Shown here: positions 1 to 64,000 of the stretch, one piece after another
Position numbering within the stretch: position 1 is the first letter of the stretch
Layout of the letters: the number at the start of each line of letters is the position of its first letter
NCBI GenBank assembly: GCA_963801475.1
Contig: CAWDEX010000003.1
Span: 80,904 to 144,903, forward strand
Length of the DNA stretch: 64,000 nucleotides
Reading direction: 5' to 3'
Source of the DNA: an uncultured Acidobacteriota bacterium
GTDB taxonomy: Bacteria > Acidobacteriota > Thermoanaerobaculia > UBA5066
Translations under genes and position numbers: made by a program
The notes under the pieces: model-generated
What the model was told of the DNA's origin: nothing
The model's input: only the letters and a program-made list of their open reading frames with translations
The model's database searches: none

Positions 1-686
1 ACTTCGAGGTGGCCTACAACGATGCGCTCGCGCGCGCCACGACCCCGCTGCTGGCCTTCGTCGACACCGATGTCTTCTGGGTCTCGCGGGAAATCTGGGG
101 GCGAGTGCTCAGGAAGTTCGAACGGCCGGGCGTCGCGGCCGTCTCGTGCGTATCGCGCGAGGGCATCGGCAGCCCCGGGACCTTTGCCGTCGTGATGAGG
201 GTGGCGGCGTATCGCGACGCGCTACGTTCGGTCCCGGGAGGCTTCCTCCCGTTCGCCGAGCGCGAGGCATCGGGCCCGCCGCCGGGCCGCTGGATCGGCC
301 ACGATACCGGGGACCTCGTCGCCCGCGCCGTGCAGGCTTCAGGCTTCGAGGTCGAGTTGCTGCACCTCGAGAAGCAAGGCGACGTCGTGCGCTTTGATGC
401 GATCACCAACACGCGCCTGATCCGCGGCTGGACGGGGGAGGGGCCCTTCCTCGAGCTGGCCGTCCGGAAGCCCTACTTCCGCCGCGGCGCCCTGGGGAAC
501 CTCGTCCTCCATTCCCTCCATGATCGTCTCTTCCGGGACGGGCCGCGCTACGTGCCGCCGATTCCGGCGGGGAGGCTCTGGAGTGCGCTGGTCAGCCACC
601 CTCGCACGTTCCTTCGCGCCGTGGGGGAGTGGATTCGCTTCCGTGAGGGGGCCCGGCGAATCGAGCGGTTCCTGGCGGGCCCCTAA
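1..686 (+). CDS. 5'-truncated glycosyltransferase-like protein (possible GT2; C-terminal fragment entering the window)
   Basis: The ORF is open from the window edge, with its stop at 686. It has an 'LLAFVDTDVFW' DxD-like motif and no other recognisable signature. It overlaps the stop of the convergent GT4 gene by 4 nt. Confidence 0.3.
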   Translation, partial: FEVAYNDALARATTPLLAFVDTDVFWVSREIWGRVLRKFERPGVAAVSCVSREGIGSPGTFAVVMRVAAYRDALRSVPGGFLPFAEREASGPPPGRWIGHDTGDLVARAVQASGFEVELLHLEKQGDVVRFDAITNTRLIRGWTGEGPFLELAVRKPYFRRGALGNLVLHSLHDRLFRDGPRYVPPIPAGRLWSALVSHPRTFLRAVGEWIRFREGARRIERFLAGP

Positions 687-1801
687 CGGGACGAGACGAC
701 CTCCGCGTAGATTCTCTCGAAGCTCACCGCCGTGTGATCGGCGTCGTGCGCGAGGGCGAAGGCGCGCGCCCTGTCCCCCATCCGCCGCCGCCCCTCGCCA
801 TCGCGGAGGAGGGCGAGGATCCCCGCGGCGAGGGCGGCGTCGTCGCCCGACGGCACGGCGAGCGCCGCCTCGGGCGCGAGATCCGCGACGAGGCCGACCG
901 CCGTGCCGACCGTCGGAAGGCCGCAGAGAGCTGCCTCCAGGACGGCGACGCCCTGCGCTTCGTGGAGAGACGACTGGACGAAGAGAGCGGCGTGTCGGAA
1001 CAGGGGGACGAGCTTGCTCGAAGTGAGCGTGCCGTGAAAAGTGACACGGGTCCCGAGGCCGAGACGGCCGGCTTCGGCCTGGACGGCGCCCTCGAGCGTG
1101 TCTTCGCCGGCGACCTCGAGCGTGACTCGCGGCTCGGCGTCGACGACCCGCCGGAGGGCCCTGAGAAGCGTCGACTGGTCCTTGACCCGGTTCAGGCTCG
1201 CGACGTGGAGGAGCCGGAAAGCACTGCGTTCTTCCGGTTCACCGGGCGAAAAGAGGGAGGTTTCGGCGCCGAGGGGGACGACCTCGGTCGGGACGCCGAG
1301 AGTCGAAAGTCGCGCGGAGAGGTAGCGAGACCCGGCGGTCACGCGGACCGCCCGCGACAGGGCGAATCTCGTCTTGAGCCGTTCCCTCGGGAAGAGCCAG
1401 CCGCCGTAGCCGATCTCCGGAAGCGTGGTGACCTCGCCTCCCGCCACGTGGACGACGAGCGGCGTGCGGCTGCGAAGCGTCGCGAGGGCCGCGAGGGCGG
1501 CGGGCGACCCCGCCCAGAAGGCATGGACGACGTCGACCGGGCCCGCCTCCGCGAGGAGGCGCGCGAGGCGGGGAGCGGCGCGGAAAAGGCCCGTTCCGGG
1601 CAGGCCGTGTCCGGGCAGGCCGAGGTTGTGGACGGTCGCTCCGAGCAGGGGCCAGGTGCCGGGCTCGGCCTCCTGCCTCAGGGCGAAGACCCGGACGTCG
1701 TGCCGTCTGGCCAGACGCTCGATCAGGGAGATTAGAGCCGGAATGACGCGCTCGCTTCCCGACCTGTCGACGCCGCCGGGGACGACGAGAGCAATCCGCA
1801 T
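683..1801 (-). CDS. GT4-family glycosyltransferase
   Basis: 372 aa with the two-Rossmann GT-B architecture. The C-terminal region 'HVASLNRVKDQSTLLRA...EAQGVAVLEAALCGLPTVGTAVG' is typical of the GT4 EX7E region. Confidence 0.7.
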   Translation of the reverse strand: MRIALVVPGGVDRSGSERVIPALISLIERLARRHDVRVFALRQEAEPGTWPLLGATVHNLGLPGHGLPGTGLFRAAPRLARLLAEAGPVDVVHAFWAGSPAALAALATLRSRTPLVVHVAGGEVTTLPEIGYGGWLFPRERLKTRFALSRAVRVTAGSRYLSARLSTLGVPTEVVPLGAETSLFSPGEPEERSAFRLLHVASLNRVKDQSTLLRALRRVVDAEPRVTLEVAGEDTLEGAVQAEAGRLGLGTRVTFHGTLTSSKLVPLFRHAALFVQSSLHEAQGVAVLEAALCGLPTVGTAVGLVADLAPEAALAVPSGDDAALAAGILALLRDGEGRRRMGDRARAFALAHDADHTAVSFERIYAEVVSSR

Positions 1802-1810
1802 GGCGGGATG

Positions 1811-2977
1811 CTACCGGGCTCTTCGCGACGCCCGCTCCTCGACCAGCGCCCGGTACGCCGCCTCGGCCTGCCGTGAGATGGCGCTCCAGCTGGCGATCTC
1901 CTCGAATCGCCGTCGGACGGCCCGGCGCGCGTCGGCCGTGGACCGCGAGGCCCCGAGCCGCAGGGCGGCAGCGCAGGATTCCGCGTCCCCTGCCGGGAAG
2001 AGCTCTCCCGCGGCGCCGGCATTCGTCAGGAGGCGGTGCGGCGGGATGTCGCTCGCCACCGGGAAGGCCCCGCATGCCATCGCTTCGATGAGGGCGTAAT
2101 TCGATCCTTCGTCGGGACTCGAGGTCAGGAAGAGATCGGCCGCCGAGTACCAGGCCGGAAGCCCTTCGTGAGGAAGACGCCCCACGAGCCGGATTCGTTC
2201 CGTGAGACGCGGCGAGGAGGCGCGAAACGCCTCGACCTCGGCCAGACGCGGAGCCTCGGCATAAGCCATCGTCAGCGTCGCGCCGGGGAGGCTCTCGAGA
2301 GCACCCGCGAATCCGCGGAGCGCCGTGACCGGGTCCTTCCTCGCGTGAAGGCGTCCGACCCAGAGAATGGCGGGATCTCCGTCGAGGCCGGTCGCCGCGC
2401 GGGCGGCGTCCCGTGCGAGGGGCGCGAAGTCGCACGACCCTTCCACCACCTCGAACACCGGCCTCGCCGCAAGAACGCCTTTCTCCCGCCACGGCCGGCC
2501 GATCGCCTCGGCTGTGAAGAGGAACCCGTCGGCGAACGGATGGACGAGGCGCTGGAGACGGCCCCGCCAGCCTTCCTCCGGGCTCCCGCCGTGGTGTTGG
2601 ACGGCGAAGACGGGGCGCCGCGCCGTCAGCGCCAAAGACGCGGCGAGCTGGACGGGAAAGAGAAACCCGTTCCAGTGGACGACGTCCGGCCGATACGCGC
2701 GGAGAAGAGCGAGGAGTTCCGCCGGACGCGTCCGGGGCGTGGCGAGGTGCGCCTCCGGGTCGTCGGCGCGGAGATGGTACGAGACGCCGTCCCGGACGAG
2801 GTCCTCGTCGCGATGGAAGCGCTGAAAGGCCGTCGCGGAGACTCCCGGGCGCGCCGTGAGCGACTCGCAAAACCGTGTCGCGGTCGGAAGACGATCGAGC
2901 AGGCTCGCGCCGTCCGGTGCGTCGGAGAAGGCGAGGTTCACGTACGCGACGCGGAGACGGTTCAAGGTCCCTGTCAC
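1811..2977 (-). CDS. GT4-family glycosyltransferase
   Basis: 388 aa. The C-terminal 'GRLHARKDPVTALRGF...SPDEGSNYALIEAMACGAFPVASDI' matches the GT4 nucleotide-sugar binding region. It lies in tandem with the preceding GT4. Confidence 0.65.
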   Translation of the reverse strand: MTGTLNRLRVAYVNLAFSDAPDGASLLDRLPTATRFCESLTARPGVSATAFQRFHRDEDLVRDGVSYHLRADDPEAHLATPRTRPAELLALLRAYRPDVVHWNGFLFPVQLAASLALTARRPVFAVQHHGGSPEEGWRGRLQRLVHPFADGFLFTAEAIGRPWREKGVLAARPVFEVVEGSCDFAPLARDAARAATGLDGDPAILWVGRLHARKDPVTALRGFAGALESLPGATLTMAYAEAPRLAEVEAFRASSPRLTERIRLVGRLPHEGLPAWYSAADLFLTSSPDEGSNYALIEAMACGAFPVASDIPPHRLLTNAGAAGELFPAGDAESCAAALRLGASRSTADARRAVRRRFEEIASWSAISRQAEAAYRALVEERASRRAR

Positions 2978-3047
2978 CGTAGACGATTCCCGGCGTGACT
3001 TCCAGCGCGCCGCGCGGGCCAGCAGCGTCCGTATACTGGCTCGCTCG

Positions 3048-3713
3048 ATGAAGACGGTCCTGGCGCCGGACGCGGCGTACCGCCTCTGGGCCCCGACCTA
3101 CGAGGAGGCCGGAGCGCTAGCGGCGCTGGACGAGCTGGCGCGGACCCGCCTCGACCCCGAGCCCGCGCCGCCGCTCCTCGACGCGGCGTGCGGAACCGGC
3201 CGCCGCCTGAAGACGGCGGCGGGAGGGTGGCGCCGCGAAGCCGCCGGGATCGACGCCGTCCTCGAGATGCTCCGCGCGGGTGGGCCCGGGGGACCGGTCG
3301 CCGTCGCGGATCTTCGAAGGCTTCCCTTCGGGAGCGATTCGTTCCGGACGGCCTGGTGCCGACTCGCCGTCGGCCACCTCGGCGATCTCGCCGGCAGCTA
3401 CCGCGAGCTCTCGCGCGTCCTGTCGCCCGGAGGGCATCTGCTCGTCACCGACTTTCACCCGGAAGCGGCCCGGCGGGGAATGGCCCGGACCTTCCGGAGC
3501 GGGGGAGCGGTCTGGGAAGTTGAGCATCACATCCACGAGATCGCGGCTCATCGGCGGAAAGCCGCCGCCTCGGGTCTCGAGATCGAGGACGTTCTCGAAC
3601 TGGCCGTGGGAGAGGACGTGCGCCCCTTTTTCGACACGACGAAAGCGGTCGGGCTGTACGAGCGGGTGAAGGGCTTGCCGGTGCTTCTGGCCCTCCGGAT
3701 GCGCCGTGACTGA
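3048..3713 (+). CDS. class I SAM-dependent methyltransferase
   Basis: It carries the 'LLDAACGTGRRL' SAM-binding motif I. The first ATG that does not overlap the upstream GT4 is at 3048; the track ORF 2856-3713 extends spuriously upstream. Its stop overlaps the start of the amidohydrolase by 8 nt. Confidence 0.6.
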   Translation: MKTVLAPDAAYRLWAPTYEEAGALAALDELARTRLDPEPAPPLLDAACGTGRRLKTAAGGWRREAAGIDAVLEMLRAGGPGGPVAVADLRRLPFGSDSFRTAWCRLAVGHLGDLAGSYRELSRVLSPGGHLLVTDFHPEAARRGMARTFRSGGAVWEVEHHIHEIAAHRRKAAASGLEIEDVLELAVGEDVRPFFDTTKAVGLYERVKGLPVLLALRMRRD

Positions 3714-4917
3714 GGCGACCCTCCCGACCGGGACGCGGCCGGCTCCTCCGGTCGCGGTGGTCCTGGCGGGGATCCGGGTCGTCACGCCGAGCGGCGTCTA
3801 CCCGGGCCCGCTGAGGATTTCCGGGGGGATCGTGGACGGCGGGGCGCCGCGGCCCGGCGACCGCGTCGTCCGCCTCGAAGGACACCTCGTCCTCCCCGGG
3901 CTCCTGAACGCGCACGACCACCTGCCGCTCAACGCCTTTCCGGAGGTGCCGGACCTGGGGACGTTCGGGAACGCCGCCGACTGGATCGACGCCCTTCGAC
4001 CGGTCCTCGACTCGATCCCGTTCCGCGCGGCGCGGGCGATCGACCCGGAGGTCCGCGCGCGTCACGGGGCGCTGAAGAACCTCCTGGCGGGCGTGACGAC
4101 CGTCGCCCACCACGATCCGTGGCTCGACCCGATGGGGGGTGCGGACTTTCCGGTCCGCGTTCTCTCGCCCTATGGCTGGTGTCACTCGCCGCGCCTCGCC
4201 GGACGGTACGGTCCCGGCCTCGAGGAGAGTCACGCGATGACGCCGGCGGGCGCCCGATGGTTCATTCACCTCGCCGAAGGGACGGACGGGGAGGCCCGGG
4301 GCGAGGTGACGCTTCTCGACCGCCGGGGGCTCCTGGGTCTGGAGACGGTCGCCGTCCACGGCGTCGGATTCAGCGAGAAGGACGTCGCACGGTTCCTCGC
4401 GGCCGGCTCTTCTCTCGTCTGGTGCCCGTCCAGCAACCTGAAGATCCTCGGGAAGACGCTCGACCCCGGCCCCGTCGCGCGGGCGGGCCGCCTCGCCCTC
4501 GGGACCGACTCCCGGCTGAGCGGCTCGAGGGACCTGCTCGACGAGCTTCGCGCCGCGCGCGACGCGTCCCAGCTGCCGGCCGCCGCCCTTCTCGGGCTCG
4601 TCACGACGAATGCGGGGGAGGTCCTCGGCCTTCGGGGCGCCGGAGCGCTCGAACCCGGCTCGCCGGCCGACCTCGTCGTTCTGCGGGACCCGGGCGGCGA
4701 CCCCTGCGAGGCGATTCTCGGAACGCGGCGCGCGGACCTCCGGGCGGTCGTCACCGGCGGCGTTCCGCGGGTTGCCGATACCGATCTTCTGACGTGGCTC
4801 TCGGCCGCGGGAGCCGCGCCGCGCCCGGCCCGGCTGGACGGAGCCGCCAAGCTCGTCGACGGGAGGATCTTCGCCGGTGAGGCGGCGGCACTGGAACCGG
4901 GGCTGACGCTGTCGTGA
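3706..4917 (+). CDS. metal-dependent amidohydrolase-family hydrolase
   Basis: 403 aa with an N-terminal 'LLNAHDHLPLN' HxH metal-binding motif, characteristic of the amidohydrolase/deaminase superfamily. It is translationally coupled to the upstream methyltransferase. Confidence 0.6.
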   Translation: MTEATLPTGTRPAPPVAVVLAGIRVVTPSGVYPGPLRISGGIVDGGAPRPGDRVVRLEGHLVLPGLLNAHDHLPLNAFPEVPDLGTFGNAADWIDALRPVLDSIPFRAARAIDPEVRARHGALKNLLAGVTTVAHHDPWLDPMGGADFPVRVLSPYGWCHSPRLAGRYGPGLEESHAMTPAGARWFIHLAEGTDGEARGEVTLLDRRGLLGLETVAVHGVGFSEKDVARFLAAGSSLVWCPSSNLKILGKTLDPGPVARAGRLALGTDSRLSGSRDLLDELRAARDASQLPAAALLGLVTTNAGEVLGLRGAGALEPGSPADLVVLRDPGGDPCEAILGTRRADLRAVVTGGVPRVADTDLLTWLSAAGAAPRPARLDGAAKLVDGRIFAGEAAALEPGLTLS

Positions 4918-4933
4918 GGCGAGGGCCCGCCGC

Positions 4934-6352
4934 TCAGGAGAGGGCCGGTTCGGGAAAGAGAAGCTGGCCGAGGGCTTTCTCGAGCGGGAGGGCGAAGACG
5001 TTCCGTTCGCATCGCCACCGCGCCACGCGCTGGAGGGGGCGCTTCCACGCCGTCGGCTCCGCGTAGCCGAGGCGCTGGTAGTACTTGTACCGCTCCACCA
5101 GGCGGTTCCGCTCGGGCGTCACCCAGGGGCTGTCGGCGTCGTAGAAGTCGAACCGGGCCCACTCGTCCAGCGTCTGCGGCGGACGGTAGCCGGCCCGCAC
5201 GGCCTCCTCGGTCAGGGGCGTCCCGGGATACGGCTTGAAGTAGAAGATCGGCGTCTCGAAGAGGGGACTCATCGCCCGGAGCCGCCGGGCCGCGTCGAGG
5301 CTCATCCGGATGCTCTCGTCGCTCTCGCCGGGAAAGCAGACGATGAACGGAAACTGGACCCTCACGCCGTGGCGAAGACACTTCTCGGCGGAGAGGAAGA
5401 CCTGCTCGAGGCGGATGTCCTTCCGGATCCGGTCCAGCATCTCCTGCGAGCCGCTCTCCACGCCGAGGAGGACGCGGCGGAGGCCCGAGCGCCGGACCTT
5501 GGACATCACCTCGTCCGTGAGGCGAACGCCCTGGTCCGCGCGCAACGTGGCCGCCCAGGAGATCGGAAGCTCCCGGCGGAGGATCTCCTCGGCGATCGCG
5601 TCGACGCGCGAAAGGGAGGTGAAGAAAGTCTCGTCCTGGAAGTTGACGTCGTCGAATCGATGGGTTCGGTGGAGCCGTTCCAGCTCCTCGCCGAGGCGGC
5701 CGGGAGCAAGGCCGGTCCACTGGCGCCCGTAGACGTACGGGTCGGCACAGAAGGCGCAGCGGAAGCGGCACCCCTGCGAGGCGATGTAGTCGATCTGCCG
5801 CTTGCCCTTCTTCTCGAAGTACCGTTCGACGGGGAGGAGGCCGTAGTCGTGCGGGGCGAAGCCTTGGACCGCCGCGAACGTCCGTGCCGGGTTCCGAACC
5901 GCCGTTCCGTCCGTGTCGCGGCAGGCGCACCCGGCGCAGCCGACGAGCGAAGTCCCGGCCGCGAGCCGCTCCAGGATCTCGACGAACGTCTCCTCGCCCT
6001 GTCCCTGGACGGTCGCGTCGACGGAGGGCTCCTCGAGGCATTCCGTCCCGAAGAGCGAAGGGTGCCAGCCGCCCCAGACGACGGGGAGATCCGGGAATCG
6101 CGCCTTCGCCGCCCGTGAGACGGCCAGCGCGTCGCGGATCGGCGCCCCCGTCAGGACCGAGACGCCGAGAGCGAGTGCGCCGGGGAGCTGCGCGAGAAGC
6201 GCGGCGACCGGGTCGTCCTCGAGCCGCCCGTCGACGATCACGACCTCGTACCGGTCCTTCGGCAGGTGCGAGCCGACGGCAAGCGGCCCGAGCGGCATCG
6301 TCCAGAAGACGGCGCGGGGGTTGTAGAGGACGACCTTCCGCCGCGCGCTCAT
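4934..6352 (-). CDS. B12-binding (class B) radical SAM protein, paralog A
   Basis: N-terminal cobalamin-binding-like domain 'KVVLYNP...MPLGPLAVGSHL', then radical SAM 'SQGCRFRCAFCADP' (CxxxCxxC). The start ATG is at 6350-6352 (MSARRK). The track ORF 4934-7237 has a spurious N-terminal extension that is antisense-overlapping the next gene. Confidence 0.75.
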   Translation of the reverse strand: MSARRKVVLYNPRAVFWTMPLGPLAVGSHLPKDRYEVVIVDGRLEDDPVAALLAQLPGALALGVSVLTGAPIRDALAVSRAAKARFPDLPVVWGGWHPSLFGTECLEEPSVDATVQGQGEETFVEILERLAAGTSLVGCAGCACRDTDGTAVRNPARTFAAVQGFAPHDYGLLPVERYFEKKGKRQIDYIASQGCRFRCAFCADPYVYGRQWTGLAPGRLGEELERLHRTHRFDDVNFQDETFFTSLSRVDAIAEEILRRELPISWAATLRADQGVRLTDEVMSKVRRSGLRRVLLGVESGSQEMLDRIRKDIRLEQVFLSAEKCLRHGVRVQFPFIVCFPGESDESIRMSLDAARRLRAMSPLFETPIFYFKPYPGTPLTEEAVRAGYRPPQTLDEWARFDFYDADSPWVTPERNRLVERYKYYQRLGYAEPTAWKRPLQRVARWRCERNVFALPLEKALGQLLFPEPALS

Positions 6353-7428
6353 CGCGGGGCCTCCGTTCCGGCGGGGACGGCTTCCCTCAGGTTCAGCCGG
6401 CAGATGCAGCGAACGCAGACCGGATTTGTGGCGACATCGAGCGCCTCGCGGAAGGTGCGGGCGGCCGGAGCGTTCACGAGCGTCCCGAGAGACTCTCCTT
6501 CCCCGAGCGTTCCGTACGACCGGTGGAAGAAGCAGGGCCTCACGGAGCCGTCGACCCCGACGACCGCGGAGACCCAGGGCGCATTGCATCGCGACGGGGG
6601 AGGCGGTGCCGCACCGGCGATCGTCGCGAAGTGCCCGAGGATCCGCTCCCGGAGCTTCGCCGGGCTCTCTTCGATGAAGCCGGACTCGAAGTCGGCGGCA
6701 TGCCGTCCGGCGAGGTCCTCGAGGACGCGCTCGAGCTCGGGAAGCTCCTCGGGAGACAGGGCGAGAGCGGACGCGGGCGTCTCGCCTCGCCCGCCGGGGC
6801 GGTTGAAAGCCTCGCTCGAGACGTCGACGGCGAGAAAGCTGATGTGCCGAAACGCCAGGATCTTCGCCGCGTCTACCGTGGCCGGAAGGTGCCGGAAGTT
6901 CCCCTTCTGGACCGTGCAGCGCCCGCCGACGGGAAGCGAAGGCCGCGCGGCCGAGAGCGCGGTCACGCCGGCCGCGATCCGGTCGAAGGCGCCGGGGGTG
7001 CCTCGCAGCGCGTCGTGCACTTCGCGCGGCCCGTCGAGGCTGACGATCACCTCGTCGACCAGGGGCGCGAGGAGATGCGCCTTCCGGGGCAGGAGGGTTC
7101 CCGAGGTCAGGACCGTGACCGCGACGCCCGCTTCCTTCAGGACCCGGCAGAGCCCGCCGAGATCCGGGTGCATCAGGGGCTCGCCCCCGGTCAGAACGAC
7201 GTTCGATACGCCGAGGCGCCGCCACTCCGGAAGCCATCCGGCGACGTCGGCAACCCGGATTTCCCGCGAATCCTTCACTTTCCAGATGTCACACATGACG
7301 CAGCGGCAGTTGCACCGGCTCTGGACCTCGAGGAGGAGGACCGGCAGCCGCGTCACCGGCTCCCGCTTCGGGAGGAGCGGCCCGGTGCCCGGCCGGCGGG
7401 CGGCGGTCCGGAGCGGCGCGGCGCTCAT
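6349..7428 (-). CDS. radical SAM protein with C-terminal SPASM/twitch-like auxiliary-cluster domain
   Basis: 'SRCNCRCVMCDIW' is a CxxxCxxC motif about 35 aa from the N-terminus. The C-terminus has 'CNAPWVSAVVGVDGSVRPC' (CX13GX4C) followed by 'CVRCIC'. The start ATG at 7428 (MSAAPL) overlaps the upstream stop by 4 nt (ATGA). There is no N-terminal RRE/PqqD-like extension. Confidence 0.7.
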   Translation of the reverse strand: MSAAPLRTAARRPGTGPLLPKREPVTRLPVLLLEVQSRCNCRCVMCDIWKVKDSREIRVADVAGWLPEWRRLGVSNVVLTGGEPLMHPDLGGLCRVLKEAGVAVTVLTSGTLLPRKAHLLAPLVDEVIVSLDGPREVHDALRGTPGAFDRIAAGVTALSAARPSLPVGGRCTVQKGNFRHLPATVDAAKILAFRHISFLAVDVSSEAFNRPGGRGETPASALALSPEELPELERVLEDLAGRHAADFESGFIEESPAKLRERILGHFATIAGAAPPPPSRCNAPWVSAVVGVDGSVRPCFFHRSYGTLGEGESLGTLVNAPAARTFREALDVATNPVCVRCICRLNLREAVPAGTEAPR

Positions 7429-8207
7429 GCCGCCCTCTCGAAGCGGAGAAGGACGTGATCGGCGAGATGCGGAAGGGGCCAGGCTCCCTCCAGCCGGCGC
7501 TCGGCGCGGTCGAGGGCGTCGAGGAGCCCGGGGTGACGGTCCGCCCACCGTCCCGCGTACGTGGGCGGAAGGAGTGCGCCGATCGCGCGCGCCTCGCGAA
7601 AATTGAAGCCGGGAGCGAAGGAGCGTCGAACGAGGCCGAGGCCCGGATAGACGACGGTCAGGCCGCGCCAGGCGACGCCGCGCCGCGAATACCGGCGAAA
7701 GGCCTTTCGCGCCTCGCCGTGGAGGAAGGACCATGCCCACTCCCAGGGCACCGCCCGTCCCATGAGGACGAGGACGAGAGGCGCGCCCGGGCGGAGTATC
7801 GAGGCGAGAGCGCGCGCCGGAGCGCTGAGGTCCGCCACGCAGTTCAGGGCGCCGAAATTCGAATACGCGCCGTCGAACGGGCCGTCCCGGAGGCCACCGA
7901 GCGCCTCGATCGGGCGCGTCTCGACGCGGACGCGGCCAGCCAGCCCCTCTCGGGCGACCTTGGCGAGAGCCGCGTCGGCCATGGGGGGAGAGGCGTCGAG
8001 CGCGTGCACCGAGACGCCGCGCGCCGCGAGATGGACCGCGTCCTCGCCCGTTCCGCAGCCGAGGTCGAGGACACGGGAGCCTCCAGGGAACGCGGCGTCG
8101 AGGTGCCGCCAGACGGCGCGCCGGAGGCGCTGGCCGAGCGGCGTCGCGGTGAACTCGGCGTCGTAGTTCGCGGCGAGGGCGTCGAAGGGGGAAGCGGCCG
8201 CGGTCAT
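7425..8207 (-). CDS. class I SAM-dependent methyltransferase
   Basis: 'RVLDLGCGTGEDAVHLA' motif I. ATG at 8207 (MTAAASPFD). It has 4-nt overlaps with both neighbouring genes. Confidence 0.65.
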   Translation of the reverse strand: MTAAASPFDALAANYDAEFTATPLGQRLRRAVWRHLDAAFPGGSRVLDLGCGTGEDAVHLAARGVSVHALDASPPMADAALAKVAREGLAGRVRVETRPIEALGGLRDGPFDGAYSNFGALNCVADLSAPARALASILRPGAPLVLVLMGRAVPWEWAWSFLHGEARKAFRRYSRRGVAWRGLTVVYPGLGLVRRSFAPGFNFREARAIGALLPPTYAGRWADRHPGLLDALDRAERRLEGAWPLPHLADHVLLRFERAA

Positions 8208-9598
8208 GCCTCGACCTCGCCCGCGGCCGCGAGGAGACCGTCCCGCGCCGTCCGGGCCTCGGCCCGCTTCGCGGCCGCGGCCGCCGGATCGGAGGCGTCG
8301 AGACGGTGCGCCTCGACCTCGCTCCTGAGCCACCGGTCGGCCTGACGGTAGTAGGCGCGGCTGTGCCGCCCGGCGATCCGGTGGTCGCGGTCCGTCGCGT
8401 CCTCCCAGGCCTTATCGAGAACGACGCGTCCGGCCACCTTCCCGAAGTAGCCGGTGTTCCGGATGGGATAGGAGACCGTCGTGAAGAAGACGTCGGGCCC
8501 CGCCTGCTTGACGTGCTCGATCGTCGCCTCGATGTCCTCCACCGTCTCGCCGTCGTACCCCCACATCAGGAACATCCCGACCCCGATGCCGTGTCGCTGC
8601 GCGGCCCGGGTGGCCCACCGCACCTGCTCCACGGTCACTCCCCGTTGCATGGCGTCGAGGATCCGCTGGCTGCCGCTCTCGGAGCCGATCCAGATCCGCG
8701 AGCACCCCATCGCCGCGAGGGTCTCGAGAACCTCTTCCTTCATCATCCGGTCGGCCCGCGAGATCGTCTCGAACGGGATCCGGAGTCCGCGGGACTTCAG
8801 CTCCCGCGCGTAGGCGAAGAGCCAGCCGTGCTGCAGCGTGAAGACGTCGTCGGCGTACCAGAGCTGGTCGGGGCGGTACCGGTCGCGGATCCGCTCGACC
8901 TCGGCGGCCACGTTCGCCGGCGAGCGGCGGCGGTGCGTGAACCCGAAGACGGCGTGCGAGCACCAGTCGCACTTGTACGGACAGCCCCGGGCGGTGATCA
9001 GGTTGACGCTTCCCGCGCCGTGGTGCCTCCTCCAGACGTCGACGTACGCCGCGGTGTCGATCGCCTCGCGGTCCGGATCGGGGAGGAGGTCGAGGTCGGG
9101 GATCTGCGCCCGCTCGCCGTTCGTCACGACGCGCCCGTCCCCGTCGCGAAAGACGGTCCCCGCGACGCCGTGAAGGCGGTGCGGCCCGCGGGCGGCGAGG
9201 GCGGGCAGGAGGTCCGCCATCGTCTCCTCCCCCTCGCCGAGGACGACGACGTCCGCGCCCCGTTCCAGGTACTCCGCGGGATAGTTCGCGCTCTCCGGGC
9301 CGCCGAGGACGACCGTGAAGCCGAGCGACTTCGCCCGGGCCGCGATCTCGACGACCGGCCGCCGCGTCATGAGGTTCGTGTAGAGGCCGAGGACCTTCGT
9401 CCCCGGCCACGCCTCCAATGCGGCGTCAAGCTCGTCCCTCGTCCGGAAGGTCGTGTCGAAGACCTCGACGGCGACGCCGCGGCTCTTCAGGAAGGCCGAC
9501 ACGTAGAGAAGACCGAGAGGCGGATACGGCTTCATGATCTGCCGCTCCTTCTCGTCCTCGGCGAGGAAGTAGCCGTGCGAGAGGAGAAGGTCGCTCAC
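8204..9598 (-). CDS. B12-binding radical SAM protein, paralog B
   Basis: 'LLLSHGYFLAEDEKERQIMKPYPPLGLLYVSAFL' B12-binding-domain N-terminus and 'TARGCPYKCDWCSHA' CxxxCxxC. The start is chosen as GTG 9598 (VSDLLL) by alignment with paralog D (MAGRRLLLAHSFFL), giving a GTGA overlap with the upstream gene. An alternative ATG lies at about 9535. Confidence 0.75.
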   Translation of the reverse strand: MSDLLLSHGYFLAEDEKERQIMKPYPPLGLLYVSAFLKSRGVAVEVFDTTFRTRDELDAALEAWPGTKVLGLYTNLMTRRPVVEIAARAKSLGFTVVLGGPESANYPAEYLERGADVVVLGEGEETMADLLPALAARGPHRLHGVAGTVFRDGDGRVVTNGERAQIPDLDLLPDPDREAIDTAAYVDVWRRHHGAGSVNLITARGCPYKCDWCSHAVFGFTHRRRSPANVAAEVERIRDRYRPDQLWYADDVFTLQHGWLFAYARELKSRGLRIPFETISRADRMMKEEVLETLAAMGCSRIWIGSESGSQRILDAMQRGVTVEQVRWATRAAQRHGIGVGMFLMWGYDGETVEDIEATIEHVKQAGPDVFFTTVSYPIRNTGYFGKVAGRVVLDKAWEDATDRDHRIAGRHSRAYYRQADRWLRSEVEAHRLDASDPAAAAAKRAEARTARDGLLAAAGEVEA

Positions 9599-10971
9599 GC
9601 GTCCTCGCGGAACGCGGGCCGGAGGTGCCCGTATTCCTGCGAGTTGGCCGGCGTGAGGCCTCCGGACGCCGCGGCGAAGGCCGCCACCCGGGCCCTCAGC
9701 TCGGGCTTGAGCCACGGCACACGCGGGTCCTCGTGCGTCATCCACCCCATCCACTCGGGCTCGATCCACTCTTCGAGCGAACCGGGCGTACCGTCGATCG
9801 GATCGACGTTCCCGTACGTCCCGCGCCTCTGCGGCGTCGGCGTGTAGTAATAGGTGATCAGCTTCATCGTCGGGTTCACAGCCTTGAGACGCCGGATGAA
9901 GGCGAGTGTCTTTTCGGCCTCGGCCTCGGGGTCGTCGGGATCGCCGAACATGAAGGAGAACTCCGGAACGATGCCGTGCTCCCGGGCCCTCGCCGCAAAC
10001 GCAAGGGTCTGCTCCGTCGTCAGGTTCTTCGACATCCTCGCGAGGGTCGCGTCCGATCCCGACTCGGCGCCGAGGTAGACCATGGTGCAGCCGGAGCGGC
10101 GGATCTTCTCCCATGTCCGGTCGGAGAAGCGGAGCATGACGTCGATCCGGGCCTCGCACCACCAGCGAAGCTCCAGCGGAGTCATCCGTTCGGCGATCTC
10201 GCCGGCGTGCGCCTCGGACTGGAAGAAGTTGTTGTCGTAGAAGTGGAGACCGTCCATCCCGTGCCCCCGGACGAGGCCGGAGAGGTTCTCGACGGTCCGG
10301 GCGGGGTTCTCGAATTTCTCCCGGCTTCCGTAGACGGAGATCACGCCGCAGAAGTTGCACGTGTAAGGGCAGCCGATCGAGGCCTGGTAGACGCCGCTCC
10401 GCCGGCCGAGAAAGGTCGGTTCGAGATAGTCATCCACGTCGATTCGCCCGTACGGAGGCGGCGGCAGCTCGTCGGGACCGACCCACGGCCGTTCGGCGTT
10501 CAGCCGGACGGACCCGGCCTCCTTCCAGCCGAGACCGGCGACCGACGAGGGTTCGCGACGGCCTTCGAGAACTTCGAGAAGCTCGAGGAACGTCCGCTCA
10601 CCCTGGCCGCGCACGATCCAGTCGACGTACGGTGCGGCCAGGACCGTCCCCGGATAGAGGGAAGGAAAGTACCCGCCCCAGACGACGGGAACCCGTGGAA
10701 ACCTCTTCTTCAGCCTCTTCGTCAGCGGGACGGCGGCGGCGAGCTGCGGGCCGGGCATGACCGTGAACGCCAGCAGGCGAACGCGGTCGCCTGCCGCTTC
10801 GGCCGCTTCGGCCCGCTGGACGACGGCGTTGAAGACGTCCGGGTCCGGCCGGTTTCCGTCCACGATGTCCCACGTTTCACCCTCGGGAAGCGCGGCCCCG
10901 AGCGCCATGACGGAGAGAGGGAACCGCCGATGGAGGGGCCTCGTCGCCCGGGGGTTGATCAGGAGGATCAT
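9595..10971 (-). CDS. B12-binding radical SAM protein, paralog C
   Basis: 'MILLINPRATRPL...' N-terminus typical of B12-rSAM enzymes, and 'SIGCPYTCNFCGV' CxxxCxxC. 458 aa. Confidence 0.75.
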   Translation of the reverse strand: MILLINPRATRPLHRRFPLSVMALGAALPEGETWDIVDGNRPDPDVFNAVVQRAEAAEAAGDRVRLLAFTVMPGPQLAAAVPLTKRLKKRFPRVPVVWGGYFPSLYPGTVLAAPYVDWIVRGQGERTFLELLEVLEGRREPSSVAGLGWKEAGSVRLNAERPWVGPDELPPPPYGRIDVDDYLEPTFLGRRSGVYQASIGCPYTCNFCGVISVYGSREKFENPARTVENLSGLVRGHGMDGLHFYDNNFFQSEAHAGEIAERMTPLELRWWCEARIDVMLRFSDRTWEKIRRSGCTMVYLGAESGSDATLARMSKNLTTEQTLAFAARAREHGIVPEFSFMFGDPDDPEAEAEKTLAFIRRLKAVNPTMKLITYYYTPTPQRRGTYGNVDPIDGTPGSLEEWIEPEWMGWMTHEDPRVPWLKPELRARVAAFAAASGGLTPANSQEYGHLRPAFREDA

Positions 10972-10981
10972 GGCGCGGGCG

Positions 10982-12457
10982 CTATGACGCGTCCCGGGCG
11001 CCGGCCGCCGCGGCGCGCGGAAGACCGGCGGAGGGGAGGATCTTCCGCTCGGAGCGGAAGTCCGCCTCGCGCCAGGCGAGGTCCTTCCAGGCGTCGTCGA
11101 TCGCCGCCGGCTCCATGGGCCCTTCCCGTCCCGTGAGGACGAGCGCCTCGGCGTGCAGGAGGTCGCGCACGGTCCGGTAGAACGGGCTCGTGTAGGTCCC
11201 CTCGAAAAGCATCGCCAGCTCGTCCGTGTCGCTCCAGTTCTTCTGGTTCCGCATCTGATCCCGGACGCGGTCGTAGAACACGGTGCCCGGGAGAGGGTAA
11301 GAGACGGAGACGCCGATGTCGTGCGGCCGCTCCTCGCGGAGGAGCTGGCGCGTCGAGAGAATCTCCCCCCACGTCTCGCCCGTGTAGCCGAGCTGGAGGA
11401 ACCACGACGGGAGGATCCCGTGGCGTTTGAGGAGCCGGGTGGCCGACCGGGTCTGCTCCACGCGCGCCCCCTTGTCCATCGCGTCGAGGACCTTCTGCGA
11501 GCCCGACTCGACCCCCATCCAGACCTCCTCGCACCCGGCGTGGGAGAGGGCGGCGACGGCCGAGGGGGTCATCAGGTCGATGCGCGACTGCATCGTGAAG
11601 GGGATCCGGGCGTCCCGGCGGTCCACCTCCTCGGCGAACGACTCGATCCAGCGCGGCGTCAGGCCGAAGATGTCGTCGGCGAACCAGAGGTGGTCGGGGC
11701 GGACACGGGTCTTGAGCGCGGCCATCTCGTCGGCGACGGCCTGAGGGCTCCGCTGCGCGTACCGCGTGCCGTAGAGGGGCTTCGCGCACCAGTTGCAGCG
11801 GTAGGGGCAGCCGCGGGTCGTCACGGCGTTCCATGAGAAGCGCCCGTGCGCCCGCAGCCACGTGGCCCGGTAGCGCGCGGCGTCGACGAGGTCCCACGCG
11901 GGAAGGGGGAGGGCGTCGAGGTCCTCGAGGAACGGGCGGGGCGGTGTCCGGTGGACGAGGCCCCCCTCCGCGGGCAGGGCGAGCCCTGCGATCCCGGTGA
12001 GGCACGGCACGGGAGCGGCCCACGCGGCGACGAGCTCGGGGGCCGTCCGCTCGGTCTCGCCGAGCATCACGGCGTCGGCTCCGGCCGCGAGGTAGAGCTC
12101 CGGGCGGTCGGCCGCGTCGGGGCTGTTCACGGCCACCGGAAGGCCCCGCTCCTTCGCCGCGCGAATCATCGCGAGGGTTCCCTCCCGCATCCGGGTCGTG
12201 CACATCTTCGTCAGGAAGTTGAAACCGTCCTCGATGAGGAGAACGGCGGCGAAGCGCTCGCCCGCGAGGCGCGGCACGAACTCCTCCTCGCCGGGGGAGA
12301 GCATGGCGTCGAAGAGGGCCACCTCGTACCCGCGAGACCGGAGGACCGCCGCGGTCAGAAGCGTGGCGAGAGGCGGGTAGGGACGCATCTTTCTCGTCTG
12401 CTTCGCGTCGTGCGCCAGGAAGAAGGAATGGGCGAGGAGGAGGCGCCGGCCGGCCAT
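10982..12457 (-). CDS. B12-binding radical SAM protein, paralog D
   Basis: 'MAGRRLLLAHSFFLAHDAKQTRKMRPYPPLATLL' and 'TTRGCPYRCNWCAKP'. The ATG at 12457 is preferred by homology with paralog B over the track start at 12475. Confidence 0.75.
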   Translation of the reverse strand: MAGRRLLLAHSFFLAHDAKQTRKMRPYPPLATLLTAAVLRSRGYEVALFDAMLSPGEEEFVPRLAGERFAAVLLIEDGFNFLTKMCTTRMREGTLAMIRAAKERGLPVAVNSPDAADRPELYLAAGADAVMLGETERTAPELVAAWAAPVPCLTGIAGLALPAEGGLVHRTPPRPFLEDLDALPLPAWDLVDAARYRATWLRAHGRFSWNAVTTRGCPYRCNWCAKPLYGTRYAQRSPQAVADEMAALKTRVRPDHLWFADDIFGLTPRWIESFAEEVDRRDARIPFTMQSRIDLMTPSAVAALSHAGCEEVWMGVESGSQKVLDAMDKGARVEQTRSATRLLKRHGILPSWFLQLGYTGETWGEILSTRQLLREERPHDIGVSVSYPLPGTVFYDRVRDQMRNQKNWSDTDELAMLFEGTYTSPFYRTVRDLLHAEALVLTGREGPMEPAAIDDAWKDLAWREADFRSERKILPSAGLPRAAAAGARDAS

Positions 12458-12464
12458 AATGAGA

Positions 12465-13391
12465 CTATATCTCACTTGATCGCGCGATGGTTTCGAGACG
12501 GCGGAGGGCTCCGGCGAGGTCCCGGGCGCCGTCCAGCCGGAATCCGCCCCGGGCCCCCCAGGCGCGGGCGAGGACGTCCGGGTCCGCCCCGTCCCGCTCC
12601 TGCGGGATCTCCCCGTCCCGGAACGCCGCGGCGAACGCCTCGGCCGGGAGCGACACGAGCGCTGCCGGCGTCCGATCGCGATCTCCGAGAAGAACCGCGG
12701 CGGCGAGCCGGGCGTGGCGGGCTACGGGCGACGTCCCGGTCCAGAGGTCGACCCGCCGCTTCGCCTCGCCGCCTGTAAACGCGGGCTCCGTCCGGTCGAA
12801 GAGGCCGAGAAGCTCCGCGCCGTCGGGAAGGAGCGTCAGGTCACGGACGCCGGCGGCCAGTTCCTCCGGGTCCTCGCGGGCCACGAGGAGGCTCTCGTCG
12901 GCCAGGACGGAAAGGCCCTCGCCGGCGAGCGCCGCCGCGAGGGTCGACTTTCCGGCTCCCGGACCGCCGCGGATCACGATTGTGCCTCGTGGCCCGACGA
13001 TGGCGGCCGCGTGAAGGATCTGCCACTTCCGGCGGGAGAGGAGCGCCGTCGCCGGCGCCTCGAAAAGGTAACGCGCCGCAAGGGCCGGATCCCGCGAGAG
13101 GAGAGCGCGGGACACACGCGCCTCGACACGCGCCGCCGTCACATCGATCCGCGCGCGGAGGAGATCGCCAAGGGCCAGCTCCCAGCCGTCACGTCTCCTC
13201 TTCCAGACGAGTCCGCGCTCCGGGAGCTGGCCTGCCTCCGGGCCCTCGAGAACGGCAACGTCGAACCGGATCGCGTCCGGATCGGCCTCCCGAGCGGGCT
13301 CCCAGAGCGTCTCGGCGAGGACAAACGGCAACGGGTCGTCCGAAGTGAGGACGAGTCGGTCGCGGGGCGGAGCGAAGACTCTGACGGGCAA
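12465..13391 (-). CDS. HPr-kinase-C-terminal-domain-like P-loop kinase (HprK-related)
   Basis: 'VIRGGPGAGKSTLAAALAGEGLSVLADESLLV' matches the HprK C-domain Walker-A pattern plus 'L(V/A)(A)DE'. It has no HprK N-domain. It is the first gene of the rSAM operon. Its start codon is uncertain (TTG/GTG). Confidence 0.55.
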   Translation of the reverse strand: MPVRVFAPPRDRLVLTSDDPLPFVLAETLWEPAREADPDAIRFDVAVLEGPEAGQLPERGLVWKRRRDGWELALGDLLRARIDVTAARVEARVSRALLSRDPALAARYLFEAPATALLSRRKWQILHAAAIVGPRGTIVIRGGPGAGKSTLAAALAGEGLSVLADESLLVAREDPEELAAGVRDLTLLPDGAELLGLFDRTEPAFTGGEAKRRVDLWTGTSPVARHARLAAAVLLGDRDRTPAALVSLPAEAFAAAFRDGEIPQERDGADPDVLARAWGARGGFRLDGARDLAGALRRLETIARSSEI

Positions 13392-13450
13392 TCAGGGAAA
13401 CTCGCGCAACCTTTTCCGGGGTATCGGCGTCCATACTCTCACGGAGAGGA

Positions 13451-16400
13451 TTGCCTGTGAGAGCCGCACGCCACGTCCTGCTTCCCGTCCTCGTTTCGGC
13501 CGTTCTCCTCCCGGTCGCGGCGCCGGCGGCCGCCGGCGAGATCCGGGGCCGGCTCCTCGTCGGCGAGAAGCCGGCGTCGGGCGTCTCGGTGACGGCTCTT
13601 CACTACGAGCCGCCTCTCGAGGCGGCCCGGCGACAGGCTCGGGGCGGCGGGGAGCCGAAAGCGGTCGTCGGCGCGACCACCGGGGCGGACGGCCGGTTCG
13701 CGCTGGCCGTTCCTTCGGAGCCGCCCGGGGGATTCGTCGTCCGCCTGTCCGGCGCCGATGTCCGGGCGGCCGAGGTCGAAGGCGTGTTCGACGCCTCCGA
13801 GGTCGTCGATCTCGGCGATCACGTTCTCGCGATCGGAGAGGCGCTCGCCGGAACCGTTCTCGACCGGACGGGCCGGCCGGTGGCGGGAGCGGAGGTGACG
13901 CTGCTCGCCGCGACGCCGGGCGGCGGGGATCTGGTCGCGGTGCCGGTCCGGACGACGACGGGAGCGGACGGCACCTTCCGGCTGGACGGTGCGGCGGGAG
14001 ACCGGGGGACGAACGCCCTCCGGGTCGAGATGAAGGGATTCGCGCCCTTTGCGGAGACCCTCGCGAAGGCGGGCGCCCTGTCGACGCCGGTCGTCCTCGC
14101 CCCGGGCGTCACCCTTTCCGGAACCGTCAGGCCGCTTCCCGGAAGAACCGCCGCGGGAGCCCTCGTCCGCTTCGAAGGGCGAGCGGAGACGCGCTGGGTC
14201 GAGACCGGTCCGGACGGGACCTTCACGATTCCGGATGCGCCGCCGGGCAGAGGCCGTCTCGTCGCCGACGCCGGAGAAGCGGGATTCGGCGAAGCGACGG
14301 GCCTCGTTCTACCGCTCGCGGAGGGGAAGGGCGCCACCGTCGCCCTCATGCGGCCCGCCTCGCTCGAGGGGCGCGTCGTGGACGCGAAGACGCTCCGGGC
14401 CGTCGCGCGTGCGAAGGTGAGCGTCAGCCGGGGCGCCCTCCGGCGGACGGTCCGCTCCGGACCGGATGGCCGGTACGTCCTCGCCCCGGTTCCTCCGGGG
14501 ACGTGGAGCTTCCAGGCCGACGAGCCGCGATTCGTTCTCTTGCGGAAGAACGTCACGATCGCCCCGGGCGAGACGATGAAGCTGGACGCCCCGCTCGTCC
14601 CCGGCGCCACGCTCGCCGGACGCGTGACGGACGAGAACGGTCAGCCGGTCGCCGGAGCGCAGGGAACGTTCGCCCCGGCCACCATGACCGGAATTGCGGC
14701 GCTGCTCCGCCAGGCCCGGGCCGGGGGAGGGGCGACCGCTTTCCGGACGGCCGCCGACGGGACCTTCCGGGCGTCGCGTCTCGCCCCGGGCGAGAACCAG
14801 CGGCTCACCGTCGGCCACCCCGACTACGCCGCGACGACGGTGGGCGGAATCAACCTTCTCTCCGGCCAGTCGTCGGCCAACCTGGCCATCGTTCTGCGGC
14901 GCGGGACCGTCGTCGCCGGCGTCGTCCGGGACAAGGACGGCGCGCCCGTGGAGGGAGCCGAGGCCGAAGTCCAGCTGGGGATGAGCTTCCGCGGAGGGCG
15001 CGGCGGTGCTGCGGCCCAGATCAACGTCCTGCCGGGCCCCGGCGGCGTGCGCGGGCGCCCGCCCGTGAGGACCGGCGCGGACGGCCGGTTCGAGCTCCGC
15101 GGCCTCTCTCCGGGGGACTACACGCTCTGGATCAGGAAGAGCGGATTCGCCACCGAGCGGATCGATCCCGTGAAGGTGCCGGAGAACGGCTCGCCCGAGG
15201 CGATCACGGTCACGCTGGGGCCGGGCGCGGCGATCGCGGGAATCGTCCGCCAGAAGAGCGGCACCCCCGCCGAAGGGTGGTCCGTTCTCGCGAGCGAGGC
15301 CGGCACGTCGGCGATCGGGCCGCGGGCCCGTGCCAACCTAAACCCGACGGGCGCGGACGGCCTCTTCGTTCTCGAAGGGCTCAAGCCCGGGCAGGCGTAC
15401 GACCTCCAGCTCGTCGGCGGGCCGGGGATCGGCCCGTCGCGAAAAGGCGTCGTCCCGCCCGCCGACGGCGTCGAGATCGTCGTCGCGGGAGGCGGGCGGA
15501 TCGCGGGGCGCGCCGTGGACGCACAGTCGGGACGCCCGATCCCGGAATACGCCGTCTCCTACGAGCCGGAGCGGACGGGCGGCGGCGGCGTCTTCCGGAT
15601 CGTGAACCGGATGGCGGGGCAGCGCCTGACCGGGATGGGAGAGAAGACCGAGGTCCGGTCGGACGACGGGACGTTTCTCCTCGAGGACGTCCCGCCCGGG
15701 ACGTGGTCCGTCGTCGTCGAAGCGAAGGGATACCAGCCTGCGCGCGCCGGAAACGTCGTCGTCGAGGAAGGGAAGACCGTGGGAGACGTCGAGGTGAAGG
15801 CCTCCCTCGGAAGCTTTCTCAAGGGGCGCGCTCTCGACTCGGTCTCGGGCCGTCCGGTTCCCGGCGCCACCGTGACGCACGGCACGGGGGGCGCCGGTGG
15901 CGGTCCTCTCGCCCTTCTGGCCGGTGCGGCGAGCGACGAAGAGACCACGACCGACGCGGACGGGGCGTTCAACCTCGACGGCCTCGTCCCCGGAAAGGTC
16001 ACGCTGACCGTGAAGCATCCGGATTACGCCGACGCGACCCAGACGATCGACGTGAGGGAAGGAACGGCGGCCGTCGACATCAAGCTGGCGCCGGGAAGCG
16101 CTCTCGGCGGTCTCGTCCTCTCCGACGGGCAGCAGCCGCTCCCGGGCGCCAGCGTCGCCCTTCAGTCGGCGGGCGACGCCGGCTTCGGCCGCGGCCTGCT
16201 CGCCGGGGGGCAGACCGTCGTGACCGACGCCTCGGGGCGCTTCCGCTTCGACCACCTCCCGTCGGGGCGATACGGCCTCGTCGCGTCGATCCAGAACCGG
16301 TCCAGCGCGACCCAGACGATCGTCCTTCAGGACGGCCAGGCTCGCGACGACGCCGTCCTTAAGATCGCGGCCGGCGCGACGCTGCAGGGGGTCGTGAGCG

Positions 16401-17668
16401 GAATCCCCGATTCCTGGAAGAACGGGATGACGATCACGGCGAGCGGCGCCGAGTCGTTCAGCGGATCGACGCGGACCGGCGCGGACGGGAGCTTCCAGTT
16501 CGCCGGCGTACCGGCCGGGACCGTGACGCTTCGCGCGACGGCGGGGGACTTCGCCGGCTCGTCCCGCAGCGTCCTCAAGCAGGTCGAGATGCCCGACGGC
16601 CAGCCGGTCGTCCAGACCGAGATCGTCTTCGATCCGGGCTACGTTCTGTCGGGACGGGTCACGCGGTCCGGCGAGCCGCTCCCGAACGTCACGGTCATCG
16701 CGAGCCTGATCGGCGGCGGCGGACGGCAGGCCTCCTCGAGAACGGACGACGGCGGCTCGTACCGGATGGAGGGGCTCGCCGAGGGAACGTACAACGTCAT
16801 GGCGGCGGCGAACGTCCTCGGCGGGTCGATGCACAGTCAGCAGGTGGTCCTGAACGGGGACCAGAGCGTCGACATCGCCTTCCCGTCCGGGAAGATCGGC
16901 GGGACGGTCGTGGACTCGCAGGCCTCGAAGCCTCTTTCGGAGGCCGTCGTCCAGATTACGCCGGCCGACCCGAACGCGGCTCCCGCCGGAGGGCGGACGA
17001 CCCGTTCGGCCACGACCGACAGCAACGGAGCCTTCGTGATCACGGACCTCGATCCCGTCAGCTACACCCTGAACATCCAGAAGCCCGACTACGTCTTCCA
17101 CAGGCTCAGCATCACGGCTGCCGAGCAGGGGACCGACGGACTCACCTTCCAGATGAGCCGCGGCCAGGGGATCGGAGTCGTCGGGCGGGATGGCGTCTAC
17201 GGCGTCCCGCTCCACGGCCTGATGGCCCGCGTCCTCGACGGCGCCGGCGCTCCCGCGTTCACGGGCGCGATCCCTCTCGATGGAAACGGGGTCGGCGAGA
17301 TCCCGTCGCTCCCGCCGGGGAGCTACACGCTGATGGCGAGCGCGAGCGGCTACGCCGTCACGACGATCCCGAACGTCTCCGTTCCCTCAGCTCCCGTCAC
17401 GGTCTCGCTGACACCGGGCGGGAGCGCGGAGATCCGTTCCGGACCGAAGACGCTCGCGACCGGGACCGCCCGGATGCAGATCCTGACGGCCGCGGGAACG
17501 CCGTACCCGTTCAATCTCTTCAGCGCGGACGGGACCTTCGCCGTCTCGACCCCGGTCCGGCGGATCGACAACCTCGCGCCCGGCAGCTACGTCCTCGCCG
17601 TGACGGGAGGCGCCCCGAAGGGCTTCGCCGTCCGGGAAGGGGGCGTCACGCCCGTCGAGCTGCCCTAG
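13451..17668 (+). CDS. secreted giant protein of ~14 tandem carboxypeptidase-regulatory-like (CarboxypepD_reg-like) domains
   Basis: N-terminal signal peptide 'RAARHVLLPVLVSAVLLPVAAPAAAGE'. A ~90-100 aa module recurs with the motif '(G)xVxDxxGxPVxGAxV...tDxxGxFxL...PGxYxL', for example 'GRVVDAKTLRAVARAKVSV', 'GRVTDENGQPVAGAQGTF' and 'GVVRDKDGAPVEGAEAEV'. There is an RBS 'GGAGAGGA' before GTG 13457. Confidence 0.65.
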   Translation: MPVRAARHVLLPVLVSAVLLPVAAPAAAGEIRGRLLVGEKPASGVSVTALHYEPPLEAARRQARGGGEPKAVVGATTGADGRFALAVPSEPPGGFVVRLSGADVRAAEVEGVFDASEVVDLGDHVLAIGEALAGTVLDRTGRPVAGAEVTLLAATPGGGDLVAVPVRTTTGADGTFRLDGAAGDRGTNALRVEMKGFAPFAETLAKAGALSTPVVLAPGVTLSGTVRPLPGRTAAGALVRFEGRAETRWVETGPDGTFTIPDAPPGRGRLVADAGEAGFGEATGLVLPLAEGKGATVALMRPASLEGRVVDAKTLRAVARAKVSVSRGALRRTVRSGPDGRYVLAPVPPGTWSFQADEPRFVLLRKNVTIAPGETMKLDAPLVPGATLAGRVTDENGQPVAGAQGTFAPATMTGIAALLRQARAGGGATAFRTAADGTFRASRLAPGENQRLTVGHPDYAATTVGGINLLSGQSSANLAIVLRRGTVVAGVVRDKDGAPVEGAEAEVQLGMSFRGGRGGAAAQINVLPGPGGVRGRPPVRTGADGRFELRGLSPGDYTLWIRKSGFATERIDPVKVPENGSPEAITVTLGPGAAIAGIVRQKSGTPAEGWSVLASEAGTSAIGPRARANLNPTGADGLFVLEGLKPGQAYDLQLVGGPGIGPSRKGVVPPADGVEIVVAGGGRIAGRAVDAQSGRPIPEYAVSYEPERTGGGGVFRIVNRMAGQRLTGMGEKTEVRSDDGTFLLEDVPPGTWSVVVEAKGYQPARAGNVVVEEGKTVGDVEVKASLGSFLKGRALDSVSGRPVPGATVTHGTGGAGGGPLALLAGAASDEETTTDADGAFNLDGLVPGKVTLTVKHPDYADATQTIDVREGTAAVDIKLAPGSALGGLVLSDGQQPLPGASVALQSAGDAGFGRGLLAGGQTVVTDASGRFRFDHLPSGRYGLVASIQNRSSATQTIVLQDGQARDDAVLKIAAGATLQGVVSGIPDSWKNGMTITASGAESFSGSTRTGADGSFQFAGVPAGTVTLRATAGDFAGSSRSVLKQVEMPDGQPVVQTEIVFDPGYVLSGRVTRSGEPLPNVTVIASLIGGGGRQASSRTDDGGSYRMEGLAEGTYNVMAAANVLGGSMHSQQVVLNGDQSVDIAFPSGKIGGTVVDSQASKPLSEAVVQITPADPNAAPAGGRTTRSATTDSNGAFVITDLDPVSYTLNIQKPDYVFHRLSITAAEQGTDGLTFQMSRGQGIGVVGRDGVYGVPLHGLMARVLDGAGAPAFTGAIPLDGNGVGEIPSLPPGSYTLMASASGYAVTTIPNVSVPSAPVTVSLTPGGSAEIRSGPKTLATGTARMQILTAAGTPYPFNLFSADGTFAVSTPVRRIDNLAPGSYVLAVTGGAPKGFAVREGGVTPVELP

Positions 17669-17674
17669 GCCGGG

Positions 17675-18208
17675 CTACTCGCGGACCCAGACGTTCGAGG
17701 CCGGATTCCAGCGGAACGCGGCGACGGCTCCGGACGGGCAGCAGTTCGCGTCGCCGTCCTGGTAGACGGGGAAGCGCCGCCGGAGGACGCCGCCCGCGGC
17801 CGTGTACGTGTCGTGTCCCCGGTATCCGGTCTGCTGGTCGGGCATCAGGTCGGCGACGATCCCGCCGTGGAACCGCTCTCTCTTCCACTCCCAGATGTCG
17901 AGTCGCCCGTACGCACCGCTCCCGGACGACGAGATGAAGACGACCAGGTCGCGATTTCCGTCGCCGGTGACGTCCTCGAAGAAGACGTTCGTGATCGTCC
18001 CGTCGCGCTTGAGCTTCACGACCTGGGGCCTCATCCCTTTCCCGGTGATCGTGACCGTGTAGCTCCCGATGGCGCACGGTTCTTTCGGCGGCACCGTCAC
18101 GTGGACGGTGACGCCGTCACCCGCCAGCATCGAGTCGTACGCGCAGCCCGCGCCGGCGAGAGCCCGGGAGGCGAGGGACAAGACGACGGCGGCGACGGTG
18201 CGTCGCAT
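17675..18208 (-). CDS. putative lipoprotein, function unknown
   Basis: It has a lipobox 'LAGAGC' after an h-region, a 'DVTGDGNRDLVVF' FG-GAP-like segment and a C-terminal Cys pair 'ANCCPSG'. Function is unknown. Confidence 0.4.
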   Translation of the reverse strand: MRRTVAAVVLSLASRALAGAGCAYDSMLAGDGVTVHVTVPPKEPCAIGSYTVTITGKGMRPQVVKLKRDGTITNVFFEDVTGDGNRDLVVFISSSGSGAYGRLDIWEWKRERFHGGIVADLMPDQQTGYRGHDTYTAAGGVLRRRFPVYQDGDANCCPSGAVAAFRWNPASNVWVRE

Positions 18209-18249
18209 GGTGGTGGGGGAGTCTAGCGCCGCCGGTCATAATCCCCCCC

Positions 18250-21200
18250 GTGCAGCGGCGGGGGGATCCGCTCCATCACGCGATCGCCGCCGCGGAACCG
18301 GTGGCGCGCCTCGCGGCGCGGCTCGAGGAGGGAGTCCTCGGGACGCGGACGGGACTCGTGTCTCTCGTCGGGGCGCCCCCGGGGCTCCTGCCGTACCTCC
18401 TCGACGCGGCGGGGGCGGCGGCCGGCCTCCGCTTCACGGTCGTCTTCGCCCACGAGCGCGATGCCCTCGCCTTCCGGCGCGACGCCGAGGCCGTGCTCGG
18501 TCTCTCGAGGGTGGCCTACTTTCCCGCCCCGTCCCTGACGCCCTATCAGGGGATCGCGCCCTCTCTGAAGGTGCGGCGCGAGGAGTTCGGTGCGCTCGCC
18601 CGACTGCGGCTCAGGGAGCCCGACCTTCTCGTCGTCCCCGCCCGCGCGCTCTTCCGCATCCTCCCTCCTCCGGAGGACTTCGCCCGCCGCTGTCTCCGGT
18701 TGGCGGCGGGCGACGCGGGTGCGCCGGCGCAGCTCGTCGCGCCGCTCCTGACCGAGGGATACCTCCGGGCGGACCTCGTGACGGAGTGCGGCGACGTGGC
18801 GGTTCGCGGCGGGCTCGTCGACGTCTTCCCGCCGCACCTCGGAGAGCCGGTCCGGATCGAGTTCGACGGCGACCGGGTGGCGTCGCTCCGGACCTTCGAT
18901 CCCGACACGCAGCGGTCGACGGGAACGCTCGAGACCGTCCTTCTGCCGCCGATGGCCTCGACGCCCGACACCGCCGGGACGCGGGACGCGGCCCGACGGG
19001 TCCTCGACGACTGCCGGACGGGAGACGACGAGCCGCCGGTGCCGCGCGATCCCTCGCTCGCCCGGAAGAGCGACGGGCTGGAGGAGCTGCTGCCGCTCCT
19101 GGCCGGCTCCGGCGCGGCCTCGCACGTCCTCGATCACGCGGGCTCGTTCCTCCTCGCGGTGGACGACCCCGACGCCGTCGCGCAGGAGCTGTTGGCCGCC
19201 GCCGACCTCCTCCGGCTCGACTACGAGCGGGCCCGCGCGTCGGGACGGGTGGTCCCCGACCCGATCCGGCTCGGCGGCGACCCGGGGGCCGTGGCGGACC
19301 AGGTGGCGGCCCGGACGCTCCTCGCTTTCGCGCCCGCCGTCCCGGTCGGAGAGGTCGTCGCGCTGGGCGCCGAGTCGGTCGTCTCGTTCGAGGACCGTCT
19401 CCCCGACGCTCCGAAGGAGATCGCCCGCGCGCGCCGCGACGGCCTCGCCGTCGTCCTCGCCGCGCCGTCGAAGGGGGAGCGCGAGCACGTCGAGCGGCTC
19501 CTGTCGGAGTACGACGTGGACCATGCCGGCGAGGCGATCTCACCCCTCGCGCCCGGCTCGTGCCGCGTCGCGGACGGCGGGCCGGCATCCGGCTTCACCT
19601 TCCGCGCCGCCGGGCTGCTCCTGCTCACCGCATCCGACCTGTTCGGCGAGCCGCGGGCGTGGGCGCCGAAGCGGAAGGCGGCCTCCGAGGCGTTCCTCTC
19701 GGACCTCCGCGACCTGAAGCCGGGCGACGTCGTCGTCCACCGCGACTACGGCCTCGGGAAGTTCGCGGGCCTCGTCACGATCGACGACGCCGGCGTCCTT
19801 CGCGAGATGGTCGACCTCCGCTACGCCGGGGAGGCGAAGCTCCTCGTCCCGGTCGAGCGGCTCGACCTGATCCAGAAGTACTCCTCGGCCGGCGACGGCG
19901 CGCCGCCGCCGCTCGACCGACTCGGCGGGGCCGGCTGGGAGAAGCGGAAGTCGAAGGTGCGGAAGGCCGTCCGCGATCTGGCCGACCAGCTCGTGAAGCT
20001 CTACGCGCAGCGCGCCGCCGCGGCGGGGCACGCCTTCTCGAAGGACTCGCCGTGGCAGAAGGAGTTCGAGGACGCCTTCGAATTCACGGAGACGCCGGAC
20101 CAGGCGGCCGCCATCCGCGACGTGAAGCACGACATGGAGTCGGAGCGGCCGATGGACCGGCTCCTCTGCGGAGACGTCGGCTACGGCAAGACCGAGGTCG
20201 CCATGCGGGCGGTCTTCAAGTGCGTCCTCGACGGGAAGCAGGCCGCCTTCCTCGCGCCGACGACGATCCTGGCCGACCAGCATTTCCGGACGCTGAAACG
20301 CCGCTTTGCGGCCTTTCCGGTCACGATCGACCTCCTCTCGCGCTTCCGCTCCCCCGACGAGATCAAAGGGGTGCTCCGCCGCCTTTCGGAAGGGACGCTC
20401 GACGTCGTCGTCGGCACCCACCGGCTCCTCTCGAAGGACGTCGCGTTCCGCGACCTCGGCCTCCTGGTCGTCGACGAGGAGCAGCGCTTCGGCGTGGCGC
20501 AGAAGGAGCGGATCAAGGAGATGCGGACCTCGGTCGACGTCCTCTCGATGTCCGCGACGCCGATCCCGCGCTCGCTTCACCTCTCGCTCGCGGGGATCCG
20601 CGAGCTGTCGGTCATCGAGACGCCGCCGAAGGACCGGCTCGCCGTCGCGACGCACGTCGTCCCCCTGGGTGACGAGGTCGTGCGGGAGGCCGTCGCCGCG
20701 GAGCTCGAGCGGGGCGGCCAGGTCTACGTGGTCCACAACCGGATCGGCGGCCTCGGCGCCTGGCGCGAGAGGCTGGCGGAGCTGGCGCCGCGGGCGAAGG
20801 TGGCGGTCGCCCACGGCCAGATGTCCGAAGGGGAGCTCGAACGGGCCATGCGGGCGTTCGTGACGCGGGCGGCCGACCTCCTCCTCGCCACGACGATCGT
20901 CGAGAACGGGCTCGACATCCCCGCGGCGAACACGATGCTCATCGACCGGGCCGATCTCTACGGCCTGGCCCAGCTCTACCAGCTCCGCGGGCGGGTCGGG
21001 CGGAGCGACAAGCCGGCCTCGTGCTGGCTCCTCGTCCCGCCGGGTGCGCCGCTCTCGGACGACGCGCGGCGGCGCCTCCGCGTCCTGCAGGAGTTCTCGG
21101 ACCTCGGCGCGGGTTTCCGGATCGCCGCGAAAGACCTCGAGATCCGCGGGGCGGGCTCGCTCCTCGGGGCCGAGCAGTCGGGGCACATCGAATCGGTCGG

Positions 21201-21765
21201 CTTCGAGACCTACGTCCGGCTCCTCGAGGAGGCGATGGCGGAGACCCGGGGCGAACCCGCTCCCGAGACGCGCGACGTCACGCTGCAGCTCGGCCTTCCG
21301 CTCGCGCTCCCGCCCTCGTGGATCCCGGACGAGAGCCTCCGGATGGCGCTCTACAAGCGGATCGCGGCGGCTCCCGATTCCGCCGCGCTCGAGGCCGAGG
21401 CGGCCGGGGCCGCGGACCGGTACGGCGCCCCGCCCCCGGAGTTTTCCCGGCTCCTCGACGTGGCCCGGTTACGCTTGTTCGCGCGGGCGCTCGGCGTGAA
21501 GGCCGTCCAGCGCCGCGGCGACGAGATGCACGCGACCCTCGAAAAGGACCACCGGCTCGACCCGGACCGGGTGCTCGCGCTCCTCCGGAAGGGAGAGCTC
21601 GCTGCCGCGGGTCCGGACGCGTTCCGCCTGCCGCGGGCCTTCGCCGGCGCGGCGCCGCACGGCGAAGAGGTCTGCGTTCGGGCGGCGCGGCTCCTCGCGT
21701 CGCTGTCGCGCCCCGCCGCCCGCGACACGCTCCCGGCGGCCTTCGCCGGGGGGGAGGCGGCGTGA
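18250..21765 (+). CDS. mfd: transcription-repair coupling factor Mfd
   Basis: 1171 aa. It has superfamily-2 helicase motifs 'LLCGDVGYGKTEVAMRA', 'LLVVDEEQRFGV', 'VLSMSATPIPRSL' and 'QLRGRVGRS', and the TRCF C-terminal region. Confidence 0.9.
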   Translation: MQRRGDPLHHAIAAAEPVARLAARLEEGVLGTRTGLVSLVGAPPGLLPYLLDAAGAAAGLRFTVVFAHERDALAFRRDAEAVLGLSRVAYFPAPSLTPYQGIAPSLKVRREEFGALARLRLREPDLLVVPARALFRILPPPEDFARRCLRLAAGDAGAPAQLVAPLLTEGYLRADLVTECGDVAVRGGLVDVFPPHLGEPVRIEFDGDRVASLRTFDPDTQRSTGTLETVLLPPMASTPDTAGTRDAARRVLDDCRTGDDEPPVPRDPSLARKSDGLEELLPLLAGSGAASHVLDHAGSFLLAVDDPDAVAQELLAAADLLRLDYERARASGRVVPDPIRLGGDPGAVADQVAARTLLAFAPAVPVGEVVALGAESVVSFEDRLPDAPKEIARARRDGLAVVLAAPSKGEREHVERLLSEYDVDHAGEAISPLAPGSCRVADGGPASGFTFRAAGLLLLTASDLFGEPRAWAPKRKAASEAFLSDLRDLKPGDVVVHRDYGLGKFAGLVTIDDAGVLREMVDLRYAGEAKLLVPVERLDLIQKYSSAGDGAPPPLDRLGGAGWEKRKSKVRKAVRDLADQLVKLYAQRAAAAGHAFSKDSPWQKEFEDAFEFTETPDQAAAIRDVKHDMESERPMDRLLCGDVGYGKTEVAMRAVFKCVLDGKQAAFLAPTTILADQHFRTLKRRFAAFPVTIDLLSRFRSPDEIKGVLRRLSEGTLDVVVGTHRLLSKDVAFRDLGLLVVDEEQRFGVAQKERIKEMRTSVDVLSMSATPIPRSLHLSLAGIRELSVIETPPKDRLAVATHVVPLGDEVVREAVAAELERGGQVYVVHNRIGGLGAWRERLAELAPRAKVAVAHGQMSEGELERAMRAFVTRAADLLLATTIVENGLDIPAANTMLIDRADLYGLAQLYQLRGRVGRSDKPASCWLLVPPGAPLSDDARRRLRVLQEFSDLGAGFRIAAKDLEIRGAGSLLGAEQSGHIESVGFETYVRLLEEAMAETRGEPAPETRDVTLQLGLPLALPPSWIPDESLRMALYKRIAAAPDSAALEAEAAGAADRYGAPPPEFSRLLDVARLRLFARALGVKAVQRRGDEMHATLEKDHRLDPDRVLALLRKGELAAAGPDAFRLPRAFAGAAPHGEEVCVRAARLLASLSRPAARDTLPAAFAGGEAA

Positions 21766-22625
21766 GGCTGCGGCCCTTCCTCGGCGTGCTCGTTCTCCCG
21801 GGGGTCGTCCTCCTTCCGGCCTGCACGAAGCGGGTGCCGCGGCCGGCGGCCGACCCCTCCGTGGTCGCGCTCGTCGGCGGCCGTCCGGTGAAGTGGGACG
21901 ACGTGGCGGTCTACCTGAAGGCCGCGGCCGGCGAGGAGCCGAAGGACGTGGCGCCGCGCGTCGCCTCGAGCCTTCTCGACCAGTATCTCGACGAGCTTCT
22001 CCTCGACCGGGCGGAGGAGGACGCGGTGCCGCCTCCGGAGGGGAACACGGCGGCCGAACGGCGACGTTCCCTGATCGCGCGACAGGCCGGCGTGGAGGCG
22101 ATCTCGGAAGACGACCTCCGGAGGGAGTACGCCTCTCACGCGGACCGGTACCGCCGACCCGCGCTCATCCGCGTCTCGCAGCTCTTCTTCCGGAGCCGGG
22201 AGGCAGCCGAAGCCGCCCAGAAACGGCTCCAGGCGGGGGAGCCGTGGCCGGAGATCTCACGGACGCTGAGCCTCGCCCCGAACGCGGCGACGGGGGGCGC
22301 GCTCGGGCTTCTCTCGCGGACCGACCTGCCGCGCGAGTTCGAGAAGGTGCTCTGGGGCCTGTCCGCCGGCCAGACGACCGGGATCGTCGCGGCCCCCCAT
22401 GGCTTTCACATCCTCCGGGTGGACGAACGCTTCGAGTCGCGCGACATCCCCTTCGACGAGGCGAGATCGGCCCTCCGCCTCTCCCTCGCCGAGGATCGGA
22501 GCCTGAAAGCCGCGGCGGATCTCATCTCCGGGGCGCGGCAGCGGCATCCGGTGACGGTCGTGGAGGAGCACCTGCCGTTTCCGTACGTCGGGACGAATCC
22601 GCGGTACGTGGCGTCCTTACGGTGA
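21762..22625 (+). CDS. PpiC/parvulin-type peptidyl-prolyl isomerase lipoprotein (PrsA/SurA-like)
   Basis: Its GTG start overlaps the mfd stop (GTGA). It has a lipobox 'LLPAC' and a parvulin domain 'RVSQLFFRS...GGALGLLSRTDLPREFE...GIVAAPHGFHILRV'. Confidence 0.65.
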   Translation: MRLRPFLGVLVLPGVVLLPACTKRVPRPAADPSVVALVGGRPVKWDDVAVYLKAAAGEEPKDVAPRVASSLLDQYLDELLLDRAEEDAVPPPEGNTAAERRRSLIARQAGVEAISEDDLRREYASHADRYRRPALIRVSQLFFRSREAAEAAQKRLQAGEPWPEISRTLSLAPNAATGGALGLLSRTDLPREFEKVLWGLSAGQTTGIVAAPHGFHILRVDERFESRDIPFDEARSALRLSLAEDRSLKAAADLISGARQRHPVTVVEEHLPFPYVGTNPRYVASLR

Positions 22626-22655
22626 GCGGGCCCCGAGTTCGCTAGACTCCGCGCC

Positions 22656-24302
22656 GTGACGCCGAACCGGCACGCCCGTCAGACCTTGTCGATCGTCCTC
22701 GCGCTCCTCGCGGCGGCTTCCGCGCCGGCCGCGGAGACCGTCGAGCGCATCCTCGCCCACGTCAACTCCCGGATCGTCACACAGAGCACCTTCGACGCCC
22801 GCTACGAGCAGGCGATCCGGGAGCAGGGACCGCCGGCCAACGCCGCGCGCGCCGACGAACTGAAGAAGGCCCTCTTTAACACGCTCGTCAACGAGGCGCT
22901 CCTCGAAGACCGGGCGCGCGACCTGGACCTGATCACGAACGACAAGGAGATCGAGGAGCAGATCCGGCGCCTCAAGGAGGAGAACAAGATCACGAGCGAC
23001 GCGGACTTCGAGAAGGCCCTGGAGTCCCAGGGGCTGACGCTCGAGAAGCTCCGCGACCAGCTCCGGAACGCGGGAACCGTGCAGCGCGTCGTCGGCCGCG
23101 AGGTTCAGAGCAAGGTCGACACGTCGGACGACGCCCTCCGCATCATCTACGAACGGGAAAAGGAGTCTTACCGGATCCCGGAGAAGGCCCGGCTCGCCGA
23201 GATCCTCGTGTCGCGCGGGGACGACCCAGCCGCCGCGCAGCTGCGTGTCCAGGCCGCCGTGGACAAGCTTCGGAGCGGCGCGAAGTTCGAGGAGGTCGTG
23301 AGGGAGTATTCCGACGGATCGACGAAGAACCGCGGGGGCGACCTCGGATGGGTGAGCCGCGGCGAGCTGGTCGTCGAGATCGACAAGACGGTCTTCTCCC
23401 TCCCGGTGAACACCGTCTCGGACCCGATCGCGACCAAGTTCGGCTGGCACCTCGTCAAGGTGCTCGAGAAGGCTCCCGTCTCGTACAGGCCCTTCTCCGA
23501 GGTGAAGGCGGAGATCCTGAAACGGGAGCAGGAGACGCAGTTCCAGAAGAAGCTCGCCGAATACCTCGAGAAGCTGAAGCGGGACGCCGTCATCCGGGTG
23601 GCGCCCGAGATGGCCGCCTACTACACTCCGCCGGCGCCGTCCCCCGATGCCGCAGTCTCGGTCCTGGCGCCGGGCGCCACCCCGTACGACGTGCCGCCTG
23701 TCACGCCGGGAAAAGCCCCGCGGGACTACGGTTTCGAGATCACGCCGACGGTCGGCTATCGCTTCGGCGGCACGACCTCGCAGCTGGCGAACTCGTACAT
23801 CGAGATGATCGGCGTGCCCGCCTCGATGAGCTGGGGCGCCACCGTGGAGTACCGCCTCTCCGACAAGTGGAACCTGGAGCTGCTCTGGAGCCACCAGGAC
23901 ACGGAGCTCCAGGCCAGGTTCACCTCGCTCGGGGAGGGCTACGACCGGAAGATCTCGCACCTGAACATCGACACTTTCCAGATCGGCGCCATGTGGCTGT
24001 CGGGAGACTCCTCGAACTCCGCGCGGCTCTACCTGGACCTGCTCTTCGGAGCGACGCTCCTCACGCCGTCTCCCGAGTTCACGTCGGTGCTGCGCTTTTC
24101 GGGGACTTTCGGCGGCGGGGTCAAGTACTACTTCACCGACCATCTCGGCGCCCGGCTCGGAATCCGTTGGATGCCCGTCTACATCAACTCGAAGAGCGCC
24201 GGCTACGGCAGCTGCAGTCCGTATTACGGCTGCTACACGTACTGGGGCTCGAACTACCTGTCGCAGGGCGACGCCTATTCGGGCCTCATCCTGAAGTTCT
24301 GA
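22656..24302 (+). CDS. SurA-like chaperone/parvulin PPIase fused to a C-terminal outer-membrane beta-barrel-like domain
   Basis: It has a signal peptide, a SurA-N-like region 'ILAHVNSRIVTQSTFDARYEQ', a parvulin domain 'AEILVSRG...GGDLGWVSRGELV...FGWHLVKV' and a Pro-rich linker. A ~190-aa C-terminal region follows, with alternating-hydrophobic beta-strand patterns and an aromatic-rich end '...YSGLILKF' (terminal Phe). Confidence 0.65.
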   Translation: MTPNRHARQTLSIVLALLAAASAPAAETVERILAHVNSRIVTQSTFDARYEQAIREQGPPANAARADELKKALFNTLVNEALLEDRARDLDLITNDKEIEEQIRRLKEENKITSDADFEKALESQGLTLEKLRDQLRNAGTVQRVVGREVQSKVDTSDDALRIIYEREKESYRIPEKARLAEILVSRGDDPAAAQLRVQAAVDKLRSGAKFEEVVREYSDGSTKNRGGDLGWVSRGELVVEIDKTVFSLPVNTVSDPIATKFGWHLVKVLEKAPVSYRPFSEVKAEILKREQETQFQKKLAEYLEKLKRDAVIRVAPEMAAYYTPPAPSPDAAVSVLAPGATPYDVPPVTPGKAPRDYGFEITPTVGYRFGGTTSQLANSYIEMIGVPASMSWGATVEYRLSDKWNLELLWSHQDTELQARFTSLGEGYDRKISHLNIDTFQIGAMWLSGDSSNSARLYLDLLFGATLLTPSPEFTSVLRFSGTFGGGVKYYFTDHLGARLGIRWMPVYINSKSAGYGSCSPYYGCYTYWGSNYLSQGDAYSGLILKF

Positions 24303-24312
24303 CCGGAGAGGC

Positions 24313-25449
24313 TCAGAGAGCGAGCAGGCCGGCCCGCCAGCGCGAGATGCCGGCGGCGGCGGCGAGGCGCTCGGGGCTCGAGGGCCGCTCCACGAGGAGG
24401 GCGCGCGCCGCGGCCGTCAGGACGGCCCGAGACGCGAGGACGCCGGGGTCGAGGCCGAGCGCCCGGGCCTTCCGGTCGCGCTGCTTCTTCATCTGATCGA
24501 CGGTGCGCTCGAGCTCGGGATCGGCCTCGGCCGCCTCGCCGCGCCGCGGGGCCGGCCAGGCCGACGGCGGCAGCCGGCGCGTCGCGTCGAGAACGCGCCG
24601 GAGCTCGGTGGCCAGGGCGCCCGGGAGCGGGCGAGGGCCGGGAAAGAGCCTCAGGAGGTCGCCCTCGCCCGCGGCGGCGAGCCGGGCGGCCGGGAGGAGG
24701 CGCTCGTTCGTCATCACGCGGAAGGGGGGGAGGTCGAGGTCCCGCGCCCGGGCCTCGCGGACCTCCCAGAGAGCGCGGACGAAGGCGCGCTCTTTCGCCG
24801 AGAGCGCGTTCGTCCCCTTGAGCCGCCAGTCGTTCTCCGTGTCCGCCGCGCGCTCGCGGGGAAACGGGGCGGCCGCGAGACGGGCGCATTCCTCCTCGTG
24901 CCAGGCGAGCCGCCCGAGGGCCGCGAGGTCGCTCTCGAGCGACGCCACGAGCGCGGGGAGGTACGCCACGTCGGCCGCGGCATAGGCGACCATGCCGGGC
25001 GGCAGCGGCCGCGCGCTCCAGTCGGCCCGCTGATGCACCTTGTCGAGCGCCACCCCGAGCCGCTTCGACAGGAGGGCCGAGAGGCCGATTTCCCGTTCGC
25101 CGAGGAGCTGCGCCGCGATCATCGTGTCGAAGAGCGTGCCGGCGCGGAAGGCATGGTCGCGATAGAGGAGGCGGAGGTCGTAGTCGGCGCCGTGCATCAG
25201 GAGACGCCGCGGCACGAGGCGTTCGAGGAGCGGTGCCAGCGCGACCGGGCCGAGCGGGTCGACGAGGAAGACCTCTCCCGCCACCTCGAGCTGCACGAGG
25301 CAGATCTTCTCGAAGTAGTGGTGGAACGAGTCGGCCTCGGTGTCGAGCGAGACCGGAGCCGGAGCGAGCGCGTCCAGCCGGGCCAGGAGCGCCGGGAGAG
25401 AGGCGGGATCGTCCACGAGGGCGGCGGGGCGCGGGGCGTCGGAGGTCAC
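24313..25449 (-). CDS. rnd: ribonuclease D (DEDDy 3'-5' exonuclease + HRDC)
   Basis: 'VSLDTEADSFHHYFEKICLVQL', 'HGADYDLRLL' and 'YAAADVAYL' exonuclease motifs, and an HRDC-like C-terminus. The start is uncertain; the GTG near 25449 is preferred over the track ATG at 25563. Confidence 0.7.
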   Translation of the reverse strand: MTSDAPRPAALVDDPASLPALLARLDALAPAPVSLDTEADSFHHYFEKICLVQLEVAGEVFLVDPLGPVALAPLLERLVPRRLLMHGADYDLRLLYRDHAFRAGTLFDTMIAAQLLGEREIGLSALLSKRLGVALDKVHQRADWSARPLPPGMVAYAAADVAYLPALVASLESDLAALGRLAWHEEECARLAAAPFPRERAADTENDWRLKGTNALSAKERAFVRALWEVREARARDLDLPPFRVMTNERLLPAARLAAAGEGDLLRLFPGPRPLPGALATELRRVLDATRRLPPSAWPAPRRGEAAEADPELERTVDQMKKQRDRKARALGLDPGVLASRAVLTAAARALLVERPSSPERLAAAAGISRWRAGLLAL

Positions 25450-25511
25450 GGGAACGGGGAGGGTAGCACCCCGCAAAACCTTCCACAGCGGGACCTTCGT
25501 TCCTTTTCTCC

Positions 25512-25540
25512 TTGACGGGGGGACCCTGGGGTTCGATACT
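25512..25540 (+). promoter_or_regulatory. sigma70-like promoter of the dcw operon (TTGACG-N17-GATACT)
   Basis: TTGACG at 25512-25517 and GATACT at 25535-25540 with a 17-nt spacer, about 92 nt upstream of the mraZ ATG. Seen directly in the sequence. Confidence 0.5.
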
Positions 25541-25545
25541 CGCCG

Positions 25546-25580
25546 GTGGAAAAAAGTGGTCATCTGTGGTGCATCGTGGG
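25546..25580 (+). promoter_or_regulatory. putative MraZ operator: four direct GTGG(N) repeats at exact 10-bp spacing
   Basis: gGTGGaaaaaaGTGGtcatctGTGGtgcatcGTGGGctg, with repeat starts at about 25546, 25556, 25566 and 25576. It sits between the predicted -10 and mraZ. MraZ operators are described as TGGGN-type direct repeats with 10-bp periodicity. Confidence 0.55.
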
Positions 25581-25631
25581 CTGCGGAGGCTCCCGAGGGC
25601 CCACAGGGGCTCCCGTTTTCCGGGAAGGAAC

Positions 25632-26078
25632 ATGGAGCGGCTTCGAGGCAGCGCGGAGACGACGGTGGACGAGAAGGGCCGGTTCAAGGTGCCGGCCATC
25701 TTCCGCGAGCCGATCGAGGAAACGTGGGGGCCAGATTTCTTCCTGACCTCGATCACCGGAGGCGACGTGCTCGTCTATCCGATGCCGGTCTGGAACGTCT
25801 TCGAGGAGAAGCTCGCGGCGCTGCCGCCGGTCCACCGGGCGCGCTCGAAGTTCCTGGAGCGGTTCAACACCTTCGGCCAGCCCGTGAAGATGGACCCGCA
25901 GGGGCGCCTCCTCATTCCGTCGCTCCTCAGGGACGTGGCCGGCATCTCCGGCGAGGCGCTGGTACTCGGGCAGACGGACCACCTGAAGCTGGTGAACAAG
26001 ACGAAGCACCTGAAGGCCCTCCGGGCCGAGAAGCTGACGGATGAGGACTACGACGCGCTGTCGCGCCACCTGCTCTGA
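25632..26078 (+). CDS. mraZ: transcriptional regulator MraZ
   Basis: It starts at the internal ATG (MERLRG...). It has two MraZ/SpoVT-AbrB-like repeats with 'DEKGRFKVP' and 'DPQGRLLIP' (the DxxxR motif occurs twice). The track ORF 25512-26078 has a spurious leader. Confidence 0.85.
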   Translation: MERLRGSAETTVDEKGRFKVPAIFREPIEETWGPDFFLTSITGGDVLVYPMPVWNVFEEKLAALPPVHRARSKFLERFNTFGQPVKMDPQGRLLIPSLLRDVAGISGEALVLGQTDHLKLVNKTKHLKALRAEKLTDEDYDALSRHLL

Positions 26079-26093
26079 GGACGGAGGAGACCG

Positions 26094-27047
26094 GTGCACG
26101 TTCCGGTCCTGCTCGGCGAGGTCGTCGCGCTCCTCCGGCCGGAGCGGGGCGGGACCTTCGTCGACGCGACGCTCGGCCTCGGCGGGCACGCCGAGGCGCT
26201 TCTCGAGGCGTCGCCCGGCGTCCGCGTGGTCGGAATCGACGCGGACCCCGAGGCGCTCCTCCTGGCGCGCGAACGCCTGGCCCGATTCGGAAGCCGTCTC
26301 GTTCCCGTCGAAGGGCGCTACGAGGAGCTCACGGCCCACCTCGACCGCCTCGGGATCGCCGAGGTGGACGGCGTCCTGGCCGATCTCGGGGTGTCTTCGC
26401 TTCAGCTCGACCGCGCGGAGCGGGGGTTCTCGTTCATGAAGGACGGGCCGCTCGACATGCGGATGTCGAAGGCGGGACCGTCCGCGGCGGATCTCGTCAA
26501 CAGGCTGCCTCGGGAGGAACTCTCGCGGATCTTCCGCGAGTACGGGGAGGAGCGAATGGCCGGACGCATCGCCCGGGAGATCGCGGAGGCGCGCGCGGCG
26601 GCACCGGTGTCCACCACGGGGGAGCTTCGGCGCCTCGTGTTGAAGGCCACGGGGCCGAAGCGGGAGCGCCACAAGGACCCGGCGACGCGCGTCTTCCAGG
26701 CTCTCCGGATCGCGACGAACCGCGAGCTGATCGACCTCGAACGATTTCTCGACGACGCCATCGCGCGGCTCGCGCTCGGCGCTCGCGTCGCGGTGCTCTC
26801 GTACCATTCGCTCGAGGACCGGATCGTCAAGCGCGTCTTCGCGCGCCACACGGCCGGCTGTACCTGCCCGCCGTCCTTTCCCGTCTGCGTCTGCCCCCGG
26901 CGCCGGGTGATGGCGCTCGTCACGAAGAAGCCGATCCGCCCCTCGCTCCCCGAGCTGGCCCAGAACCCCCGCGCCCGCTCCGCGCGCCTGAGGGTCCTGG
27001 AGCACGCCCTCGAGGAGAACGGGCGGCCGGGTCCGCCGCCGCGGTGA
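26094..27047 (+). CDS. rsmH: 16S rRNA (cytosine1402-N4)-methyltransferase RsmH (MraW)
   Basis: 'VPVLLGEVV', 'FVDATLGLGGHA' and 'LADLGVSSLQLD' match the canonical RsmH motifs. GTG start. Confidence 0.9.
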   Translation: MHVPVLLGEVVALLRPERGGTFVDATLGLGGHAEALLEASPGVRVVGIDADPEALLLARERLARFGSRLVPVEGRYEELTAHLDRLGIAEVDGVLADLGVSSLQLDRAERGFSFMKDGPLDMRMSKAGPSAADLVNRLPREELSRIFREYGEERMAGRIAREIAEARAAAPVSTTGELRRLVLKATGPKRERHKDPATRVFQALRIATNRELIDLERFLDDAIARLALGARVAVLSYHSLEDRIVKRVFARHTAGCTCPPSFPVCVCPRRRVMALVTKKPIRPSLPELAQNPRARSARLRVLEHALEENGRPGPPPR

Positions 27048-27060
27048 GGGGGGGCGGCCC

Positions 27061-27486
27061 ATGGCCTACGCGGTCCGCCGGCCCGTCGAGAACGTCTACC
27101 TCGTCCGCGAGCGCGACCGGAAGAGGACGCGGGAGTTCGCGGCTCTCGCCCTCGCGGCCGTGCCGCCGATGCTCGTTCTCTTTGCCGCCATCTGGGCGAA
27201 TCTCGAGACGGTCCGCCTCGGCTACCAGCTCGCGACGGTGGGAAAGCAGCGCGAGATGCTCCTGGAGCGGAACCGCCAGCTCCGGATGGACCGGGCCCAG
27301 GCCACGTCGCTCGCACGGGTCGACGAGATGGCGCGGCGGAGCCTGGGCCTCGTACCGCCCGCTCCCGAGCAGATTCTCCTGATCGGGCGCGGGACGTCCG
27401 GCGCGGCGGGAACCGTGCCGACGCCGCGCCGGGCCGCACCCGCGGCACCGCCCCCGACGCCCGACTCGACGGAGGAGGGCTTCTGA
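27061..27486 (+). CDS. ftsL: cell division protein FtsL-like
   Basis: 141 aa. It has a single TM segment 'ALALAAVPPMLVLFAAIWA' followed by a coiled-coil-like region, and it sits in the ftsL position between rsmH and ftsI. Confidence 0.55.
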   Translation: MAYAVRRPVENVYLVRERDRKRTREFAALALAAVPPMLVLFAAIWANLETVRLGYQLATVGKQREMLLERNRQLRMDRAQATSLARVDEMARRSLGLVPPAPEQILLIGRGTSGAAGTVPTPRRAAPAAPPPTPDSTEEGF

Positions 27487-29525
27487 CGGCGACCGGCCGC
27501 CCGGACGCGTCCCGCCGCGCGCTGGTCCTTCTGGCCGGCGCGGGGCTCTGGATCTTCGTCCTCCTGTTCCGGCTCGTGGACCTGCAGGTGCTCCGGAAGG
27601 AGGAGTTCGCCCGGCGCGCGAAGAAGCAGCAGGAGCGGACCGTGGAACTCGCGCCGTGGCGCGGCGCGATCCTCGACGCGCAGGGGAAGTCTCTCGCCGT
27701 CACGGTCTACGCGGACTCGGTCTTCGCGATCCCTTCCGACGTCGAGAACCCGAAGGCGACCGCGACGACCCTGGCGCCGCTCCTGGGCGTGCCCGCCCGC
27801 GAACTCGAACGGCGGCTCTCGAACGTCGAGAAGGACTTCGTCTGGCTGGCCCGCCGGGTCTCCGAGGAGACGGCTGCGAAGGTCACGCGGACGCGCCTGC
27901 CCGGCGTGAAGCTCTGGAAGGAGTCGGCGCGGCGTTACCCGGAGGGGACCCTCGCCGCGGCGATCCTCGGCTACGTCGGAACGGACAACGTGGGGCTCGC
28001 GGGCCTGGAGCACCGCTACGACGCCGAGATCCGCGGGCAACCGGTCCGCATCACGCTCCTGCGCGACGCCGTCCAACGCCACTACGCCACGCGGCAGCCC
28101 GTCCGGTCCGCGGAGCGGGGGGGCGCCGGAGCGGGGACCGAGGGGTCCACCCTCGTCCTGACGCTGGACGCCTCGATCCAGCACGTGGCGGAGCGCGAGA
28201 TCGAGACGGCCCGGCGCGAGCACGCCGCGCGTTCGGTCTCGGTCGCCGTGCTCGACCCGAAGACCGGCGCGGTGCTGGCGCTCGCCACCACCCCGGGTTT
28301 CGACCCGAATCACTACGGCGACGTGGACGCCGAGACGCGCCGCTGCCGGCCCCTCGCCGACGCCTTCGAGCCGGGATCCACCTTCAAGGTGATCACCTTC
28401 GCCGCGGCGCTCGACGCCGGCGCCGTCGCGGAGAACGACGTCATCGACTGCGGGAACGGGGCGCTGACGATCGGAACGACGACGATCCACGAGCACGGAC
28501 GGAAGGCCTGGGCGACGCTGCCGCTCCCGGCCGTTCTCGCGCACTCCTCGAACATCGGGAGCGCGCGAATCGGGCTCTCGCTCGGCCGGGGGCCGTTCTA
28601 CCGCGCCGTCCGCGCGTTCGGATTCGGCCAGCGGACGGGAATCGACCTGGACGGGGAGACGAGCGGCCTTCTGGCCGATGTCGCCTCCTGGAGCGCTCTC
28701 TCCCTCCCGACGATCTCGTTCGGACAGGAGATCGGCGTGACCCTTCTTCAGATGGCCCGCGGCTACGCCGCTGTCGCGAACGACGGCCTTCTTCCGACGC
28801 CGTACCTCGTCCAGGAGATCCGCCGGAGCGAGAGCGACATCCGGCGGATCACGCCGCGGGCGCCCGTCCGGGTCGTCTCGCCGGCGACGGCGGCCATCCT
28901 CCGGCGGCTCATGGCGGGCGTCGTCGAGGAAGGTACGGGGAAGCTCGCAGCCGTTCCCGGATATACGGCCGCGGGGAAGACCGGAACGGCTCAGAAGGCG
29001 ATGCCGGGCGGCGGCTACGCGAAGGACAGACACGTCGCCTCCTTCGTCGGCTTCAGCCCGGTGGAGGCGCCCCGTCTCGTCGTGGCCGTCGTGGTCGACG
29101 AACCCCGGGGGAAGTACTACGGCGGCGACGTCGCCGCGCCCGTCTTCTCGGCCGTGATGGGCGAGTCGCTCCGGCTCCTCGGCGTGCCCCCCGGCCTCCC
29201 CGACCAGGCGCCGGCAATCCTGACGGCGGACCTCTCGGCCGGCGCCCGCGTCGCCGGCCCGGCGCCGCTTCTCGTTCCGGCCGCGAACCGGTTCGATGCC
29301 GGTGGCGCCGAGCCTGCCGAAGGAACGGTTCCGGAACTCGCCGGCCTCTCGGCCCGCGACGCCGTCCGGGCGCTCGCCCGAGCCGGGCTGACCGCGCGTC
29401 TTTCCGGGCGCGGCTTCGTCGTGGCGCAGGACCCTCCGGCCGGAACGGCTGCCGGGCGCGGCGGCACCTGCCTCGTGGCGCTGGCGCCGGCCGCCCCGGG
29501 CGGCCGGGGCGGGGCCGCGCCGTGA
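27483..29525 (+). CDS. ftsI: peptidoglycan D,D-transpeptidase FtsI (PBP3) with C-terminal PASTA domain
   Basis: It has the PBP dimerisation domain and the transpeptidase motifs 'STFK', 'SSN' and 'KTGT', plus a PASTA-like C-terminus. The track ORF starts at GTG 27576, but the TM anchor 'RRALVLLAGAGLWIFVLLF' is encoded in-frame immediately upstream with no ATG, GTG or TTG. An inferred CTG start at 27483 overlaps the ftsL TGA. Confidence 0.8.
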   Translation: MTATGRPDASRRALVLLAGAGLWIFVLLFRLVDLQVLRKEEFARRAKKQQERTVELAPWRGAILDAQGKSLAVTVYADSVFAIPSDVENPKATATTLAPLLGVPARELERRLSNVEKDFVWLARRVSEETAAKVTRTRLPGVKLWKESARRYPEGTLAAAILGYVGTDNVGLAGLEHRYDAEIRGQPVRITLLRDAVQRHYATRQPVRSAERGGAGAGTEGSTLVLTLDASIQHVAEREIETARREHAARSVSVAVLDPKTGAVLALATTPGFDPNHYGDVDAETRRCRPLADAFEPGSTFKVITFAAALDAGAVAENDVIDCGNGALTIGTTTIHEHGRKAWATLPLPAVLAHSSNIGSARIGLSLGRGPFYRAVRAFGFGQRTGIDLDGETSGLLADVASWSALSLPTISFGQEIGVTLLQMARGYAAVANDGLLPTPYLVQEIRRSESDIRRITPRAPVRVVSPATAAILRRLMAGVVEEGTGKLAAVPGYTAAGKTGTAQKAMPGGGYAKDRHVASFVGFSPVEAPRLVVAVVVDEPRGKYYGGDVAAPVFSAVMGESLRLLGVPPGLPDQAPAILTADLSAGARVAGPAPLLVPAANRFDAGGAEPAEGTVPELAGLSARDAVRALARAGLTARLSGRGFVVAQDPPAGTAAGRGGTCLVALAPAAPGGRGGAAP

Positions 29526-31027
29526 GGCTCTCTCTCCTCGCGGCAGAGCTGCCGCACGAGCGGACGGGGGGGGGCGGCGACCCGGAGATCCTCGCCATCA
29601 CGCACGACTCGCGGCAGGCCGTCCCCGGTTCGCTCTTCGCCGCTCTGCCCGGCCTCGTCGTCGACGGCCGGACCTACGTCGCCGACGCCGTGTCGCGAGG
29701 TGCCGTAGCGGCGCTGGGGCTGCCTCCGTCGCCCCCGGCCTCCGGCGTCCCGTACCTCGGCGTCGGCAACCCGCGGCGGGCGGCGGGCCTCCTCGCGGCG
29801 AAGCTCGCGGGGTTCCCGGCCGGCCGCCTCGTCATGGCGGGCGTCACCGGGACCAGCGGCAAGACGACGACGACACTCCTCCTCGACCGGGTTCTCTCGG
29901 TCCGCCACCCGAAACGGGGGCTCTTCGGAACCCTCGTCTGGCGGGGCGCGGACGGTCGGGAGGTCGCCGCCTCCCGGACGACGCCGGAAGCGACCGAGCT
30001 GCAGCCGATGCTCGCCGAGCTCGCGGCCGACGGCGGCACGGCCGCGGCGATGGAATGCTCCTCGCACGCGTTGACGCTCGAGCGCCTCGCCGGGTGCGCG
30101 TTCGACGTGGGGGTCTTCCTGAATCTCTCGCGCGAGCACCTCGACTTCCACGGGGACATGGACCGCTACTTCGAGGCGAAGGCCCGGCTCTTCGGCCTCC
30201 TGAAGCCGGGCGGCAAGGCCGTCGTGAACCTCGCCGACCCGTGGGGACGCCGGCTCCTTCCGCGCATTCCGGGACCGTCCCGCTTCGCGTTCTCGCTCGA
30301 AGGCCACGCGGCCGCCGACGTCCGCGGGCGGATCCGCGCCGCCGCGCCGCGAATCTCCCTCGAAGTCATGATCGCGGCGACGGAGCAGACGTTCGATCTC
30401 CGGTCCCCGCTCCTCGGCCGCCCGAACGCCGAGAACCTTCTCGCCGCCGTCGCCGCCGGTCTCGCTCTGGGGCTTCCGGCTTCGGAGATCCTCCGCGCTC
30501 TCGCCCAGGTCGACCGGATTCCCGGCCGGCTCGAACGCGTTCCGAACAACCGGGGTCTCCACGTTCTCGTCGACTACGCCCACAAGCCGGGAGCGCTCGA
30601 AGGGGTCCTCCTCACGGCGCGCGAGCTGGCGAAGACGACGAGCGGGCGCGTCCTCGTCGTCTTCGGCTGCGGCGGCGACCGCGACAAGGGCAAGCGCCCG
30701 GACATGGGGAAGATCGCGGCCATGCTCGCGGACGACGTCCTCGTGACGTCCGACAACCCGCGGACCGAGCAACCGGAGGCGATCCTCGCCGACATCCGGG
30801 CCGGCGTCCAGGCCGCCGGCAAGTCGGCCGACTACATCGTCGACCGGCGCGAGGCGATCGCCGAGGCGCTCCGGCGGGCGCGCCCGGGGGACGTCGTCCT
30901 GATCGCGGGCAAGGGGCACGAAGCCGAACAGGTCTTCGCCGACCGGCGGGTGCCGTTCGACGATCGCGAGGTGGCGGGCGAGCTCCTCCGGGGCCTGGCC
31001 GACCCCGACACGGGAGGGGCGGGATGA
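29522..31027 (+). CDS. murE: UDP-N-acetylmuramoyl-L-alanyl-D-glutamate--2,6-diaminopimelate ligase MurE
   Basis: Mur ligase with the 'GVTGTSGKTTTT' P-loop. 'DNPR' near the C-terminus, which is characteristic of meso-DAP-adding MurE. GTG start in a GTGA overlap with ftsI. Confidence 0.9.
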   Translation: MRLSLLAAELPHERTGGGGDPEILAITHDSRQAVPGSLFAALPGLVVDGRTYVADAVSRGAVAALGLPPSPPASGVPYLGVGNPRRAAGLLAAKLAGFPAGRLVMAGVTGTSGKTTTTLLLDRVLSVRHPKRGLFGTLVWRGADGREVAASRTTPEATELQPMLAELAADGGTAAAMECSSHALTLERLAGCAFDVGVFLNLSREHLDFHGDMDRYFEAKARLFGLLKPGGKAVVNLADPWGRRLLPRIPGPSRFAFSLEGHAAADVRGRIRAAAPRISLEVMIAATEQTFDLRSPLLGRPNAENLLAAVAAGLALGLPASEILRALAQVDRIPGRLERVPNNRGLHVLVDYAHKPGALEGVLLTARELAKTTSGRVLVVFGCGGDRDKGKRPDMGKIAAMLADDVLVTSDNPRTEQPEAILADIRAGVQAAGKSADYIVDRREAIAEALRRARPGDVVLIAGKGHEAEQVFADRRVPFDDREVAGELLRGLADPDTGGAG

Positions 31028-32112
31028 TTCCCTGGCTCCTTGCGCCCCTCGCCGGGAAGCTCCCCGTCGTCGGCGTATTTCGCTACATCACGTTCCGCGC
31101 CGCCATGGCGGCGTTGATCGCGCTCATCCTGTCGATCATCCTCGGGCCCGGCCTGATCCGGTGGCTGAAGGACCGGCAGATCGGGCAGTCCATCCGCGAG
31201 GAAGGGCCGAAGGCCCACCAGGCGAAGGCCGGGACCCCGACGATGGGAGGGGTCCTCATCAACCTCGCCGTGGCCCTCCCGACGCTCCTCTTCGCCGACC
31301 TCGCGAACCGCTACGTCTGGGTGGCGCTCGCCGCGATGCTCCTCGCCATGGGCGTCGGCGTCGGGGACGACTGGCGGAAGGTCTCCCGCCAGCACAACCG
31401 GGGCCTCTCGGGCCGCCAGAAGATCTTCCTTCAGGCGCTGATCGGACTCGGCGTGGGACTCGCCTCGCTCATGCTCTTCCCGGGTCGGCCCGATCCGACC
31501 CACCTCTCCTTCCCCTTCCTGAAGAACGTCCACCCCGACCTCGGCACCGCGGGCTACCTCGTCTTCGCGACGATCGTCGTCGTCGGCGCCTCGAACGCGG
31601 TGAACCTGACAGACGGCCTGGACGGGCTCGCGATCGGCTCGACGCTCATCGCGGCGGCGACGCTGGCCCTTCTGGCCTACATCGCAGGAAACGTCCGCGC
31701 CGCCAGCTACCTCCTCGTCCCCTCGGTTCCCGGCACCGGCGAGCTCTCGGTCTTCCTTGCCGCCCTCGTCGGGGCGTCGCTGGGCTTCCTCTGGTTCAAC
31801 GCGCATCCGGCCGAGGTCTTCATGGGCGACACGGGCTCCCTGGCGCTCGGCGCGGCGCTCGGAACCGTCGCCATCCTGATCAGGCAGGAGATCCTTCTCG
31901 TCTTCGTCGGCGGACTCTTTGTCGTGGAGGCGCTCTCGGTCATCCTCCAGGTCGGCTCGTTCAAGCTGACGGGACGGCGCGTCTTCCGGATGGCGCCGCT
32001 GCATCATCACTTCGAGCTCCTCGGCTGGGCCGAATCCAAGGTCATCATCCGGTTCTGGATCGTCGCCATCATCTTCGCCCTCTTCTCCCTTTCCACCCTG
32101 AAGCTGCGATGA
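31024..32112 (+). CDS. mraY: phospho-N-acetylmuramoyl-pentapeptide transferase MraY
   Basis: A 10-TM protein with the 'NAVNLTDGLDGLA' and 'FMGDTGSLALG' MraY motifs. ATGA overlap with murE. Confidence 0.92.
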   Translation: MIPWLLAPLAGKLPVVGVFRYITFRAAMAALIALILSIILGPGLIRWLKDRQIGQSIREEGPKAHQAKAGTPTMGGVLINLAVALPTLLFADLANRYVWVALAAMLLAMGVGVGDDWRKVSRQHNRGLSGRQKIFLQALIGLGVGLASLMLFPGRPDPTHLSFPFLKNVHPDLGTAGYLVFATIVVVGASNAVNLTDGLDGLAIGSTLIAAATLALLAYIAGNVRAASYLLVPSVPGTGELSVFLAALVGASLGFLWFNAHPAEVFMGDTGSLALGAALGTVAILIRQEILLVFVGGLFVVEALSVILQVGSFKLTGRRVFRMAPLHHHFELLGWAESKVIIRFWIVAIIFALFSLSTLKLR

Positions 32113-33500
32113 GCCTCTCCCTCGGACCCGACCTCCCGGAGATCGGCCGCGCGGCGGTGTTCGGCCTCGCCCGGTCGGGCCGCGCGGCCGTGGAGGTGCT
32201 CCTCTCGCGCGGGGTCGAGGTCGTCGCCACGGACGCGAAGAGCCGCGAGGAGCTGGGCGACCTTCCGGAGCGGGACGGCGTACGGTACGTGCTCGGGGGG
32301 CACCCGGAGTCGCTCCTGTCCTCCGTCGACGTCGTCGTCGTCTCGCCCGGCATCCCGCTCCTCCTTCCGGTCTTCGACGCGGCGCGATCGCGCGCTCTTC
32401 CGGTCATCTCTGAGGTCGAGCTGGCCTCGCGCCTCCTCGCCGGCGTGGTCGTCGGCATTACCGGGACGAACGGAAAGTCGACGACGACGGCGCTGGCGGC
32501 GGCGCTCCTGAAGGCCGCCGGGCGGGTCGCCGTACCCTGCGGAAATTTCGGCACGCCGTGGATCTCCTTCGCGGCGCCGGGCGCCCGCCCGGCGGAGGCG
32601 CCTCCTCCGATCTGGGTCGTGGAGCTCTCGTCCTTCCAGCTGGAGGGGATCCGGCGCCTCGCGCCCGACGTGGCGGTCCATCTCAACCTGACGCCCGACC
32701 ACCTCGATCGTTACCGCTCGCTCGACGACTACGGAGCGGCGAAGGCGCGGATCTTCGAGAACCAACGCGAGGCGCAGGTCGCCGTGCTGAATGCGGATGA
32801 CCCGGCCGTGGCCCGCATCCGGCCGCGCGCCCGCCGCTTCGAGTTCTCCCGGAGGACCCTGCCCGCGCGCGGTGTGGCGCTCGTCGGCGACGCCTTCCTC
32901 GCCGACCTGGACGGGGCCGGCGCGCGCCCCGTGGCGCGGCGGGACGACCTGACGCTCCCCGGCGCGCACAACGTCGAGAACGCCCTCGCAGCGCTCGCGG
33001 CGACGCTTCCCCTCGGCGTGACGCCCGAAGCCGCCGTCGCGACCTTCCGCTCCTTCCGCGGTCTGCCCCACCGGACGGAGCTGGTCCGGGTCCTGCGGGG
33101 CGTGACCTGGTACGACGACTCGAAGGGGACGAACGTCGACGCGACGCTCAAGAGCCTAGAGGGATTCCCCGACGGGACGGTCCACCTGATCCTCGGCGGG
33201 AAGGAGAAGGGGGACGACTTCCGGCGCCTCGCCCCGCTCGTCCGCGTCAAGGCGCGGCGCGTCCTGACGATCGGCGCGGCGGGAGACCGGATCGCCGCCG
33301 CGCTCGAGGGAACGCGCGGCATCACGGTCATCCGGTGCGGGACGCTGGAGCGCGCCGTTCAGGAATCGGCGACCGCCGCCGCGCCGGGAGAGTTCGTCCT
33401 CCTGTCGCCCGCCTGCGCCTCCTTCGACCAGTTCCGGAACTACGAGCACCGGGGCGAGGTCTTCGCCCGGCTCGCCCAGGCGCTTCCGGAGGCCGGGTAG
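32109..33500 (+). CDS. murD: UDP-N-acetylmuramoylalanine--D-glutamate ligase MurD
   Basis: 'GITGTNGKSTTT' P-loop, Mur ligase central and C-terminal domains, and an N-terminal Rossmann fold 'VFGLARSGRAAVEVL'. ATGA overlap with mraY. Confidence 0.9.
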   Translation: MSLSLGPDLPEIGRAAVFGLARSGRAAVEVLLSRGVEVVATDAKSREELGDLPERDGVRYVLGGHPESLLSSVDVVVVSPGIPLLLPVFDAARSRALPVISEVELASRLLAGVVVGITGTNGKSTTTALAAALLKAAGRVAVPCGNFGTPWISFAAPGARPAEAPPPIWVVELSSFQLEGIRRLAPDVAVHLNLTPDHLDRYRSLDDYGAAKARIFENQREAQVAVLNADDPAVARIRPRARRFEFSRRTLPARGVALVGDAFLADLDGAGARPVARRDDLTLPGAHNVENALAALAATLPLGVTPEAAVATFRSFRGLPHRTELVRVLRGVTWYDDSKGTNVDATLKSLEGFPDGTVHLILGGKEKGDDFRRLAPLVRVKARRVLTIGAAGDRIAAALEGTRGITVIRCGTLERAVQESATAAAPGEFVLLSPACASFDQFRNYEHRGEVFARLAQALPEAG

Positions 33501-34604
33501 ATGGCGAAGAAGCTGGCCTCCGACCGCGTCCTCTTCGTGGCCGTCGTCCTCCTCGTCCTGACGGGTCTCTTGATGATCTACAGCGCCTCCGCGATGCAGA
33601 TCTATCTCCCGGCGGCCGGAGCGCCCGCGCTCCCGTACTTCTTCCTCGTCAAGCAGGGAATCGCCGTTCTCCTCGGGGCGGGCCTGATGACGGGGGCGCT
33701 TCTCGTGGACTACCGCCACCTGAACCGGCCCCGCCTCGTCGCTCTGGGGCTCGTCGTCCTCGCCGGGACCCTCGTCGCCGTCCTCTTCCGGGCGCCGATC
33801 AACGGCACGCGCCGCTGGATCGACCTGGGCGTCCTCTCGGTCCAGCCCTCGGAGTTCGCCAAGCTCGGCCTCGTCGTGGCGCTGGCCGCGTTCCTCTCCC
33901 GGCGCGAGACGGAGATCGCCCACCCGACGCGAACGCTTCTCCCGGTCGCCGGCCTTCTCGCCTTCTTCGCCGGTCTCGTCCTCCTCCAGCCCGATTTCGG
34001 GACGGCCGTGACCTACTTCGTCATCGCGGCCGCGATGCTCTTCTTCGCCGGGCTGCCGTTCCGGTGGTTCGCCCTCGCGACCGTTCTCGTCCTGCCGACG
34101 CTCACGGCCTATGTCCTCTCGGCCCAGTACCGGCGGGACCGGATCCTGGCCTTCCTCCATCCCGAAGCCGACCCGCTCGGCAAGGGATTCCAGGCCGTCC
34201 AGTCGCTCATCGCGGTCGGCACGGGCGGCCTCACGGGCCTCGGCCTCGGCGAGGGGAAGCAGAAGCTCTTCTTCCTGCCCTATCCCTACACCGACTTCAT
34301 CTACGCGATCGTCGGCGAGGAACTCGGCCTGATCGGCTGCGTCAGCGTCCTGGCCCTCTTCGGCATCGTCTTCGCCCGCGGCATCCGCGCCGCCGCCAAC
34401 GCCCCGGATTCGTTCGGACGCCTGCTGGGCGTGGGCCTGTCGGTGATGATCGTCGCGCAGGCCCTCGTCAACATCTCCGTCGTCCTCGCCCTCCTGCCCA
34501 CCAAGGGGATCCCCCTCCCGTTCCTGTCGTACGGCGGTTCGGCCCTCTGGACGAACCTCCTCGCGGTCGGGGTCCTCCTCAACCTCTCGCAGCACGCCTC
34601 ATGA
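33501..34604 (+). CDS. ftsW: SEDS-family peptidoglycan glycosyltransferase FtsW
   Basis: A 367-aa polytopic protein with 'YSASAM' and 'PTKGIPLPFLSYGGSA' SEDS signatures. Confidence 0.9.
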   Translation: MAKKLASDRVLFVAVVLLVLTGLLMIYSASAMQIYLPAAGAPALPYFFLVKQGIAVLLGAGLMTGALLVDYRHLNRPRLVALGLVVLAGTLVAVLFRAPINGTRRWIDLGVLSVQPSEFAKLGLVVALAAFLSRRETEIAHPTRTLLPVAGLLAFFAGLVLLQPDFGTAVTYFVIAAAMLFFAGLPFRWFALATVLVLPTLTAYVLSAQYRRDRILAFLHPEADPLGKGFQAVQSLIAVGTGGLTGLGLGEGKQKLFFLPYPYTDFIYAIVGEELGLIGCVSVLALFGIVFARGIRAAANAPDSFGRLLGVGLSVMIVAQALVNISVVLALLPTKGIPLPFLSYGGSALWTNLLAVGVLLNLSQHAS

Positions 34605-35716
34605 GCGGCGCCTTCGGCATCCTGATCGCGGGCGGGGGAACCGGAGGGCACGTCTTTCCGGCGCTCGCGCTCGCGGCGGAACTCTCGCGGCGCCGGCCGG
34701 AGGAGCCCGTCGTCTTCGTCGGAACGCGCGCGGGCCTCGAGAAGGACCTCGTCCCGAAGGCGGGCTACCCGCTGGAGTTCGTCCGGGCGCGCGGGATCGT
34801 CGGCAAGGGACTCGGGGCCCGCCTGAGGGGGACCGCCGCCCTCGGGCCCGCCCTTCTCGACTCGTGGCGGATCCTCTCGCGGCGCGCGCCGCGCGCCGTC
34901 GTCGGCGTCGGCGGATACGCCTCGGGGCCCGTCGTCGCCACGGCGTGGCTCCGCCGCATCCCGACGATCGTCCACGAGGCGAACGCCGTGCCCGGTGTGA
35001 CGAACCGCCTCCTGGCGCGCGTCGCGACCCGCGTCGCCGCCGGGACGCCTGCCGCCGTGGAGGCGCTCCCGGGCGCCGTCGTCACGGGGAATCCCGTGCG
35101 CGAGGCGTTCTTCCGGATTCCCCCGCTCGCCGGACGTCCGGCGGCCCGTCGGATGCGCGTCCTGGTCGTCGGGGGGAGCCAGGGAGCGCAGATTCTCAAC
35201 CGGCTCGTCCCCGACGCGCTTGCGGCCGTCGCGGAGCGCGGCCTGGCGCTCGAGGTCGTCCACCAGGCGGGACGCGCGCGCCGCGGCCTCGGCCACGATG
35301 CCGCCGACCTGCGGGCCCGCTACGAGGCACTCGGATTCGGCGCCGGGGCCGTGCGCGAGTTTCTCGACGACATCCCGGAGGAGTACGCCTCGGCCGATCT
35401 CCTCGTCGCGCGCTCCGGCGCCATGACGGTGGCCGAAATGGCCGCCGCGGGCCGGCCGGCGCTCCTCGTCCCGTTCGCCGGGGCGACGCACGGCCACCAG
35501 GAGGCGAACGCCCGGGCGCTCGAACGCGCCGGTGCCGCCGTCGTCGTGACGGAGGCGGAGGCGACGGTTCCGCGGCTCGCGGAGACGATCGCGGCGCTCC
35601 TCTCCGACGCCGGAAGACTCCTCGCGATGGGCGGGGCGGCCCGCCGGGCGGCCGTACCGGACGCCGCCGCGCGTCTCGCGGACCTCGTGCTCGGCGCGGC
35701 GGGGGGGGCGGCGTGA
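34601..35716 (+). CDS. murG: UDP-N-acetylglucosamine--N-acetylmuramyl-(pentapeptide) pyrophosphoryl-undecaprenol N-acetylglucosamine transferase MurG
   Basis: 'GGGTGGHVFPALALA' N-terminus and a GT28 C-terminal domain. ATGA overlap with ftsW. Confidence 0.9.
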   Translation: MSGAFGILIAGGGTGGHVFPALALAAELSRRRPEEPVVFVGTRAGLEKDLVPKAGYPLEFVRARGIVGKGLGARLRGTAALGPALLDSWRILSRRAPRAVVGVGGYASGPVVATAWLRRIPTIVHEANAVPGVTNRLLARVATRVAAGTPAAVEALPGAVVTGNPVREAFFRIPPLAGRPAARRMRVLVVGGSQGAQILNRLVPDALAAVAERGLALEVVHQAGRARRGLGHDAADLRARYEALGFGAGAVREFLDDIPEEYASADLLVARSGAMTVAEMAAAGRPALLVPFAGATHGHQEANARALERAGAAVVVTEAEATVPRLAETIAALLSDAGRLLAMGGAARRAAVPDAAARLADLVLGAAGGAA

Positions 35717-37089
35717 ACTTCCTTCGCGTCCGGCAGATCCACTTCGTGGGCATCGGGGGAATCGGCATGTCGGGCCTCGCCGAGCTGCTCCGGACCGTCG
35801 GCCTGCGCGTCACGGGCTCCGACGCGAAGGAGTCGGAGACGACCCGTCGCCTCTCGGGCCTCGGGATCACGGTGTTCGAGGGCCACCGCCCGGAGCACGT
35901 CACGGGCGCCGACGTCGTCGTCTATTCCTCCGCCGTGTCCGAGGAGAACGTCGAGGTCTCGGCAGCGCGCGCGGCGGGCATCCCCGTGATCAAGCGGGCC
36001 GAAATGCTCGCCGAGGTGATGCGGTTCAAGCGGGGGATCGCCATTGCCGGGACGCACGGCAAGACGACGACCACGTCGATGACGGGCGCGATTCTCCTGG
36101 CGGCCGGACTCGATCCGACCATCATCGTCGGCGGACGGATGCGCGACGTCGGGAGCGCCCGGCTCGGGCGGGGCGAGTGGCTCGTGGCCGAAGCGGACGA
36201 ATTCGACCGTTCTTTCCTCGAGCTCCGGCCCGTCCTCGCCGTCGTCACCAACGTCGACCTCGAACACCTCGACACCTACCGCGACCTCAACGACCTGCAG
36301 GACGCCTTCGCCCGCTTCTCGCACAGCGTCCCGTTCTTCGGTGCGGCGCTCCTCGGCCTCGACGACCCGAACGTCCAGGAGATCCGGCCGCTCATCCGGC
36401 GGCGCGTCGTGACGTGGGGCCTGACGCCGCAGGCGGACGTCACGGCCCGGGACCTCGTCCTCGAACGGGGAGGCTCACGCTTCGTCGCCGTGGCGGAGCG
36501 GACGGTCCTCGGACCGGTCGCCCTCTCCGTGCCGGGGCTTCACAACGTCAAGAACGCCCTCGCGGCCCTCGCCGTCTCGCGGGAGCTGGAGATCCCCTTC
36601 CTCCTGGCGGCCCGCGCGCTCGGGGATTTCGCCGGCGTCATCCGACGGTTCGAACGGAAGGGAGAGCGGGACGGCGTGCTCGTCTACGACGACTACGCCC
36701 ACCACCCGACCGAGGTCGCCGCGACGCTCGCGGCGGCCCGGCAGTTCTATCCGGAGCGGCGTCTCGTGGCCCTCTTCCAGCCGCACCTCTACTCGCGGAC
36801 GCGCGATTTCGCGCCGCAATTCGGCGCGGCGTTCCTCGCGGCCGATGTCCTTCTCGTGACGCCGGTCTACGGCTCCCGCGAGGCGCCGATCGCCGGCGTC
36901 ACGGGCGCTCTCGTGGCCGACGCGGCGACGGCGCGCGGGCACCGGAGCGTCCACTTCCTCGCGTCCCGGGAGGAGGTCCTTCCCGCCCTCGAGGAGACGC
37001 TCCGGGAGGGAGACCTCCTCGTCACGATGGGGGCCGGCGACGTCCTTCACTTCGGCGAGGAGTGGCTCCGGGCGGGAGGTGGCGCGTGA
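35712..37089 (+). CDS. murC: UDP-N-acetylmuramate--L-alanine ligase MurC
   Basis: 'IHFVGIGGIGMSGLA' and 'AIAGTHGKTTTT'. GTG start overlapping the murG stop. About 459 aa, so it is not fused to ddl or murB. Confidence 0.9.
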
Positions 37090-37901
37090 GCGGCTTCTAC
37101 CGGCCCCCGGCCACGCGGCTCGTCCGTCCGACCCGCCGGCGCCCGGCGTTTCGGGCGTTCGGTCCGACGCTCGGCTTGCTCGCGCTGGCGCTCGCCGCGC
37201 TGGTGGGCGCCCTCGTCCTCACCCGCCATCCACGGTTCGCCGTGAAGCGCGTCGTCCTCGAGGGTGTCCCCGAGGCCCGCCGCGCCGAGGCCGAAGAGGT
37301 GACGGACGCTTTCCTGGGCCGCCCGCTCCTCTTCGTGGACCTGGACACGGCGGTAGACGGCCTCGCGAAGCGGCCCTGGGTGGCACGGGTCGCGGCCCGG
37401 CGGATCATCCCGGACACGCTCGTCGTCCGGGTCGAGGCGCGCCCGCCGGTGGCCCTGGCCCGGCGCGGGGCCGGCCTGTGGGTGGTCGACCGGAGCGGCT
37501 CGTGGCTGGGGCCGTACTCCGGCCGGGCCCTCTCGGGCGAGGACGACTATCCGATCATCTCGCCGGCCGCCGGAGGGCCGGGGAACGAGGACGGCGTCTC
37601 GCGCGGCGCCGCGTTCCTCGTGGCCCTCAAGGCCGAGGATCCGGCGCTCCATTCCCGCATCTCGGAGGTCATCGTGTCTTCCGACGGATTTGCCGTCACC
37701 GACCGCGTCGCGCGTGCGCGCCTCTTGCTTCCGGGCGACCCCGCCGAGACGCCGCGAGCCGCGGCGGCATGGCGGGCGTGGCTCGCTCTCGTCCCCGACC
37801 TCGGACGCCGCGGCCTGCCCGTGGACGCGGCGGACCTCCGCTTCGACGGGCGCATCGTCCTGAATGCACCGCCCGAGCTTCTCGGGCGCGGAAAGACCTG
37901 A
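37086..37901 (+). CDS. ftsQ: cell division protein FtsQ/DivIB-like (POTRA)
   Basis: GTG start overlapping the murC stop. It has a single TM segment 'LGLLALALAALVGALVL' followed by a POTRA-like region 'FAVKRVVLEG...'. It sits in the ftsQ position before ftsA. Confidence 0.65.
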   Translation: MSGFYRPPATRLVRPTRRRPAFRAFGPTLGLLALALAALVGALVLTRHPRFAVKRVVLEGVPEARRAEAEEVTDAFLGRPLLFVDLDTAVDGLAKRPWVARVAARRIIPDTLVVRVEARPPVALARRGAGLWVVDRSGSWLGPYSGRALSGEDDYPIISPAAGGPGNEDGVSRGAAFLVALKAEDPALHSRISEVIVSSDGFAVTDRVARARLLLPGDPAETPRAAAAWRAWLALVPDLGRRGLPVDAADLRFDGRIVLNAPPELLGRGKT

Positions 37902-37911
37902 GGAACATCCC

Positions 37912-39159
37912 ATGCCGAAGAACGCTTCCTATCTCGTCAGCCTCGACATCGGCTCCACCAAGGTCTGCGCCCTCATCGCCGAGCCGCAGACAGGCGGGCG
38001 CGTCGACGTCCTCGGGAAAGGGACGGCGTCGCACAAGGGGGCGCGGCGGGGCGCCATCATCGACGTGCCGGCCACGGTCGACGCCATCAAGCGGGCCACC
38101 GAGGAGGCGGAGATCATGGCGGGAGCGCAGATCGAGCGCGCCATCGTCGGCGTCTCCGGCCCCTCGATCAAGTCGTTCAACAGCCGGCAGGTCGTGGCCG
38201 TCTCCGCGAAGAGCCGGGAGATCTCGCGCGAGGACATCCAGCGCTCCCTCGACGCGGCGCGCTCGGTACCGATCCCGGCGGAGTTCGAGGTGCTTCACGT
38301 CCTCCCGCGCGAGTTCGTCGTGGACGGGCAGGAGGGGGTGGCCGATCCGCTCGGCATGGTCGGGAGCCGGCTGGAAGCCGATGTCCATGTCGTCACCGTC
38401 CCGGTCGCGACGGTCCAGAACCTGCTGAACTGCGTGAACCGCGCGGGGATCGAGGTCATCGAGCTGGTTCTCGAGCCGCTCGCCGCCAGCGAGGCGGTCC
38501 TGACGCCGGACGAGAAGGAGCTGGGGATCGTCCTGGCCGACATCGGCGGAGGGACGACCGAACTCGCCGTCTGGAGCGGCGGGACGCTGGTGCACACCTC
38601 GGTCCTTCCGATCGGCGGGGACCACTTCACCAACGACATCGCCGTCGTCAAGAAGGCGCCGGTCCCGGACGCCGAGCGGCTCAAGCGGAAGTACGGCTCG
38701 GCCCTGCCGGCGCTCGTCCCCGAGGAGGAGACCATCGACATGCCCCAGACCGGCGGACGGGGGGTCCACCCGGTCCGCCGCCGGGAGATCGCGGAGATTC
38801 TGAACGCTCGCGCCGACGAGCTCCTGCAACTCGTCTGGGACGACGCCGTCCGGGAGATTCCCGCCAAGGAGCTGCGGGCCGGCCTCGTCCTGACGGGCGG
38901 CGGCGCCGACCTCGACGGTCTCGTGGAGGTCGCCGAGCAGATCGTCGGCCTCCCGGTCCGACGGGGCATCCCGCAGAACGTCGGAGGCCTGAAGGACATC
39001 GTCTCCGCACCAGAGTGGGCCTGCTCCGTGGGCCTTCTCCTCTACGGGAGCGCTGCCGCCGCGGCGCCGGCGCGGCGCGGAAAGTCGGGACCGGCCGGTC
39101 TCGTCGCGAAACTGAAGAACTCGCTGAAGAACCTCTTCCCCTCCTCGGCCAGCGTGTGA
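37912..39159 (+). CDS. ftsA: cell division protein FtsA
   Basis: 'YLVSLDIGSTKVCALIAE' actin-like phosphate-1 motif, plus 'VLADIGGGTTEL'. There is an RBS GAGGA before ATG 37912. The track ORF starts at an earlier in-frame ATG at 37864. Confidence 0.9.
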   Translation: MPKNASYLVSLDIGSTKVCALIAEPQTGGRVDVLGKGTASHKGARRGAIIDVPATVDAIKRATEEAEIMAGAQIERAIVGVSGPSIKSFNSRQVVAVSAKSREISREDIQRSLDAARSVPIPAEFEVLHVLPREFVVDGQEGVADPLGMVGSRLEADVHVVTVPVATVQNLLNCVNRAGIEVIELVLEPLAASEAVLTPDEKELGIVLADIGGGTTELAVWSGGTLVHTSVLPIGGDHFTNDIAVVKKAPVPDAERLKRKYGSALPALVPEEETIDMPQTGGRGVHPVRRREIAEILNARADELLQLVWDDAVREIPAKELRAGLVLTGGGADLDGLVEVAEQIVGLPVRRGIPQNVGGLKDIVSAPEWACSVGLLLYGSAAAAAPARRGKSGPAGLVAKLKNSLKNLFPSSASV

Positions 39160-39178
39160 TAACAACGGAGGAAATAAG

Positions 39179-40375
39179 ATGATCCTGTTCGACGATCCTG
39201 CGCCCGGGCCGCTTTCCATCACCCTTGGCGAAGAGACCCCCCCGCCGGCCCGGATCCGCGTCATCGGAGTGGGCGGCGGCGGCGGCAACGCCGTCAACCG
39301 GATGATCCAGGCGGGCATTCGCGGCGTGGACTTCATCGCCGCAAACACCGACCTGCAGGTCCTCCGGGTCAACAAGGCGTCGGCCAAGCTTCAGCTCGGG
39401 ATCACCACGGCCCGCGGCATGGGCGCCGGGTCGAACCCCGAGATCGGAAAGAACGCCGCCCTGGAGGACGCCGAGAGGATCTCCCAGATGCTCGCCGGCT
39501 CGGACATGGTCTTCGTGACAGCTGGCATGGGCGGCGGCACCGGTACGGGCGCGGCCCCCGTCATCGCGCGACTGGCCTCCGAGGCGGGGGCCCTGGTCGT
39601 GGCGATCGTCTCCAAGCCCTTCGCCTTCGAAGGGCGCCGCAAGCTCCGCTATGCCGAGGACGGCATCGCCGAGCTTCGCGAGTACGTCGACACGCTCATC
39701 ACGATCCCGAACGAACGGCTCTACGCCTTCGTCGACCGGAACGTGACGACCTGGGAGGCCTTCCGGCAGGCCGACGACGTCCTCCGGCAGGCGGTCCAGG
39801 GAATCAGCGACCTGATCGTCGTCCCGGGCGAGGTGAACCTCGACTTCGCCGACGTCAAGACCGTCATGGAGAACATGGGGATGGCCCTCATGGGGACCGG
39901 GACGGCGTCGGGCGAACACCGCGCGGTGGAGGCGGCGCAGCGCGCCATCTCGAACCCGCTTCTCGAGGAGCAGTCGATCCAGGGAGCGCGCGCCATCCTG
40001 ATCAACATCACGGGGGGCGACGACCTGACGATGTCCGAGGTGGGGGAGGCCTGCAACGTGATCCAGCAGGCGGCCGACGACGAGGCCAACATCATCTTCG
40101 GCCTCGTGAAGGACGCCGAGCTTCGCGACCAGGTGAAGATCAGCGTCATCGCGACGGGCTTCGACGCGCCGGCGGCGCTCGCCTCGCGGCGGGAGGTTTC
40201 GCTTCCGGTGACGCCGCAGGGGACGCGCGGGGAGAAGAGCCGGCCGAAGACGGTCCCCGATGCGGTGATCCCGCCCCCCGAGGACGGCGGCTACGGGGTC
40301 AACCTCCTGACGCAGCGCGACCCGCGCGAGGACATCTTCGACATCCCGACCTTCCTCCGGCGGCAGATGGACTGA
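39179..40375 (+). CDS. ftsZ: cell division GTPase FtsZ
   Basis: 'IRVIGVGGGGGNAVNRM' tubulin signature, 'TAGMGGGTGTGAAPV' and 'NVDFADV'. There is a strong RBS GGAGGAAATAAG before the ATG. Confidence 0.95.
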   Translation: MILFDDPAPGPLSITLGEETPPPARIRVIGVGGGGGNAVNRMIQAGIRGVDFIAANTDLQVLRVNKASAKLQLGITTARGMGAGSNPEIGKNAALEDAERISQMLAGSDMVFVTAGMGGGTGTGAAPVIARLASEAGALVVAIVSKPFAFEGRRKLRYAEDGIAELREYVDTLITIPNERLYAFVDRNVTTWEAFRQADDVLRQAVQGISDLIVVPGEVNLDFADVKTVMENMGMALMGTGTASGEHRAVEAAQRAISNPLLEEQSIQGARAILINITGGDDLTMSEVGEACNVIQQAADDEANIIFGLVKDAELRDQVKISVIATGFDAPAALASRREVSLPVTPQGTRGEKSRPKTVPDAVIPPPEDGGYGVNLLTQRDPREDIFDIPTFLRRQMD

Positions 40376-40430
40376 CCGTCCGGCGGCCGAACCGGCGCGC
40401 GTTGCGGCGCGGCGATTCCGGACCTAAATT

Positions 40431-40457
40431 GGCGGAGGCCCCCCACCGGGGGGGGCG
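40431..40457 (+). terminator. GC hairpin downstream of ftsZ (possible intrinsic terminator without a U-tract)
   Basis: ggcggaGGCCCCCCaccGGGGGGGGcgagg: a C6 run and a G6-8 run that can pair, 55 nt after the ftsZ stop. There is no T-run. Confidence 0.2.
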
Positions 40458-40462
40458 AGGTT

Positions 40463-40846
40463 GTGATGTCCGTTCCTCACCCGCTGGCCCACGGAACGTC
40501 TATGGCGCTTCTCTGGTTCGGAAGGATCCTCGGATTCCTCCTCGTCCTTCTGATTCTCGCCCTCTGGGCCGAAGACGGAGGGCCCGTCCGGCCGGGGATG
40601 ACCGGGCACGAGATCGTGCTGGCGGCCTGCCTCGCCGGGGCGGCGGTCGGGATGCTCCTCGGCTGGCACTGGACGCGGACCGGCGGCGTCGTCAACGTCG
40701 TCGCGGTCGTCTTTTTCCTCTCCGTCGAGTGGGCGGTAACGGGCGGCGCGTCGCGCGCCGTCTGGGTCGTCTTCCTGGCCGTGCCGGGCGTCCTGTACCT
40801 GGCCTCGGCGCTCGTCGTGCGGGAGCCGGAGGCGCATCCGGCCTAG
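40463..40846 (+). CDS. small polytopic membrane protein (4 predicted TM), unknown function
   Basis: 127 aa with four hydrophobic segments (LWFGRILGFLLVLLILAL, IVLAACLAGAAVGMLLGW, VVNVVAVVFFLSV, VVFLAVPGVLYLASALV). Confidence 0.4.
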   Translation: MMSVPHPLAHGTSMALLWFGRILGFLLVLLILALWAEDGGPVRPGMTGHEIVLAACLAGAAVGMLLGWHWTRTGGVVNVVAVVFFLSVEWAVTGGASRAVWVVFLAVPGVLYLASALVVREPEAHPA

Positions 40847-40862
40847 GACTCGCGGCCCCAGG

Positions 40863-41168
40863 TCAGCCGGGAGGCGCCGGCCGGGCGCGGCGCGCCTTCC
40901 GCCGCTCACGGAACCAGACTCGCGCCCGGATCCATGCCCGCTCCACCTTCGGATGGTGTTGCCGCCAGCGCCGGACCTTGCGCTGCACCCAGCGACTCTC
41001 CACGTACAGGATCGCGGCGCCGGCGATGCCGAAGGGCCAGCCCTGGATGATCGGGAGAAGCCCTCCGATGAATCCGAGGACGAGAAGCGTCCAGCCGAGC
41101 GTCAGGAGGGCGATTCGGACGAGGCGCGGGCGGCGCCGGCCGAGCCCGCGCGGCGCCGGCGCCGTCAC
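40863..41168 (-). CDS. PGPGW-domain small membrane protein
   Basis: 'IALLTLGWTLLVLGFIGGLLPIIQGWPFGIAGAAILYVESRWVQR' matches the PGPGW (putative transmembrane) family pattern. A GTG start is inferred; the track ORF extends upstream into the exonuclease gene. Confidence 0.4.
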   Translation of the reverse strand: MTAPAPRGLGRRRPRLVRIALLTLGWTLLVLGFIGGLLPIIQGWPFGIAGAAILYVESRWVQRKVRRWRQHHPKVERAWIRARVWFRERRKARRARPAPPG

Positions 41169-42016
41169 GGCCGTTTCTTCGGGAAAATCCCGAGGCGTGC
41201 GTTCCGCGCGATCTCCTTGGCCGGCTCCGGAAAGTCGCCGCGGATCATCCAGTCGAGATAATCCGGCTTCGTCTCGGCCACGAGGGCGAGGCTCTTTCCC
41301 CGGAGGTTTCCGAAGGCGAAAACGGCCTCGCCGTCCCGCCAGAAGAAGCGCTTGTCGGGATCCACCCATCGCCCCTCCGCGGGCGAGGAGAACTCCTGGA
41401 GTCCGTTGAGCGATCGGGGGAGATCCGGATAGCGGCGGAGCTGGCCCGCGAGCACCTCCGCCGCCGCAACGACGTCGGCGAGAGCCGCGTGGGCTCCGGC
41501 ATGGTCGCGTCCGGCGAAGAGCCGGAGCGCCGCGGCGAGGTCGCGCGGCTCCTTCTTGAAGAAGATCGTCTGCATGTCGACGATCCGCCGCCCCTCGAGC
41601 GGGAAGGGAACGCCGATCCGCTCGAACTCCTTCAGGAGCACGGGGACGTCGAAGGCCCGGACGTTGTAACCCGCGAGGTCGGCGTCGCCGAGGAAGGTGA
41701 GGAGCTCCGGCGCGAGGTCGCGGAACGACGGAGCGTCCTTCACGTCGGTGTCGGAGATTCCGTGGATCGCCGTCGCCTCGCTCGGGATCCTGACGCCGGG
41801 ATTCACGAGCCGGTCGAAGACGCGGGGCGGTCCTTCGGGCGAGACGGCCACGGCGGCGATCTCGACGATCCGGTCGAGCATCTTCTCGGTTCCGGTCGTC
41901 TCGAGGTCGAAAAAGACGATCGGCCGGCCTTCGCAGAGCGGCCGGAGGAGCTCCAGGACCTCGGGCGGCAAGGCGGGGGCGTCGGCCGACGGTCGCACCA
42001 TGCGGCCCGCCGTCAT
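41165..42016 (-). CDS. DnaQ-like (DEDDh) 3'-5' exonuclease domain protein
   Basis: 'IVFFDLETTGTE' Exo I motif, 'AIHGISD' and 'YNVRAFDVPVL' Exo II, and 'HAGAHAALADV' Exo III with His. The start is the ATG at 42016 (MTAGRM). Confidence 0.6.
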   Translation of the reverse strand: MTAGRMVRPSADAPALPPEVLELLRPLCEGRPIVFFDLETTGTEKMLDRIVEIAAVAVSPEGPPRVFDRLVNPGVRIPSEATAIHGISDTDVKDAPSFRDLAPELLTFLGDADLAGYNVRAFDVPVLLKEFERIGVPFPLEGRRIVDMQTIFFKKEPRDLAAALRLFAGRDHAGAHAALADVVAAAEVLAGQLRRYPDLPRSLNGLQEFSSPAEGRWVDPDKRFFWRDGEAVFAFGNLRGKSLALVAETKPDYLDWMIRGDFPEPAKEIARNARLGIFPKKRP

Positions 42017-42285
42017 CCCTTCGAACGGAACCGGAGCGCCGAGAGGATCACGGCGAGGTTCCCCGCGATGTTGGCGCCCATCCCGACGATGAGCGGCCAC
42101 TGGGAGATCTGGATGCCGTACACGAGGTAGATCGCCTGGCCTCCCAGAAAGAGGAGATAGGTGACGATCGAGACGTCGTCGGAGCTTTGGCGCTTCCAGA
42201 TCCGGACGGCCTGGGGGACGTAGGCGCCTCCCGTGGCGATGCCGACCACGGAGACGAGGAGGCCGAGGGCCTGATCGAACGTCAT
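42013..42285 (-). CDS. SemiSWEET / PQ-loop sugar transporter (3-TM)
   Basis: 90 aa with three TM segments and a 'YVPQAVRIWK' PQ-loop motif after TM1. The track ORF 42013-45324 is a spurious antisense extension. Confidence 0.55.
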   Translation of the reverse strand: MTFDQALGLLVSVVGIATGGAYVPQAVRIWKRQSSDDVSIVTYLLFLGGQAIYLVYGIQISQWPLIVGMGANIAGNLAVILSALRFRSKG

Positions 42286-42336
42286 GATGCGAACGGAGGA
42301 TACCCGACGGGGCGGGCCCCCCCGTAGCCTCCGTCC

Positions 42337-42798
42337 ATGAAACAGATCCGCTTCGTTGCCGCGATCGCCCTTGCAGGGGCGCTGGCTCTGCCGCTGGCCG
42401 CCGCCGTCGAGAAGTTCGGAGCGCCGCTCGGGAAATCCGAGACCGTCTCCCTCGCCGACCTCGTCAAGGCCCCGGACACCTGGAAGGGAAGAACCGTCAG
42501 GACGGAAGGGACTGTTTCCGCCGTCTGTCAGGAAAAGGGGTGCTGGATGACCTTGAAGGCCGGCGAGACGACGGTCCGCGTCCGGTTCAAGGACTATGCC
42601 TTCTTCGTTCCGAAAGACGCCACCGGCGCGACCGTCACCCTCGAGGGAACGTTCGAGGTGAAGACCGTTCCCGAGAAGACGGCGAAGCACTATGCGGAAG
42701 AGACGCCCGGCGGGAAGGCCGCCGAGATCAAGGGAGACCAGAAGGAGTACTCGTTCCTGGCGTCCGGCGTCGAACTCGTCCGGGCGGCGAAGCCGTAA
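42337..42798 (+). CDS. secreted DUF4920-like protein
   Basis: It has a signal peptide and a 'CQEKGCWM' motif typical of the DUF4920 family. Family assignment is from memory. Confidence 0.4.
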   Translation: MKQIRFVAAIALAGALALPLAAAVEKFGAPLGKSETVSLADLVKAPDTWKGRTVRTEGTVSAVCQEKGCWMTLKAGETTVRVRFKDYAFFVPKDATGATVTLEGTFEVKTVPEKTAKHYAEETPGGKAAEIKGDQKEYSFLASGVELVRAAKP

Positions 42799-42822
42799 CG
42801 TCCCGCTTCGTATACTCCCGCC

Positions 42823-44319
42823 GTGAAGCTGGGAATCGACTTCGGCACGACGCACACCGTCGTCGCGCTGGTCGACCGGGGGAACTACCCGGTCGTCGCC
42901 TTCGACGGCGTCGAGGCGATTCCCTCGCTGGTGGCGATGCGGCACGAGGACGGCGCCCTCCGGTTCGGCGCCGAGGCGGCCGCCGTCCGCCACCAGCCCC
43001 ACTGGACGACCCTCCGCTCCTTCAAGCGCCTGCTCGACGAGGCGAAGCTCGGAACGGAGGTGGCGATGGGGCCGCGAGGAGTCCCGCTCCTGGACGTTCT
43101 GGTCGGCTTTTTCTCGCAGCTCCACAGGGACCTCGTCGGAGCGTCCAACGCCGGACTCACGGTGGACGAGCCGCTCGAGGCGGCGGTCAGCGTCCCGGCC
43201 AGCGCCTCGACGGCTCAGCGGTTTCTGACGCTCGAGGCGTTCCGCCGGGCGGGGTTCGACGTCAAGGCGCTTCTGAACGAGCCCTCGGCCGCCGGGCTCG
43301 AATACGCCCACCGGTACCGGAGCACGCTGACGGCCCGACGGGAACACATCGTCGTCTACGACCTCGGCGGCGGCACGTTCGACGCCTCCCTCGTGAAGAT
43401 GTCCGGCCGGGCGCACGAGGTCATGGCGACGCGGGGGGCGAAGCGGCTCGGCGGAGACGACTTCGACGAGGCGATCCTCGCGTTCGTCATCGAGAAGTAC
43501 CGAATCGAGAGGTTCACCGACGTTCAGAGGGCCCTCCTCCTCGAGGAGTGCGCCCGGCAGAAGGAGTCGGTCGGGCCGAACACGAAGCGGTTCCTCATCG
43601 ACCTTTCGGCGGTGGGCGGCGAGGCGCTGGCCGTCCCGATGGAGGAGGTCTACCTCGCCTGCGAGCCGCTCGTCCAGGAGACGATCGACGCCGTGGCGCC
43701 GCTCCTCGAGGAACCGGGGGCCGGTGTCTCCTGGGAGGAGGTGGCGGGTCTCTACGTCGTCGGCGGCGGGGGAGCGTTCCCCCTCGTGGCCCGGCGCTTG
43801 AGGGAGCGGTTCGGTGAACGGCGCGTCCGGCGATCGCCGTATCCGTTCGCGGCGACGGCCATCGGCCTCGCGGCGTTCCTCGACGAGGAGACCGGCTGGA
43901 CGCTGACCGAGCGCCTGACGCGGAATTTCGGCGTCTTTCGCGAGGCCGAGCAGGGCGGGACCGTCAGCTTCGACCTGATCTTCCCGGAAGGGACGCCTCT
44001 GCCGAAGACGGGAGAGCCGCCGCTCGTGGCGACCCGCCGGTACGGCGCGGTCCACAACATCGGACACCTGCGGTACCTCGAGTGCAGCCGGGTGACGGGA
44101 GGACGCCCCGACGGCGACGTGACGCCGTGGGAGGAGATCCTCTTCCCGTACGATCCGTCCCTTCGCGACCGGGCCGACCTCGCGAGCCTTCCGGTCGTCC
44201 GGACCGAGCACGGCCCCGAGGTCGAGGAGACGTACGTCTGCGGGCCGGAAGGCGCCGTGACCGTCACCGTCGCCCTCGTCGAGGACGGGTTCCGGAGGAC
44301 GTACTCGCTTCGCCGCTAG
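42823..44319 (+). CDS. Hsp70-family (DnaK-like actin-fold ATPase) protein, orphan
   Basis: 'KLGIDFGTTHTVVALV' phosphate-1 motif, 'VVYDLGGGTFDASLV' phosphate-2 and 'LYVVGGGGAFPLV' adenosine motif. It is short (498 aa), with no canonical substrate-binding or lid region. Confidence 0.7.
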   Translation: MKLGIDFGTTHTVVALVDRGNYPVVAFDGVEAIPSLVAMRHEDGALRFGAEAAAVRHQPHWTTLRSFKRLLDEAKLGTEVAMGPRGVPLLDVLVGFFSQLHRDLVGASNAGLTVDEPLEAAVSVPASASTAQRFLTLEAFRRAGFDVKALLNEPSAAGLEYAHRYRSTLTARREHIVVYDLGGGTFDASLVKMSGRAHEVMATRGAKRLGGDDFDEAILAFVIEKYRIERFTDVQRALLLEECARQKESVGPNTKRFLIDLSAVGGEALAVPMEEVYLACEPLVQETIDAVAPLLEEPGAGVSWEEVAGLYVVGGGGAFPLVARRLRERFGERRVRRSPYPFAATAIGLAAFLDEETGWTLTERLTRNFGVFREAEQGGTVSFDLIFPEGTPLPKTGEPPLVATRRYGAVHNIGHLRYLECSRVTGGRPDGDVTPWEEILFPYDPSLRDRADLASLPVVRTEHGPEVEETYVCGPEGAVTVTVALVEDGFRRTYSLRR

Positions 44320-45581
44320 GACGTCCGGCCGCCGTCGTCCGGACGCCGGCGAGCGACCCACGCCGCGAGCCCGAGCAGCAGAACGAGGGCATAGGTCTTC
44401 GCCGGAAGCAGGAGCGAGAGCGGCCGTCTCACGAGGCCCGCGTACTCCTCCCTCGACTGGAGCGCGAACGCCCAGACGGCAAACGAGGCGCCCAGAAGGG
44501 CCAGGGCCGTGCGCGACGGCGCGCCGTCCTCCGCGCGGAGTGCGGCGTAGAGAGCGACGAAAGCGGGGAGAAGGAAGACTCCGTAGTGTTCCCAGGACTT
44601 CGGAGCCAGGAGGAGGCCAAGGGCGAGGGCCGCGCCGAAGCCGATTCCCGGCCGGACGATTGCCGCGGAAGGCGGACGGAGCGCCGCGAGCGCCAGAAGG
44701 CCCGCGAGCGCGCCGGCGATGATCACGAAGGGGAGGACGAGCGCAGGCGCCGTGACGACCGGCTCGACCCCGCCTCCGGGCGAGAAGAGAGCGAGCGCCG
44801 CCGACGGGAGCGAGTGGTTCCGCCACTCGAACGATCCGAGCGCGTTGTGGCGAGAAATCTGGCCCCACCAGAGCCGCCAGCCGTCGGGGCCGCCCGCCAC
44901 GACGCCGAGAAGCCCGAGCGCCGCGGTGCCCGCCGCGAATCCGGCGAGCGCGCCCCACGCTTTCCGTGCGAGGAAGCCGAGCGCGGGAAGGGCGAGAAAC
45001 GGCTTGGCGAGGGCAGCGGGAGCGAGGAGAAGGCCGGCCGCGAAGGCGCGTCCGTTTCGGAAGAGAAGGAGGGAGCCGGCGACGAGGAGCAGCAGGACGC
45101 CGTTCGCCTGCCCCGTCATGAGCCCGTAGAAGACCGGGAAGAAGAAGGCGGCGGCCGCCAGGGAGGAGAGCGCGAGGTCGCGCTCCTCGGCCGCGTCTCG
45201 CGCCGTCGCCTTCGCCAGGAGGATCAGCGCGAGAACGATCGCGGCAGCCGACAGGAAGAACCAGACGACGCGAGCGACTTCCCACGGCAGGAGGGCGAGC
45301 GGGGCGTACGCCACCGGGACCCACGGCGGGTAGATGAAATTGAGTACCGCGTCCCCCGGCCCCGCCGGCCCGTGGAGCCCGAGCGTGGCGCCGGCTGCCC
45401 CGACGACGGCATCGTCGTAGAAGCGCCGGTCGCCGCCGAGGAGAAGCCTTGCGGCGAGGTACGGCGGGGCGAGATCGAGTCCCTGCTTGGGGTGAAACAA
45501 CGCGCGTCCGGTCTGGATCGCGGCCTCCGTCGCCGCGACGGAGGCCAGGAAGAGGCCGGCGGCGCGGCGGGCGTCAGCCAT
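44316..45581 (-). CDS. polytopic membrane glycosyltransferase-like protein (GT87/DUF2029-like)
   Basis: About 420 aa with at least 10 TM segments. 'FIYPPWVPVAYAPLALLP' and the topology resemble the DUF2029/GT87 mannosyltransferase-like family. The start is the ATG at 45581 (MADARR). Confidence 0.5.
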   Translation of the reverse strand: MADARRAAGLFLASVAATEAAIQTGRALFHPKQGLDLAPPYLAARLLLGGDRRFYDDAVVGAAGATLGLHGPAGPGDAVLNFIYPPWVPVAYAPLALLPWEVARVVWFFLSAAAIVLALILLAKATARDAAEERDLALSSLAAAAFFFPVFYGLMTGQANGVLLLLVAGSLLLFRNGRAFAAGLLLAPAALAKPFLALPALGFLARKAWGALAGFAAGTAALGLLGVVAGGPDGWRLWWGQISRHNALGSFEWRNHSLPSAALALFSPGGGVEPVVTAPALVLPFVIIAGALAGLLALAALRPPSAAIVRPGIGFGAALALGLLLAPKSWEHYGVFLLPAFVALYAALRAEDGAPSRTALALLGASFAVWAFALQSREEYAGLVRRPLSLLLPAKTYALVLLLGLAAWVARRRPDDGGRTS

Positions 45582-47604
45582 TCGCGGGGGCGCTCCCGAT
45601 CCTGAGGACGATGAGGGTCCTGTCGTCGACCGGATCATCTCCTCCGGTGAAGGCGCGCCATGCGGCCAGGATGCGGTCCCGCGCGGCCACGGCCGTGCCC
45701 CCGGCCGTTTCGGCGAGCACGGCCTCCAGCCGTGCGAAGCCGAACTCCTCGTCGCTTCCCGGGCGCGTCGCCTCGACGATTCCGTCCGAGAGGAGAACCC
45801 AGAGGTCTCCCGCCTCGAGGGGAGCTTCGACCGTCCGGAAATGGACTGGCAGGCCGAGCCCCAGCGGGCGCGCCGGGTTTGCCAGGGGGGTGGCGGCGCC
45901 GGCGGGGGTGACGCGATACGGGTAGACGTGCCCGGCGTTCGTGTAGAGGACCTTCCGCTCGGTGAGGAGGATGCGGAGGTAGGCCATCGTCACGAACGTC
46001 CGGCTGTCGGTCGTCCGGGCGATCTCGGCGTCGAGGTCCGTGAGCAGCTCCTCGCCTGCCGCCCCCGATCGGACGAGGGCGGTGAGCGACGCCTTCGCCG
46101 AGGCCATGACGATTCCGGTCGGCAGGCCGTGCCCCGAGACGTCGGCGAGGACCACGGTCAGCGCGCCGGGGGGATCGCTGGCCACGAGATCGTAGAAGTC
46201 GCCGCCGATGGCCGCGGCCGGATGGAAGTCGATGGCGATCTCCACGCCGGGGCAGGCGAAGTCGGCGGGCGGGAGGAGCCGCCGCTGGAGGTCGCGCGCG
46301 AGCTGCAGCTCATGCTCGAGGGCCTGCTTCTCGGCCCGCTCCGCGACGCTCGCCTCGAGGTGGGAGGCCATGTCGTTGAAGCCGGAGACGAGGCGTGCGA
46401 GCTGGTCGCTCCCTTTCAGGACGACGCGGTGCGCGAAGTTCCCCGTTTCGATCTCGGCGACCCCCTGCGACAGCCGCCGCGTGGCCCGTGAGATCCGGAG
46501 GACCAGGACGGCGGCGGTCAGCGTCGCGAGGAGGAAGACGGCGAGCGCGGCGCCTCCGAGGAACCTCATGACGGCGAGGGCGACGTCGGACGAGCGGGTC
46601 GCGGCCCTCCCGACCCGGATCTCGCCGAAGAGGTGATCGGCCTCCTCGGCGATGGACGACTGCAGGAGGACGACGAGGCGCTCCCCGGGAAGCGGCTGAC
46701 CGGTCGCCCAGTCCACGTGGTCCACCGTGAGGGCCACGGGATAGAGGATCCAGCGGCCGAAGATCGGGCCGGAGCCGGCAGGGGGCGCTGCCGACGCGAG
46801 CGAGCCTTTGGCGCTCGCCTCGGTCCGCTCCAGGTCGAAGCGCTCCTTTCCGAGCGAAAGCCTCGCCCTGGATCCGCCCGCGGGGGCCTCCTCGGGCGCG
46901 GGACGCGCCCGCCGGATGTCGAGCTCCATGCCCAGATCGCGCTCGAGGGCCGCGCGGAACGCCGCGCCCGTCCGGAGCGTCAGGACGAGGACACCGCTCT
47001 TGCGCCGCTCGATGGCTGCGAAGAAGTTGCGCGTCCCGTCGTGGCCGATGAGGAGGGCGGGAACCCGGGGGAGCCAGTCCCGCGGCAGGAGCGAGGTGCC
47101 GTCCGGCGTGCCGAGCGACTCCTCGCGGCCGCCGGCCGGAACGTAGTCGTAGCCGGCGTCGCCGAAGAACCTGACGGGACCGGCCAGCTCTTCGAAGGCC
47201 GCCCGGCGCGCGGCCGCGTCCGGCGCGTCCTCGAAGCGGTCCGCGAGCAGCCGGGCCGTCTTCAGAAGAGTTTCGCGCCGCGCCTCGAGCGCCCGCTCGG
47301 CCCGCTGGCCGGCCACCTGCGCCGCCACGAGCCAGGCTCCCGCGTAGGCCACGACGACCAGGAAGAGGAGCGGCGTGACGAGGAGAAGGTACGAGACGAC
47401 GAGTCGGCTACCGACGCGCCAGAGGAGCCCGCGCGCCAGGTGGCGGAAGGCGCTCGCCGCGAAGACGGTCCCTGCGACGGCGACGATGAGGGCGCCGGCG
47501 GGACTCCAGAAGCCGCCCGGAAGGCCGGCCGCCCCCGCCGAGAGAAGCACGACGCCGGCGAGGACCGAAAGGCCGCTCCGGCGAAAGGTCTTCGTCAGCG
47601 TCAT
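45574..47604 (-). CDS. membrane-anchored HAMP-domain PP2C-type (SpoIIE/RsbU-like) serine/threonine phosphatase
   Basis: It has two TM segments flanking a periplasmic-like region, a HAMP domain 'LSQGVAEIETGNFAHRVVLKGSDQLARLVSGFNDMASHL', and a PP2C domain 'GGDFYDL...ADVSGHG...LLSDGIVE'. An 8-nt overlap with the downstream GT87-like gene. Confidence 0.7.
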   Translation of the reverse strand: MTLTKTFRRSGLSVLAGVVLLSAGAAGLPGGFWSPAGALIVAVAGTVFAASAFRHLARGLLWRVGSRLVVSYLLLVTPLLFLVVVAYAGAWLVAAQVAGQRAERALEARRETLLKTARLLADRFEDAPDAAARRAAFEELAGPVRFFGDAGYDYVPAGGREESLGTPDGTSLLPRDWLPRVPALLIGHDGTRNFFAAIERRKSGVLVLTLRTGAAFRAALERDLGMELDIRRARPAPEEAPAGGSRARLSLGKERFDLERTEASAKGSLASAAPPAGSGPIFGRWILYPVALTVDHVDWATGQPLPGERLVVLLQSSIAEEADHLFGEIRVGRAATRSSDVALAVMRFLGGAALAVFLLATLTAAVLVLRISRATRRLSQGVAEIETGNFAHRVVLKGSDQLARLVSGFNDMASHLEASVAERAEKQALEHELQLARDLQRRLLPPADFACPGVEIAIDFHPAAAIGGDFYDLVASDPPGALTVVLADVSGHGLPTGIVMASAKASLTALVRSGAAGEELLTDLDAEIARTTDSRTFVTMAYLRILLTERKVLYTNAGHVYPYRVTPAGAATPLANPARPLGLGLPVHFRTVEAPLEAGDLWVLLSDGIVEATRPGSDEEFGFARLEAVLAETAGGTAVAARDRILAAWRAFTGGDDPVDDRTLIVLRIGSAPANG

Positions 47605-47648
47605 GGGTTCGTCGCCGATTCTGACAGAGCCGTTTCTATACTGCGGGA

Positions 47649-49646
47649 ATGTCCGGGAGCCCGTTCCTTCGGGACCTGATCGTCGTCCTCGTGGCGTCGT
47701 TCCCGGTCCTCTGGCTCTGCCGGCGGCTGAAGCTCCCCCAGATCGTCGGGTTCCTCGTGACCGGCGTCGTTCTCGGACCGCACGCTCTGGGCTGGGTGCG
47801 GGAGGCCGCGCGCGTCGAGGCGGTCGCCGAGTTCGGCGTCGCGCTGATCCTCTTCTTCGTCGGGCTGGAGTTCCCGCTCCGGCGGCTTCGAGCGCTCGGA
47901 AGGACCTCGCTCCTGGGCGGCGCGCTCCAGATGACGCTGACGGCGGCGGCGGCGGGAGCGGCCGCGGTGGCGGCCGGCTTCCCGGCGAACACCGCTTTCC
48001 TCCTCGGCCTCCTCGTCTCCGTCTCCTCGACGGCCGTCGTCCTGCCGCTCCTGAAGGAGCGCGACGAGCTGGCGAGTCCCTATGGGCGGACCTTTCTCGC
48101 CGTCGCTCTCTTCCAGGACCTCGCGGTCATTCCGATCCTCCTCCTCCTCCCCGCGCTCGCGCCCGGGTCGGTCGGGGCCTCGCTCCTCGGCGTCGTCTCC
48201 CGCGTCGGCCTCGCCGTGGCGGCCGTCGTCCTCCTCGTGGCCGTGGCCCGGAACGTCGCGCCGCGGCTTCTCGACGGCGTTGCGCGTATGGGGAGCCGCG
48301 AGATCTTCACGGGGGCGGTCGTCGTCATCGTCCTCGGGATGATTACCGCGGGCGAGCGGGCGGGCGTCTCGGCGGCGATGGGCGCTTTCGCGGCCGGCAT
48401 CGTCCTCGGCGAGAGCGACCACGTCCATGAGGTCGCCGCCACGCTCGCGCCGCTTCGCGACCTCCTCTCGAGTCTCTTCTTCGTCTCGGTGGGGATGCTC
48501 CTCTCGCCGGGCTTCCTGATCGAACACCCCCTCGAGGTGGCGGGCGCGGTCGTGCTCCTCGTGGTCCTGAAGACGGGCGCCGCCTTCGGCGCTCTCCGCC
48601 TGGCCGGTGTCGTCCCTCGGACGGCGCTCCGGGCGGCGCTCGCGCTCGCCTCGATCGGCGAGTTCTCCTTCCTCCTTTCGCGGGCCGCCCGGTCGCTGGG
48701 CCTCGTCTCGGACGAGACGGGGCAGATCGTCGTCGCGGCGGCCGTTCTCACGATGGCGCTCGTGCCGCTCCTCGTCGCCGCCGGGCCCCGTGTGGCGGTC
48801 CGGATGCCGGAGCAGGTCGAGGCGGCCGCCGAGGGAGAGGAGCCGCGGCTTCAGCGCCACATCGTCGTCGTCGGGGCCGGTCTCAACGGCACGAACGTGG
48901 CGCGCGTCCTCGCCGAGACGCGAATCCCCTACGTCGTCATCGACCTGGACGTCGAGAGGATCGCCGAGGCCCGGCGCGAGGGCCTCCGGACCGTACGGGC
49001 CGATGCGACGGGCATCGAGGGGCTCGAGGCGGCGGGCGTGGCCCGGGCCCTGGGCTTCGTCGTGACGATTCCGGACCCCGACGCGGCCCGCCGCGTCGTC
49101 CGCCTCTGCCGCCAGAAGAACGCCTCGGCGCGCGTCATCGTCCGGACCCGCTACATCCGCGAGGTCGAGGCGCTCCGGGCCGTCGGCGCGGACGAGGTGA
49201 TCCCGGAGGAGTACGAGACCTCGATCGAGCTCGTTTCGAGGGTCCTCCATCTGCTGCACGTGCCGGGGAACGTCATCGGGACGCAGATCCGGATCCTCCG
49301 CGACGAGGCGTACCGGAAGCTCCGCGACCCGCAGGCGCGGACCGCGGGGGGCCGGCGCCTCTCGGCCCTCGTGGCCGCGGGGACGAGCGAGCTGTTTCTC
49401 GTCATGCCCGAGATGGCGGCCGAGGGTCGCACGCTGGCCGAGCTGAACCTCGCGCGGCAGCAGATCGCAGTCCCTGCCATCCTCCGCGACGGCGTCCCGC
49501 ACGCGCCCCCGCCTCCGGACTGGACCCTCGCCGCCGGGGACACGATCGTCCTCGTCGGCGCCCACGAGGACCTGACGGCCGCCATCGCGCAGCTCGAGGC
49601 GCCGACGGCGCCCGCTCAGGCGGACGGAGCGTCTTTTCCCAGGTAG
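47649..49646 (+). CDS. Kef-type cation:proton antiporter (CPA2) with TrkA-N/TrkA-C (RCK) domains
   Basis: A 12-13 TM Na_H_Exchanger-like core, then 'IVVVGAGLNGTNVARVL' Rossmann (TrkA-N) and a TrkA-C-like C-terminus. Confidence 0.8.
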   Translation: MSGSPFLRDLIVVLVASFPVLWLCRRLKLPQIVGFLVTGVVLGPHALGWVREAARVEAVAEFGVALILFFVGLEFPLRRLRALGRTSLLGGALQMTLTAAAAGAAAVAAGFPANTAFLLGLLVSVSSTAVVLPLLKERDELASPYGRTFLAVALFQDLAVIPILLLLPALAPGSVGASLLGVVSRVGLAVAAVVLLVAVARNVAPRLLDGVARMGSREIFTGAVVVIVLGMITAGERAGVSAAMGAFAAGIVLGESDHVHEVAATLAPLRDLLSSLFFVSVGMLLSPGFLIEHPLEVAGAVVLLVVLKTGAAFGALRLAGVVPRTALRAALALASIGEFSFLLSRAARSLGLVSDETGQIVVAAAVLTMALVPLLVAAGPRVAVRMPEQVEAAAEGEEPRLQRHIVVVGAGLNGTNVARVLAETRIPYVVIDLDVERIAEARREGLRTVRADATGIEGLEAAGVARALGFVVTIPDPDAARRVVRLCRQKNASARVIVRTRYIREVEALRAVGADEVIPEEYETSIELVSRVLHLLHVPGNVIGTQIRILRDEAYRKLRDPQARTAGGRRLSALVAAGTSELFLVMPEMAAEGRTLAELNLARQQIAVPAILRDGVPHAPPPPDWTLAAGDTIVLVGAHEDLTAAIAQLEAPTAPAQADGASFPR

Positions 49647-51220
49647 AGGGTCTGCGAGGGGAACGCCAGGCTCGCCCCGGCGGCGGCGACGGCGTCCAGG
49701 ACCTGGAACAGGAGCTCCTCCTGCACCTCGAGAAAGCCGGCCCAGTCGGAGGCGAGGACATAGGCGCGGATCTCCACGTCGAGTGAGGAGGCGCCGAACC
49801 GGAGGAACCGGGCGCGGGCATCCTCCGGCGCGACGCGCGGGTGGTCGGCAAGGACCTTCCGGAGCGACTCGAGGACGGTCTTCAGCTGCGCCGGCGACGT
49901 CTCGTACCGGAGCCCGAGGACGTGGCTGAAGAGGAATCGGTCGCGGCTGGAGAGGTTCTCGATCTCCCGGGTCAGAAGCGTCCCGTTCGGGATCGATACG
50001 ACGGTGCGGGTTTCGGTGCGAACGCGCGTCGCGAAGAGCGTGATGTCCTCGACCGTCCCCGTGAAGGTCCCGATTCGGCAGGCGTCGCCGACCCGGAGGA
50101 TCTTGTCGCCGAGGACCGTGAAGCCGCCGAAGATGTTCTCGATGCTCGTCCGGGCGGCGAAGGCGAGGGCGACGCCTCCGATTCCGAGCCCGGCGACGGC
50201 CGCCGTGAGATTGACCCCGAGACCCGAGAGCCCGGCGAGGAGGGCGAAGAGAAGGACCGTTCCCTTCAGGATTCTCCGGCCCAGGGTGATCGTCGGGACG
50301 GCTGACGAGCCCGCCGCCGTGAAGCGCTCCCGCGCCGTCCCGGAGAAGGCGTCGATCAGCCGGAGGAGGAGCCAGGCCGAGGCGGCGACGAGCGAGACCG
50401 TGAACCACTGGCCGTAGCGGTAGCGGAACAGGAGCGGCAGCGAGAGGTACGGAACGAAGAGCTTGTGAAGGACGAGGGCGACGAGAAGTGCGACCGGGGT
50501 CCGCGCCGTCTTCATCGCTTCGCGGAGGTCGCCCTGCCGGCCGCGCTTTTCGAGCCGGCGCCAGAGGGGTTTCATGGCCACCGTGAGGCCGAACCATGCG
50601 ACGACGAAGAAGAGGGGAACGAGGCCCAGGAAGCCGATGAGCTGCCAGAGCTTGAGGGATCCCACCGGCTTCTTGAGCACCTCGGGGAGCGACTCCTCGA
50701 TCTCCGGGACGTTCAGCTCGTGGTAGAGGCGCGGGACGTCCCGGAGCGTCTGGGTGGAGAAGCGCCAGATCGGCGGACCCTCTTCCGGAGTTTCCCGGAC
50801 CAGGACGACGTCCACCCTCTCGTCGCCGACGACGATCTGTCCCGCCCGCTCGAGGTCCGGAGGAAGCCCGTCTGCGACGTTGCCGACGGCCGACGCGGAA
50901 AGGGCCTGGAAGTCGCCCGAGAACGCGTGGTTCAGCACGGCCTCGAGCTGCCGCGCCAGCGTCTGCCGGGCGGCGGGGACCGGGTTTCCGCGAAACTGGA
51001 GGAACTCGACGGCTTCGGCCCAGTTCGAGCGTGACGCCGCCTGGGCAAAGCCGATGAAGGTGCCGCGAGGGGTCTCGCGATGGTAGGGATCTCCCGCGAA
51101 CGGCTCGGGGGTCGGGGCCGGAGCCGGCGTGGGCTGGAGGGCCGGCAGCTGCCCCGCGGCGGGGGCGGCGAGGCCCGCCAGAAGGGTCAGGCCGGCGAGA
51201 AGGCGGCGGATCCGGCGCAT
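49616..51220 (-). CDS. mechanosensitive ion channel (MscS-family) protein with N-terminal periplasmic extension
   Basis: It has a signal peptide and an MscS TM3/beta-domain 'GGFTVLGDKILRVGDACRIGTFTGTVEDITLFATRVRTETRTVVSIPNG'. Its 3' end overlaps the convergent Kef gene by 31 nt. Confidence 0.7.
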   Translation of the reverse strand: MRRIRRLLAGLTLLAGLAAPAAGQLPALQPTPAPAPTPEPFAGDPYHRETPRGTFIGFAQAASRSNWAEAVEFLQFRGNPVPAARQTLARQLEAVLNHAFSGDFQALSASAVGNVADGLPPDLERAGQIVVGDERVDVVLVRETPEEGPPIWRFSTQTLRDVPRLYHELNVPEIEESLPEVLKKPVGSLKLWQLIGFLGLVPLFFVVAWFGLTVAMKPLWRRLEKRGRQGDLREAMKTARTPVALLVALVLHKLFVPYLSLPLLFRYRYGQWFTVSLVAASAWLLLRLIDAFSGTARERFTAAGSSAVPTITLGRRILKGTVLLFALLAGLSGLGVNLTAAVAGLGIGGVALAFAARTSIENIFGGFTVLGDKILRVGDACRIGTFTGTVEDITLFATRVRTETRTVVSIPNGTLLTREIENLSSRDRFLFSHVLGLRYETSPAQLKTVLESLRKVLADHPRVAPEDARARFLRFGASSLDVEIRAYVLASDWAGFLEVQEELLFQVLDAVAAAGASLAFPSQTLYLGKDAPSA

Positions 51221-51281
51221 CGGGCTCGCCGGAGATTACCTTGCCTCGCCCCGGCGCCGCGCTCGTGCGCCGATCCTGCGC

Positions 51282-51920
51282 TCAGTTGAGCTCGTCGTCC
51301 CTCGAGTACCAGGTGGAGGAAATGTCGAGACTCGCCATCAGGCCGCCCTGGTTGAGCTGGAAGATGGCGAGGCCGTTGACGAAGGCGGTCCCCGAGGCGC
51401 CTCCTTCATTCCCGGCGGCCGCGCGGGCCGACGCGTCGGCGTACCACCCGCTCGTCACGAAGCGCTCGAAGGTCTCGCTGTCCTGCATCAGGAAGACGAC
51501 GTGGTACTTCTGGCCGCCGAGCGTCAGGCCGATGCCGGCGCTCCCCATCTTCATGTAGATCCGCTTGCCGGTCTTCCGGTCGACCGCCACGCCCGTCCCG
51601 CCCGCGCCGGACAGGCCGACGCCGAACTTGAAGTTGTCGAAGACGGCATAGCCGAAGGCCTTCTCCAGCAGCTCCTTCGCTTTCGGCTCGCGGACCGTCA
51701 GCCGCTCGAGCGTCTCTCCGGCCATTGCGTCGACGGCCTTTCGCTTCGAATCGAGCCGCATCTCGGCCCACTGGTCCCGCGGCGTGGCCGCCGGCGCGGC
51801 CGCGGCCGGGGTGACGCTCGTTTCCTTGGCCGGCTCCTGGGCCCCGGCGGGGACGGTGGCGACCGCGAAGGGCGCGGCCAGGGCGAGGACGAGGGACGGG
51901 AAGCGTCGAAATCGACTCAT
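51282..51920 (-). CDS. secreted SYLF/DUF500 (Ysc84-like lipid-binding) domain protein
   Basis: It has a signal peptide and 'AFGYAVFDNFKFGVGLSGAGGTGVAV...GSAGIGLTLGGQKYHVVFLM', typical of the SYLF domain. Confidence 0.5.
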   Translation of the reverse strand: MSRFRRFPSLVLALAAPFAVATVPAGAQEPAKETSVTPAAAAPAATPRDQWAEMRLDSKRKAVDAMAGETLERLTVREPKAKELLEKAFGYAVFDNFKFGVGLSGAGGTGVAVDRKTGKRIYMKMGSAGIGLTLGGQKYHVVFLMQDSETFERFVTSGWYADASARAAAGNEGGASGTAFVNGLAIFQLNQGGLMASLDISSTWYSRDDELN

Positions 51921-51988
51921 GGGCAGACCTCCGGGAGGGAGGTTAACAAGTCCGGCGCCCGCGCGGCGCGACGGGGATCACAGGAGCT

Positions 51989-53984
51989 TCAGGGAGATTC
52001 GGCCGGGGCGTTGCCGGTTCGCGGCGGACGGAGGAAATCGAGCGGGGACCGGAGGGCATGGCGGCCGACGTGCCGGAGGACGCCGACCAGCTCGGAGAGC
52101 GGCATCTCGTAGGCCTGCGCGGCGTTCAGGAGGGAAAGGGAGAAGGCGACCGAGAGGTTCAGGACGAACATGACGCCGATCCCGGCGAGCCCGCGGAAGA
52201 ACCAGCCGCCGAAGAGCCACCGTTCCCCGAGGCTCGCGGCGGCGAGGGCCAGCGTGCCGGTGGAGAGCGTCACGTGGCGGACGTCGAAGGGAACGCCGAA
52301 GAAGCGGCCCACGGCGGGCGCGAAGCCGAGGAGAAAACCGAGCGCCACGTTCGTGGCCCAGCCGGAGGCGTTGTGCCGGAGCGACGCCGCCCATCGCTGC
52401 ATCCGCTCGCGGCCGAGGGTGTCGCCGAGACGGTGCTGTGCGAGCCCCTCCGGGATCCGGTGGACCGTGGCCCAGTTCTCGAACCAGCCGCCCGCGAGGC
52501 TTCCGAGCCAGAGGAGGACGCCGGTCAGCGCCGCGAAGAAGACGGTGCCGCTGTCGAGCGGACTGAGCGTCTCGAACGTCTGCCGCGCCTCCTCCTCGGC
52601 GAGAAAAGGCCGGCCGGCAAGGAGCCGGAAAGAGAATTCGAAGAACGTCGCGCCGAGGCCGACGACGCAGACGTTCGAGATGGCCGCGGCGAACTGGGAG
52701 CTGGTCAGGTTCGCAAAGACGACGGCGATCCGCTCCTCGCGGTCCTCTCCCTTCGTCTCCCGGATGATGCTGGCCAGCGTGGCCGCCGTCATGGCCGGCT
52801 GCTTCGTCGCGAGGACGAATCCGAAGGCCTGCAGGGCGAGGAAGCTGACGGCGTAGTTCAGGCCGAAAAGAAAGCTCTCGGGAAACGGGGCGAGATGCCA
52901 GCCGTGGACGGCCATCTTGATGGCGGCGGTGAAGACGGTCAGCGCTCCGCCTCCGGCCGCCGCGAGCCAGATGAGGCGGTACTCGCTCCGGGTCGCGGCG
53001 ATGTAGTGCTCGCCCGTCTCCCCGGAACGGTCCACGATCTTCCGGTCGAGGAGGCGGAGGTTCCATCGCACGAGGTGCAGGAGGCTCCGGTCCTGGTGGG
53101 CGAAGACGGCGAGGCGCGACAGCAGCCGGTGGAGAGCGCGCGACGTTTCCACGCCGTCGGGCGCCTCGATGACGTCGGCCATGAGGGCCATTCGCGTGAG
53201 GCACCGGTCGATCACCTCGAGGCCGAAGACGATCTCCACGCTGACGCCGGCGGTCTCGAGGTGCTGCTGGATGACTCTCATCTCCTTCCGGCAGTCGCCC
53301 GAGTCGCGACGGAAGGCCTTCGACGCGGAGGCGACGTCGCCGTCGCCGAGCCATGCCGTGAGGAAGGCGTCGCTGGACCTCGCGATCCGGGAGAACGGAG
53401 AGTCGGCGACGGAGACCGGCGTGGCGCGGGCGCGGAGCTTTCGGGACAGTCCCTGCGCCTGTACCCGCGTGGCGAGGAGCCGGAAGCCGTCGGCGAAGGC
53501 GCCGCGCACCGGCGCCCAGGCGGCGCGGCTCCGGGGCGTTGCGGAAGAGCCGGACGAGGCGGTGAAAGTCGTCGAGCGGGCGCTCGCGGAACCGCCGGAC
53601 CTCGGCTTCGGTCCGGAAGAGGCGCCGGAGCGCGCGGGACGGGTCGCGGTCGTCGCGGGGAGCGGGGACGAGGCGGGCCGAGAGGCGGTCTCCGAACTCG
53701 GCGAGGAAGCCGCGTTCGCCGGGGATGCCGGTGTCGCCGAAGAGATTCGTGGCGTCGGTCTGGGTGAAGAATCCGGTCAACGCCCGGCCGAACAGGTCGC
53801 GGCGCTCTCCCGGCGACTCGAGCATCTCGATCGCGGCGGCGAGGGGCCGGGCCCCGGCGGCGCTCTCTTCGACCGCGCGAAGCGCCCGGACGAGACGGAC
53901 GAAGCCGTCGGACCTCTCGCCGGCAGTCGCCGCGGAGGTAAAGGCCGCGAGCGCGGCGTCGAGATCGTCGGGTGTCTGCGCCAT
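51989..53984 (-). pseudogene. polytopic membrane protein (PF10136 'site-specific recombinase'-annotated family-like), apparently frameshifted near 53510-53560
   Basis: The C-terminal ORF 51989-53509 has at least 6 TM segments. A plausible N-terminal 160-aa portion (ATG about 53984, MAQTPDDLDAALAAF...) is open in a different frame of the same strand and runs into the start of the downstream ORF. Family assignment is from memory and is low-confidence. Confidence 0.3.
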
Positions 53985-54058
53985 GCGACGGCGCATTCTA
54001 GGGAATCGCCGCCGCGCCAGGGGGCCGGTCCGGCCAGACGTCAGACGGCGGTGGCGGT

Positions 54059-55141
54059 TCAGGCGCCGGCCGGCGGGATTCCCCGCCAATATTGCGGCGG
54101 GATGCGGAGGCTCTTCGTCTGGCCGAGGACGCGCGCCGCGTGGACCGGCCAGTAGGGACTTCGCAGCTCCTCCCGCGCCAGGAGGACGAGGTCGGCGCGG
54201 CCGTTCCGGACGATCTCGTCCGCCTGCATCGGCTCGGTGATCAGACCCACGGCAGCGGTGAGGATCCCGGCCCCGCGCCGCACCGCCTCGGAGAGCGGAA
54301 CCTGGTATCCCGCGCCGACGGGGACCTTCGCGTCGGGGACGAGGCCGCCCGAGCTGCAGTCGACGAGGTCGGCGCCTTCCTCCTTCAGCCGCCGCGCGAG
54401 GTCGACGCTCTCCTCGAGTGTCCAGCCTCCCTGGGCCCAGTCGGTGCACGAGAGGCGGACCGAGACCGGCCGGTCCTCCGGCCACGCCGACCGGACGGCA
54501 CGGAGCGCCGCGAGGACGAAGCGGATCCGGTTCTCGAAGGAGCCGCCGTACTCGTCTTCCCTTCGGTTCGAGAGGGGCGAGAGAAAGCTGTGGGCGAGGT
54601 AGCCGTGCGCGGCGTGCAGCTCGACGAGCCCGAAGCCCGCCTCGCGCGCGCGGACGGCCGCCGCGTGGAAGGCGTCGAGGATGGCCGCGATGTCGCTCTT
54701 CGTCATCTCCGCGGGGACCCGGTCCTTCGGCGAGAACGGGATCGCGCTCGGCGCCACCGTCGGCCACCCGCCGTCGGCATCGGCGAGGGATCCGCCTCCC
54801 GCCCACGGCACGGCCGTGGACGCCTTCCGCCCGGCGTGGGCGAGCTGGATGCCGGGGACGGCCCCCTGCTCCTTCACGAAGCGCGCGATCCGGGCGAGCG
54901 GCTGGGCGTGCGCGTCGGACCAGAGGCCCATGTCGGCGGGGGAGATCCGGCCGCGCGGCTCGACGGCGGAAGCTTCCACCATGACGAGCCCGGCGCCGCC
55001 GACGGCGCGCGAGCCGAGGTGGACGAGGTGCCAGTCGGTTGCCATCCCGTCCGTACAGCTGTACTGGCACATCGGCGAGACGCCGATCCGGTTCCGGAGC
55101 GTCGCGCCCCGAAGGGTCAGGGGGTCGAAGAGGTGCGGCAT
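54059..55141 (-). CDS. NADH:flavin oxidoreductase, Old Yellow Enzyme family (YqjM/NamA-like ene-reductase)
   Basis: 'GVSPMCQYSCTDGMATDWHLVHLGSRAVGGAGLVMVEASAV', 'HAGRKAS' and 'ELHAAHGYLAHSFLSPLSNRREDEYGGS' are OYE signature regions. Confidence 0.8.
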   Translation of the reverse strand: MPHLFDPLTLRGATLRNRIGVSPMCQYSCTDGMATDWHLVHLGSRAVGGAGLVMVEASAVEPRGRISPADMGLWSDAHAQPLARIARFVKEQGAVPGIQLAHAGRKASTAVPWAGGGSLADADGGWPTVAPSAIPFSPKDRVPAEMTKSDIAAILDAFHAAAVRAREAGFGLVELHAAHGYLAHSFLSPLSNRREDEYGGSFENRIRFVLAALRAVRSAWPEDRPVSVRLSCTDWAQGGWTLEESVDLARRLKEEGADLVDCSSGGLVPDAKVPVGAGYQVPLSEAVRRGAGILTAAVGLITEPMQADEIVRNGRADLVLLAREELRSPYWPVHAARVLGQTKSLRIPPQYWRGIPPAGA

Positions 55142-55435
55142 GAGGGGAGATTAGCGTCTCGGCGATTTCCGAGGCTCTGCGGGGAGGATCGCGCCCCATT
55201 AGCAACGCACGTACGAGCCGCTCCGGCTGGCCGCAGGCCCGCGTTCAGCGGCGAGCGGAGCGGGTTCGCCGGAACGCGGGGTCAGGCGCCTCCACCGATC
55301 GGCGGAGGATCGCCCGGCGTGGAGCGTTCAGCCGGAAAGCAGCAGATACCCGGCGAGCTGCAAGGCGGCCGGGGTCGTCGAAGAGACAAGAGGCGAGTCT
55401 GTGTGCCACGACCGTCCTGTTAGAGTTTCGGCCGG

Positions 55436-56943
55436 ATGCCACCTGGAAGAGAGGAACCGCGTAGACACGCGACAGGCGCGGCGGGCGTCGTGCTCGCTGC
55501 GGCGCTACTCCTTACTCTCCGGGCGCACACATACGACGAGCCGCTCGAGCGTGACATCACGACGTATGCGGTCGTGGGACATGAGCTACTCGCCGGTCGA
55601 GCGCTGTACGCGGACCTCTGGGACCACAAGCCGCCGCTCATCCACGCTCTCTTCGCCGGCGCGGAGGCGCTTGCGGGATACGGGCCCCGAGCGGTGTTCC
55701 TGTTGAACGCACTGGGTGGCCTCGCCGCGCTGGCGGGCATCGCGTCCGCGGTCCACCGCGCGACGGGAATGTGGTGGTTGTCTGCGTGGGCGGCCACGGC
55801 ATGGGCGCTGGCCGGCGGCGACCTCGGGCTGCAGGCGAACCAGCCGAACACGGAGCTGTTCATGAGCGCGCTCGTGGCGTGGACCTGGGCCGTCGCCGTC
55901 CGACCGGGGCCGGCTTCTGCCGCAGTAGTCGGCGCGATGGGACTGGCCGCCAGCCTGCTCAAACCGGTCTTCCTGATTCCAATAGCTCCGCTCTTCATCG
56001 GGTCTATGGCCGGGCTGCCGCGTGCCACCCGCACGCGCCGGGCGGTGCTTTCGGCGGCGATCGTGCCGCTCGGGTGGATCTTCCTGTCGCTTTGGTTCGT
56101 GGCACGAGGCAGCTTCCCCGCCTTCTACGATGCCGTCTTCTCGTTCAATCGCGCCTACGCGGGCTCGCAGGCGCAGAATTTCTTCGAGGCGATGGAGCCG
56201 CCGCGTCTCGTGCCCGGACAGGTGCGGTTCCTGCTGCCGCTCGGCGTCGCCGCGCTTGCCGGGGCGATCCTCGGATGGCGTGCCCGGCGCAGGTCTTGGG
56301 CCCTCTTCGCCGCTGTCTGCGTTGCAATCGAGTTTGCAATTCTACGCCCGGAAAGTTCTATCCTCACTACTACCAGCTCTGGCTCGTGCCGGCTGTCCTC
56401 GGCGCGGCGTTCGCCCTCAACGAGGTTGCCGTCCAGTTCCGAGTAGTGGCGACCCCGGTCGCCGGTCTCGCGCTTCTTGCGTGGCTTGGCTGGTGCGAAC
56501 TCCCGTCGTACGCGCTTCCCGCCGAAGAATGGAGCCGGCGTAAGTACGGGGAGTTGTTCGTGGACGAACGTGCCCAAGGAGAGCGGCTTGGGAAGATGCT
56601 CGTGCCCGGCGAATCGCTTCTCGTCTGGGGTTCGGCTCCCGGCCTCTATTTCTATTCGGGGCGGGCCCCCGCGACCGGCTTCCTGTACATCTCGCCACTG
56701 CAGAAGTACTCCGGCCAGGAGGCGAACGTCGCCCGTTTCTGCCGGGAGGCGGAGAAGGCGACGGCCGAGGCCGTGGTGATCGACGGACGCCCGCGAACGG
56801 ACCCTCCCGCGGCGTGCCTGCGTGCGGTGCTCGAGGCGCGCTACGTTCGAGCGCCGGATCTGGCTGGCGGCGCAGTGATGAGGGAACTCTGGCTCAAGAA
56901 GGACGGAGCATTCGCGAAGCGGCTCGGGCGTGCAGAGCGATAG
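55436..56943 (+). pseudogene. GT-C-fold membrane glycosyltransferase (ArnT/PMT-like), frameshifted near 56320-56360
   Basis: The N-terminal polytopic part (55436-56446) and the C-terminal part 'FYPHYYQLWLVPAVL...LLVWGSAPGLYFYSGRAPATGFLY...' (to 56943) are in frames differing by 1 nt. The switch maps to an atypically AT-rich stretch 'gcgttgcaatcgagtttgcaattctacgcccggaaagttctatcc'. Confidence 0.45.
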
Positions 56944-57235
56944 CGCGCAGCGCGCCCGGATTCTCCTTGACCGGCCAGGATGAAAAGTACTGCACCCCGC
57001 TACGGGCCGCACCTCGAGAGGTGTCGACGCGGCCAGGATGGGCGTGAGAAAAGAGGGTTCCCGGGTGACGAAGGTGCACCGGGGAGCGGGCGCTCTTCTC
57101 CATCGGAAGGCGGGAGATCACGACGGTGTTCGACGGTCCGGGCGACGTCCAACGCGGCGGCACTTCTTCTGCTACGAACCGCTCCGGAGAATAGGGGCCG
57201 CTCTTCGGAATGGCCGTAAGGCCTCCGGGATCAGG

Positions 57236-57311
57236 TGGTAGCGCATACGGGACTCGAACCCGTGTTTCCGCCGTGAGAGGGCGGCGTCCTGGACCGCTAG
57301 ACGAATGCGCC
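57236..57311 (-). tRNA. tRNA-Glu (anticodon CTC)
   Basis: The reverse complement GGCGCATTCGTCTAGCGGTCCAGGACGCCGCCCTCTCACGGCGGAAACACGGGTTCGAGTCCCGTATGCGCTACCA folds as a cloverleaf. It has a 7-bp acceptor stem, anticodon stem CCGCC/GGCGG with loop CTCTCAC, a T-loop GGTTCGAGTCC and an encoded CCA. It closely resembles bacterial tRNA-Glu. Confidence 0.8.
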
Positions 57312-57351
57312 GTGTCCCGGGCGGCGGGGCTCGTCCCCGCGCGGACCGCGG

Positions 57352-57380
57352 AATCTAGCATGCGGCCGGCGCGCGGACAA
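57352..57380 (-). promoter_or_regulatory. possible sigma70-like promoter for tRNA-Glu (TTGTCC-N17-TAGATT on the minus strand)
   Basis: The reverse complement reads TTGTCCgcgcgccggccgcatgcTAGATT, about 40 nt upstream of the tRNA 5' end. Confidence 0.3.
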
Positions 57381-57421
57381 CCGGGGACGGTGCCGCGGAG
57401 GCGATGGCCCGGTCGGAAACC

Positions 57422-58666
57422 TCAGGACTCGACGAGAGCGGCCGGCTCGCTTCGGGGGACCGTCCGCACCCAGCCGCCGAACTGCTTCAGCTCCTCCATC
57501 CGGCACGACCAGACCAGTTCGCCATTCCACATCGTCATGTCCGGACAGCCGTCGCACATGTTCTGCGCGCCGTTCGGGAGGAAGTCGACGGGCTGGATGA
57601 TCATGATCGACTGGAGGTGCATCTTTCGGAAGAGCCGGAGGGGGTTCGTGAGGAGCGACCCGAGCCAGCGCTTCGCGATGGCCCGGACGGCCGGGTCGAA
57701 GGGGGAGAGGAGGAGCATCGTCCGGCCCCTGGAGGTCAGGCTCGGCGACGCGTAGGCCAGGTAGCGCCCGGTGCCGACGTGGTGGCCGGCCTGCATGAGC
57801 TCCATGTACTTCGGCCCGACGTACCCGTAGTCCCGTTCGGTCGTCCCGATGCGGGCGGAGAGGAGCCACTTGTAGCTGTCGGCCTTCTCCGTCCCGTTGA
57901 GATAGGCGCAGGGAGTGAAGTCCGGAAAGCGCTTGCGGATCTCCGCGACGACCTCGGGGGACTTCATGTCCACCCGCCGCTCGCCTTGTTCGCTGTAGAC
58001 GAGGGCGTTCATGTCGACCTTCGTCGCGCCCGCGTACCAGTCGAAGGGGATCTGGGGAACGGCGGCGCGGTAGAGGATGAAGACCATCGTGTGGACGATG
58101 TCGATGTGCTTCCCGGCCCAGGCGACCATCTCGGGGACCTGCTCGAGGGTGTCTTCGTAGACCGTCGAGTTGAAGGAGCAGCAGATGTTCCCCGCCTCCT
58201 TCAGCATCGTGGCGTACTCGAGGCGCAGCTCGTTCAGCTCGATCTCGCTCTTTCCCTTCCAGCCCGGGCGTCCCTGCTTGCTGTCGACGTGGAGGGTGAA
58301 GCCGTAGACGCCGGCCTTCTTCAGCTCGCGGAGCATCTCCTTCGTGAGCCGGCCCCCGTTCGTGTTGACGATCGGCTTCATCCCCGTCTCGCGGACCGCC
58401 CGGACGATCTCCACGATCTCGGGGTGCATCAGGGGGTCGCCGCCGGCGATGGAGATGCCGTCGGAGTTGCGCAGGCGCTTGAACGCGGCGATCTCCTCTC
58501 GGACCTGATCGAGCGGCTTGTGGCTGCTTGCGACGTTCTCCCGGTAGCACCCGTCGCAGGAGAGGTTGCAGGCCGACGTCGGCTCGAGCCAGGAGATCGC
58601 GTTGTCCGGCAGCGTCCAGGGGAGCCGGTAGAGCGCGCGGGGGTCGATCGTGGCGGCCGTGGTCAT
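57422..58666 (-). CDS. radical SAM protein (HpnH-like fold; CxxxCxxC plus C-terminal Cys-rich region)
   Basis: 'LEPTSACNLSCDGCY' CxxxCxxC and 'SIAGGDPLMHPEIVEIVRAV' resemble the adenosylhopane-synthase HpnH / DUF3463-type family. The C-terminus is 'NMCDGCPDMTMWNGELVWSC'. 414 aa. Confidence 0.65.
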   Translation of the reverse strand: MTTAATIDPRALYRLPWTLPDNAISWLEPTSACNLSCDGCYRENVASSHKPLDQVREEIAAFKRLRNSDGISIAGGDPLMHPEIVEIVRAVRETGMKPIVNTNGGRLTKEMLRELKKAGVYGFTLHVDSKQGRPGWKGKSEIELNELRLEYATMLKEAGNICCSFNSTVYEDTLEQVPEMVAWAGKHIDIVHTMVFILYRAAVPQIPFDWYAGATKVDMNALVYSEQGERRVDMKSPEVVAEIRKRFPDFTPCAYLNGTEKADSYKWLLSARIGTTERDYGYVGPKYMELMQAGHHVGTGRYLAYASPSLTSRGRTMLLLSPFDPAVRAIAKRWLGSLLTNPLRLFRKMHLQSIMIIQPVDFLPNGAQNMCDGCPDMTMWNGELVWSCRMEELKQFGGWVRTVPRSEPAALVES

Positions 58667-58742
58667 CGGGCTCCTCGAGACGGAAGTCGTTCCGAGCGCT
58701 CGAGATGGTACCGCACGCGGCGACGGCCGAGGGAACGCGCGA

Positions 58743-60062
58743 TCAGTCCGCCTGCCGCGCCCAGCGGAAGATCTCGGGCAGGGTCGGCTTCTTGCCGTAC
58801 ATCAGGATCCCGACCCGGTAGATGCGCCCCGCGAACCACGCCACGCCCCAGATCGAGACGAGGAGGATCGCGATCGAGAGGGCGATCTGCCAGAGGGGCG
58901 GCATCTGGACCGTGATCCGCATGAACATGATGAGCGGGGAGGTGAAGGGGACCATGGAGAGGACGAGCGCAAGCGTTCCGTCCGGGCTGTTGAAGGCGAA
59001 GAACCATGTCGTTGCCGCGAGAATCAGGAAACTCATCGGGATCATGATGAACTGCTGCGCCTCGGCTTCCGTGTTGAAGGGCGCCGCGAAGGCGGCATAG
59101 AGCGACGCGTAGAGGAAGTAGCCGAGGACGAAGAAGACCACGAAGGCGACGAGCGTGCTGACGGGGAGGCGGGGGGCGTCCACGACCCCCATGAGGGCGA
59201 CGACGGCCGGTGCGGAGAGAAGAACGGCCATCGTCGTCCAGATCGCGTACTGCAGGAGCCCGGCGCAGCCGATGCCGAGGATCTTTCCGAGCATCAGCGT
59301 CGTCGGCCGGACGGAGGAGACGATCACCTCCACGATTCGGTTGTTCTTTTCCTCGAGGACGCCGCGCATGACGGCGGCGCCCCACGCGAAGAGCGAGCCG
59401 TAGATCAGGAAGAACAGGATGACGGAAACGGCGAGGTTGTAGCCGACGTTCTTCCCGGTCTCGCCCGTCTCGACGTCCTTCGCCTCGCGGACGTCCAGTT
59501 CCGTCCGGACGCGCGCCGCCTCGTAGAGCGCGGGGTCGACTCCCTTGTCCTTCAGCCGTTCCTTGGTCAGCGCGCGCGAGAGCCATGCCGAGAGCTGCTC
59601 CCTGAGGACGATGTCCGACTTGACGGACTTGGCGCGGTACTCGGCGGCGCCGGTTTCGAGGGTCCTGGCGTCGAGAATCAGGTACGACTTAAGCGTTTCC
59701 AACCGGACGTCGGCGTTCAGCTTCTTCCGGACCTCGGGAAGGGTCTCCGCCGTCGCCTCGGTGCGGACGAACTCGAGGGCGGCCGTCCGAGCCGGACGCG
59801 AGTCCTTCTTTCGCTCTTCGTCGTCGCGCGTCCGCTGCTCGGAGGCGAGCGAGTCGTAGAGGCGCCCCGTCAGATCGACGACGGCGATTCGCCCCTTCGC
59901 CTCGAGCGAGCGGTTCAGGAGGATCTGCACGCCGACGAAGACGAGGCCGATGGCCGGGATGAGGAACGTCGCGATCCAGAACCCTTTCGTCCGGACGTGC
60001 TGGAGGAACTCGCGGCGGATGATGATGGCGAGCTTCGCGTTCACGGCATCACCGCAGCTCAT
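58743..60062 (-). CDS. ABC-2 family transporter permease
   Basis: About 430 aa. It has an N-terminal TM segment, a large extracytoplasmic loop and a C-terminal 5-TM bundle, the typical topology of ABC-2 exporter permeases. It overlaps the ATPase gene by 14 nt. Confidence 0.6.
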   Translation of the reverse strand: MSCGDAVNAKLAIIIRREFLQHVRTKGFWIATFLIPAIGLVFVGVQILLNRSLEAKGRIAVVDLTGRLYDSLASEQRTRDDEERKKDSRPARTAALEFVRTEATAETLPEVRKKLNADVRLETLKSYLILDARTLETGAAEYRAKSVKSDIVLREQLSAWLSRALTKERLKDKGVDPALYEAARVRTELDVREAKDVETGETGKNVGYNLAVSVILFFLIYGSLFAWGAAVMRGVLEEKNNRIVEVIVSSVRPTTLMLGKILGIGCAGLLQYAIWTTMAVLLSAPAVVALMGVVDAPRLPVSTLVAFVVFFVLGYFLYASLYAAFAAPFNTEAEAQQFIMIPMSFLILAATTWFFAFNSPDGTLALVLSMVPFTSPLIMFMRITVQMPPLWQIALSIAILLVSIWGVAWFAGRIYRVGILMYGKKPTLPEIFRWARQAD

Positions 60063-60831
60063 CGGCGGTCGGAGCCTGGCGGCCCGACTCCTGGACGGCT
60101 TTGATGAAGATCTTCTCCAGCTCCGGCTCCGGCTCGACGGGGGGCGGGAGCGGCACGCGGTCCCGGAAAGAGTTCTTGATCTCCCGGAGCGGGCCGTCGA
60201 GGAGCTTCACGGAGCGGTAGAGGAGGCAGATCCGCTCGCAGAGCCGCTCGGCCTGTTCGAGAACGTGGGTCGAGAAGACGACGGTCTTTCCCTGCCGCTT
60301 GAACTCCGCGAAGAAGTCCTTCACGAGGAGGACGTTGATCGGGTCGAGGCCGGAGAACGGCTCGTCCATGATCAGGATCTCGGGGTCGTGGACGATCGTC
60401 CCCAGGAACTGGACCTTCTGCTGCATCCCCTTCGACAGCTCCTCGGTCTTCTTCTGGAGCCAGGGGCGGAGGTCCATCGAGTCGATCCACGGCGAAAGCC
60501 GCTTCATCGCCGTGTCGCGGTCGACCCCCTTTATCGCCGCGAAGAACAGGAGCTGGTCGACGACCTTCATCTTCCGGTAGAGGCCCCGCTCCTCCGGGAG
60601 GTAGCCGATCCGTCCCTGGAGGGCTTCTCCCATCGGCTCCCCGAGGACGGAGATCGTTCCCTCGTCGGGCTTCGTGATGTTCATGATCATCCGGAGCGTC
60701 GTCGTCTTACCGGCGCCGTTGGGGCCGAGGAGGCCGAAGGTGACGCCCCGGGGGACCGCGAGGTCGAGGCCGTCCACGGCCGTGAACTTCCCGAACCGCT
60801 TGACGACGCCTTTCAGCTCGATGGCGTTCAT
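60049..60831 (-). CDS. ABC transporter ATP-binding protein
   Basis: Walker A 'GLLGPNGAGKTTTLRMI', signature 'LSKGMQQKV' and Walker B 'ILIMDEPFSGLD'. There is an RBS before the ATG. Confidence 0.85.
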   Translation of the reverse strand: MNAIELKGVVKRFGKFTAVDGLDLAVPRGVTFGLLGPNGAGKTTTLRMIMNITKPDEGTISVLGEPMGEALQGRIGYLPEERGLYRKMKVVDQLLFFAAIKGVDRDTAMKRLSPWIDSMDLRPWLQKKTEELSKGMQQKVQFLGTIVHDPEILIMDEPFSGLDPINVLLVKDFFAEFKRQGKTVVFSTHVLEQAERLCERICLLYRSVKLLDGPLREIKNSFRDRVPLPPPVEPEPELEKIFIKAVQESGRQAPTADELR

Positions 60832-60915
60832 GGCCGGCCTGCTCCTTCCGGGGACCCCTTCTATACGGGAACGGTGAAGAGAAGTTGAAGGAGGAGGTCC
60901 CGGATGCCGGCCGAC

Positions 60916-60944
60916 TTGAAAGCCGGGGCCGTCTCGGCTACGCT
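60916..60944 (+). promoter_or_regulatory. possible sigma70-like promoter for tRNA-Arg (TTGAAA-N17-TACGCT)
   Basis: TTGAAAgccggggccgtctcggcTACGCT, about 25 nt upstream of the tRNA 5' end. Confidence 0.35.
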
Positions 60945-60968
60945 CCGCCCTCCTGCGCGATCGCGCGT

Positions 60969-61046
60969 GCGCCCATAGCTCAACTGGATTAGAGCGTTTG
61001 ACTACGGATCAAAAGGTTGCGGGTTCGACTCCTGCTGGGCGCACCA
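60969..61046 (+). tRNA. tRNA-Arg (anticodon ACG)
   Basis: GCGCCCATAGCTCAACTGGATTAGAGCGTTTGACTACGGATCAAAAGGTTGCGGGTTCGACTCCTGCTGGGCGCACCA. It has acceptor stem GCGCCCA/TGGGCGC, anticodon stem TTTGA/TCAAA with loop CTACGGA, a T-loop GGTTCGACTCC and an encoded CCA. Confidence 0.85.
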
Positions 61047-61254
61047 TCCTAATTCCCGGCCACAGAAGAAGATAGGAAGCGTCACGCTCGGCCTTCCGTT
61101 GCTCCGGAGGCCCGATTGTCCGTGAGATGTCCGTGTCCGGCGATCCCGGTGACGCTCCGTGCCGAGGAAATGGTCGCGAGGCGTACCTCGGTGCCGCTCA
61201 GAGAGCGGTGCCCGGTCCTCTCAGATTCTAAACATTTTTCAGTTTCTGCCGCTG

Positions 61255-61614
61255 TCAATTCTCGGCCGAGAAGGTCAGTGAGCCGACGAGACACGTCCCG
61301 GCTTCCCGGATGACGAGGACGTAGATTCCATCCCGCCGGTCGTCGAGCACGACGGCTTCCTCCGGCGGGCGGAACGTGGTCAGGGCCACGAAGATCCAGT
61401 CGAGCAGCCGCTTCGCGTCCGGCTCGTCCCCGAGCCTCTCCTCGAGCTCCTCCCGGAAGGCGTAGAGCGGCTCTTCCCGGCCCTCCATGAGGAGTAGAAC
61501 GCCGTGGCCGAACTCGCGGTACGCCTCGCCAGCGCGTCGCAGGAGCTCTCTCCGGTCCGGGTGTGGCATCTGCTGGCCCTGACCTGTTAGTGACGGTCGC
61601 GACAGGGACCTCAC
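61255..61614 (-). CDS. hypothetical protein (~105-119 aa)
   Basis: It is an open frame with coding-like composition and no recognisable motifs. The start is ambiguous (GTG 61614 or ATG about 61569). Confidence 0.3.
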   Translation of the reverse strand: MRSLSRPSLTGQGQQMPHPDRRELLRRAGEAYREFGHGVLLLMEGREEPLYAFREELEERLGDEPDAKRLLDWIFVALTTFRPPEEAVVLDDRRDGIYVLVIREAGTCLVGSLTFSAEN

Positions 61615-61785
61615 TTCGCGTCGGAGCGGGCAGGCCCTTGTCGCTCGCCGTCACAAGACGCCCGGCAGCCTTAGACTTTGATCCGGTCGGCGGCAGCCGA
61701 GAGGCAGGTCCTCACGGTCGAACGGTGACGCTTTCCGCGAAGTCCCGGCGGTCTTTCTCGGCGCGAGAGGGATTGGGAGGGTCAG

Positions 61786-62286
61786 ATGAAGATCGGAGGA
61801 CCAGGGTCGGAAACCGACGGGCCGCACTCCCACGAGCATCTCTGCCCGCTGTGCGAGAAGCGGTTCCCATGCTCCTGCACGGTCGCGGCCTCGGATCGTT
61901 TCATGATCGACGAGGCCTGCGCCGCGGCCCGGATCTTCAGCGGCCTGAGTCGAACGGTGAGGGGAGACGTCGCCATCCTCGCGCAGTCGCTCGGTAGTTA
62001 CGGCGGCCCCACCGCGATGGAGGTCCTCGCCGAGGCCTGGCAGCGCGAAAGGCGGACCTACGCGCGAGAGAAAGCTCCGGGGCGGATCGGCCCGCCGGCA
62101 TCCGAACTACGGCGGCTGCGGAAGAAGGAGCGGGAGGCGGTGGCGCGCGCCTACCTCCAGGCGCGGCGCTCCGGGATGGAGGAAGTTGCCGCCGCGCGGA
62201 AAGCCGCGCGCCTCTCCCCGGATGCGTTCGATACGGTCAAGGATCTCAAGACATACGCACACCGGTTGAGAAATCCGAAACCATAG
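61786..62286 (+). CDS. hypothetical Cys-rich protein
   Basis: There is a good RBS GGGAGGG 5 nt before the ATG. The N-terminal 'HSHEHLCPLCEKRFPCSC' cluster suggests a small metal-binding ribbon. It has no known family. Confidence 0.35.
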   Translation: MKIGGPGSETDGPHSHEHLCPLCEKRFPCSCTVAASDRFMIDEACAAARIFSGLSRTVRGDVAILAQSLGSYGGPTAMEVLAEAWQRERRTYAREKAPGRIGPPASELRRLRKKEREAVARAYLQARRSGMEEVAAARKAARLSPDAFDTVKDLKTYAHRLRNPKP

Positions 62287-62426
62287 CTGCCGAGACGAGT
62301 CCTGTCCGAGCCAAAGAAGGACACGGAACGCGCCGGCCCCTTCAGCGCTCGGCTGCCGGAGTCCGCCCCGGTGAAGCAGGCGCGGCGGAGAGGGACTCCG
62401 CCGCGCCTCGGACGGAGCTCAGAAGC

Positions 62427-62640
62427 TCAAGGCCACTGAAGGCCGAGCGCCTTGGCCAGGAAAACGGCCATCTGGGCGCGGGTGACGGGGGATTCGGGCT
62501 CGTACGTCGTGGGCGTGACGCCGCCGGTGATCCCCGAGGCCTTCAGCGCTTCGATGTACTGGAAGGCCCAGTAGTTCGTCGGGACGTCAGTGAAGCTCGC
62601 CACGCCGGGCGCCGGAGAGACCTGGAGCTTGTACCGGACC
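62427..62640. repeat. ~210-bp segment duplicated (about 85-90% identity by eye) at 63560-63775: the SLH-domain-encoding 3' ends of tandem paralogs
   Basis: Direct comparison of 62427-62640 with 63560-63775 shows long identical runs, for example 'ggccatctgggcgcgggt', 'gccttcagcgc', 'tcgatgtactggaaggcccagtag' and 'tcgtcgggacgtc'. Confidence 0.6.
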
Positions 62641-63278
62641 CGGACCCCGCGCCACTTGAGGTCGGAAACCGGCGTCGCTCCGGTCGCGATCCACGCCCAG
62701 TAGCTGTTCACATTGTTGTTGACGGTGTGAGGAGTCGTCAGGTTGAGCGAAACCGATCCGAAACCGGCAGAGCCGCTGCTAACCAACGTGGTTCCGATCT
62801 GCGAGAACCCTCCCGTGGAGTCGACCTCCCAGAGGATAGCGGAGAGGTCCTGCGTGGCATTTGCATCGTAGTAGTAGAAGTCGTATCCCGTGATTGCCGC
62901 GCCCTGCGGGAGGTTGATGGGCGCCCAGGCGTAGGAGGATCCCGTTCCGGAGAAATATGCGGAGCCGCTGAAGTCATCAACGACGTAGACGTCCGGAGCG
63001 GCGCCGTGAAACGCCGGGGGCCCGACGTAATACGAAGTCTCCGTCGTAATTCCCCATGTGGGCTCCTGGGGCGCGGGCGTGGACCTGGCCTCCTCTACAG
63101 CAGCTGGCGGGGTCAGATCCCACATCGATCGGGGCGCCGTCCCCCGGTCCTCGCGCATTGCGGCGCCGACCCGCCCGGCGGGGGCGGACGGCGACTGCGC
63201 CAGGGCTGGGAGCGCCCCACCGAGGATGAGCGTTAACGCCATTGCATGTCTCACGAGACGATCGCAGGGTGCAGTCAT
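62427..63278 (-). CDS. secreted SLH (S-layer homology) domain protein
   Basis: It has a signal peptide 'MALTLILGGALPALAQSP' and a C-terminal 'FTDVPTNYWAFQYIEALKASGITGGVTPTTYEPESPVTRAQMAVFLAKALGL' matching the SLH consensus (FxDV...W...I..L...GI..G...F.P....TRAE.A). Confidence 0.6.
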   Translation of the reverse strand: MTAPCDRLVRHAMALTLILGGALPALAQSPSAPAGRVGAAMREDRGTAPRSMWDLTPPAAVEEARSTPAPQEPTWGITTETSYYVGPPAFHGAAPDVYVVDDFSGSAYFSGTGSSYAWAPINLPQGAAITGYDFYYYDANATQDLSAILWEVDSTGGFSQIGTTLVSSGSAGFGSVSLNLTTPHTVNNNVNSYWAWIATGATPVSDLKWRGVRVRYKLQVSPAPGVASFTDVPTNYWAFQYIEALKASGITGGVTPTTYEPESPVTRAQMAVFLAKALGLQWP

Positions 63279-63559
63279 GATCCCTTCCTCCTTCGGCGAT
63301 TCTTCTGAAGGTCCCCGGGGCTGCCGTAAGCGCCGGGGCCGGTGGGCTGAACGTGTTGCGAGAAGGCCGCGCGTGCCCGCGGGGCCGAATTATCTCTTAC
63401 TGAGACTCTATATCAAACGTTCGGTATCTTGCGGGAGCTTCCCACCCCTGTCCTGGGCGGCCGGGTATCTGTCGGCTTCCGGAAAAGCCGGGCCGGAATG
63501 GAAAACGCCCGCCGGGGTCTCCGGCGGGCGCGGGGGGGACTGACGGCGAAGACGAGGAA

Positions 63560-64000
63560 TCAGTTCGGGAAGTGGAGGCCGAGGGCCTTGGCCAGGAAGA
63601 CGGCCATCTGGGCGCGGGTCACGTTGGATTCCGGTTCGAACGTCGTCGGCGTGACGCCCTGGGTGATCCCAGAGGCCTTCAGCGCCTCGATGTACTGGAA
63701 GGCCCAGTAGCTCGTCGGGACGTCGGTGAAGCTGGCCACGGCCGGGGCCGGCGAGACCTGAAGATGGTAGTAGATGCGGAACCCGGCTACTTTGAGCGCA
63801 CTGGAGTTGGTCGACCAGTCTACGAAGAGCCAGTAATTCGAAAGATTGTTGTCGATGACGAGCGTGGAGAAAGGGGTGACCGTGAAGAAGCCGTACCCCG
63901 GGACCGCGGCGGTGCCGGTCGTCCCGACGGGAGTGACGTTTGAGCCGGTGGCGGCTCCCGCATCGGCCCGTGCCAAGCCGAACTGAATTTGGCCGGTGGC
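63560..64000 (-). CDS. SLH-domain protein paralog (3' part; N-terminus beyond window end)
   Basis: Its C-terminal about 70 aa are nearly identical to those of the preceding SLH protein ('FTDVPTSYWAFQYIEALKASGITQGVTPTTFEPESNVTRAQMAVFLAKALGL'). The ORF is open to the window edge. Confidence 0.55.
   Translation of the reverse strand, partial: ATGQIQFGLARADAGAATGSNVTPVGTTGTAAVPGYGFFTVTPFSTLVIDNNLSNYWLFVDWSTNSSALKVAGFRIYYHLQVSPAPAVASFTDVPTSYWAFQYIEALKASGITQGVTPTTFEPESNVTRAQMAVFLAKALGLHFPN

Follow-up and report, generated by a model that had tools for sequence, protein, structure and literature searches.

Described systems resembling the locus

Two tailoring enzymes of the pseudomycoidin lasso peptide cluster, PsmK (an HprK-family kinase) and PsmN (an uncharacterised NTP transferase), carry out a phosphorylation followed by the addition of a hexose (PMC6993621). 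We found a comparable pairing at the left edge of the window, the 64,000-nt stretch of DNA from an uncultured Acidobacteriota bacterium analysed here, where a gene cassette encodes an HprK-like P-loop protein and an NTP transferase, the latter resembling PsmN by description. The cassette differs in having no lasso cyclase, B1/B2 proteins or precursor peptide, and its HprK-like proteins match the curated HprK-related kinase models far short of their cutoffs (for the window protein, 36 bits to model A and 24 bits to model B, with cutoffs of 200). HprK-like P-loop proteins also accompany radical SAM/SPASM enzymes in the SynChlorMet (SCM) and HprK-related kinase A/B systems of NCBIfam/TIGRFAM. Cassette proteins match ScmC, ScmE, ScmF and HprK_rel_A/B weakly, with scores far under cutoff (ScmC, 20 against 125 bits; ScmE, 57 against 400; HprK_rel_A, 36 against 200), and a PqqD-family partner was not seen.

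Aminoglycoside tailoring follows a similar radical SAM-based logic, combining the radical SAM diol dehydratase AprD4, B12-binding radical SAM (B12-rSAM) sugar C-methyltransferases, GT4 glycosyltransferases and sugar O-methyltransferases. GT4 enzymes occur in the cassette too, the best solved relative of one of its radical SAM proteins (rSAM4) is AprD4, and those of one methyltransferase (MT1) include a glucose O-methyltransferase. In contrast to those pathways, a 2-deoxy-scyllo-inosose synthase or aminotransferase set was not seen in the cassette, the AprD4 model is matched at 70 bits against a cutoff of 500, and the neighbours of the cassette elsewhere are polysaccharide export genes. The hopanoid side-chain genes (HpnH, HpnI, HpnK, HpnJ and HpnR) likewise bring together radical SAM, B12-rSAM, glycosyltransferase and hydrolase functions, and the better NCBIfam matches of the cassette B12-rSAM proteins include HpnJ and HpnR. 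These scores reach only 55–109 bits against cutoffs of 578–650, however, HpnK is a hydrolase of a different kind from the cassette amidohydrolase, and no squalene-hopene cyclase or other hpn gene was seen at any locus. No cassette protein reached the cutoff of a curated NCBIfam equivalog, and we found no curated family or paper describing the cassette.

Organization of the block and the radical SAM operon

The features of the locus are listed below by window position.

3–686, plus strand: C-terminal GT-A/GT2-like domain of an 805-aa NTP_transf_5 (PF14907) fusion, the gene beginning upstream of the window; GC3 0.87
683–1801, minus strand: GT4a, GT4-family (GT-B fold) glycosyltransferase, 372 aa; Glycos_transf_1 89.5 bits, Glyco_trans_4_4 68 bits
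1811–2977, minus strand: GT4b, second GT4-family glycosyltransferase, 388 aa, 9 nt upstream of GT4a; Glyco_trans_1_4 60.8 bits
2978–3047, no strand: divergent intergenic region between GT4b and MT1, 70 bp; presumed bidirectional promoter
3048–3713, plus strand: MT1, class I SAM-dependent methyltransferase, 221 aa; Methyltransf_11 49.3 bits
3706–4917, plus strand: amidohydrolase-superfamily enzyme with a deaminase/chlorohydrolase-type active site, 403 aa; Amidohydro_1 60.1 bits
4918–4933, no strand: gap between the convergent amidohydrolase and rSAM1 stops, 16 bp; terminator not found
4934–6352, minus strand: rSAM1, B12-binding-domain radical SAM protein, 472 aa; PF02310 and PF04055; last gene of the minus-strand operon
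6349–7428, minus strand: radical SAM/SPASM protein, 359 aa; Radical_SAM 68 bits, SPASM 28.9 bits
7425–8207, minus strand: MT2, class I methyltransferase, 260 aa; Methyltransf_25 56.2 bits
8204–9610, minus strand: rSAM2, B12-binding radical SAM protein, about 468 aa, start approximate; PF02310 and PF04055
9595–10971, minus strand: rSAM3, B12-binding radical SAM protein, 458 aa; PF02310 and PF04055
10982–12475, minus strand: rSAM4, B12-binding-domain radical SAM protein, 497 aa; PF04055 70 bits, PF02310 30.8 bits, just below its cutoff of 32.1
12465–13391, minus strand: HprK-like P-loop protein, 308 aa; weak HprK-related kinase and Hpr_kinase_C matches; first gene of the minus-strand operon

The layout between 683 and 4934 agreed with the preliminary description in every structural detail. 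Two GT4 genes stand in tandem on the minus strand, and since GT4a starts with the ATG at 1801 and the GT4b stop occupies 1811–1813, 9 nt lie between them. On the plus strand, the amidohydrolase starts with a GTG at 3706, ahead of the methyltransferase stop (TGA, 3711–3713), giving the expected 8-nt overlap (GTGACTGA). The amidohydrolase stop (4915–4917) and that of rSAM1 (4934–4936) converge across 16 bp, as had been stated. GC3 favoured these reading frames over the numerous spurious ORFs of a sequence that is 72% GC, public gene calls on a contig with identical proteins gave the same lengths (372, 388, 221, 403 and 472 aa), and with the gathering score as the criterion for a Pfam match, both GT4 proteins (GT4b also to Glycos_transf_1, at 54.9 bits), MT1 and the amidohydrolase exceeded it.

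The fragment entering from the window edge, previously described as GT2-like, does overlap GT4a by 4 nt: its stop (TAA, 684–686) and that of GT4a (TAG, read as cta, 683–685) together span 683–686. Taken alone, though, it resembles GT2 only weakly (17.7 bits to PF00535, with a cutoff of 23.3), and it is actually the tail of a fusion, the public gene call giving an 805-aa product with NTP_transf_5 (PF14907) at its N-terminus and the edge fragment as its C-terminal part. Homologues of the fragment are GT-A proteins of about 295 aa, many with PF00535, and at one locus (L087) three neighbouring genes encode the parts of the fusion one by one: NTP_transf_5, then a repeat domain of about 90 aa, then the GT2-like part.

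The block had also been described as packed against the radical SAM operon with no terminator space, which fits the 16-bp gap; across positions 1–14000 no intrinsic terminator was found except two sub-chance matches within genes, and a GC-rich stem across the convergent junction was not significant (z = -1.7 and -1.1). Relatives keep this convergent layout: the gap is 17 bp in the P0005 contig, and in L002 the two genes overlap by 6 nt. The close methyltransferase-amidohydrolase junction recurs as well. In the P0005 contig the overlap is again 8 nt, and in Xanthomonas the amidohydrolase is preceded by a 3-nt gap and overlaps the gene after it by 4 nt. A sigma-70 consensus was not found in the divergent region at 2978–3047, which we infer to hold a bidirectional promoter. 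In a check for atypical composition, overall GC was like that of the rest of the window (0.714 vs. 0.705), and GC3 was modestly lower (0.873 vs. 0.917, p = 0.003).

Closest solved structures were BshA, PimB' and MshA for GT4a, Tll1590 and PimA for GT4b, AprD4 for rSAM4 (6fd2, E = 6e-15) and, among others, the D-glucose O-methyltransferase 6uv6 for MT1. The SPASM protein matched BlsE best in NCBIfam (80.9 bits, far under the cutoff of 400), and a CxxxCxxC motif is visible in the rSAM1 translation. GT4a is 73% and 69% identical to the L018 and L077 copies, rSAM1 69% and 71% identical to those of L002 and L077, and rSAM2 68–70% identical to Thermoanaerobaculia copies. By comparison, rSAM3 is 64–69% identical to the copies of L010, L018, L077, L053 and L076, but only 43% identical to its Thermoanaerobaculia paralogue; the window cassette is a mosaic of two lineages. 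In Xanthomonas, MT1 corresponds to a 232-aa methyltransferase after the amidohydrolase (32% identity) and MT2 to a 282-aa methyltransferase before it (38%), the HprK-like counterpart carries PF07475 in the precomputed table, and rSAM4 is the counterpart of the sole radical SAM type in the smallest cassette, that of Xanthomonas campestris (46% identity to Xanthomonas rSAMb).

Recurrence of the cassette across genomes

A profile-guided search of species-representative genomes matched relatives of the amidohydrolase in at least 573 stretches, from Thermoanaerobaculia and other Acidobacteriota, Gemmatimonadota, Acidithiobacillales and many Xanthomonadales. We counted neighbours at the best 80 of these at least 573 loci, which are mostly from related Xanthomonadales and are not 80 independent observations; 60 had at least 8 kb on both sides. 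All 60 contained a methyltransferase and a B12-rSAM gene, and 59 of 60 a GT4 gene, with NTP_transf_5 at 50/60 and the HprK-like gene at 44/60. Ten of the 80 loci had no radical SAM or GT4 match; nine were truncated contigs, and the tenth (L080) had full flanks, yet no GT4 match. As GT4 and methyltransferase families are common, the weight of the synteny is carried by the rarer B12-rSAM, NTP_transf_5 and HprK-like families.

What recurs is an NTP_transf_5 protein, which in the window is fused to a GT-A domain; GT4 glycosyltransferases, one or two in number; class I methyltransferases of two types; the deaminase-type amidohydrolase; the HprK-like protein; and between one and five B12-rSAM enzymes, sometimes joined by a SPASM radical SAM enzyme. 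This set recurs across several phyla in several gene orders. In the closest relatives the GT4 genes are separated from the methyltransferase by a radical SAM gene on the GT4 strand, and in other lineages radical SAM genes are interleaved with glycosyltransferase and methyltransferase genes. The flanking genes vary between genomes, as expected of a discrete accessory cassette.

These data show that window positions 3–13391 are one copy of a widespread, conserved, multi-operon cassette, and that the 683–4934 block and the radical SAM operon are two transcription units of one system and not independent neighbours. The earlier proposal of a single island with the radical SAM genes is thereby supported, but the island is larger than had been described: it starts outside the window on the left, with the NTP_transf_5/GT-A fusion, and extends to the end of the HprK-like gene at 13391. 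Bacterial species with the cassette number in the hundreds, among them the plant pathogen Xanthomonas campestris.

We also considered whether the glycosyltransferase, methyltransferase and amidohydrolase genes serve independent housekeeping roles, such as LPS or EPS core synthesis, and adjoin the radical SAM operon by chance. The commonness of GT4 and class I methyltransferase genes, the convergent transcription of the two units and the unremarkable overall GC of the block would all suit this reading. It is contradicted by the synteny at the 80 loci examined, where the block accompanies B12-rSAM genes and not unrelated neighbours: the same gene set is present in every sufficiently long locus, over several phyla and gene orders, with the interleaving noted above. 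We therefore consider housekeeping roles highly improbable.

Amidohydrolase chemistry and the predicted product

The preliminary description had allowed for deacylation or deamination by the amidohydrolase. Its signature (HxH, HxxE as HLAE, H, WCPxSN and D) is invariant in 23 orthologues, at H70, H72, H188, E191, H218, D268, W239-C240-P241 and S243-N244, and the nearest PDB entries by profile and fold search were MTA/adenosine deaminases, TrzN, AtzA, guanine deaminase and Tm0936. The AlphaFold2 model of the enzyme had a pLDDT of 91.6. This active site is of the deaminase/chlorohydrolase and not the deacetylase type, and together with the nearest structures it favours deaminase-type chemistry.

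COG0402-type deaminases and chlorohydrolases (the MTA/SAH deaminases Tm0936 and 4f0r, the Pseudomonas MTA/adenosine deaminase 4gbd, guanine deaminase, TrzN/AtzA and aminofutalosine deaminase) were the top matches in both searches. They have the (beta/alpha)8 fold of amidohydrolases in common with the window enzyme, as well as metal ligands (HxH, H, H and D), the catalytic HxxE motif and CPxSN, all of them invariant. The window enzyme is nevertheless distinct, with about 20% identity and a TM of about 0.67, sequence alignments that cover mainly its C-terminal half, a length some 40 residues shorter with a family-specific conserved middle region, scores far below the cutoff of every specific NCBIfam model, and a GT4, radical SAM and NTP_transf_5 gene context unlike any of theirs.

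One possibility is that the enzyme does not act on the pathway product but cleans up after the radical SAM enzymes and methyltransferases of the cassette, deaminating the 5'-deoxyadenosine, S-adenosylhomocysteine or methylthioadenosine that they release and so relieving product inhibition. Such a role would suit a window cassette with five radical SAM enzymes and two methyltransferases, and a methanogen is known to have a 5'-deoxyadenosine deaminase belonging to this superfamily. MTA/adenosine deaminases (4gbd with methylthio-coformycin, 4dyk and 4f0r) and Tm0936 are among the nearest solved structures, and the NCBIfam matches include models for MTA/SAH deaminase and 5'-deoxyadenosine deaminase. 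Those matches are remote, however (36 bits against cutoffs of 522–779, in addition to the low identity and partial alignment given above), and triazine hydrolases, guanine deaminases and isocytosine deaminases match with equal scores. The amidohydrolase is also retained in the smallest cassette, with its single radical SAM gene, and the N-terminal half of the family is strongly conserved in its own way, suggesting a dedicated substrate. We judge a clean-up role unlikely.

Turning to the product, we lean, with moderate confidence, towards one conserved cassette that makes or tailors a sugar-based, probably exported surface product; a building unit or side group of a surface polysaccharide or glycolipid is the likeliest. 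Sugar assembly would fall to the GT4 and GT-A enzymes, joined in some relatives by GT9 enzymes, whose genes were present in several cassette versions from Acidobacteriota and Acidithiobacillales. The radical SAM enzymes may catalyse C-methylation, deoxygenation or rearrangement at unactivated sugar carbons, and the class I methyltransferases would add O- or N-methyl groups. By analogy with such a pair acting on a lasso peptide, the HprK-like and NTP_transf_5 proteins could phosphorylate a hydroxyl and then place a further group on the phosphate. The amidohydrolase would hydrolytically strip an amino or comparable group off a carbon of the amidine or N-heterocycle type, either in a pathway intermediate or in adenosine-type by-products of the many SAM-using enzymes, and export would be left to other genes, different from one lineage to the next. 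Sugars are the substrates of the closest enzymes of solved structure (AprD4 for rSAM4, D-glucose O-methyltransferase for MT1, BshA/MshA/PimA for the GT4s), and the BlsE match of the SPASM protein points the same way; all similarities to sugar-acting enzymes are remote (E = 1e-9 to 1e-15, 18–23% identity). Against a sugar product, HprK-like kinases of known function have, to our knowledge, proteins or peptides as substrates.

The cassette might instead mature a ribosomal peptide or modify a protein, with the B12-rSAM enzymes C-methylating residues, the HprK-like kinase phosphorylating serine, NTP_transf_5 and the glycosyltransferases placing sugars on the phosphoserine, and an ABC transporter exporting the product. 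The known role of a kinase-NTP transferase pair in a lasso peptide cluster (PMC6993621) speaks for this, as do weak matches to RiPP radical SAM models (ApyD at 84–108 bits, and the rSAM_ocin_1 family), a weak ScmC match of the Xanthomonas HprK-like protein, and a half-size ABC exporter at the end of Xanthomonadales copies. Yet all RiPP models are far under their cutoffs, neither PqqD/RRE nor a lasso cyclase or leader peptidase turned up, and no conserved precursor gene was found. The window cassette has no free intergenic space for one, with gaps of 9, 70 and 16 bp and minus-strand genes that overlap or nearly abut, and no shared small ORF was present in the rSAM/HprK intergenic regions of 14 loci. 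G/W/F-repeat proteins of about 90 aa were present at L086 and L087 but at none of the other loci, and some genomes have them fused to enzymes. A peptide or protein substrate thus appears improbable to us.

A sugar-based surface product is consistent with the export genes around the cassette elsewhere. No flippase, polymerase, initiating phosphoglycosyl transferase or exporter was seen in the annotated parts of the window, and some Xanthomonadales copies have no Wzx/Wzz neighbours. In Xanthomonadales the cassette usually follows FdtA/DegT/Wzx/GT2/Wzz genes (48–49 of 60 loci), and both Gemmatimonadota loci carry a Wza-type Poly_export/SLBB protein downstream on the same strand, followed in L053 by a protein with a weak GNVR-domain match. 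These Wzx/Wzz and Wza/Wzc-like neighbours indicate a tailored, exported glycan, and the surface-polysaccharide link in these lineages concerns the whole cassette, radical SAM genes included, and does not split the block from the radical SAM operon.

Gene map and junctions of the cassette

Because the window has a GC content of 72%, long spurious open reading frames are common in it. Real reading frames were chosen by GC content at the third codon position (GC3), and these frames match public gene calls on a contig that carries identical proteins; the coordinates of the window genes are curated. The cassette considered here (window 3-13391) comprises GT4 glycosyltransferase, methyltransferase and amidohydrolase genes, together with the neighbouring radical SAM (rSAM) operon and an HprK-like gene.

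Genes of the cassette (window coordinates, strand, product)
3-686, plus strand, gene tail entering from the left edge
683-1801, minus strand, GT4a
1811-2977, minus strand, GT4b
3048-3713, plus strand, methyltransferase MT1
3706-4917, plus strand, amidohydrolase
4934-6352, minus strand, B12-domain radical SAM protein rSAM1
6349-7428, minus strand, radical SAM/SPASM protein
7425-8207, minus strand, methyltransferase MT2
8204-~9610, minus strand, rSAM2
9595-10971, minus strand, rSAM3
10982-12475, minus strand, rSAM4
12465-13391, minus strand, HprK-like P-loop protein

The preliminary description had read 683-4934 as a tightly packed block forming one accessory biosynthetic island with the rSAM operon, and the junctions on which it drew can be read directly from the sequence. 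The convergent stops of the edge gene and GT4a have nucleotides 683-686 in common (a 4-nt overlap), the two tandem minus-strand GT4 genes are spaced by 9 nt, MT1 and the amidohydrolase gene overlap by 8 nt (GTGACTGA), and the convergent stops of the amidohydrolase and rSAM1 genes lie 16 bp apart (4918-4933). No terminator-like sites were found between cassette genes, the convergent amidohydrolase/rSAM1 junction included. A GC-rich inverted repeat, GAACCGGGGC...GCCGGUUC, covers both convergent stop codons at 4894-4951; its stem (-34 kcal/mol) was not significant against shuffled sequences (z = -1.7), and a T tract is absent.

The fragment entering at the left edge (3-686) had been called GT2-like. 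Its overlap with GT4a stands, but alone it gives only a weak match to PF00535 (17.7 bits against a gathering cutoff of 23.3, with the N-terminal part of the domain outside the window), and it is the C-terminal part of a larger fusion: in the public gene calls for this genome it forms the C-terminus of an 805-aa product that has an NTP_transf_5 domain (PF14907) at its N-terminus. Homologues of the fragment are ~295-aa GT-A proteins of Thermoanaerobaculia, many of them with a precomputed PF00535 match, and some full-length homologues are labelled GT family A by their source. In a relative (L087; L numbers denote loci in other genomes), the parts of the 805-aa fusion are separate adjoining genes in unchanged order. 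A conserved ~90-aa G/W/F-repeat protein or domain (GGxF/GGxW), for which no Pfam family was matched, occurs at L086 (8792-9064) and L087 (15246-15527 and 9462-9731), always directly upstream of a GT-A-like gene or fused to one, and it probably also lies inside the 805-aa NTP_transf_5/GT-A fusion, past the left edge of the window. We considered these repeat proteins as a universal substrate and rejected the idea: neither the window nor any of the other 86 loci has them, and in some cases they form part of an enzyme fusion. Two unrelated loci (L087, 7876-8199; L018, 14683-14928) encode a small WXXGXW-repeat protein (PF12779) next to NTP_transf_5, and the start of the L087 protein resembles a lipoprotein signal peptide.

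Past the cassette, the window encodes a putatively secreted repeat protein of 1405 aa, followed by a PliI-like protein and Mfd; SurA, RNase D and the products of the dcw genes (MraW, FtsI, FtsW, FtsA, FtsZ) are encoded farther along. The 1405-aa protein (13451-17668), divergent from the HprK-like gene, contains 12 CarboxypepD_reg repeats, and its hydrophobic N-terminus resembles a signal peptide; a long gene (>1120 aa, not annotated) occupies the same position in the relative with a 68%-identical amidohydrolase and is absent from locus L002.

Predicted enzymes

Both glycosyltransferases scored above the Pfam gathering scores (GT4a: PF00534, 89.5 bits, and PF13579, 68 bits; GT4b: PF13692, 60.8 bits, and PF13439, 33 bits), and with both GT-B halves matched we assign them to GT4; their nearest solved relatives, BshA, MshA, PimA and PimB', are remote. 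MT1 (49.3 bits to a class I methyltransferase domain of Pfam, cutoff 21.2) and MT2 (PF13649, 56.2 bits, cutoff 27) are predicted class I SAM-dependent methyltransferases (Methyltransf_11/25), and the nearest solved relatives of MT1, again remote, include a glucose O-methyltransferase.

By domain content, rSAM1-rSAM4 are putative class B (cobalamin-dependent) radical SAM enzymes: PF02310 and PF04055 were matched in rSAM1-rSAM3, PF02310 in rSAM4 fell just below its cutoff (30.8 against 32.1 bits), and CxxxCxxC motifs are seen in the rSAM translations. Against the NCBIfam models for HpnJ, HpnR, BchE, the ladderane-type lipid rSAM, PhpK, BzaD and ApyD, the best scores were ~100-123 bits, with cutoffs of 360-750, and the nearest solved relative of rSAM4, the core rSAM, is AprD4, a remote one. 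The HprK-like protein likewise stayed below the NCBIfam models for HprK-related kinases A and B (36.1 and 24 bits, cutoffs 200), as did its Xanthomonas counterpart (41.7 bits against 200 for HprK-related kinase; 20.2 against 125 for ScmC). Indeed, no cassette protein reached a curated NCBIfam cutoff. We also considered an anti-phage defence system and rejected it, PADLOC having given only marginal generic-domain matches to the cassette proteins.

The amidohydrolase matched PF01979 with 60.1 bits (gathering cutoff 25), and the metal ligands of the superfamily (HxH, H, H, D) are kept, which places the protein in the amidohydrolase superfamily. Its orthologous family is tight, the 22 other aligned members being 46-71% identical to the window protein, and across the 23 orthologues H70, H72, H188, E191, H218, D268, W239-C240-P241 and S243-N244 are invariant. 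Within the superfamily, the deaminase/chlorohydrolase subgroup is recognised by a catalytic HxxE motif that follows the fifth strand and by a CPxSN motif; in the window protein H188-L-A-E191 corresponds to the former and W239-C240-P241 with S243-N244 to the latter, both invariant in the family. A profile search of PDB sequences gave best matches (E ~1e-18 to 1e-13) to adenosine/MTA deaminases (4dyk, 4gbd, 4dzh), DR_0824, 8-oxoguanine deaminase, the MTA/SAH deaminase 4f0r and Tm0936. A confident AlphaFold2 model (pLDDT 91.6), for which the alignment served as input, recovered the same set in Foldseek, along with TrzN, AtzA, isocytosine deaminase and guanine deaminase, at TM ~0.67 and ~20% identity. 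Motifs and top profile and fold matches thus agree in placing the protein in the COG0402-type deaminase/chlorohydrolase subgroup. Between the two activities first proposed for it, deacylation or deamination, the active-site signature favours the second; no known sugar deacetylase family (LmbE/PIG-L, YdjC, CE4, LpxC, NagA) was among its Pfam matches or its 25 best NCBIfam matches.

A possible alternative role is the clean-up of by-products (5'-deoxyadenosine, SAH, MTA), because deaminases of this type are among the nearest relatives of the amidohydrolase. Against the NCBIfam equivalogs for MTA/SAH, 5'-deoxyadenosine, guanine, aminofutalosine and 8-oxoguanine deaminases, the protein scored at best 35-64 bits (cutoffs 320-779). 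The family has a conserved N-terminal half of its own, and the amidohydrolase is kept in a cassette with a single rSAM gene, both of which argue for a dedicated substrate rather than clean-up. We read the amidohydrolase as a separate family for which deaminase-type hydrolysis is predicted.

Conservation and history of the cassette

In the two Thermoanaerobaculia copies with 68%- and 61%-identical amidohydrolases the whole gene set is kept, with a B12-rSAM gene between the GT genes and the methyltransferase gene, on the strand of the GT4 gene(s). A reduced set accompanies the 49%-identical amidohydrolase of Xanthomonas bundabergensis and the 47%-identical one of X. campestris, in the order methyltransferase, amidohydrolase, methyltransferase, (B12-rSAM), GT4, GT4, NTP_transf_5, B12-rSAM, HprK-like, ABC exporter. 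One X. campestris genome assembly has the reduced cassette in full; strains ATCC 33913 and 8004 have the amidohydrolase (AAM40971.1, AAY49604.1), which is annotated there as a conserved hypothetical protein.

When a profile-guided search was run over one genome per species, at least 573 stretches encoding an amidohydrolase relative were found. The best 80 loci, with 10-kb flanks and most of them from related Xanthomonadales, were scored by tblastn, with proteins of the window and of Xanthomonas as queries. The ~13-kb gene set with its four B12-type radical SAM enzymes is one kept in hundreds of species.

Cassette components at the 60 loci flanked on each side by 8 kb or more (some absent components fall outside the 10-kb flank)
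Methyltransferase: 60/60 loci
B12-rSAM: 60/60 loci
GT4: 59/60 loci
NTP_transf_5: 50/60 loci
HprK-like: 44/60 loci

For comparison, we roughly estimate that, if a genome has a handful of B12-rSAM genes, one of them would fall in a random 20-kb stretch only a few percent of the time. Ten of the 80 loci lacked an rSAM or GT4 match; nine of these are truncated contigs, and the tenth, L080 (Candidatus Ribeiella danica), has full flanks and no GT4 match. In place of GT4, L080 (758-18370) carries genes for a DUF2142 membrane protein, a DUF6687 protein and an APH-family kinase, the last on the opposite strand a few kb downstream.

Besides many Xanthomonadales, cassettes were found in Thermoanaerobaculia and other Acidobacteriota, in Holophagales, Gemmatimonadota and Acidithiobacillales, and on a contig binned as Chloroflexales, and both gene order and flanking genes vary between these lineages. 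The outcome that would have spoken against a single island, conservation of the GT and amidohydrolase genes beside unrelated neighbours, was therefore not seen at these loci. This synteny contradicts the view that housekeeping genes adjoin here by chance, and it bears out the grouping of the block with the rSAM operon as one island. Only two plasmid homologues of the amidohydrolase turned up, both distant (~30% identity); one, 31% identical, lies within a 938-aa protein of the conjugative Azospirillum argentinense plasmid p5 (L088, 13711-16527). Its context there is unrelated: rSAM genes are lacking, and the neighbouring genes encode a peptidase, a GMC oxidoreductase and a phosphodiesterase.

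Overall GC does not set the cassette apart (0.714 for the 12 cassette genes against 0.705 for 20 other window genes). GC3 is lower in the cassette (0.873 against 0.917; Mann-Whitney p = 0.003); the difference is mild, and either an older transfer or lower expression would fit it. When window 683-13391 was compared with L002, L006, L009, L018 and L077, the nearest counterparts of MT1, the amidohydrolase, rSAM1, rSAM2, MT2 and GT4b were of Thermoanaerobaculia type (47-70% identity), and those of GT4a, rSAM3, rSAM4 and the HprK-like protein (55-74% identity) belonged to the type that L018 (Acidobacteriota) and L077 (Acidithiobacillales) carry. The window cassette is a mosaic in this sense, which suggests recombination of two cassette lineages and cross-phylum transfer. 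Identities of 64-71% between an Acidobacteriota-like and an Acidithiobacillales genome likewise suggest horizontal spread.

Possible product and its export

In kind, the cassette is familiar, a tailoring-rich glycoconjugate gene cluster. Its combination of parts, which brings as many as five B12-type radical SAM enzymes together with an HprK-like/NTP_transf_5 pair and a deaminase-type amidohydrolase, is undescribed as far as the searches went; literature searches, including ones with the X. campestris locus tags XCC165x and XC_254x (estimated from accession numbering, and possibly wrong), found no paper describing this gene set. The HprK-like/NTP_transf_5 pair resembles, by analogy, the HprK-family kinase PsmK and the NTP transferase PsmN of the pseudomycoidin lasso peptide cluster, in which serine is phosphorylated before a PsmN-dependent hexose addition (PMC6993621). 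A RiPP or protein-modification pathway is nonetheless weakened as an account of the cassette, as no small open reading frame is common to the rSAM/HprK intergenic regions of 14 loci, no recognition protein was found, and PqqD and the asparagine-synthase-like cyclase are absent from every annotated locus.

Several independent features, among them the surroundings of the cassette, hint at a sugar-related product, an exported glycan. In Xanthomonadales the cassette is usually preceded by genes for FdtA, DegT, a Wzx-type flippase, GT2 and Wzz, and at both Gemmatimonadota loci a Wza-type export protein is encoded downstream on the same strand, followed at L053 by a protein with a weak GNVR-domain match. 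GT9 genes are present in several versions of the cassette. The solved structures closest to rSAM4 (AprD4), MT1 (a glucose O-methyltransferase) and the GT4 proteins (BshA, MshA, PimA, PimB'), remote as they all are, point the same way. Among the annotated window genes, we identified no flippase, polymerase, chain-length regulator or outer-membrane export protein, and Wzx/Wzz-type genes are absent upstream of the cassette at L027 and L030. Since some Xanthomonadales copies have unrelated upstream genes, the cassette appears to be a unit of its own and not a fixed part of a Wzx/Wzy locus.

Taken jointly, the predicted activities would fit a new, horizontally shared class of surface decoration, a speculative reading to which we give a rather low probability. 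Several cobalamin-type radical SAM enzymes would remodel sugars on an exported glycan or glycolipid, the HprK-like kinase and NTP_transf_5 protein would add a phosphate-linked substituent to a non-peptide substrate, and a dedicated deaminase-type amidohydrolase would edit a nucleobase- or amidine-bearing intermediate. Through horizontal transfer, the decoration would be common to soil Acidobacteriota, Gemmatimonadota and plant-associated Xanthomonadales. If the product is such a surface glycan decoration, it may affect plant-host and phage recognition, and the cassette would widen the substrates of cobalamin-dependent radical SAM enzymes and add non-peptide substrates to those of the HprK-like kinase/NTP-transferase pair. 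The genetic tractability of Xanthomonas campestris means that the product could be identified there.

Outside the cassette, GC content drops from ~0.72 to ~0.65-0.66 in the final 7 kb (window 57000-64000), where the called genes still have high GC3. Within a few kb downstream of ftsZ lie genes for an Hsp70/MreB-like ATPase (42823-44319) and, on the minus strand, for a GT87-family glycosyltransferase (44316-45638) and a HAMP/SpoIIE phosphatase (45574-47604).

What the first reader, a model, noticed from the sequence alone, without database searches (positions are those of the whole stretch)
4934..13391. Seven-gene translationally coupled operon: four paralogous B12-radical SAM enzymes, a SPASM/twitch radical SAM enzyme, a SAM methyltransferase and an HprK-like kinase, with no recognisable substrate gene
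What the sequence shows:
- All seven genes are on the minus strand.
- Every junction is a 4-nt stop/start overlap (ATGA at 6349-6352 and 7425-7428; GTGA-type at 8204-8207 and 9595-9598), or a gap of 7-10 nt. This implies one translationally coupled transcript starting upstream of 13391.
- The four B12-rSAM proteins are paralogs that share N-terminal B12-binding-like segments and the cores SQGCRFRCAFC, TARGCPYKCDWC, SIGCPYTCNFC and TTRGCPYRCNWC.
- The fifth rSAM enzyme has a C-terminal CX13GX4C...CX2CXC auxiliary-cluster region (SPASM/twitch-like), but no N-terminal RRE/PqqD-like leader-recognition domain.

What established knowledge suggests:
- Class B (cobalamin) rSAM enzymes are typically C-methyltransferases or C-C bond-forming tailoring enzymes. 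Examples are PoyB/C in proteusins, HpnP/HpnR on hopanoids, and GenK/Fom3/TsrM.
- HPr-kinase-like kinases are known to phosphorylate lasso-type RiPPs.
- B12-rSAM enzymes together with an rSAM enzyme and an N-methyltransferase resemble proteusin maturation.

What is inference: no small precursor ORF is present inside the operon, in the 59-bp divergent upstream region or in its flanks. The substrate is therefore either encoded in trans, or is the divergently encoded giant secreted protein, or is a lipid or glycan, consistent with the flanking GT4, methyltransferase and amidohydrolase genes. Four iterative class-B rSAM paralogs in one operon is unusual.
Basis: partly seen in the sequence, partly recalled or inferred. 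Interest (0 to 1): 0.85.

Follow-up and report, generated by a model that had tools for sequence, protein, structure and literature searches.

The report
Kinase and B12-radical-SAM glycoside-tailoring cluster
The seven-gene operon is real and belongs to a larger, uncharacterised gene cluster, conserved in several mostly uncultured bacterial phyla, that most likely builds and heavily methylates a sugar-based molecule rather than a peptide.

Summary
Seven minus-strand genes (4934-13391) form a tightly packed operon: an HPr-kinase-fold P-loop protein (K), four class-B (B12-domain) radical SAM enzymes (B1-B4), one radical SAM enzyme with a C-terminal Cys-rich auxiliary-cluster domain (SP), and one class I methyltransferase. 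None reaches the curated cut-off of any named family.

The operon is only part of the system. The flanking genes recur with K-B1 in other genomes: two GT4 glycosyltransferases, a second methyltransferase, an amidohydrolase, and an NTP_transf_5 protein cut by the window edge.

Across 34 non-redundant loci, K followed by B1 is the invariant core; these loci come from Thermoanaerobaculia, Holophagales, Gemmatimonadota, Planctomycetota and Acidimicrobiia. Methyltransferase/radical-SAM modules vary around it.

All six Gemmatimonadota loci place a GT4, a PIG-L deacetylase and an Eis-like GNAT opposite K-B1. One also has a TobZ/NovN-type carbamoyltransferase. Some Thermoanaerobaculia loci add GT9 and a polytopic GT-C-like protein. 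No precursor peptide, RRE/PqqD domain or RiPP peptidase was found.

Best reading (about 0.5): a gentamicin-like tailoring logic on an unknown amino-sugar glycoside or glycoconjugate. A RiPP reading is not excluded. Function is inferred, not shown.

The parts
3..686 (+). C-terminal 227 aa of an 805-aa NTP_transf_5 (PF14907) protein that is cut by the window edge. This C-terminal part is a separate domain that exists as a stand-alone protein elsewhere.
   Evidence: The same gene is called as 805 aa with PF14907 on a Logan contig. The window part is 51% identical over 205 aa to the stand-alone 291-aa protein L037:17590-18465, which has a weak GT2 match. NTP_transf_5 genes occur in 14 of 34 K-B1 loci.
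683..1801 (-). GT4 glycosyltransferase 'GT4b'
   Evidence: Glycos_transf_1 89.5 bits and Glyco_trans_4_4 68 bits. Best PDB sequence matches are a protein deposited as Tll1590, BshA, PimB' and MshA. Orthologues at 42-73% identity lie next to K-B1 in Acidobacteriota, Gemmatimonadota and Acidimicrobiia.
1811..2977 (-). GT4 glycosyltransferase 'GT4a'
   Evidence: Glyco_trans_1_4 60.8 bits. PDB matches are Tll1590 and PimA. It is 54% identical to the in-cluster GT4 of L003.
3048..3713 (+). Class I SAM methyltransferase 'MT2', orthologue of the in-operon MTc of other loci
   Evidence: Methyltransf_11 48.7 bits. It is 48% identical to L001 MTc, which sits inside the K-B1 operon there. It is called as 221 aa on the Logan contig.
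3706..4917 (+). Amidohydrolase 'AH' of the TRZ/ATZ-deaminase type. Possibly disposes of SAM by-products, or is a deacylase/deaminase of the pathway.
   Evidence: Amidohydro_1 60.1 bits. Best NCBIfam matches are deaminases, including 5'-deoxyadenosine and MTA/SAH deaminase, all far below cut-off. PDB matches include MTA/SAH deaminase 4f0r and TM0936. Orthologues lie inside the K-B1 operon in L001, L005, L007, L008 and others.
4934..6352 (-). Class-B radical SAM enzyme B4
   Evidence: PF02310 56.2 bits, PF04055 64.8 bits, motif SQGCRFRCAFC. Orthologues at 59-73% identity in 11 loci.
6349..7428 (-). Radical SAM enzyme SP with a C-terminal five-Cys auxiliary-cluster (SPASM/twitch-like) domain and no RRE
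   Evidence: PF04055 68 bits, PF13186 28.9 bits. Best named relative is BlsE: 80.9 bits in NCBIfam (cut-off 400) and 82 bits against PDB 7vob. The Cys residues are conserved.
7425..8207 (-). Class I SAM methyltransferase MT1
   Evidence: Methyltransf_25 56.2 bits. Best NCBIfam match is CpaM at 60.8 bits (cut-off 180). Orthologues follow B3 in 9-10 loci.
8204..9598 (-). Class-B radical SAM enzyme B3
   Evidence: PF02310 54.5 bits, PF04055 81.6 bits, motif TARGCPYKCDWC. It is 38% identical to B1. Orthologues at 60-71% identity in 9 loci.
9595..10971 (-). Class-B radical SAM enzyme B2
   Evidence: PF02310 45.8 bits, PF04055 47.4 bits, motif SIGCPYTCNFC. It is 32% identical to B4. Orthologues occur in 22 of 34 loci.
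10982..12475 (-). Class-B-architecture radical SAM enzyme B1, the invariant partner of K (start GTG 12475 or ATG 12457)
   Evidence: PF04055 70 bits; PF02310 30.8 bits, just below the gathering score. The model has pLDDT 83.6. Foldseek matches are MgmA, TsrM, AprD4 (best TM-score, 0.67/0.72), OxsB, CysS and TokK. B1 is present directly after K in nearly all loci, 32 of 34, at 51-83% identity.
12465..13391 (-). K: P-loop protein of the HprK/PEPCK fold, presumed kinase and first gene of the operon
13392..13450 (.). 59-bp divergent intergenic region between K and the giant-protein gene; presumed promoter region
   Evidence: Sequence. No sigma-70 consensus match and no Rfam match.
13451..17668 (+). 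Neighbour, not shown to be part of the system: 1405-aa secreted protein with 12 CarboxypepD_reg repeats
   Evidence: PF13620 427.7 bits in 12 stretches. An N-terminal hydrophobic segment is present. It lies divergent to K in 15 of 34 loci, all Acidobacteriota, and is absent elsewhere.

Best explanation
The operon is the methylation/radical half of a larger cytoplasmic pathway. That pathway assembles and decorates a sugar-based molecule: an amino-sugar glycoside or glycoconjugate whose acceptor is still unknown.

Proposed steps; all of them are inferred, none is shown:
1. The two GT4 enzymes build a mono- or di-glycoside on a small-molecule or lipid acceptor.
2. K phosphorylates a hydroxyl of this intermediate. 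This creates either the handle or the leaving group that its constant partner B1 needs.
3. B1-B4 carry out radical chemistry on unactivated sugar carbons. C-methylation is the most likely reaction. Dehydration (AprD4-like) or ring rearrangement (HpnJ-like) is possible for B1.
4. SP performs a further radical step on the sugar, by analogy with BlsE.
5. MT1 and MT2 add N- or O-methyl groups.
6. The NTP_transf_5 fusion protein extends or caps the phosphate, as PsmN does.
7. The amidohydrolase either removes SAM by-products (5'-deoxyadenosine, SAH) or acts as the deacylase/deaminase of the pathway.

In related genomes the product is then exported or transferred to the envelope.
For: - **The core travels with sugar enzymes in three or more phyla.** GT4 genes occur in 17 of 34 loci, GT9 in 8 and GT2 in 4. 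The minimal Acidimicrobiia version is a K-like protein, two GT4s, B1 and one methyltransferase.
- **Gemmatimonadota context.** All six loci have GT4, a PIG-L deacetylase (PF02585 68-88 bits; BshB/MshB are the best named relatives) and an Eis-like double GNAT, divergent from K-B1.
- **Further sugar-type tailoring genes.** L020 carries a NovN/GdmN/TobZ-type O-carbamoyltransferase between B1 and B4 (322 bits). Sulfotransferases occur in 6 loci.
- **Envelope-facing enzymes.** Four Thermoanaerobaculia loci carry a polytopic protein after AH, with at least 10 hydrophobic segments and a weak PMT_2/GT-C match. L037 has a membrane Sulfatase-family, EptA-like protein in an operon with NTP_transf_5.
- **Closest solved or named relatives act on sugars.** For SP it is BlsE. 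For B1, AprD4 has the best phmmer score (58 bits) and the best TM-score. The GT4s resemble BshA, MshA and PimA/B'.
- **Precedent.** Gentamicin biosynthesis uses two glycosyltransferases, a deacetylase, two class-B radical SAM C-methyltransferases, two SAM N-methyltransferases and a kinase that primes deoxygenation (PMC12689558).
- **No RiPP hallmarks**.
- **Locus behaviour.** The locus sits at a syntenic chromosomal position with the host's base composition, while its module content varies. Surface-glycan loci behave this way.
- **All window enzymes lack membrane segments**.
Against: - No enzyme reaches any curated family cut-off, so every activity is inferred.
- The window itself has no PIG-L, GNAT, GT-C or NDP-sugar genes.
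- GT genes are missing from the 10-kb flanks of several full-length loci (L011, L022, L028, L036).
- As far as I recall, the characterised non-HPr members of the HprK-like group all act on peptides. The K, NTP_transf_5, sulfotransferase and ABC combination also occurs in lasso clusters (PMC9266682; the sulfotransferase part is my recollection).
- The acceptor is unknown.
- The amidohydrolase resembles deaminases, not sugar deacetylases.
Confidence: 0.5

Rival explanations
1. RiPP or protein maturation with the precursor encoded elsewhere. K phosphorylates a Ser/Thr of a peptide and NTP_transf_5 decorates the phosphate. The B12 radical SAM enzymes C-methylate side chains as PoyB/C do. SP makes a cross-link or epimerises. 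The methyltransferases N-methylate, and the GTs glycosylate the peptide.
For: - K has the HprK fold and weak matches to HprK_rel_A/B. One K homologue and the K-like protein of L038 carry the ScmC Pfam label.
- PsmK and PsmN are a proven kinase plus nucleotidyltransferase pair on a lasso peptide (PMC9266682).
- ABC exporters of the HlyB/NHLM/MsbA type lie in L036 and L038.
- A multi-B12-rSAM set plus a methyltransferase resembles proteusin tailoring (my knowledge).
Against: - No precursor family, RRE/PqqD, leader peptidase or lasso enzyme appears in the eight Pfam-annotated loci.
- No conserved small intergenic ORF.
- B1-B4 are 458-497 aa, whereas the RiPP-type models ApyD and TIGR03975 are 645 and 606 positions long.
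- SP has no N-terminal domain.
- The glyco context (GT4 x2, GT9, GT2, PIG-L, GNAT, carbamoyltransferase, GT-C-like) is heavier than in any RiPP cluster I know of.
- The locus is syntenic and widely conserved rather than patchy.
Confidence: 0.22
2. The operon modifies the divergently encoded giant CarboxypepD_reg protein (13451-17668), for example by phosphorylation, glycosylation and methylation before export.
For: - The giant protein is divergent to K in 15 loci.
- The adjacency persists in loci where the Mfd/PliI synteny is lost (L011-L014, L024, L026, L037).
- GT9 enzymes include protein heptosyltransferases, and PMT_2-like enzymes can glycosylate proteins (my knowledge).
Against: - The giant protein is absent from K-B1 loci in Holophagales (L039), L003, L022, L028, L030, Planctomycetota, Gemmatimonadota and Acidimicrobiia. 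L007 has only a more distant 1100-aa CarboxypepD_reg protein about 5 kb from K.
- It is a 1405-aa secreted multi-domain protein, while all the enzymes are cytoplasmic and soluble.
- No recognition domain is evident.
Confidence: 0.07
3. Lipid-tail or lipid-core tailoring. The B12 radical SAM enzymes methylate or cyclise membrane lipids (hopanoid-, ladderane- or brGDGT-type chemistry), and the GTs make the head group.
For: - B3 and B4 score 102-114 bits on the 'lipid biosynthesis B12-binding/radical SAM' model, and all four score 84-109 bits on HpnJ.
- MT1 has a weak CMAS match.
- The organism is an acidobacterium, a phylum linked to branched tetraether lipids (PMC10087280, listed).
Against: - All these scores are 3-5 times below the curated cut-offs, and BchE scores as high or higher.
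- No fatty-acid, isoprenoid, ether-lipid, squalene/hopene or Tes/Mss-type gene appears in any of the loci examined.
- The system also occurs in Acidimicrobiia and Planctomycetota.
Confidence: 0.08

Closest known systems
Aminoglycoside tailoring: gentamicin GenM1/GenD/GenM2/GenN/GenL/GenD1/GenK/GenP; apramycin AprD4; tobramycin TobZ
   Same: Same logic. Two glycosyltransferases and, in the Gemmatimonadota relatives, a de-N-acetylase. Several class-B radical SAM enzymes acting on sugar carbons alongside class I SAM methyltransferases, a 'methylation network'. A kinase that phosphorylates a sugar hydroxyl (PMC12689558). AprD4 is B1's best phmmer and TM-score match in the PDB. A TobZ/NovN-type carbamoyltransferase sits in L020.
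   Different: No 2-deoxystreptamine or cyclitol synthase, aminotransferase or dehydrogenase genes. The kinase has the HprK fold, whereas GenP is, as I recall, an APH-type kinase. Four rather than two class-B enzymes. The locus is chromosomal and syntenic in uncultured Acidobacteriota rather than an actinomycete antibiotic cluster. No curated family cut-off is met.
Hopanoid cyclitol-ether head-group pathway (HpnI, HpnK, HpnJ) and archaeal calditol synthase
   Same: A glycosyltransferase, a deacetylase and a B12-domain radical SAM enzyme remodel a sugar head group (my knowledge; calditol is cited in PMC13459092). B1 scores 103.5 bits on the HpnJ model.
   Different: The HpnJ cut-off is 577.6 bits, so B1 is not a member. 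No hopanoid or tetraether genes are nearby. A kinase and extra methylation modules are present.
Lasso-peptide tailoring pair PsmK (HprK-like kinase) and PsmN (nucleotidyltransferase-fold enzyme)
   Same: An HprK-fold kinase co-occurs with an NTP_transf_5-type protein. PsmK phosphorylates a hydroxyl and PsmN adds hexose to the phosphate (PMC9266682).
   Different: No lasso cyclase, B1/B2 proteins, precursor or PqqD-like protein. K scores only 36 and 24 bits on HprK_rel_A and HprK_rel_B (cut-off 200).
Proteusin maturation (PoyB/PoyC B12 radical SAM C-methyltransferases, PoyD radical SAM epimerase, PoyE N-methyltransferase)
   Same: Several class-B radical SAM enzymes, a further radical SAM enzyme and a SAM methyltransferase in one operon (my knowledge).
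   Different: No NHLP/Nif11 precursor, no RRE, no protease. The enzymes are about 150 aa shorter than the RiPP-type B12-rSAM models. A heavy glycosyltransferase context is present.
Mycothiol/bacillithiol-type GT4, PIG-L and GNAT triad (MshA/MshB/MshD; BshA/BshB)
   Same: The Gemmatimonadota relatives carry exactly this triad next to K-B1. BshB1/2 and MshB are the best named relatives of the deacetylase. BshA and MshA are among the best PDB matches of the window's GT4b.
   Different: No cysteine ligase (MshC/BshC). The triad is absent from the window. All scores are below the curated cut-offs.

Membership tests
Class B (cobalamin-dependent) radical SAM enzymes | Radical SAM core with CX3CX2C | tested here: met
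   PF04055 scores 47-82 bits in B1-B4. The motifs are present in the sequence.
Class B (cobalamin-dependent) radical SAM enzymes | N-terminal Rossmann-like B12-binding domain | tested here: met
   PF02310 scores 45.8-56.2 bits in B2-B4. B1 scores 30.8 bits, below the gathering score of 32.1. However, the B1 model aligns over its whole length with MgmA, TsrM, OxsB, TokK and CysS.
Class B (cobalamin-dependent) radical SAM enzymes | Actual cobalamin binding and use | not testable with these tools
   AprD4 shares this architecture but does not bind cobalamin (PMC12931638). It is B1's best TM-score match, so B1 in particular may be B12-independent.
Named B12-rSAM subfamilies (BchE, HpnJ, HpnR, PhpK, BzaD, ladderane-type, ApyD, TIGR03975, AprD4) | Score at or above the NCBIfam curated cut-off | tested here: not met
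   Best scores are 100-123 bits (BchE, cut-off 481) and 84-109 bits (HpnJ, cut-off 577.6). No model is reached.
SPASM/twitch radical SAM enzymes | C-terminal Cys-rich auxiliary-cluster domain | tested here: met
   PF13186 scores 28.9 bits (gathering 21.5). Five C-terminal Cys are conserved in 11-14 of 14 homologues.
SPASM/twitch radical SAM enzymes | Full seven-Cys SPASM motif for two auxiliary clusters | tested here: not met
   Only five conserved Cys (CX12GX4C ... CX2CXC). This is more twitch-like or a partial SPASM.
RiPP peptide maturases | RRE/PqqD-like leader-recognition domain, fused or stand-alone | tested here: not met
   The radical SAM motif of SP starts near residue 41. No PF05402 or similar appears in the window genes or in eight Pfam-annotated related loci.
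RiPP biosynthetic gene cluster | Precursor peptide gene in or next to the cluster | tested here: not met
   Gaps in the window are 59 nt or less around the operon. No small intergenic ORF is conserved across the related loci compared. A precursor encoded in trans cannot be excluded.
HPr kinase/phosphorylase and HprK-related kinases | HprK C-terminal-domain fold with a P-loop and a following acidic motif | tested here: met
HPr kinase/phosphorylase and HprK-related kinases | Score at or above the family cut-off (PF07475; TIGR04352; TIGR04355) | tested here: not met
   16 bits against 33.3; 36.1 and 24 bits against 200. K forms its own tight family.
HPr kinase/phosphorylase and HprK-related kinases | Kinase activity and the identity of the phospho-acceptor | not testable with these tools
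PEPCK, a small-molecule kinase, aligns over more residues (211) than HprK (130-146).
Aminoglycoside (2-deoxystreptamine) biosynthetic clusters | Cyclitol synthase plus aminotransferases | tested here: not met
   None among the window genes from base 1 to 24302 or in the related loci.
Amino-sugar glycoside pathways (GT4, de-N-acetylase, N-acyltransferase) | GT4, PIG-L and GNAT adjacent to the core | tested here: inconclusive
   Met in all six Gemmatimonadota loci. The window has the two GT4s but no PIG-L or GNAT. Its amidohydrolase may or may not substitute.

The most novel reading that the evidence does not exclude
An HprK-fold kinase and a class-B-architecture radical SAM enzyme form an obligate pair acting on a carbohydrate. 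This would be the first non-peptide substrate for the HprK-like kinases. Up to four cobalamin-type radical SAM enzymes would then install C-methyl groups or rearrangements on an amino-sugar glycoconjugate. That glycoconjugate would be a conserved, lineage-variable cell-envelope or secreted component of Thermoanaerobaculia, Gemmatimonadota and relatives. It would be a new class of radical-SAM-tailored glycan outside antibiotic pathways.
Probability: 0.35. Interest if true: 0.75.

Novelty: new variant of a known kind. Interest (0 to 1): 0.6.

Why it matters
Class-B radical SAM enzymes that act on sugars are known from only a handful of antibiotic pathways. Here up to four of them are tied to an unusual kinase in a conserved chromosomal locus.

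That locus occurs in abundant, mostly uncultured soil and sediment phyla. If the product is a glycoconjugate, three things would follow:
- It would reveal new carbohydrate chemistry, namely C-methylated or rearranged amino sugars.
- It would give the HprK-like kinases a new type of substrate.
- It would give a B12-dependent trait to organisms whose envelope chemistry is essentially unknown.

The minimal five-gene versions in Acidimicrobiia and Gemmatimonadota offer a tractable entry point for expression. If the product is instead a RiPP with a precursor in trans, it would be a new RiPP class.

Tried and rejected
- **Named B12-rSAM pathways.** No NCBIfam cut-off is met, and no bch, hpn or phosphonate genes lie nearby. 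JGI's automatic label 'anaerobic Mg-protoporphyrin cyclase' for B1 homologues is therefore not credible.
- **Precursor peptide hunt.** All small ORFs in the related loci were clustered. Every recurrent family was a shadow of a large gene or a fragment of a known gene. The one real small protein is a 93-101-aa Gly/aromatic repeat protein. It occurs in only four loci, all lacking SP, and not in the window.
- **Riboswitch or other RNA upstream.** None found.
- **Promoter and terminator scan.** Uninformative.
- **Literature.** No paper links an HPr-kinase-like protein to cobalamin radical SAM clusters, to Thermoanaerobaculia radical SAM enzymes, or usefully to PF14907. One search on 'ScmC' was swamped by unrelated acronyms.
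- **Source contig.** The NCBI record could not be fetched, so the left boundary of the cluster beyond base 1 was not seen.
- **LPS-core-only reading.** Rejected as a general explanation because the core also occurs in Acidimicrobiia, which as Actinobacteria should lack LPS.
- **Horizontal island.** Rejected. GC content is uniform across the locus, and the position is syntenic with mfd/surA in related genomes.

Full report
**1. What is in the window**

The window has 65-75% GC throughout, and the region around the locus is not compositionally distinct. A third-position-GC gene finder recovers seven consecutive minus-strand genes between 4934 and 13391. Their starts match gene calls on public contigs.

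In order of transcription the genes are:
- K, 12465-13391, 308 aa
- B1, 10982-12475, or 12457 if the ATG is used
- B2, 9595-10971
- B3, 8204-9598
- MT1, 7425-8207
- SP, 6349-7428
- B4, 4934-6352

Four junctions are 4-nt stop/start overlaps, and the other two are a 10-nt gap and a 7-nt gap or 11-nt overlap. The scan found one terminator-like site, inside B2, against 3.3 expected by chance. No Rfam family matches. A single, translationally coupled transcript is therefore a fair inference. It has not been shown.

**2. Domain assignments**

Pfam confirms Radical_SAM in five proteins and B12-binding in B2, B3 and B4. B1 falls 1.3 bits short of the gathering score. The AlphaFold model of B1 (pLDDT 83.6) aligns over its whole length with solved class-B enzymes: MgmA, TsrM, OxsB, CysS and TokK. 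It also aligns with AprD4, which has the best TM-score. AprD4 shares the architecture but does not bind cobalamin (PMC12931638). B12 use by B1 is therefore open.

SP has the SPASM Pfam domain above threshold and five conserved C-terminal cysteines. Its radical SAM motif begins near residue 41, which leaves no room for a leader-recognition domain.

None of the seven proteins reaches the curated cut-off of any NCBIfam family.

**3. The four B12-domain enzymes are old, distinct subfamilies**

B1-B3 are 38% identical and B2-B4 32%. Across pairs the identity is 28-29%. By contrast, each has orthologues at 42-83% identity in other phyla. They are not recent iterative copies. Each probably has its own site or reaction.

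**4. The system is larger than the operon**

The genes to the left are:
- AH, an amidohydrolase, 3706-4917
- MT2, 3048-3713
- two GT4 glycosyltransferases, 1811-2977 and 683-1801
- the C-terminal end of an 805-aa NTP_transf_5 protein, 3-686

Orthologues of AH and MT2 sit inside the K-B1 operon in other genomes. GT4b and NTP_transf_5 recur beside the operon across phyla.

The window's NTP_transf_5 protein carries a C-terminal domain that is a separate 291-aa protein elsewhere. The two are 51% identical, and the stand-alone form has a weak GT2 match. To the right, after the giant protein, come housekeeping genes: mfd, PPIases/SurA and the dcw cluster.

**5. Comparative picture**

K homologues are a small family. 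The word-index search gave 209 hits. The exhaustive profile search gave 45 clusters at E<=1e-30, followed by a sharp drop into a superfamily of about 14,000 HprK-like proteins. The nearest members of that superfamily are also unclassified.

I compared 34 non-redundant loci, counting the window. They came from one scan of species-representative genomes plus contig look-ups. The taxa are Thermoanaerobaculia, other Acidobacteriota including Holophagales, Gemmatimonadota, one Planctomycetota MAG, and, with a more distant K, Acidimicrobiia.

K immediately followed by B1 is the constant feature. Two cassettes come and go around it: MTa-MTb-B2-MTc and B3-MT1-SP-B4. The window has B2 plus the second cassette.

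Counts within 10 kb:

| Feature | Loci (of 34) |
|---|---|
| At least one class I methyltransferase | 29 |
| GT4 | 17 |
| Giant CarboxypepD_reg protein | 15 |
| NTP_transf_5 | 14 |
| AH-type amidohydrolase | 11-13 |
| GT9 | 8 |
| Sulfotransferase | 6 |
| ABC transporter match to the L036 exporter (some are unrelated ABC-F or neighbouring genes) | 5 |
| GT2 | 4 |

**6. Evidence on the kind of substrate**

*Gemmatimonadota.* All six loci place three genes directly opposite K-B1: GT4b, a PIG-L family de-N-acetylase and an Eis-like double GNAT. This is the GlcNAc-transfer, de-N-acetylation, N-acylation logic of mycothiol, bacillithiol, GPI and aminoglycoside pathways (my knowledge). One of these loci has a NovN/GdmN/TobZ-type O-carbamoyltransferase between B1 and B4. 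Another has an aryl-CoA ligase after B3.

*Thermoanaerobaculia.* Four loci carry, after AH, a polytopic membrane protein with a weak PMT_2 (GT-C) match. Many have a GT9/GT4b pair. L037 has a membrane Sulfatase-family (EptA/LtaS-like) gene in an operon with NTP_transf_5.

*Acidimicrobiia.* The minimal version is a K-like protein, two GT4s, B1 and one methyltransferase.

*Nearest named relatives.* For SP it is BlsE, which decarboxylates a sugar nucleoside. For B1, AprD4 has the best phmmer score and the best TM-score. For the GT4s they are a protein deposited as Tll1590, BshA, MshA and PimA/PimB'. As far as I know, the named ones all use small-molecule or lipid acceptors.

*Absence of RiPP features.* Eight Pfam-annotated loci contain no PqqD/RRE, no known precursor family and no lasso or lanthipeptide enzyme. 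L038 has an M28 peptidase that is not of a known leader-peptidase type. No small intergenic ORF is conserved.

**7. Proposed mechanism**

The best-fitting model is gentamicin-like tailoring. There, two glycosyltransferases and a deacetylase build the scaffold. Two class-B radical SAM enzymes (GenD1, GenK) and two SAM N-methyltransferases (GenN, GenL) form a methylation network. The kinase GenP phosphorylates a sugar hydroxyl to start deoxygenation (PMC12689558).

By analogy:
- The GT4s build a glycoside.
- K phosphorylates it.
- B1, always coupled to K, acts on the phosphorylated intermediate.
- B2-B4, SP and the methyltransferases add further modifications.
- The NTP_transf_5 fusion decorates the phosphate, as PsmN adds hexose to the PsmK-made phosphoserine (PMC9266682).

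The amidohydrolase resembles adenine-nucleoside deaminases, including 5'-deoxyadenosine and MTA/SAH deaminases, though only weakly. A role in clearing the by-products of five radical SAM enzymes and two methyltransferases is attractive. A role as the pathway's deacylase is also possible, because AH and PIG-L are nearly complementary across loci.

All of these steps are inference. Only the folds, the domains and the gene associations are shown.

**8. Rivals**

*RiPP with the precursor in trans* remains the main alternative. As far as I recall, all characterised HprK-like kinases outside HPr metabolism act on peptides. The kinase/NTP_transf_5/ABC set also occurs in lasso clusters; the sulfotransferase part of that set is from my memory.

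*The giant protein as substrate* is a weak candidate. Its adjacency to K persists in Acidobacteriota even where other synteny is lost, often together with a conserved 445-aa unknown gene. But it is missing in the other phyla and in several Acidobacteriota. It is secreted, while the enzymes are cytoplasmic.

*Lipid-tail modification* has no support from gene context.

**9. Novelty and verdict**

I found no paper describing this cluster type. The enzymes belong to known superfamilies. The inferred logic has a clear precedent, so this is a new variant of a known kind rather than a new category.

Three things are new:
- the obligate pairing of an HprK-fold kinase with a class-B-type radical SAM enzyme
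- the number of class-B enzymes
- the setting: a conserved, modular chromosomal locus in uncultured phyla

The finding is real and worth following up. Its function remains inferred, with roughly even odds for the glycoside-tailoring reading.

Noticed in passing
window 55000-64000: Lower-GC stretch (0.65-0.68) with a second, unrelated radical SAM gene (57422-58666) and an ABC-2 permease plus ATPase (58743-60831). It also holds two tRNA genes (57239-57311 minus strand, 60969-61043 plus strand) and two SLH-domain proteins (62427-63278, 63560-64000). It could be a separate small cluster or an island.
   Followed up: partly
window 51989-53509: A 506-aa protein matches the site-specific recombinase family PF10136 at 483 bits. 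It lies between a mechanosensitive channel gene and an Oxidored_FMN gene.
   Followed up: no
L037:16277-16558 and L037:18462-18758; also L012:17249-17554, L014:17050-17394, L026:16910-17191: Small proteins of 93-114 aa made of six-residue Gly/aromatic repeats (GGVFxSG..GGVWxGG..W), with two paralogues in L037. They occur only in K-B1 loci that lack SP and are absent from the window. They are unexplained. A solenoid protein or an unusual substrate are both possible.
   Followed up: partly
L008:4284-5618, L012:4113-5450 and six other loci: A conserved 445-aa protein with an N-terminal hydrophobic segment and no Pfam match lies directly downstream of the giant CarboxypepD_reg gene in eight loci. 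It is not present in the window, where a PliI-like gene follows instead.
   Followed up: partly
L001:18028-18999 and orthologues in L010, L016, L020, L022: A 323-aa protein with a near-threshold Flavin_Reduct match (24.7 bits) occurs in five K-B1 loci. It could be an electron donor for the radical SAM or cobalamin enzymes. It is not in the window.
   Followed up: no
L028:6451-9834: A 1127-aa protein with a signal-like N-terminus and no Pfam match lies directly upstream of K on the same strand. It occupies the place taken by the giant CarboxypepD_reg protein in other Acidobacteriota.
   Followed up: no
L017:16800-18332: A benzoate/anthranilate-CoA ligase homologue (442 bits to PDB 2v7b) lies 21 nt after B3 on the same strand in a Gemmatimonadales locus. 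It could supply an aroyl group to the neighbouring GNAT.
   Followed up: no
window 17675-18208: A 177-aa protein matches the PliI family of periplasmic lysozyme inhibitors. It lies between the giant protein gene and mfd, and this arrangement is conserved in L001, L008 and L010.
   Followed up: no

What the first reader, a model, noticed from the sequence alone, without database searches (positions are those of the whole stretch)
12465..13391. HPr-kinase-like P-loop kinase as the first gene of the rSAM operon
The protein retains the HprK C-terminal kinase signature (GGPGAGKST ... LSVLADESLL) but lacks the HprK N-domain. Stand-alone HprK-like kinases have been described in lasso-peptide clusters, where they phosphorylate the C-terminal Ser, and in Haft's 'HprK-related kinase A/B' cassettes with PqqD-family proteins. 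Its placement ahead of five radical SAM genes suggests that the unknown substrate is phosphorylated, or that a phospho-intermediate is used. The start codon is not canonical (TTG/GTG).
Basis: partly seen in the sequence, partly recalled or inferred. Interest (0 to 1): 0.55.

Follow-up and report, generated by a model that had tools for sequence, protein, structure and literature searches.

The report
Orphan HprK/PEPCK-fold kinase with rSAM partner
The gene is real and encodes a small, uncharacterised ATP-binding enzyme with the fold of HPr kinase and PEP carboxykinase; it always sits next to one particular radical-SAM enzyme in a sugar-tailoring gene cluster of uncultured soil bacteria, so it probably adds a phosphate to a still unknown non-peptide intermediate.

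Summary

It is not HprK/P, and it is not a member of TIGR04352 or TIGR04355 (36 and 24 bits against cut-offs of 200). Its N-terminal domain resembles that of PEPCK, not that of HprK.

It defines a compact, unnamed family in MAGs of Acidobacteriota and Gemmatimonadota, with a sister clade in Acidimicrobiia. In 26 of 26 loci it lies 18-174 bp from the orthologue of one class-B radical SAM gene. GT4 glycosyltransferases, SAM methyltransferases, and sometimes NTP_transf_5, a PIG-L deacetylase or an ABC exporter usually accompany it. I found no PqqD, no lasso enzymes and no room for a precursor-peptide gene.

The most likely role is a kinase acting on a glycosyl-type, non-ribosomal intermediate. 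The substrate is unknown. I rate it a new variant of a known kind, of moderate interest.

The parts
12465..13391 (-). K: 308-aa stand-alone HprK/PEPCK-fold P-loop protein. TTG start at 13391, TAG stop at 12465-12467.
13038..13391 (-). N-terminal alpha/beta domain of K (about residues 1-118). Invariant W30 and W63. Not the HprK N-domain. Its presence lets PEPCK align over 220-227 residues, against 130-142 for HprK/P.
12942..12968 (-). P-loop G142-G-P-G-A-G-K148-S149-T150. G142, G145, G147, K148, S149 and T150 are invariant. K148 and S149 align with HprK K161/S162 and PEPCK K254/T255.
13011..13013 (-). Invariant H127. Aligns with HprK/P H140 (by spacing to the P-loop lysine) and E. coli PEPCK H232 (hhalign).
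12894..12899 (-). D165-E166 (D invariant; E in 83/86, D in 3/86). Aligns with HprK/P D178-D179. This is the pair whose D158A/D159A mutation was used to inactivate the lasso kinase PsmK.
13392..13450 (.). 59-bp divergent intergenic region between K and the 1405-aa CarboxypepD_reg-repeat gene. No sigma-70-like match, no riboswitch.
10982..12457 (-). B12a: class-B (B12-domain) radical SAM protein, 7 nt downstream of K. Its orthologue flanks K in every related locus. The fold is closest to AprD4, MgmA and TsrM.
9595..10971 (-). B12b: B12-binding radical SAM protein.
8204..9598 (-). B12c: B12-binding radical SAM protein (GTGA overlap with B12b).
7425..8207 (-). MT1: class I SAM-dependent methyltransferase (ATGA overlap).
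6349..7428 (-). Radical SAM/SPASM protein. Best NCBIfam hit is BlsE, 81 bits, sub-threshold.
4934..6352 (-). B12d: B12-binding radical SAM protein, last gene of the operon.
3706..4917 (+). Amidohydrolase of the TRZ/ATZ and nucleobase/nucleoside-deaminase group, convergent with the operon. Co-occurs with K in most Thermoanaerobaculia loci.
2856..3713 (+). MT2: second class I methyltransferase. The start is uncertain because the ORF overlaps the 5' end of the divergent GT4 gene.
683..2977 (-). Two GT4 glycosyltransferases: GT4a 683-1801 and GT4b 1811-2977. Orthologues accompany K or K-like genes across phyla.

Best explanation
K is an active ATP-dependent phosphotransferase of the PEPCK/HprK P-loop fold. 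It has two domains: a PEPCK-like N-domain and a P-loop domain. It founds an unnamed family and works as a module with the adjacent class-B radical SAM enzyme B12a, inside a cluster that builds and heavily methylates a glycosyl or aminosugar-type, non-ribosomal product.

Proposed mechanism: K transfers the gamma-phosphate of ATP to a hydroxyl of a pathway intermediate. The phosphate then does one of two things. It may make the intermediate the proper substrate of B12a. Or it may serve as the attachment point for sugar addition by the NTP_transf_5 and GT4 enzymes, as in the PsmK then PsmN phospho-glycosylation of pseudomycoidin.

Shown: the gene, the fold, conservation of the catalytic residues, family limits, and gene neighbourhood. 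Inferred: kinase activity, the non-peptide nature of the substrate, and the order of steps.
For: Fold:
- The AF2 model has pLDDT 96.8.
- In Foldseek the top 50 hits are all PEPCK, with best E 8e-8.

Catalytic residues:
- H127, K148, S149 and D165 are invariant and E166 is >=96% conserved in 86 sequences.
- They align with HprK/P H140, K161, S162, D178, D179 and with PEPCK H232, K254, T255.
- The homologous Asp pair was the mutation used to inactivate PsmK (PMC6993621).

Family:
- 46 clusters at 50% identity score E<1e-30; scores then fall to 1e-19 or weaker for full-length relatives, within a superfamily of 14,714.
- All members are annotated 'hypothetical'.

Coupling to B12a:
- The B12a orthologue lies 18-174 bp from K in 26/26 loci with room, either co-directional or divergent.
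- Searches starting from B12a also find K immediately upstream.
- The other genes of the cluster vary between loci.

Non-peptide context:
- GT4a/GT4b, GT9 and GT2 are present.
- Gemmatimonadota loci add a PIG-L deacetylase, an Eis/MshD-like GNAT and a sulfotransferase.
- NTP_transf_5 is present in at least 8 non-redundant loci.
- The sister clade is homologous over its full length (hhalign probability 98.9%) and keeps the order K-like, GT4a, NTP_transf_5, GT4b, B12a in Acidimicrobiia.
- The nearest outgroup protein also follows a GT4 gene.
- The B12a model is closest in TM-score to AprD4, which acts on an aminoglycoside.
- There are many invariant Arg/Lys residues (R107, R121, R183, K211, R213, R225, R238) and Trp residues (W30, W63, W278).
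Against: - No biochemical data exist for any member of the family. All loci come from MAGs.
- The substrate class is inferred only from neighbouring genes.
- One locus (L034) has no glycosyltransferase within 10 kb. It does have NTP_transf_5 and an ABC exporter, which would also fit a peptide product.
- The characterised stand-alone relatives are peptide kinases.
- Several neighbours give their best, sub-threshold, NCBIfam hits to RiPP enzymes such as ApyD, ApyS and the daptide methyltransferase.
- Strict K-B12a adjacency could partly reflect shared ancestry of the lineages sampled.
- I could not inspect model coordinates, so it is not shown that the invariant Arg and Trp residues line the active-site cleft.
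Confidence: 0.5

Rival explanations
1. K is a peptide or protein Ser/Thr kinase of a RiPP-like or protein-modification pathway, as in lasso peptides (PadeK, ThcoK, PsmK) or Haft's HprK-related/PqqD cassettes. The radical SAM enzymes and methyltransferases would modify the same peptide. That peptide would be encoded elsewhere, or the substrate would be the adjacent 1405-aa CarboxypepD_reg protein.
For: - The only characterised stand-alone HprK homologues phosphorylate the C-terminal Ser of precursor peptides.
- K + NTP_transf_5 + sulfotransferase + ABC exporter is the accessory gene set seen in lasso clusters. Pieces of that set occur here.
- A more distant superfamily member (P0200) is followed by a PqqD gene.
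- B12-radical SAM, SPASM and class I methyltransferases are typical of proteusin-like RiPPs, and there are weak hits to ApyD and ApyS.
- The CarboxypepD_reg gene lies head-to-head with K in about 14 loci.
Against: - No PqqD/RRE, lasso cyclase, protease or precursor ORF was found in the window or in more than 25 loci.
- Gene packing in the window operon leaves intergenic gaps of 59 bp or less.
- The CarboxypepD_reg gene is absent from the Holophagales-like, Gemmatimonadota and Acidimicrobiia loci, and its product does not end in Ser.
- GT4 genes and PIG-L/GNAT are the recurrent neighbours.
- TIGR04352/04355 scores are far below their cut-offs.
Confidence: 0.2
2. K is not a substrate kinase. It is an ATP-driven accessory factor for B12a, for example in cofactor loading, reactivation or scaffolding. 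This would explain the strict one-to-one pairing with one radical SAM paralogue only.
For: - K pairs strictly with B12a and not with the other B12-radical SAM paralogues.
- K and B12a are often translationally coupled or overlapping.
- The B12-binding domain of B12a scores below the Pfam gathering threshold (30.8 against 32.1 bits; marked weak).
Against: - Every known member of the PEPCK/HprK fold transfers phosphate to or from a substrate. This is established knowledge of the families; the fold assignment comes.
- The full set of phosphotransfer residues is invariant, including the His and the Asp-Glu pair, which are not needed for simple ATP hydrolysis.
- In the Acidimicrobiia sister clade, K-like and B12a are separated by three genes.
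Confidence: 0.12
3. K belongs to a salvage route for radical-SAM by-products, together with the deaminase-like amidohydrolase. It would phosphorylate a 5'-deoxyadenosine-derived or SAH-derived sugar or nucleoside.
For: - The amidohydrolase in the cluster groups with the nucleobase/nucleoside deaminases, including 5'-deoxyadenosine and MTA/SAH deaminases.
- The operon encodes five radical SAM enzymes and at least two SAM methyltransferases, which produce 5'-dA and SAH.
Against: - K occurs without the amidohydrolase in the Gemmatimonadota and Acidimicrobiia loci, whereas B12a is always present.
- Known 5-deoxyribose and methylthioribose kinases have other folds (established knowledge).
- All the deaminase hits are far below their cut-offs.
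Confidence: 0.05
4. K is a bona fide HprK/P regulator of carbon catabolite control, or the ORF is a chance or antisense reading frame.
For: - There are weak hits to Hpr_kinase_C (16 bits) and TIGR00679 (12.8 bits).
- An antisense ORF at 12714-13460 (+) has similar GC3.
Against: - TIGR00679 has a cut-off of 240 bits.
- Full-length HprK/P structures align over only 137-142 residues, so there is no HprK N-domain.
- The LEIRGLGII signature is not conserved.
- No HPr was found in the window.
- 209 homologue clusters and a pLDDT 96.8 model support the minus-strand protein.
Confidence: 0.02

Closest known systems
HPr kinase/phosphorylase (HprK/P; TIGR00679, PF07475), e.g. L. casei 1jb1
   Different: There is no MurE/F-like HprK N-domain. 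The signature LEIRGLGII is not conserved. The score is 12.8 bits against a cut-off of 240. No HPr gene was found in the window. The context is biosynthetic, not PTS or carbon catabolite control.
Lasso-peptide kinases (PadeK, ThcoK, SyanK, PsmK)
   Same: They are stand-alone HprK homologues encoded in biosynthetic clusters. The catalytic Asp pair is shared (PsmK D158/D159). Partner genes of the NTP_transf_5 (PsmN) type, sulfotransferases and ABC exporters recur in some related loci.
   Different: No lasso cyclase, B1/B2 or precursor gene is present. The invariable partner is a class-B radical SAM enzyme and the usual neighbours are GT4 genes.
Haft's HprK-related kinase A/B (TIGR04352, TIGR04355) and ScmC (TIGR04249 / PF27840)
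   Same: These are the best-scoring curated families: 86/86 members hit TIGR04352 and 58/86 hit TIGR04355. They have a similar length of about 300 aa. They belong to the same superfamily of stand-alone proteins often found with radical SAM genes.
   Different: Scores of 36 and 24 bits against cut-offs of 200, matching only about 50 residues around the P-loop. There is no PqqD partner. The radical SAM partner is B12-type rather than only SPASM-type.
ATP- and GTP-dependent PEP carboxykinase
   Different: K is 308 aa against about 540 aa, and TM-score is only about 0.45. No PEPCK Pfam or NCBIfam match reaches threshold. The oxaloacetate- and PEP-binding residues could not be mapped. I see no reason to expect carboxykinase chemistry.

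Membership tests
PEPCK-like / HprK-like P-loop superfamily (fold level) | P-loop domain with the PEPCK/HprK topology, clearly closer to these than to ordinary NMP kinases | tested here: met
PEPCK-like / HprK-like P-loop superfamily (fold level) | Conserved His before the P-loop strand, GxGK[ST], and an acidic pair after the next strand | tested here: met
   H127, K148, S149 and D165 are invariant and E166 is 83/86. Alignments to 1jb1 and E. coli PckA.
HprK/P (TIGR00679) | Score at or above the curated cut-off (240 bits) | tested here: not met
   12.8 bits. Pfam Hpr_kinase_C scores 16 bits against GA 33.3.
HprK/P (TIGR00679) | N-terminal HprK domain | tested here: not met
   The ORF cannot be extended because of an in-frame TGA. 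Full-length HprK/P structures 1ko7 and 1knx align over only 137-142 residues.
HprK/P (TIGR00679) | HPr (ptsH) substrate encoded in the genome or nearby | tested here: inconclusive
The rest of the genome was not available.
HprK-related kinase A (TIGR04352) | Score at or above the cut-off of 200 bits over the full model | tested here: not met
   36.1 bits, residues 124-174 only. The best E-value among the 86 family members is 6.7e-12.
HprK-related kinase A/B cassettes | Adjacent PqqD-family protein. The cassette description is recalled from TIGRFAMs, not tested here. | tested here: not met
   No PqqD among the called genes of L001, L003, L005, L006, L034 or L035. tblastn with a PqqD query was negative. 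By contrast, the distant relative P0200 does have one.
HprK-related kinase B (TIGR04355) | Score at or above the cut-off of 200 bits | tested here: not met
   24 bits.
Lasso-peptide kinase | Co-location with a lasso cyclase (C), B1/B2 and a precursor ending in Ser | tested here: not met
   None of these is in the window cluster or in the related loci. There is no intergenic room in the operon.
Lasso-peptide kinase | Phosphorylation of a peptide C-terminal Ser | not testable with these tools
   Needs an enzyme assay.
PEP carboxykinase | Full-length enzyme of about 540 aa matching PF01293 or TIGR00224 | tested here: not met
   The protein is 308 aa. PEPCK_ATP scores 13.4 bits in one member. pckA gives E 0.0099 in 1 of 86 members.

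The most novel reading that the evidence does not exclude
K and B12a form a previously unrecognised two-enzyme module, a 'mini-PEPCK'-fold kinase plus a class-B radical SAM enzyme. The module is conserved across Acidobacteriota, Gemmatimonadota, one MAG labelled Planctomycetota and, in looser form, Acidimicrobiia. In this reading, phosphorylation of a glycosyl or aminosugar intermediate is the obligatory priming step for radical chemistry, such as deoxygenation, ring contraction or C-methylation. The product would be a new class of phospho- or polymethylated glycoconjugate in abundant uncultured soil bacteria.
Probability: 0.3. Interest if true: 0.7.

Novelty: new variant of a known kind. Interest (0 to 1): 0.5.

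Why it matters
Stand-alone HprK homologues are known experimentally only as lasso-peptide Ser kinases. This family shows that the same fold was recruited into a non-RiPP, glycosyltransferase-rich pathway, where it is locked to one cobalamin-type radical SAM enzyme.

The superfamily is very large: 14,714 clusters at 50% identity with E<=1e-3. It is almost entirely unannotated, and its members share a PEPCK-like two-domain architecture that the label 'HprK C-domain' hides.

Defining the substrate would give a function to a conserved cluster in Thermoanaerobaculia and Gemmatimonadota, which are abundant, largely uncultured soil and sediment lineages. It could also reveal a new way of priming substrates for radical SAM chemistry.

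A practical point: the public gene model of this protein is truncated by 20 residues at the N-terminus.

Tried and rejected
1. Extending the ORF to look for an HprK N-domain. This is blocked by an in-frame TGA.
2. A sequence-profile search of the PDB gave only weak matches to the PEPCK P-loop region and no HprK below E=1. A single-sequence search with P0004 reached 1jb1 at E 0.008.
3. The afdb50 fold library was not available.
4. Looking for domain fusions among the longer superfamily members found nothing informative.
5. An all-against-all tblastx of 'intergenic' segments, meant to find a conserved precursor ORF, was too noisy. Gene masking failed at 72% GC and hits were spurious. I fell back on the gene-packing argument and the called genes.
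6. tblastn for PqqD and HPr was negative, but its sensitivity is low.
7. Rfam found no riboswitch near the operon, only two tRNAs elsewhere. The promoter and terminator scans were uninformative.
8. Literature searches for this cluster (HPr kinase + radical SAM + glycosyltransferase; brGDGT + B12 radical SAM; PIG-L + radical SAM) found no description of it. The paeninodin paper was not held.
9. A link to brGDGT or lipid-tail methylation was considered. It was not pursued because the conserved partners are GT4 genes, deacetylase, GNAT and O/N-type methyltransferases, and no lipid-synthesis genes were seen in the Acidobacteriota or Gemmatimonadota loci.
10. A phosphonate pathway was considered because of weak FomB hits in 3 of 86 members. 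No neighbouring gene scanned matched PEP mutase; the one weak hit (E 0.023) lay inside B12a itself.
11. Homologues of B12a carry only generic names, so they give no clue to the product.
Full report
**1. Observation**

The coordinates 12465-13391 hold an ORF on the minus strand of 308 codons. The window is about 72% G+C, so long ORFs overlap in several frames. Here, codon-position G+C (GC3 0.83, GC2 0.55) fits the minus-strand frame. The decisive evidence for the gene is homology and foldability. There are 209 protein clusters at E<=1e-3, most of them 300-320 aa. An AlphaFold2 model built on 86 homologues has mean pLDDT 96.8 and pTM 0.92.

The quoted motifs are present. GGPGAGKST is residues 142-150 and LSVLADESLL is residues 161-170.

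The ORF starts with TTG at 13391 and the preceding in-frame codon is TGA. There is no ATG in the ORF, and the other candidate starts are TTG 13331 and GTG 13142. 84 of 85 aligned homologues cover residues <=10. P9 and D11 are >=90% conserved, and residues 3-17 form two confident strands in the model. The TTG at 13391 is therefore the start. The identical public protein (P0001, 288 aa) was called from the second TTG and is truncated.

**2. Operon**

Seven nucleotides downstream of K, a run of genes begins on the same strand:

- B12a, 10982-12457
- B12b, 9595-10971
- B12c, 8204-9598
- a class I methyltransferase, 7425-8207
- a radical SAM/SPASM protein, 6349-7428
- B12d, 4934-6352

The last four junctions are GTGA or ATGA overlaps. 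All five radical SAM proteins hit PF04055 and carry CxxxCxxC. Four have an N-terminal B12-binding domain. 'First gene of an operon with five radical SAM genes' is therefore correct.

Convergent with this operon are a second methyltransferase and an amidohydrolase (2856-4917, plus strand). Beyond them lie two GT4 glycosyltransferases (683-2977, minus strand) and a GT2-like gene cut by the window edge. Upstream of K, 59 bp away and divergent, is a 1405-aa CarboxypepD_reg-repeat protein.

**3. What the protein is**

Curated profiles place it nearest to Haft's stand-alone HprK relatives, but far below membership:

| Family | Score (bits) | Cut-off (bits) | Note |
|---|---|---|---|
| TIGR04352 | 36.1 | 200 | residues 124-174 only |
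| TIGR04355 | 24 | 200 | |
| TIGR00679 (HprK/P) | 12.8 | 240 | |
| Pfam Hpr_kinase_C | 16 | 33.3 (GA) | |

The same holds for every one of 86 family members.

Foldseek's top 50 hits are all PEPCKs, with alignments spanning the whole query. So the protein has the PEPCK/HprK P-loop domain. Its own N-terminal domain of about 118 residues resembles the N-terminal part of PEPCK, not the HprK N-domain.

Sequence alignments give the residue correspondences. By phmmer of the close homologue P0004 against L. casei HprK/P, K148/S149 match K161/S162 and D165/E166 match D178/D179. H127 corresponds to H140 by its identical spacing, 21 residues before the P-loop lysine. H127, K148 and S149 also match H232, K254 and T255 of E. 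coli PEPCK. All five residues are invariant or nearly so in the family. The equivalent Asp pair was the one mutated to inactivate the lasso kinase PsmK (PMC6993621). The HprK signature LEIRGLGII is not conserved. I conclude that the protein is very probably a working phosphotransferase. That conclusion is an inference from conservation.

**4. Family and distribution**

A profile search of 1.84 billion representatives finds 46 clusters at E<1e-30. Below that, scores drop to 1e-19 or weaker for full-length relatives. Then comes a very large superfamily: 588 clusters at E<1e-10 and 14,714 at E<1e-3. Many of these proteins are about 300 aa and match over their full length. The distant ones tested are also sub-threshold for every curated family.

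Named sources and a scan of GTDB species genomes place the tight family in MAGs of Thermoanaerobaculia, Holophagales, Vicinamibacterales and Gemmatimonadota, plus one MAG labelled Planctomycetota.

A sister clade in Acidimicrobiia (alignment A2) is homologous over 302 columns, with hhalign probability 98.9% and E 1e-17. It shares the His, the P-loop, the D-D/E pair, K211 and a [IL]PxER motif. It is likewise below all curated cut-offs.

**5. Neighbourhood**

I compared the window genes with 30+ related loci. The orthologue of B12a (57-74% identity) lies 18-174 bp from K in 26 of 26 K-family loci that have room, which is 23 non-redundant loci. It is either co-directional or divergent. Two searches started from B12a homologues also found an unannotated protein of about 315-335 aa directly upstream, and tblastn confirmed it as K. 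Everything else in the cluster varies:

- the number of B12-radical SAM paralogues (1-4)
- the number of class I methyltransferases (1-5)
- presence of the SPASM protein and the amidohydrolase
- recurrent extras: GT4a/GT4b, a GT9 heptosyltransferase-like gene, and NTP_transf_5 (PF14907) in at least 8 non-redundant loci
- in Gemmatimonadota: a PIG-L deacetylase, an Eis/MshD-like double GNAT and a sulfotransferase
- in two loci: an ABC exporter

The Acidimicrobiia clade keeps the order K-like, GT4a, NTP_transf_5, GT4b, B12a. The nearest outgroup protein follows a GT4 gene, whereas a more distant one is followed by PqqD.

No PqqD, lasso cyclase or protease, or precursor gene was seen in any K-family locus. 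The window operon has no intergenic space for one.

The model of B12a (pLDDT 85.8) is a class-B radical SAM enzyme. Its highest TM-score is to AprD4, a diol dehydratase acting on the aminoglycoside paromamine. MgmA, TsrM, CysS, OxsB and TokK follow.

**6. Mechanism proposed**

K is an ATP-dependent kinase that phosphorylates a hydroxyl of a non-ribosomal, glycosyl-type intermediate. It does so either to create the substrate of B12a or to provide the phosphate onto which NTP_transf_5 and the GT4 enzymes add sugars. There is precedent for the second route. In pseudomycoidin, the HprK homologue PsmK phosphorylates the acceptor, and the PsmN nucleotidyltransferase-family protein is then required to add hexoses to that phosphate.

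The fold, the residues and the gene linkage are shown. The activity, the substrate class and the order of steps are inferred. I give this 0.5.

Rivals, with my estimates:

- a peptide or protein kinase whose precursor is encoded elsewhere, 0.2
- an ATP-driven accessory factor for B12a, 0.12
- a by-product salvage kinase working with the deaminase-like amidohydrolase, 0.05
- true HprK/P or a non-gene, 0.02

**7. Comparison and novelty**

At fold and catalytic level the protein works like HprK/P and the lasso kinases. It fails the membership tests for HprK/P, TIGR04352, TIGR04355 and PEPCK, and it lacks the genomic hallmarks of lasso or PqqD cassettes. It is best described as a new, unnamed family within the stand-alone HprK/PEPCK-like superfamily, defined by its pairing with a class-B radical SAM enzyme in a glycosyltransferase-rich cluster. 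That makes it a new variant of a known kind.

Interest is moderate at 0.5. The finding is solid and the context is unusual, but the substrate is unknown and no cultured organism or experiment anchors it.

**8. Limits**

All related loci come from metagenome-assembled genomes. I could not read model coordinates, run multimer predictions or search the AlphaFold database.

Noticed in passing
window 13331-13391 (-): The identical public protein (P0001, 288 aa) is annotated from the second TTG and lacks 20 conserved N-terminal residues. Those residues form two strands of the fold. The two closest homologue clusters (P0002, P0003) are also 288 aa.
   Followed up: yes
window 3706-4917 (+): The amidohydrolase in the cluster groups with the TRZ/ATZ, guanine, 8-oxoguanine, 5'-deoxyadenosine and MTA/SAH deaminases. 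All hits are sub-threshold (35-64 bits). It could remove 5'-dA or SAH, the inhibitory by-products of the five radical SAM enzymes and the methyltransferases.
   Followed up: partly
window 10982-12457 (-): The B12-binding domain of B12a scores just below the Pfam threshold (30.8 against 32.1 bits). The best TM-score of its model is to AprD4, a class-B-like radical SAM diol dehydratase acting on an aminoglycoside. It may therefore not be a methylase.
   Followed up: partly
window 13451-17668 (+): A 1405-aa CarboxypepD_reg-repeat protein with a signal-peptide-like N-terminus lies head-to-head with K, 59 bp away. This arrangement is kept in about 14 Thermoanaerobaculia loci but not in the other lineages. 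It is probably lineage synteny, although a role as substrate was not excluded.
   Followed up: partly
L015, L016, L017, L019 (Gemmatimonadota loci), roughly 1-10 kb upstream of K: The Gemmatimonadota versions of the cluster carry a PIG-L (BshB/MshB-like) deacetylase, an Eis/MshD-like double GNAT, a sulfotransferase and, in L017, an AMP-binding ligase. Together with the GT4 genes this recalls mycothiol, bacillithiol or aminoglycoside-type logic.
   Followed up: partly
L037 4857-6539 and 10001-13972: In one Acidimicrobiia MAG the K-like/radical SAM/methyltransferase genes lie about 3.5 kb from a thrS - HIT - CDP-alcohol phosphatidyltransferase - Lip_A_acyltrans block. That block resembles the actinobacterial PI/PIM locus as I recall it. 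The proximity may be a coincidence.
   Followed up: no
window 56000-64000: This segment has lower G+C (65-67% against about 72%). It holds a radical SAM gene (57422-58666, -) followed by ABC-2 permease and ABC ATPase genes (58743-60831, -). It is bracketed by tRNA-Glu (57236-57311, -) and tRNA-Arg (60969-61046, +), and an SLH-domain protein lies at 62427-63278. It may be a genomic island or a separate small cassette.
   Followed up: no
window 51989-53509 (-): A PF10136 'site-specific recombinase' family protein (E 1.8e-144) lies next to a mechanosensitive channel gene and an old-yellow-enzyme-type oxidoreductase.
   Followed up: no
window 25512-40375 (+): A division and cell-wall (dcw) cluster: mraZ, rsmH/mraW, a PBP with a PASTA domain, ftsW, ftsA and ftsZ. 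Nearby are mfd (18250-21765), a PliI-like lysozyme inhibitor (17675-18208) and a SurA-like chaperone (22656-24302). The same mfd - PliI - CarboxypepD_reg - K order recurs in L001, L005 and L035.
   Followed up: partly
window 2856-2977: The longest ORFs of the divergent genes MT2 (+) and GT4b (-) overlap by about 120 bp at their 5' ends. At least one real start must lie further in. For MT2, an internal Met at about 3048 was judged by eye only.
   Followed up: no
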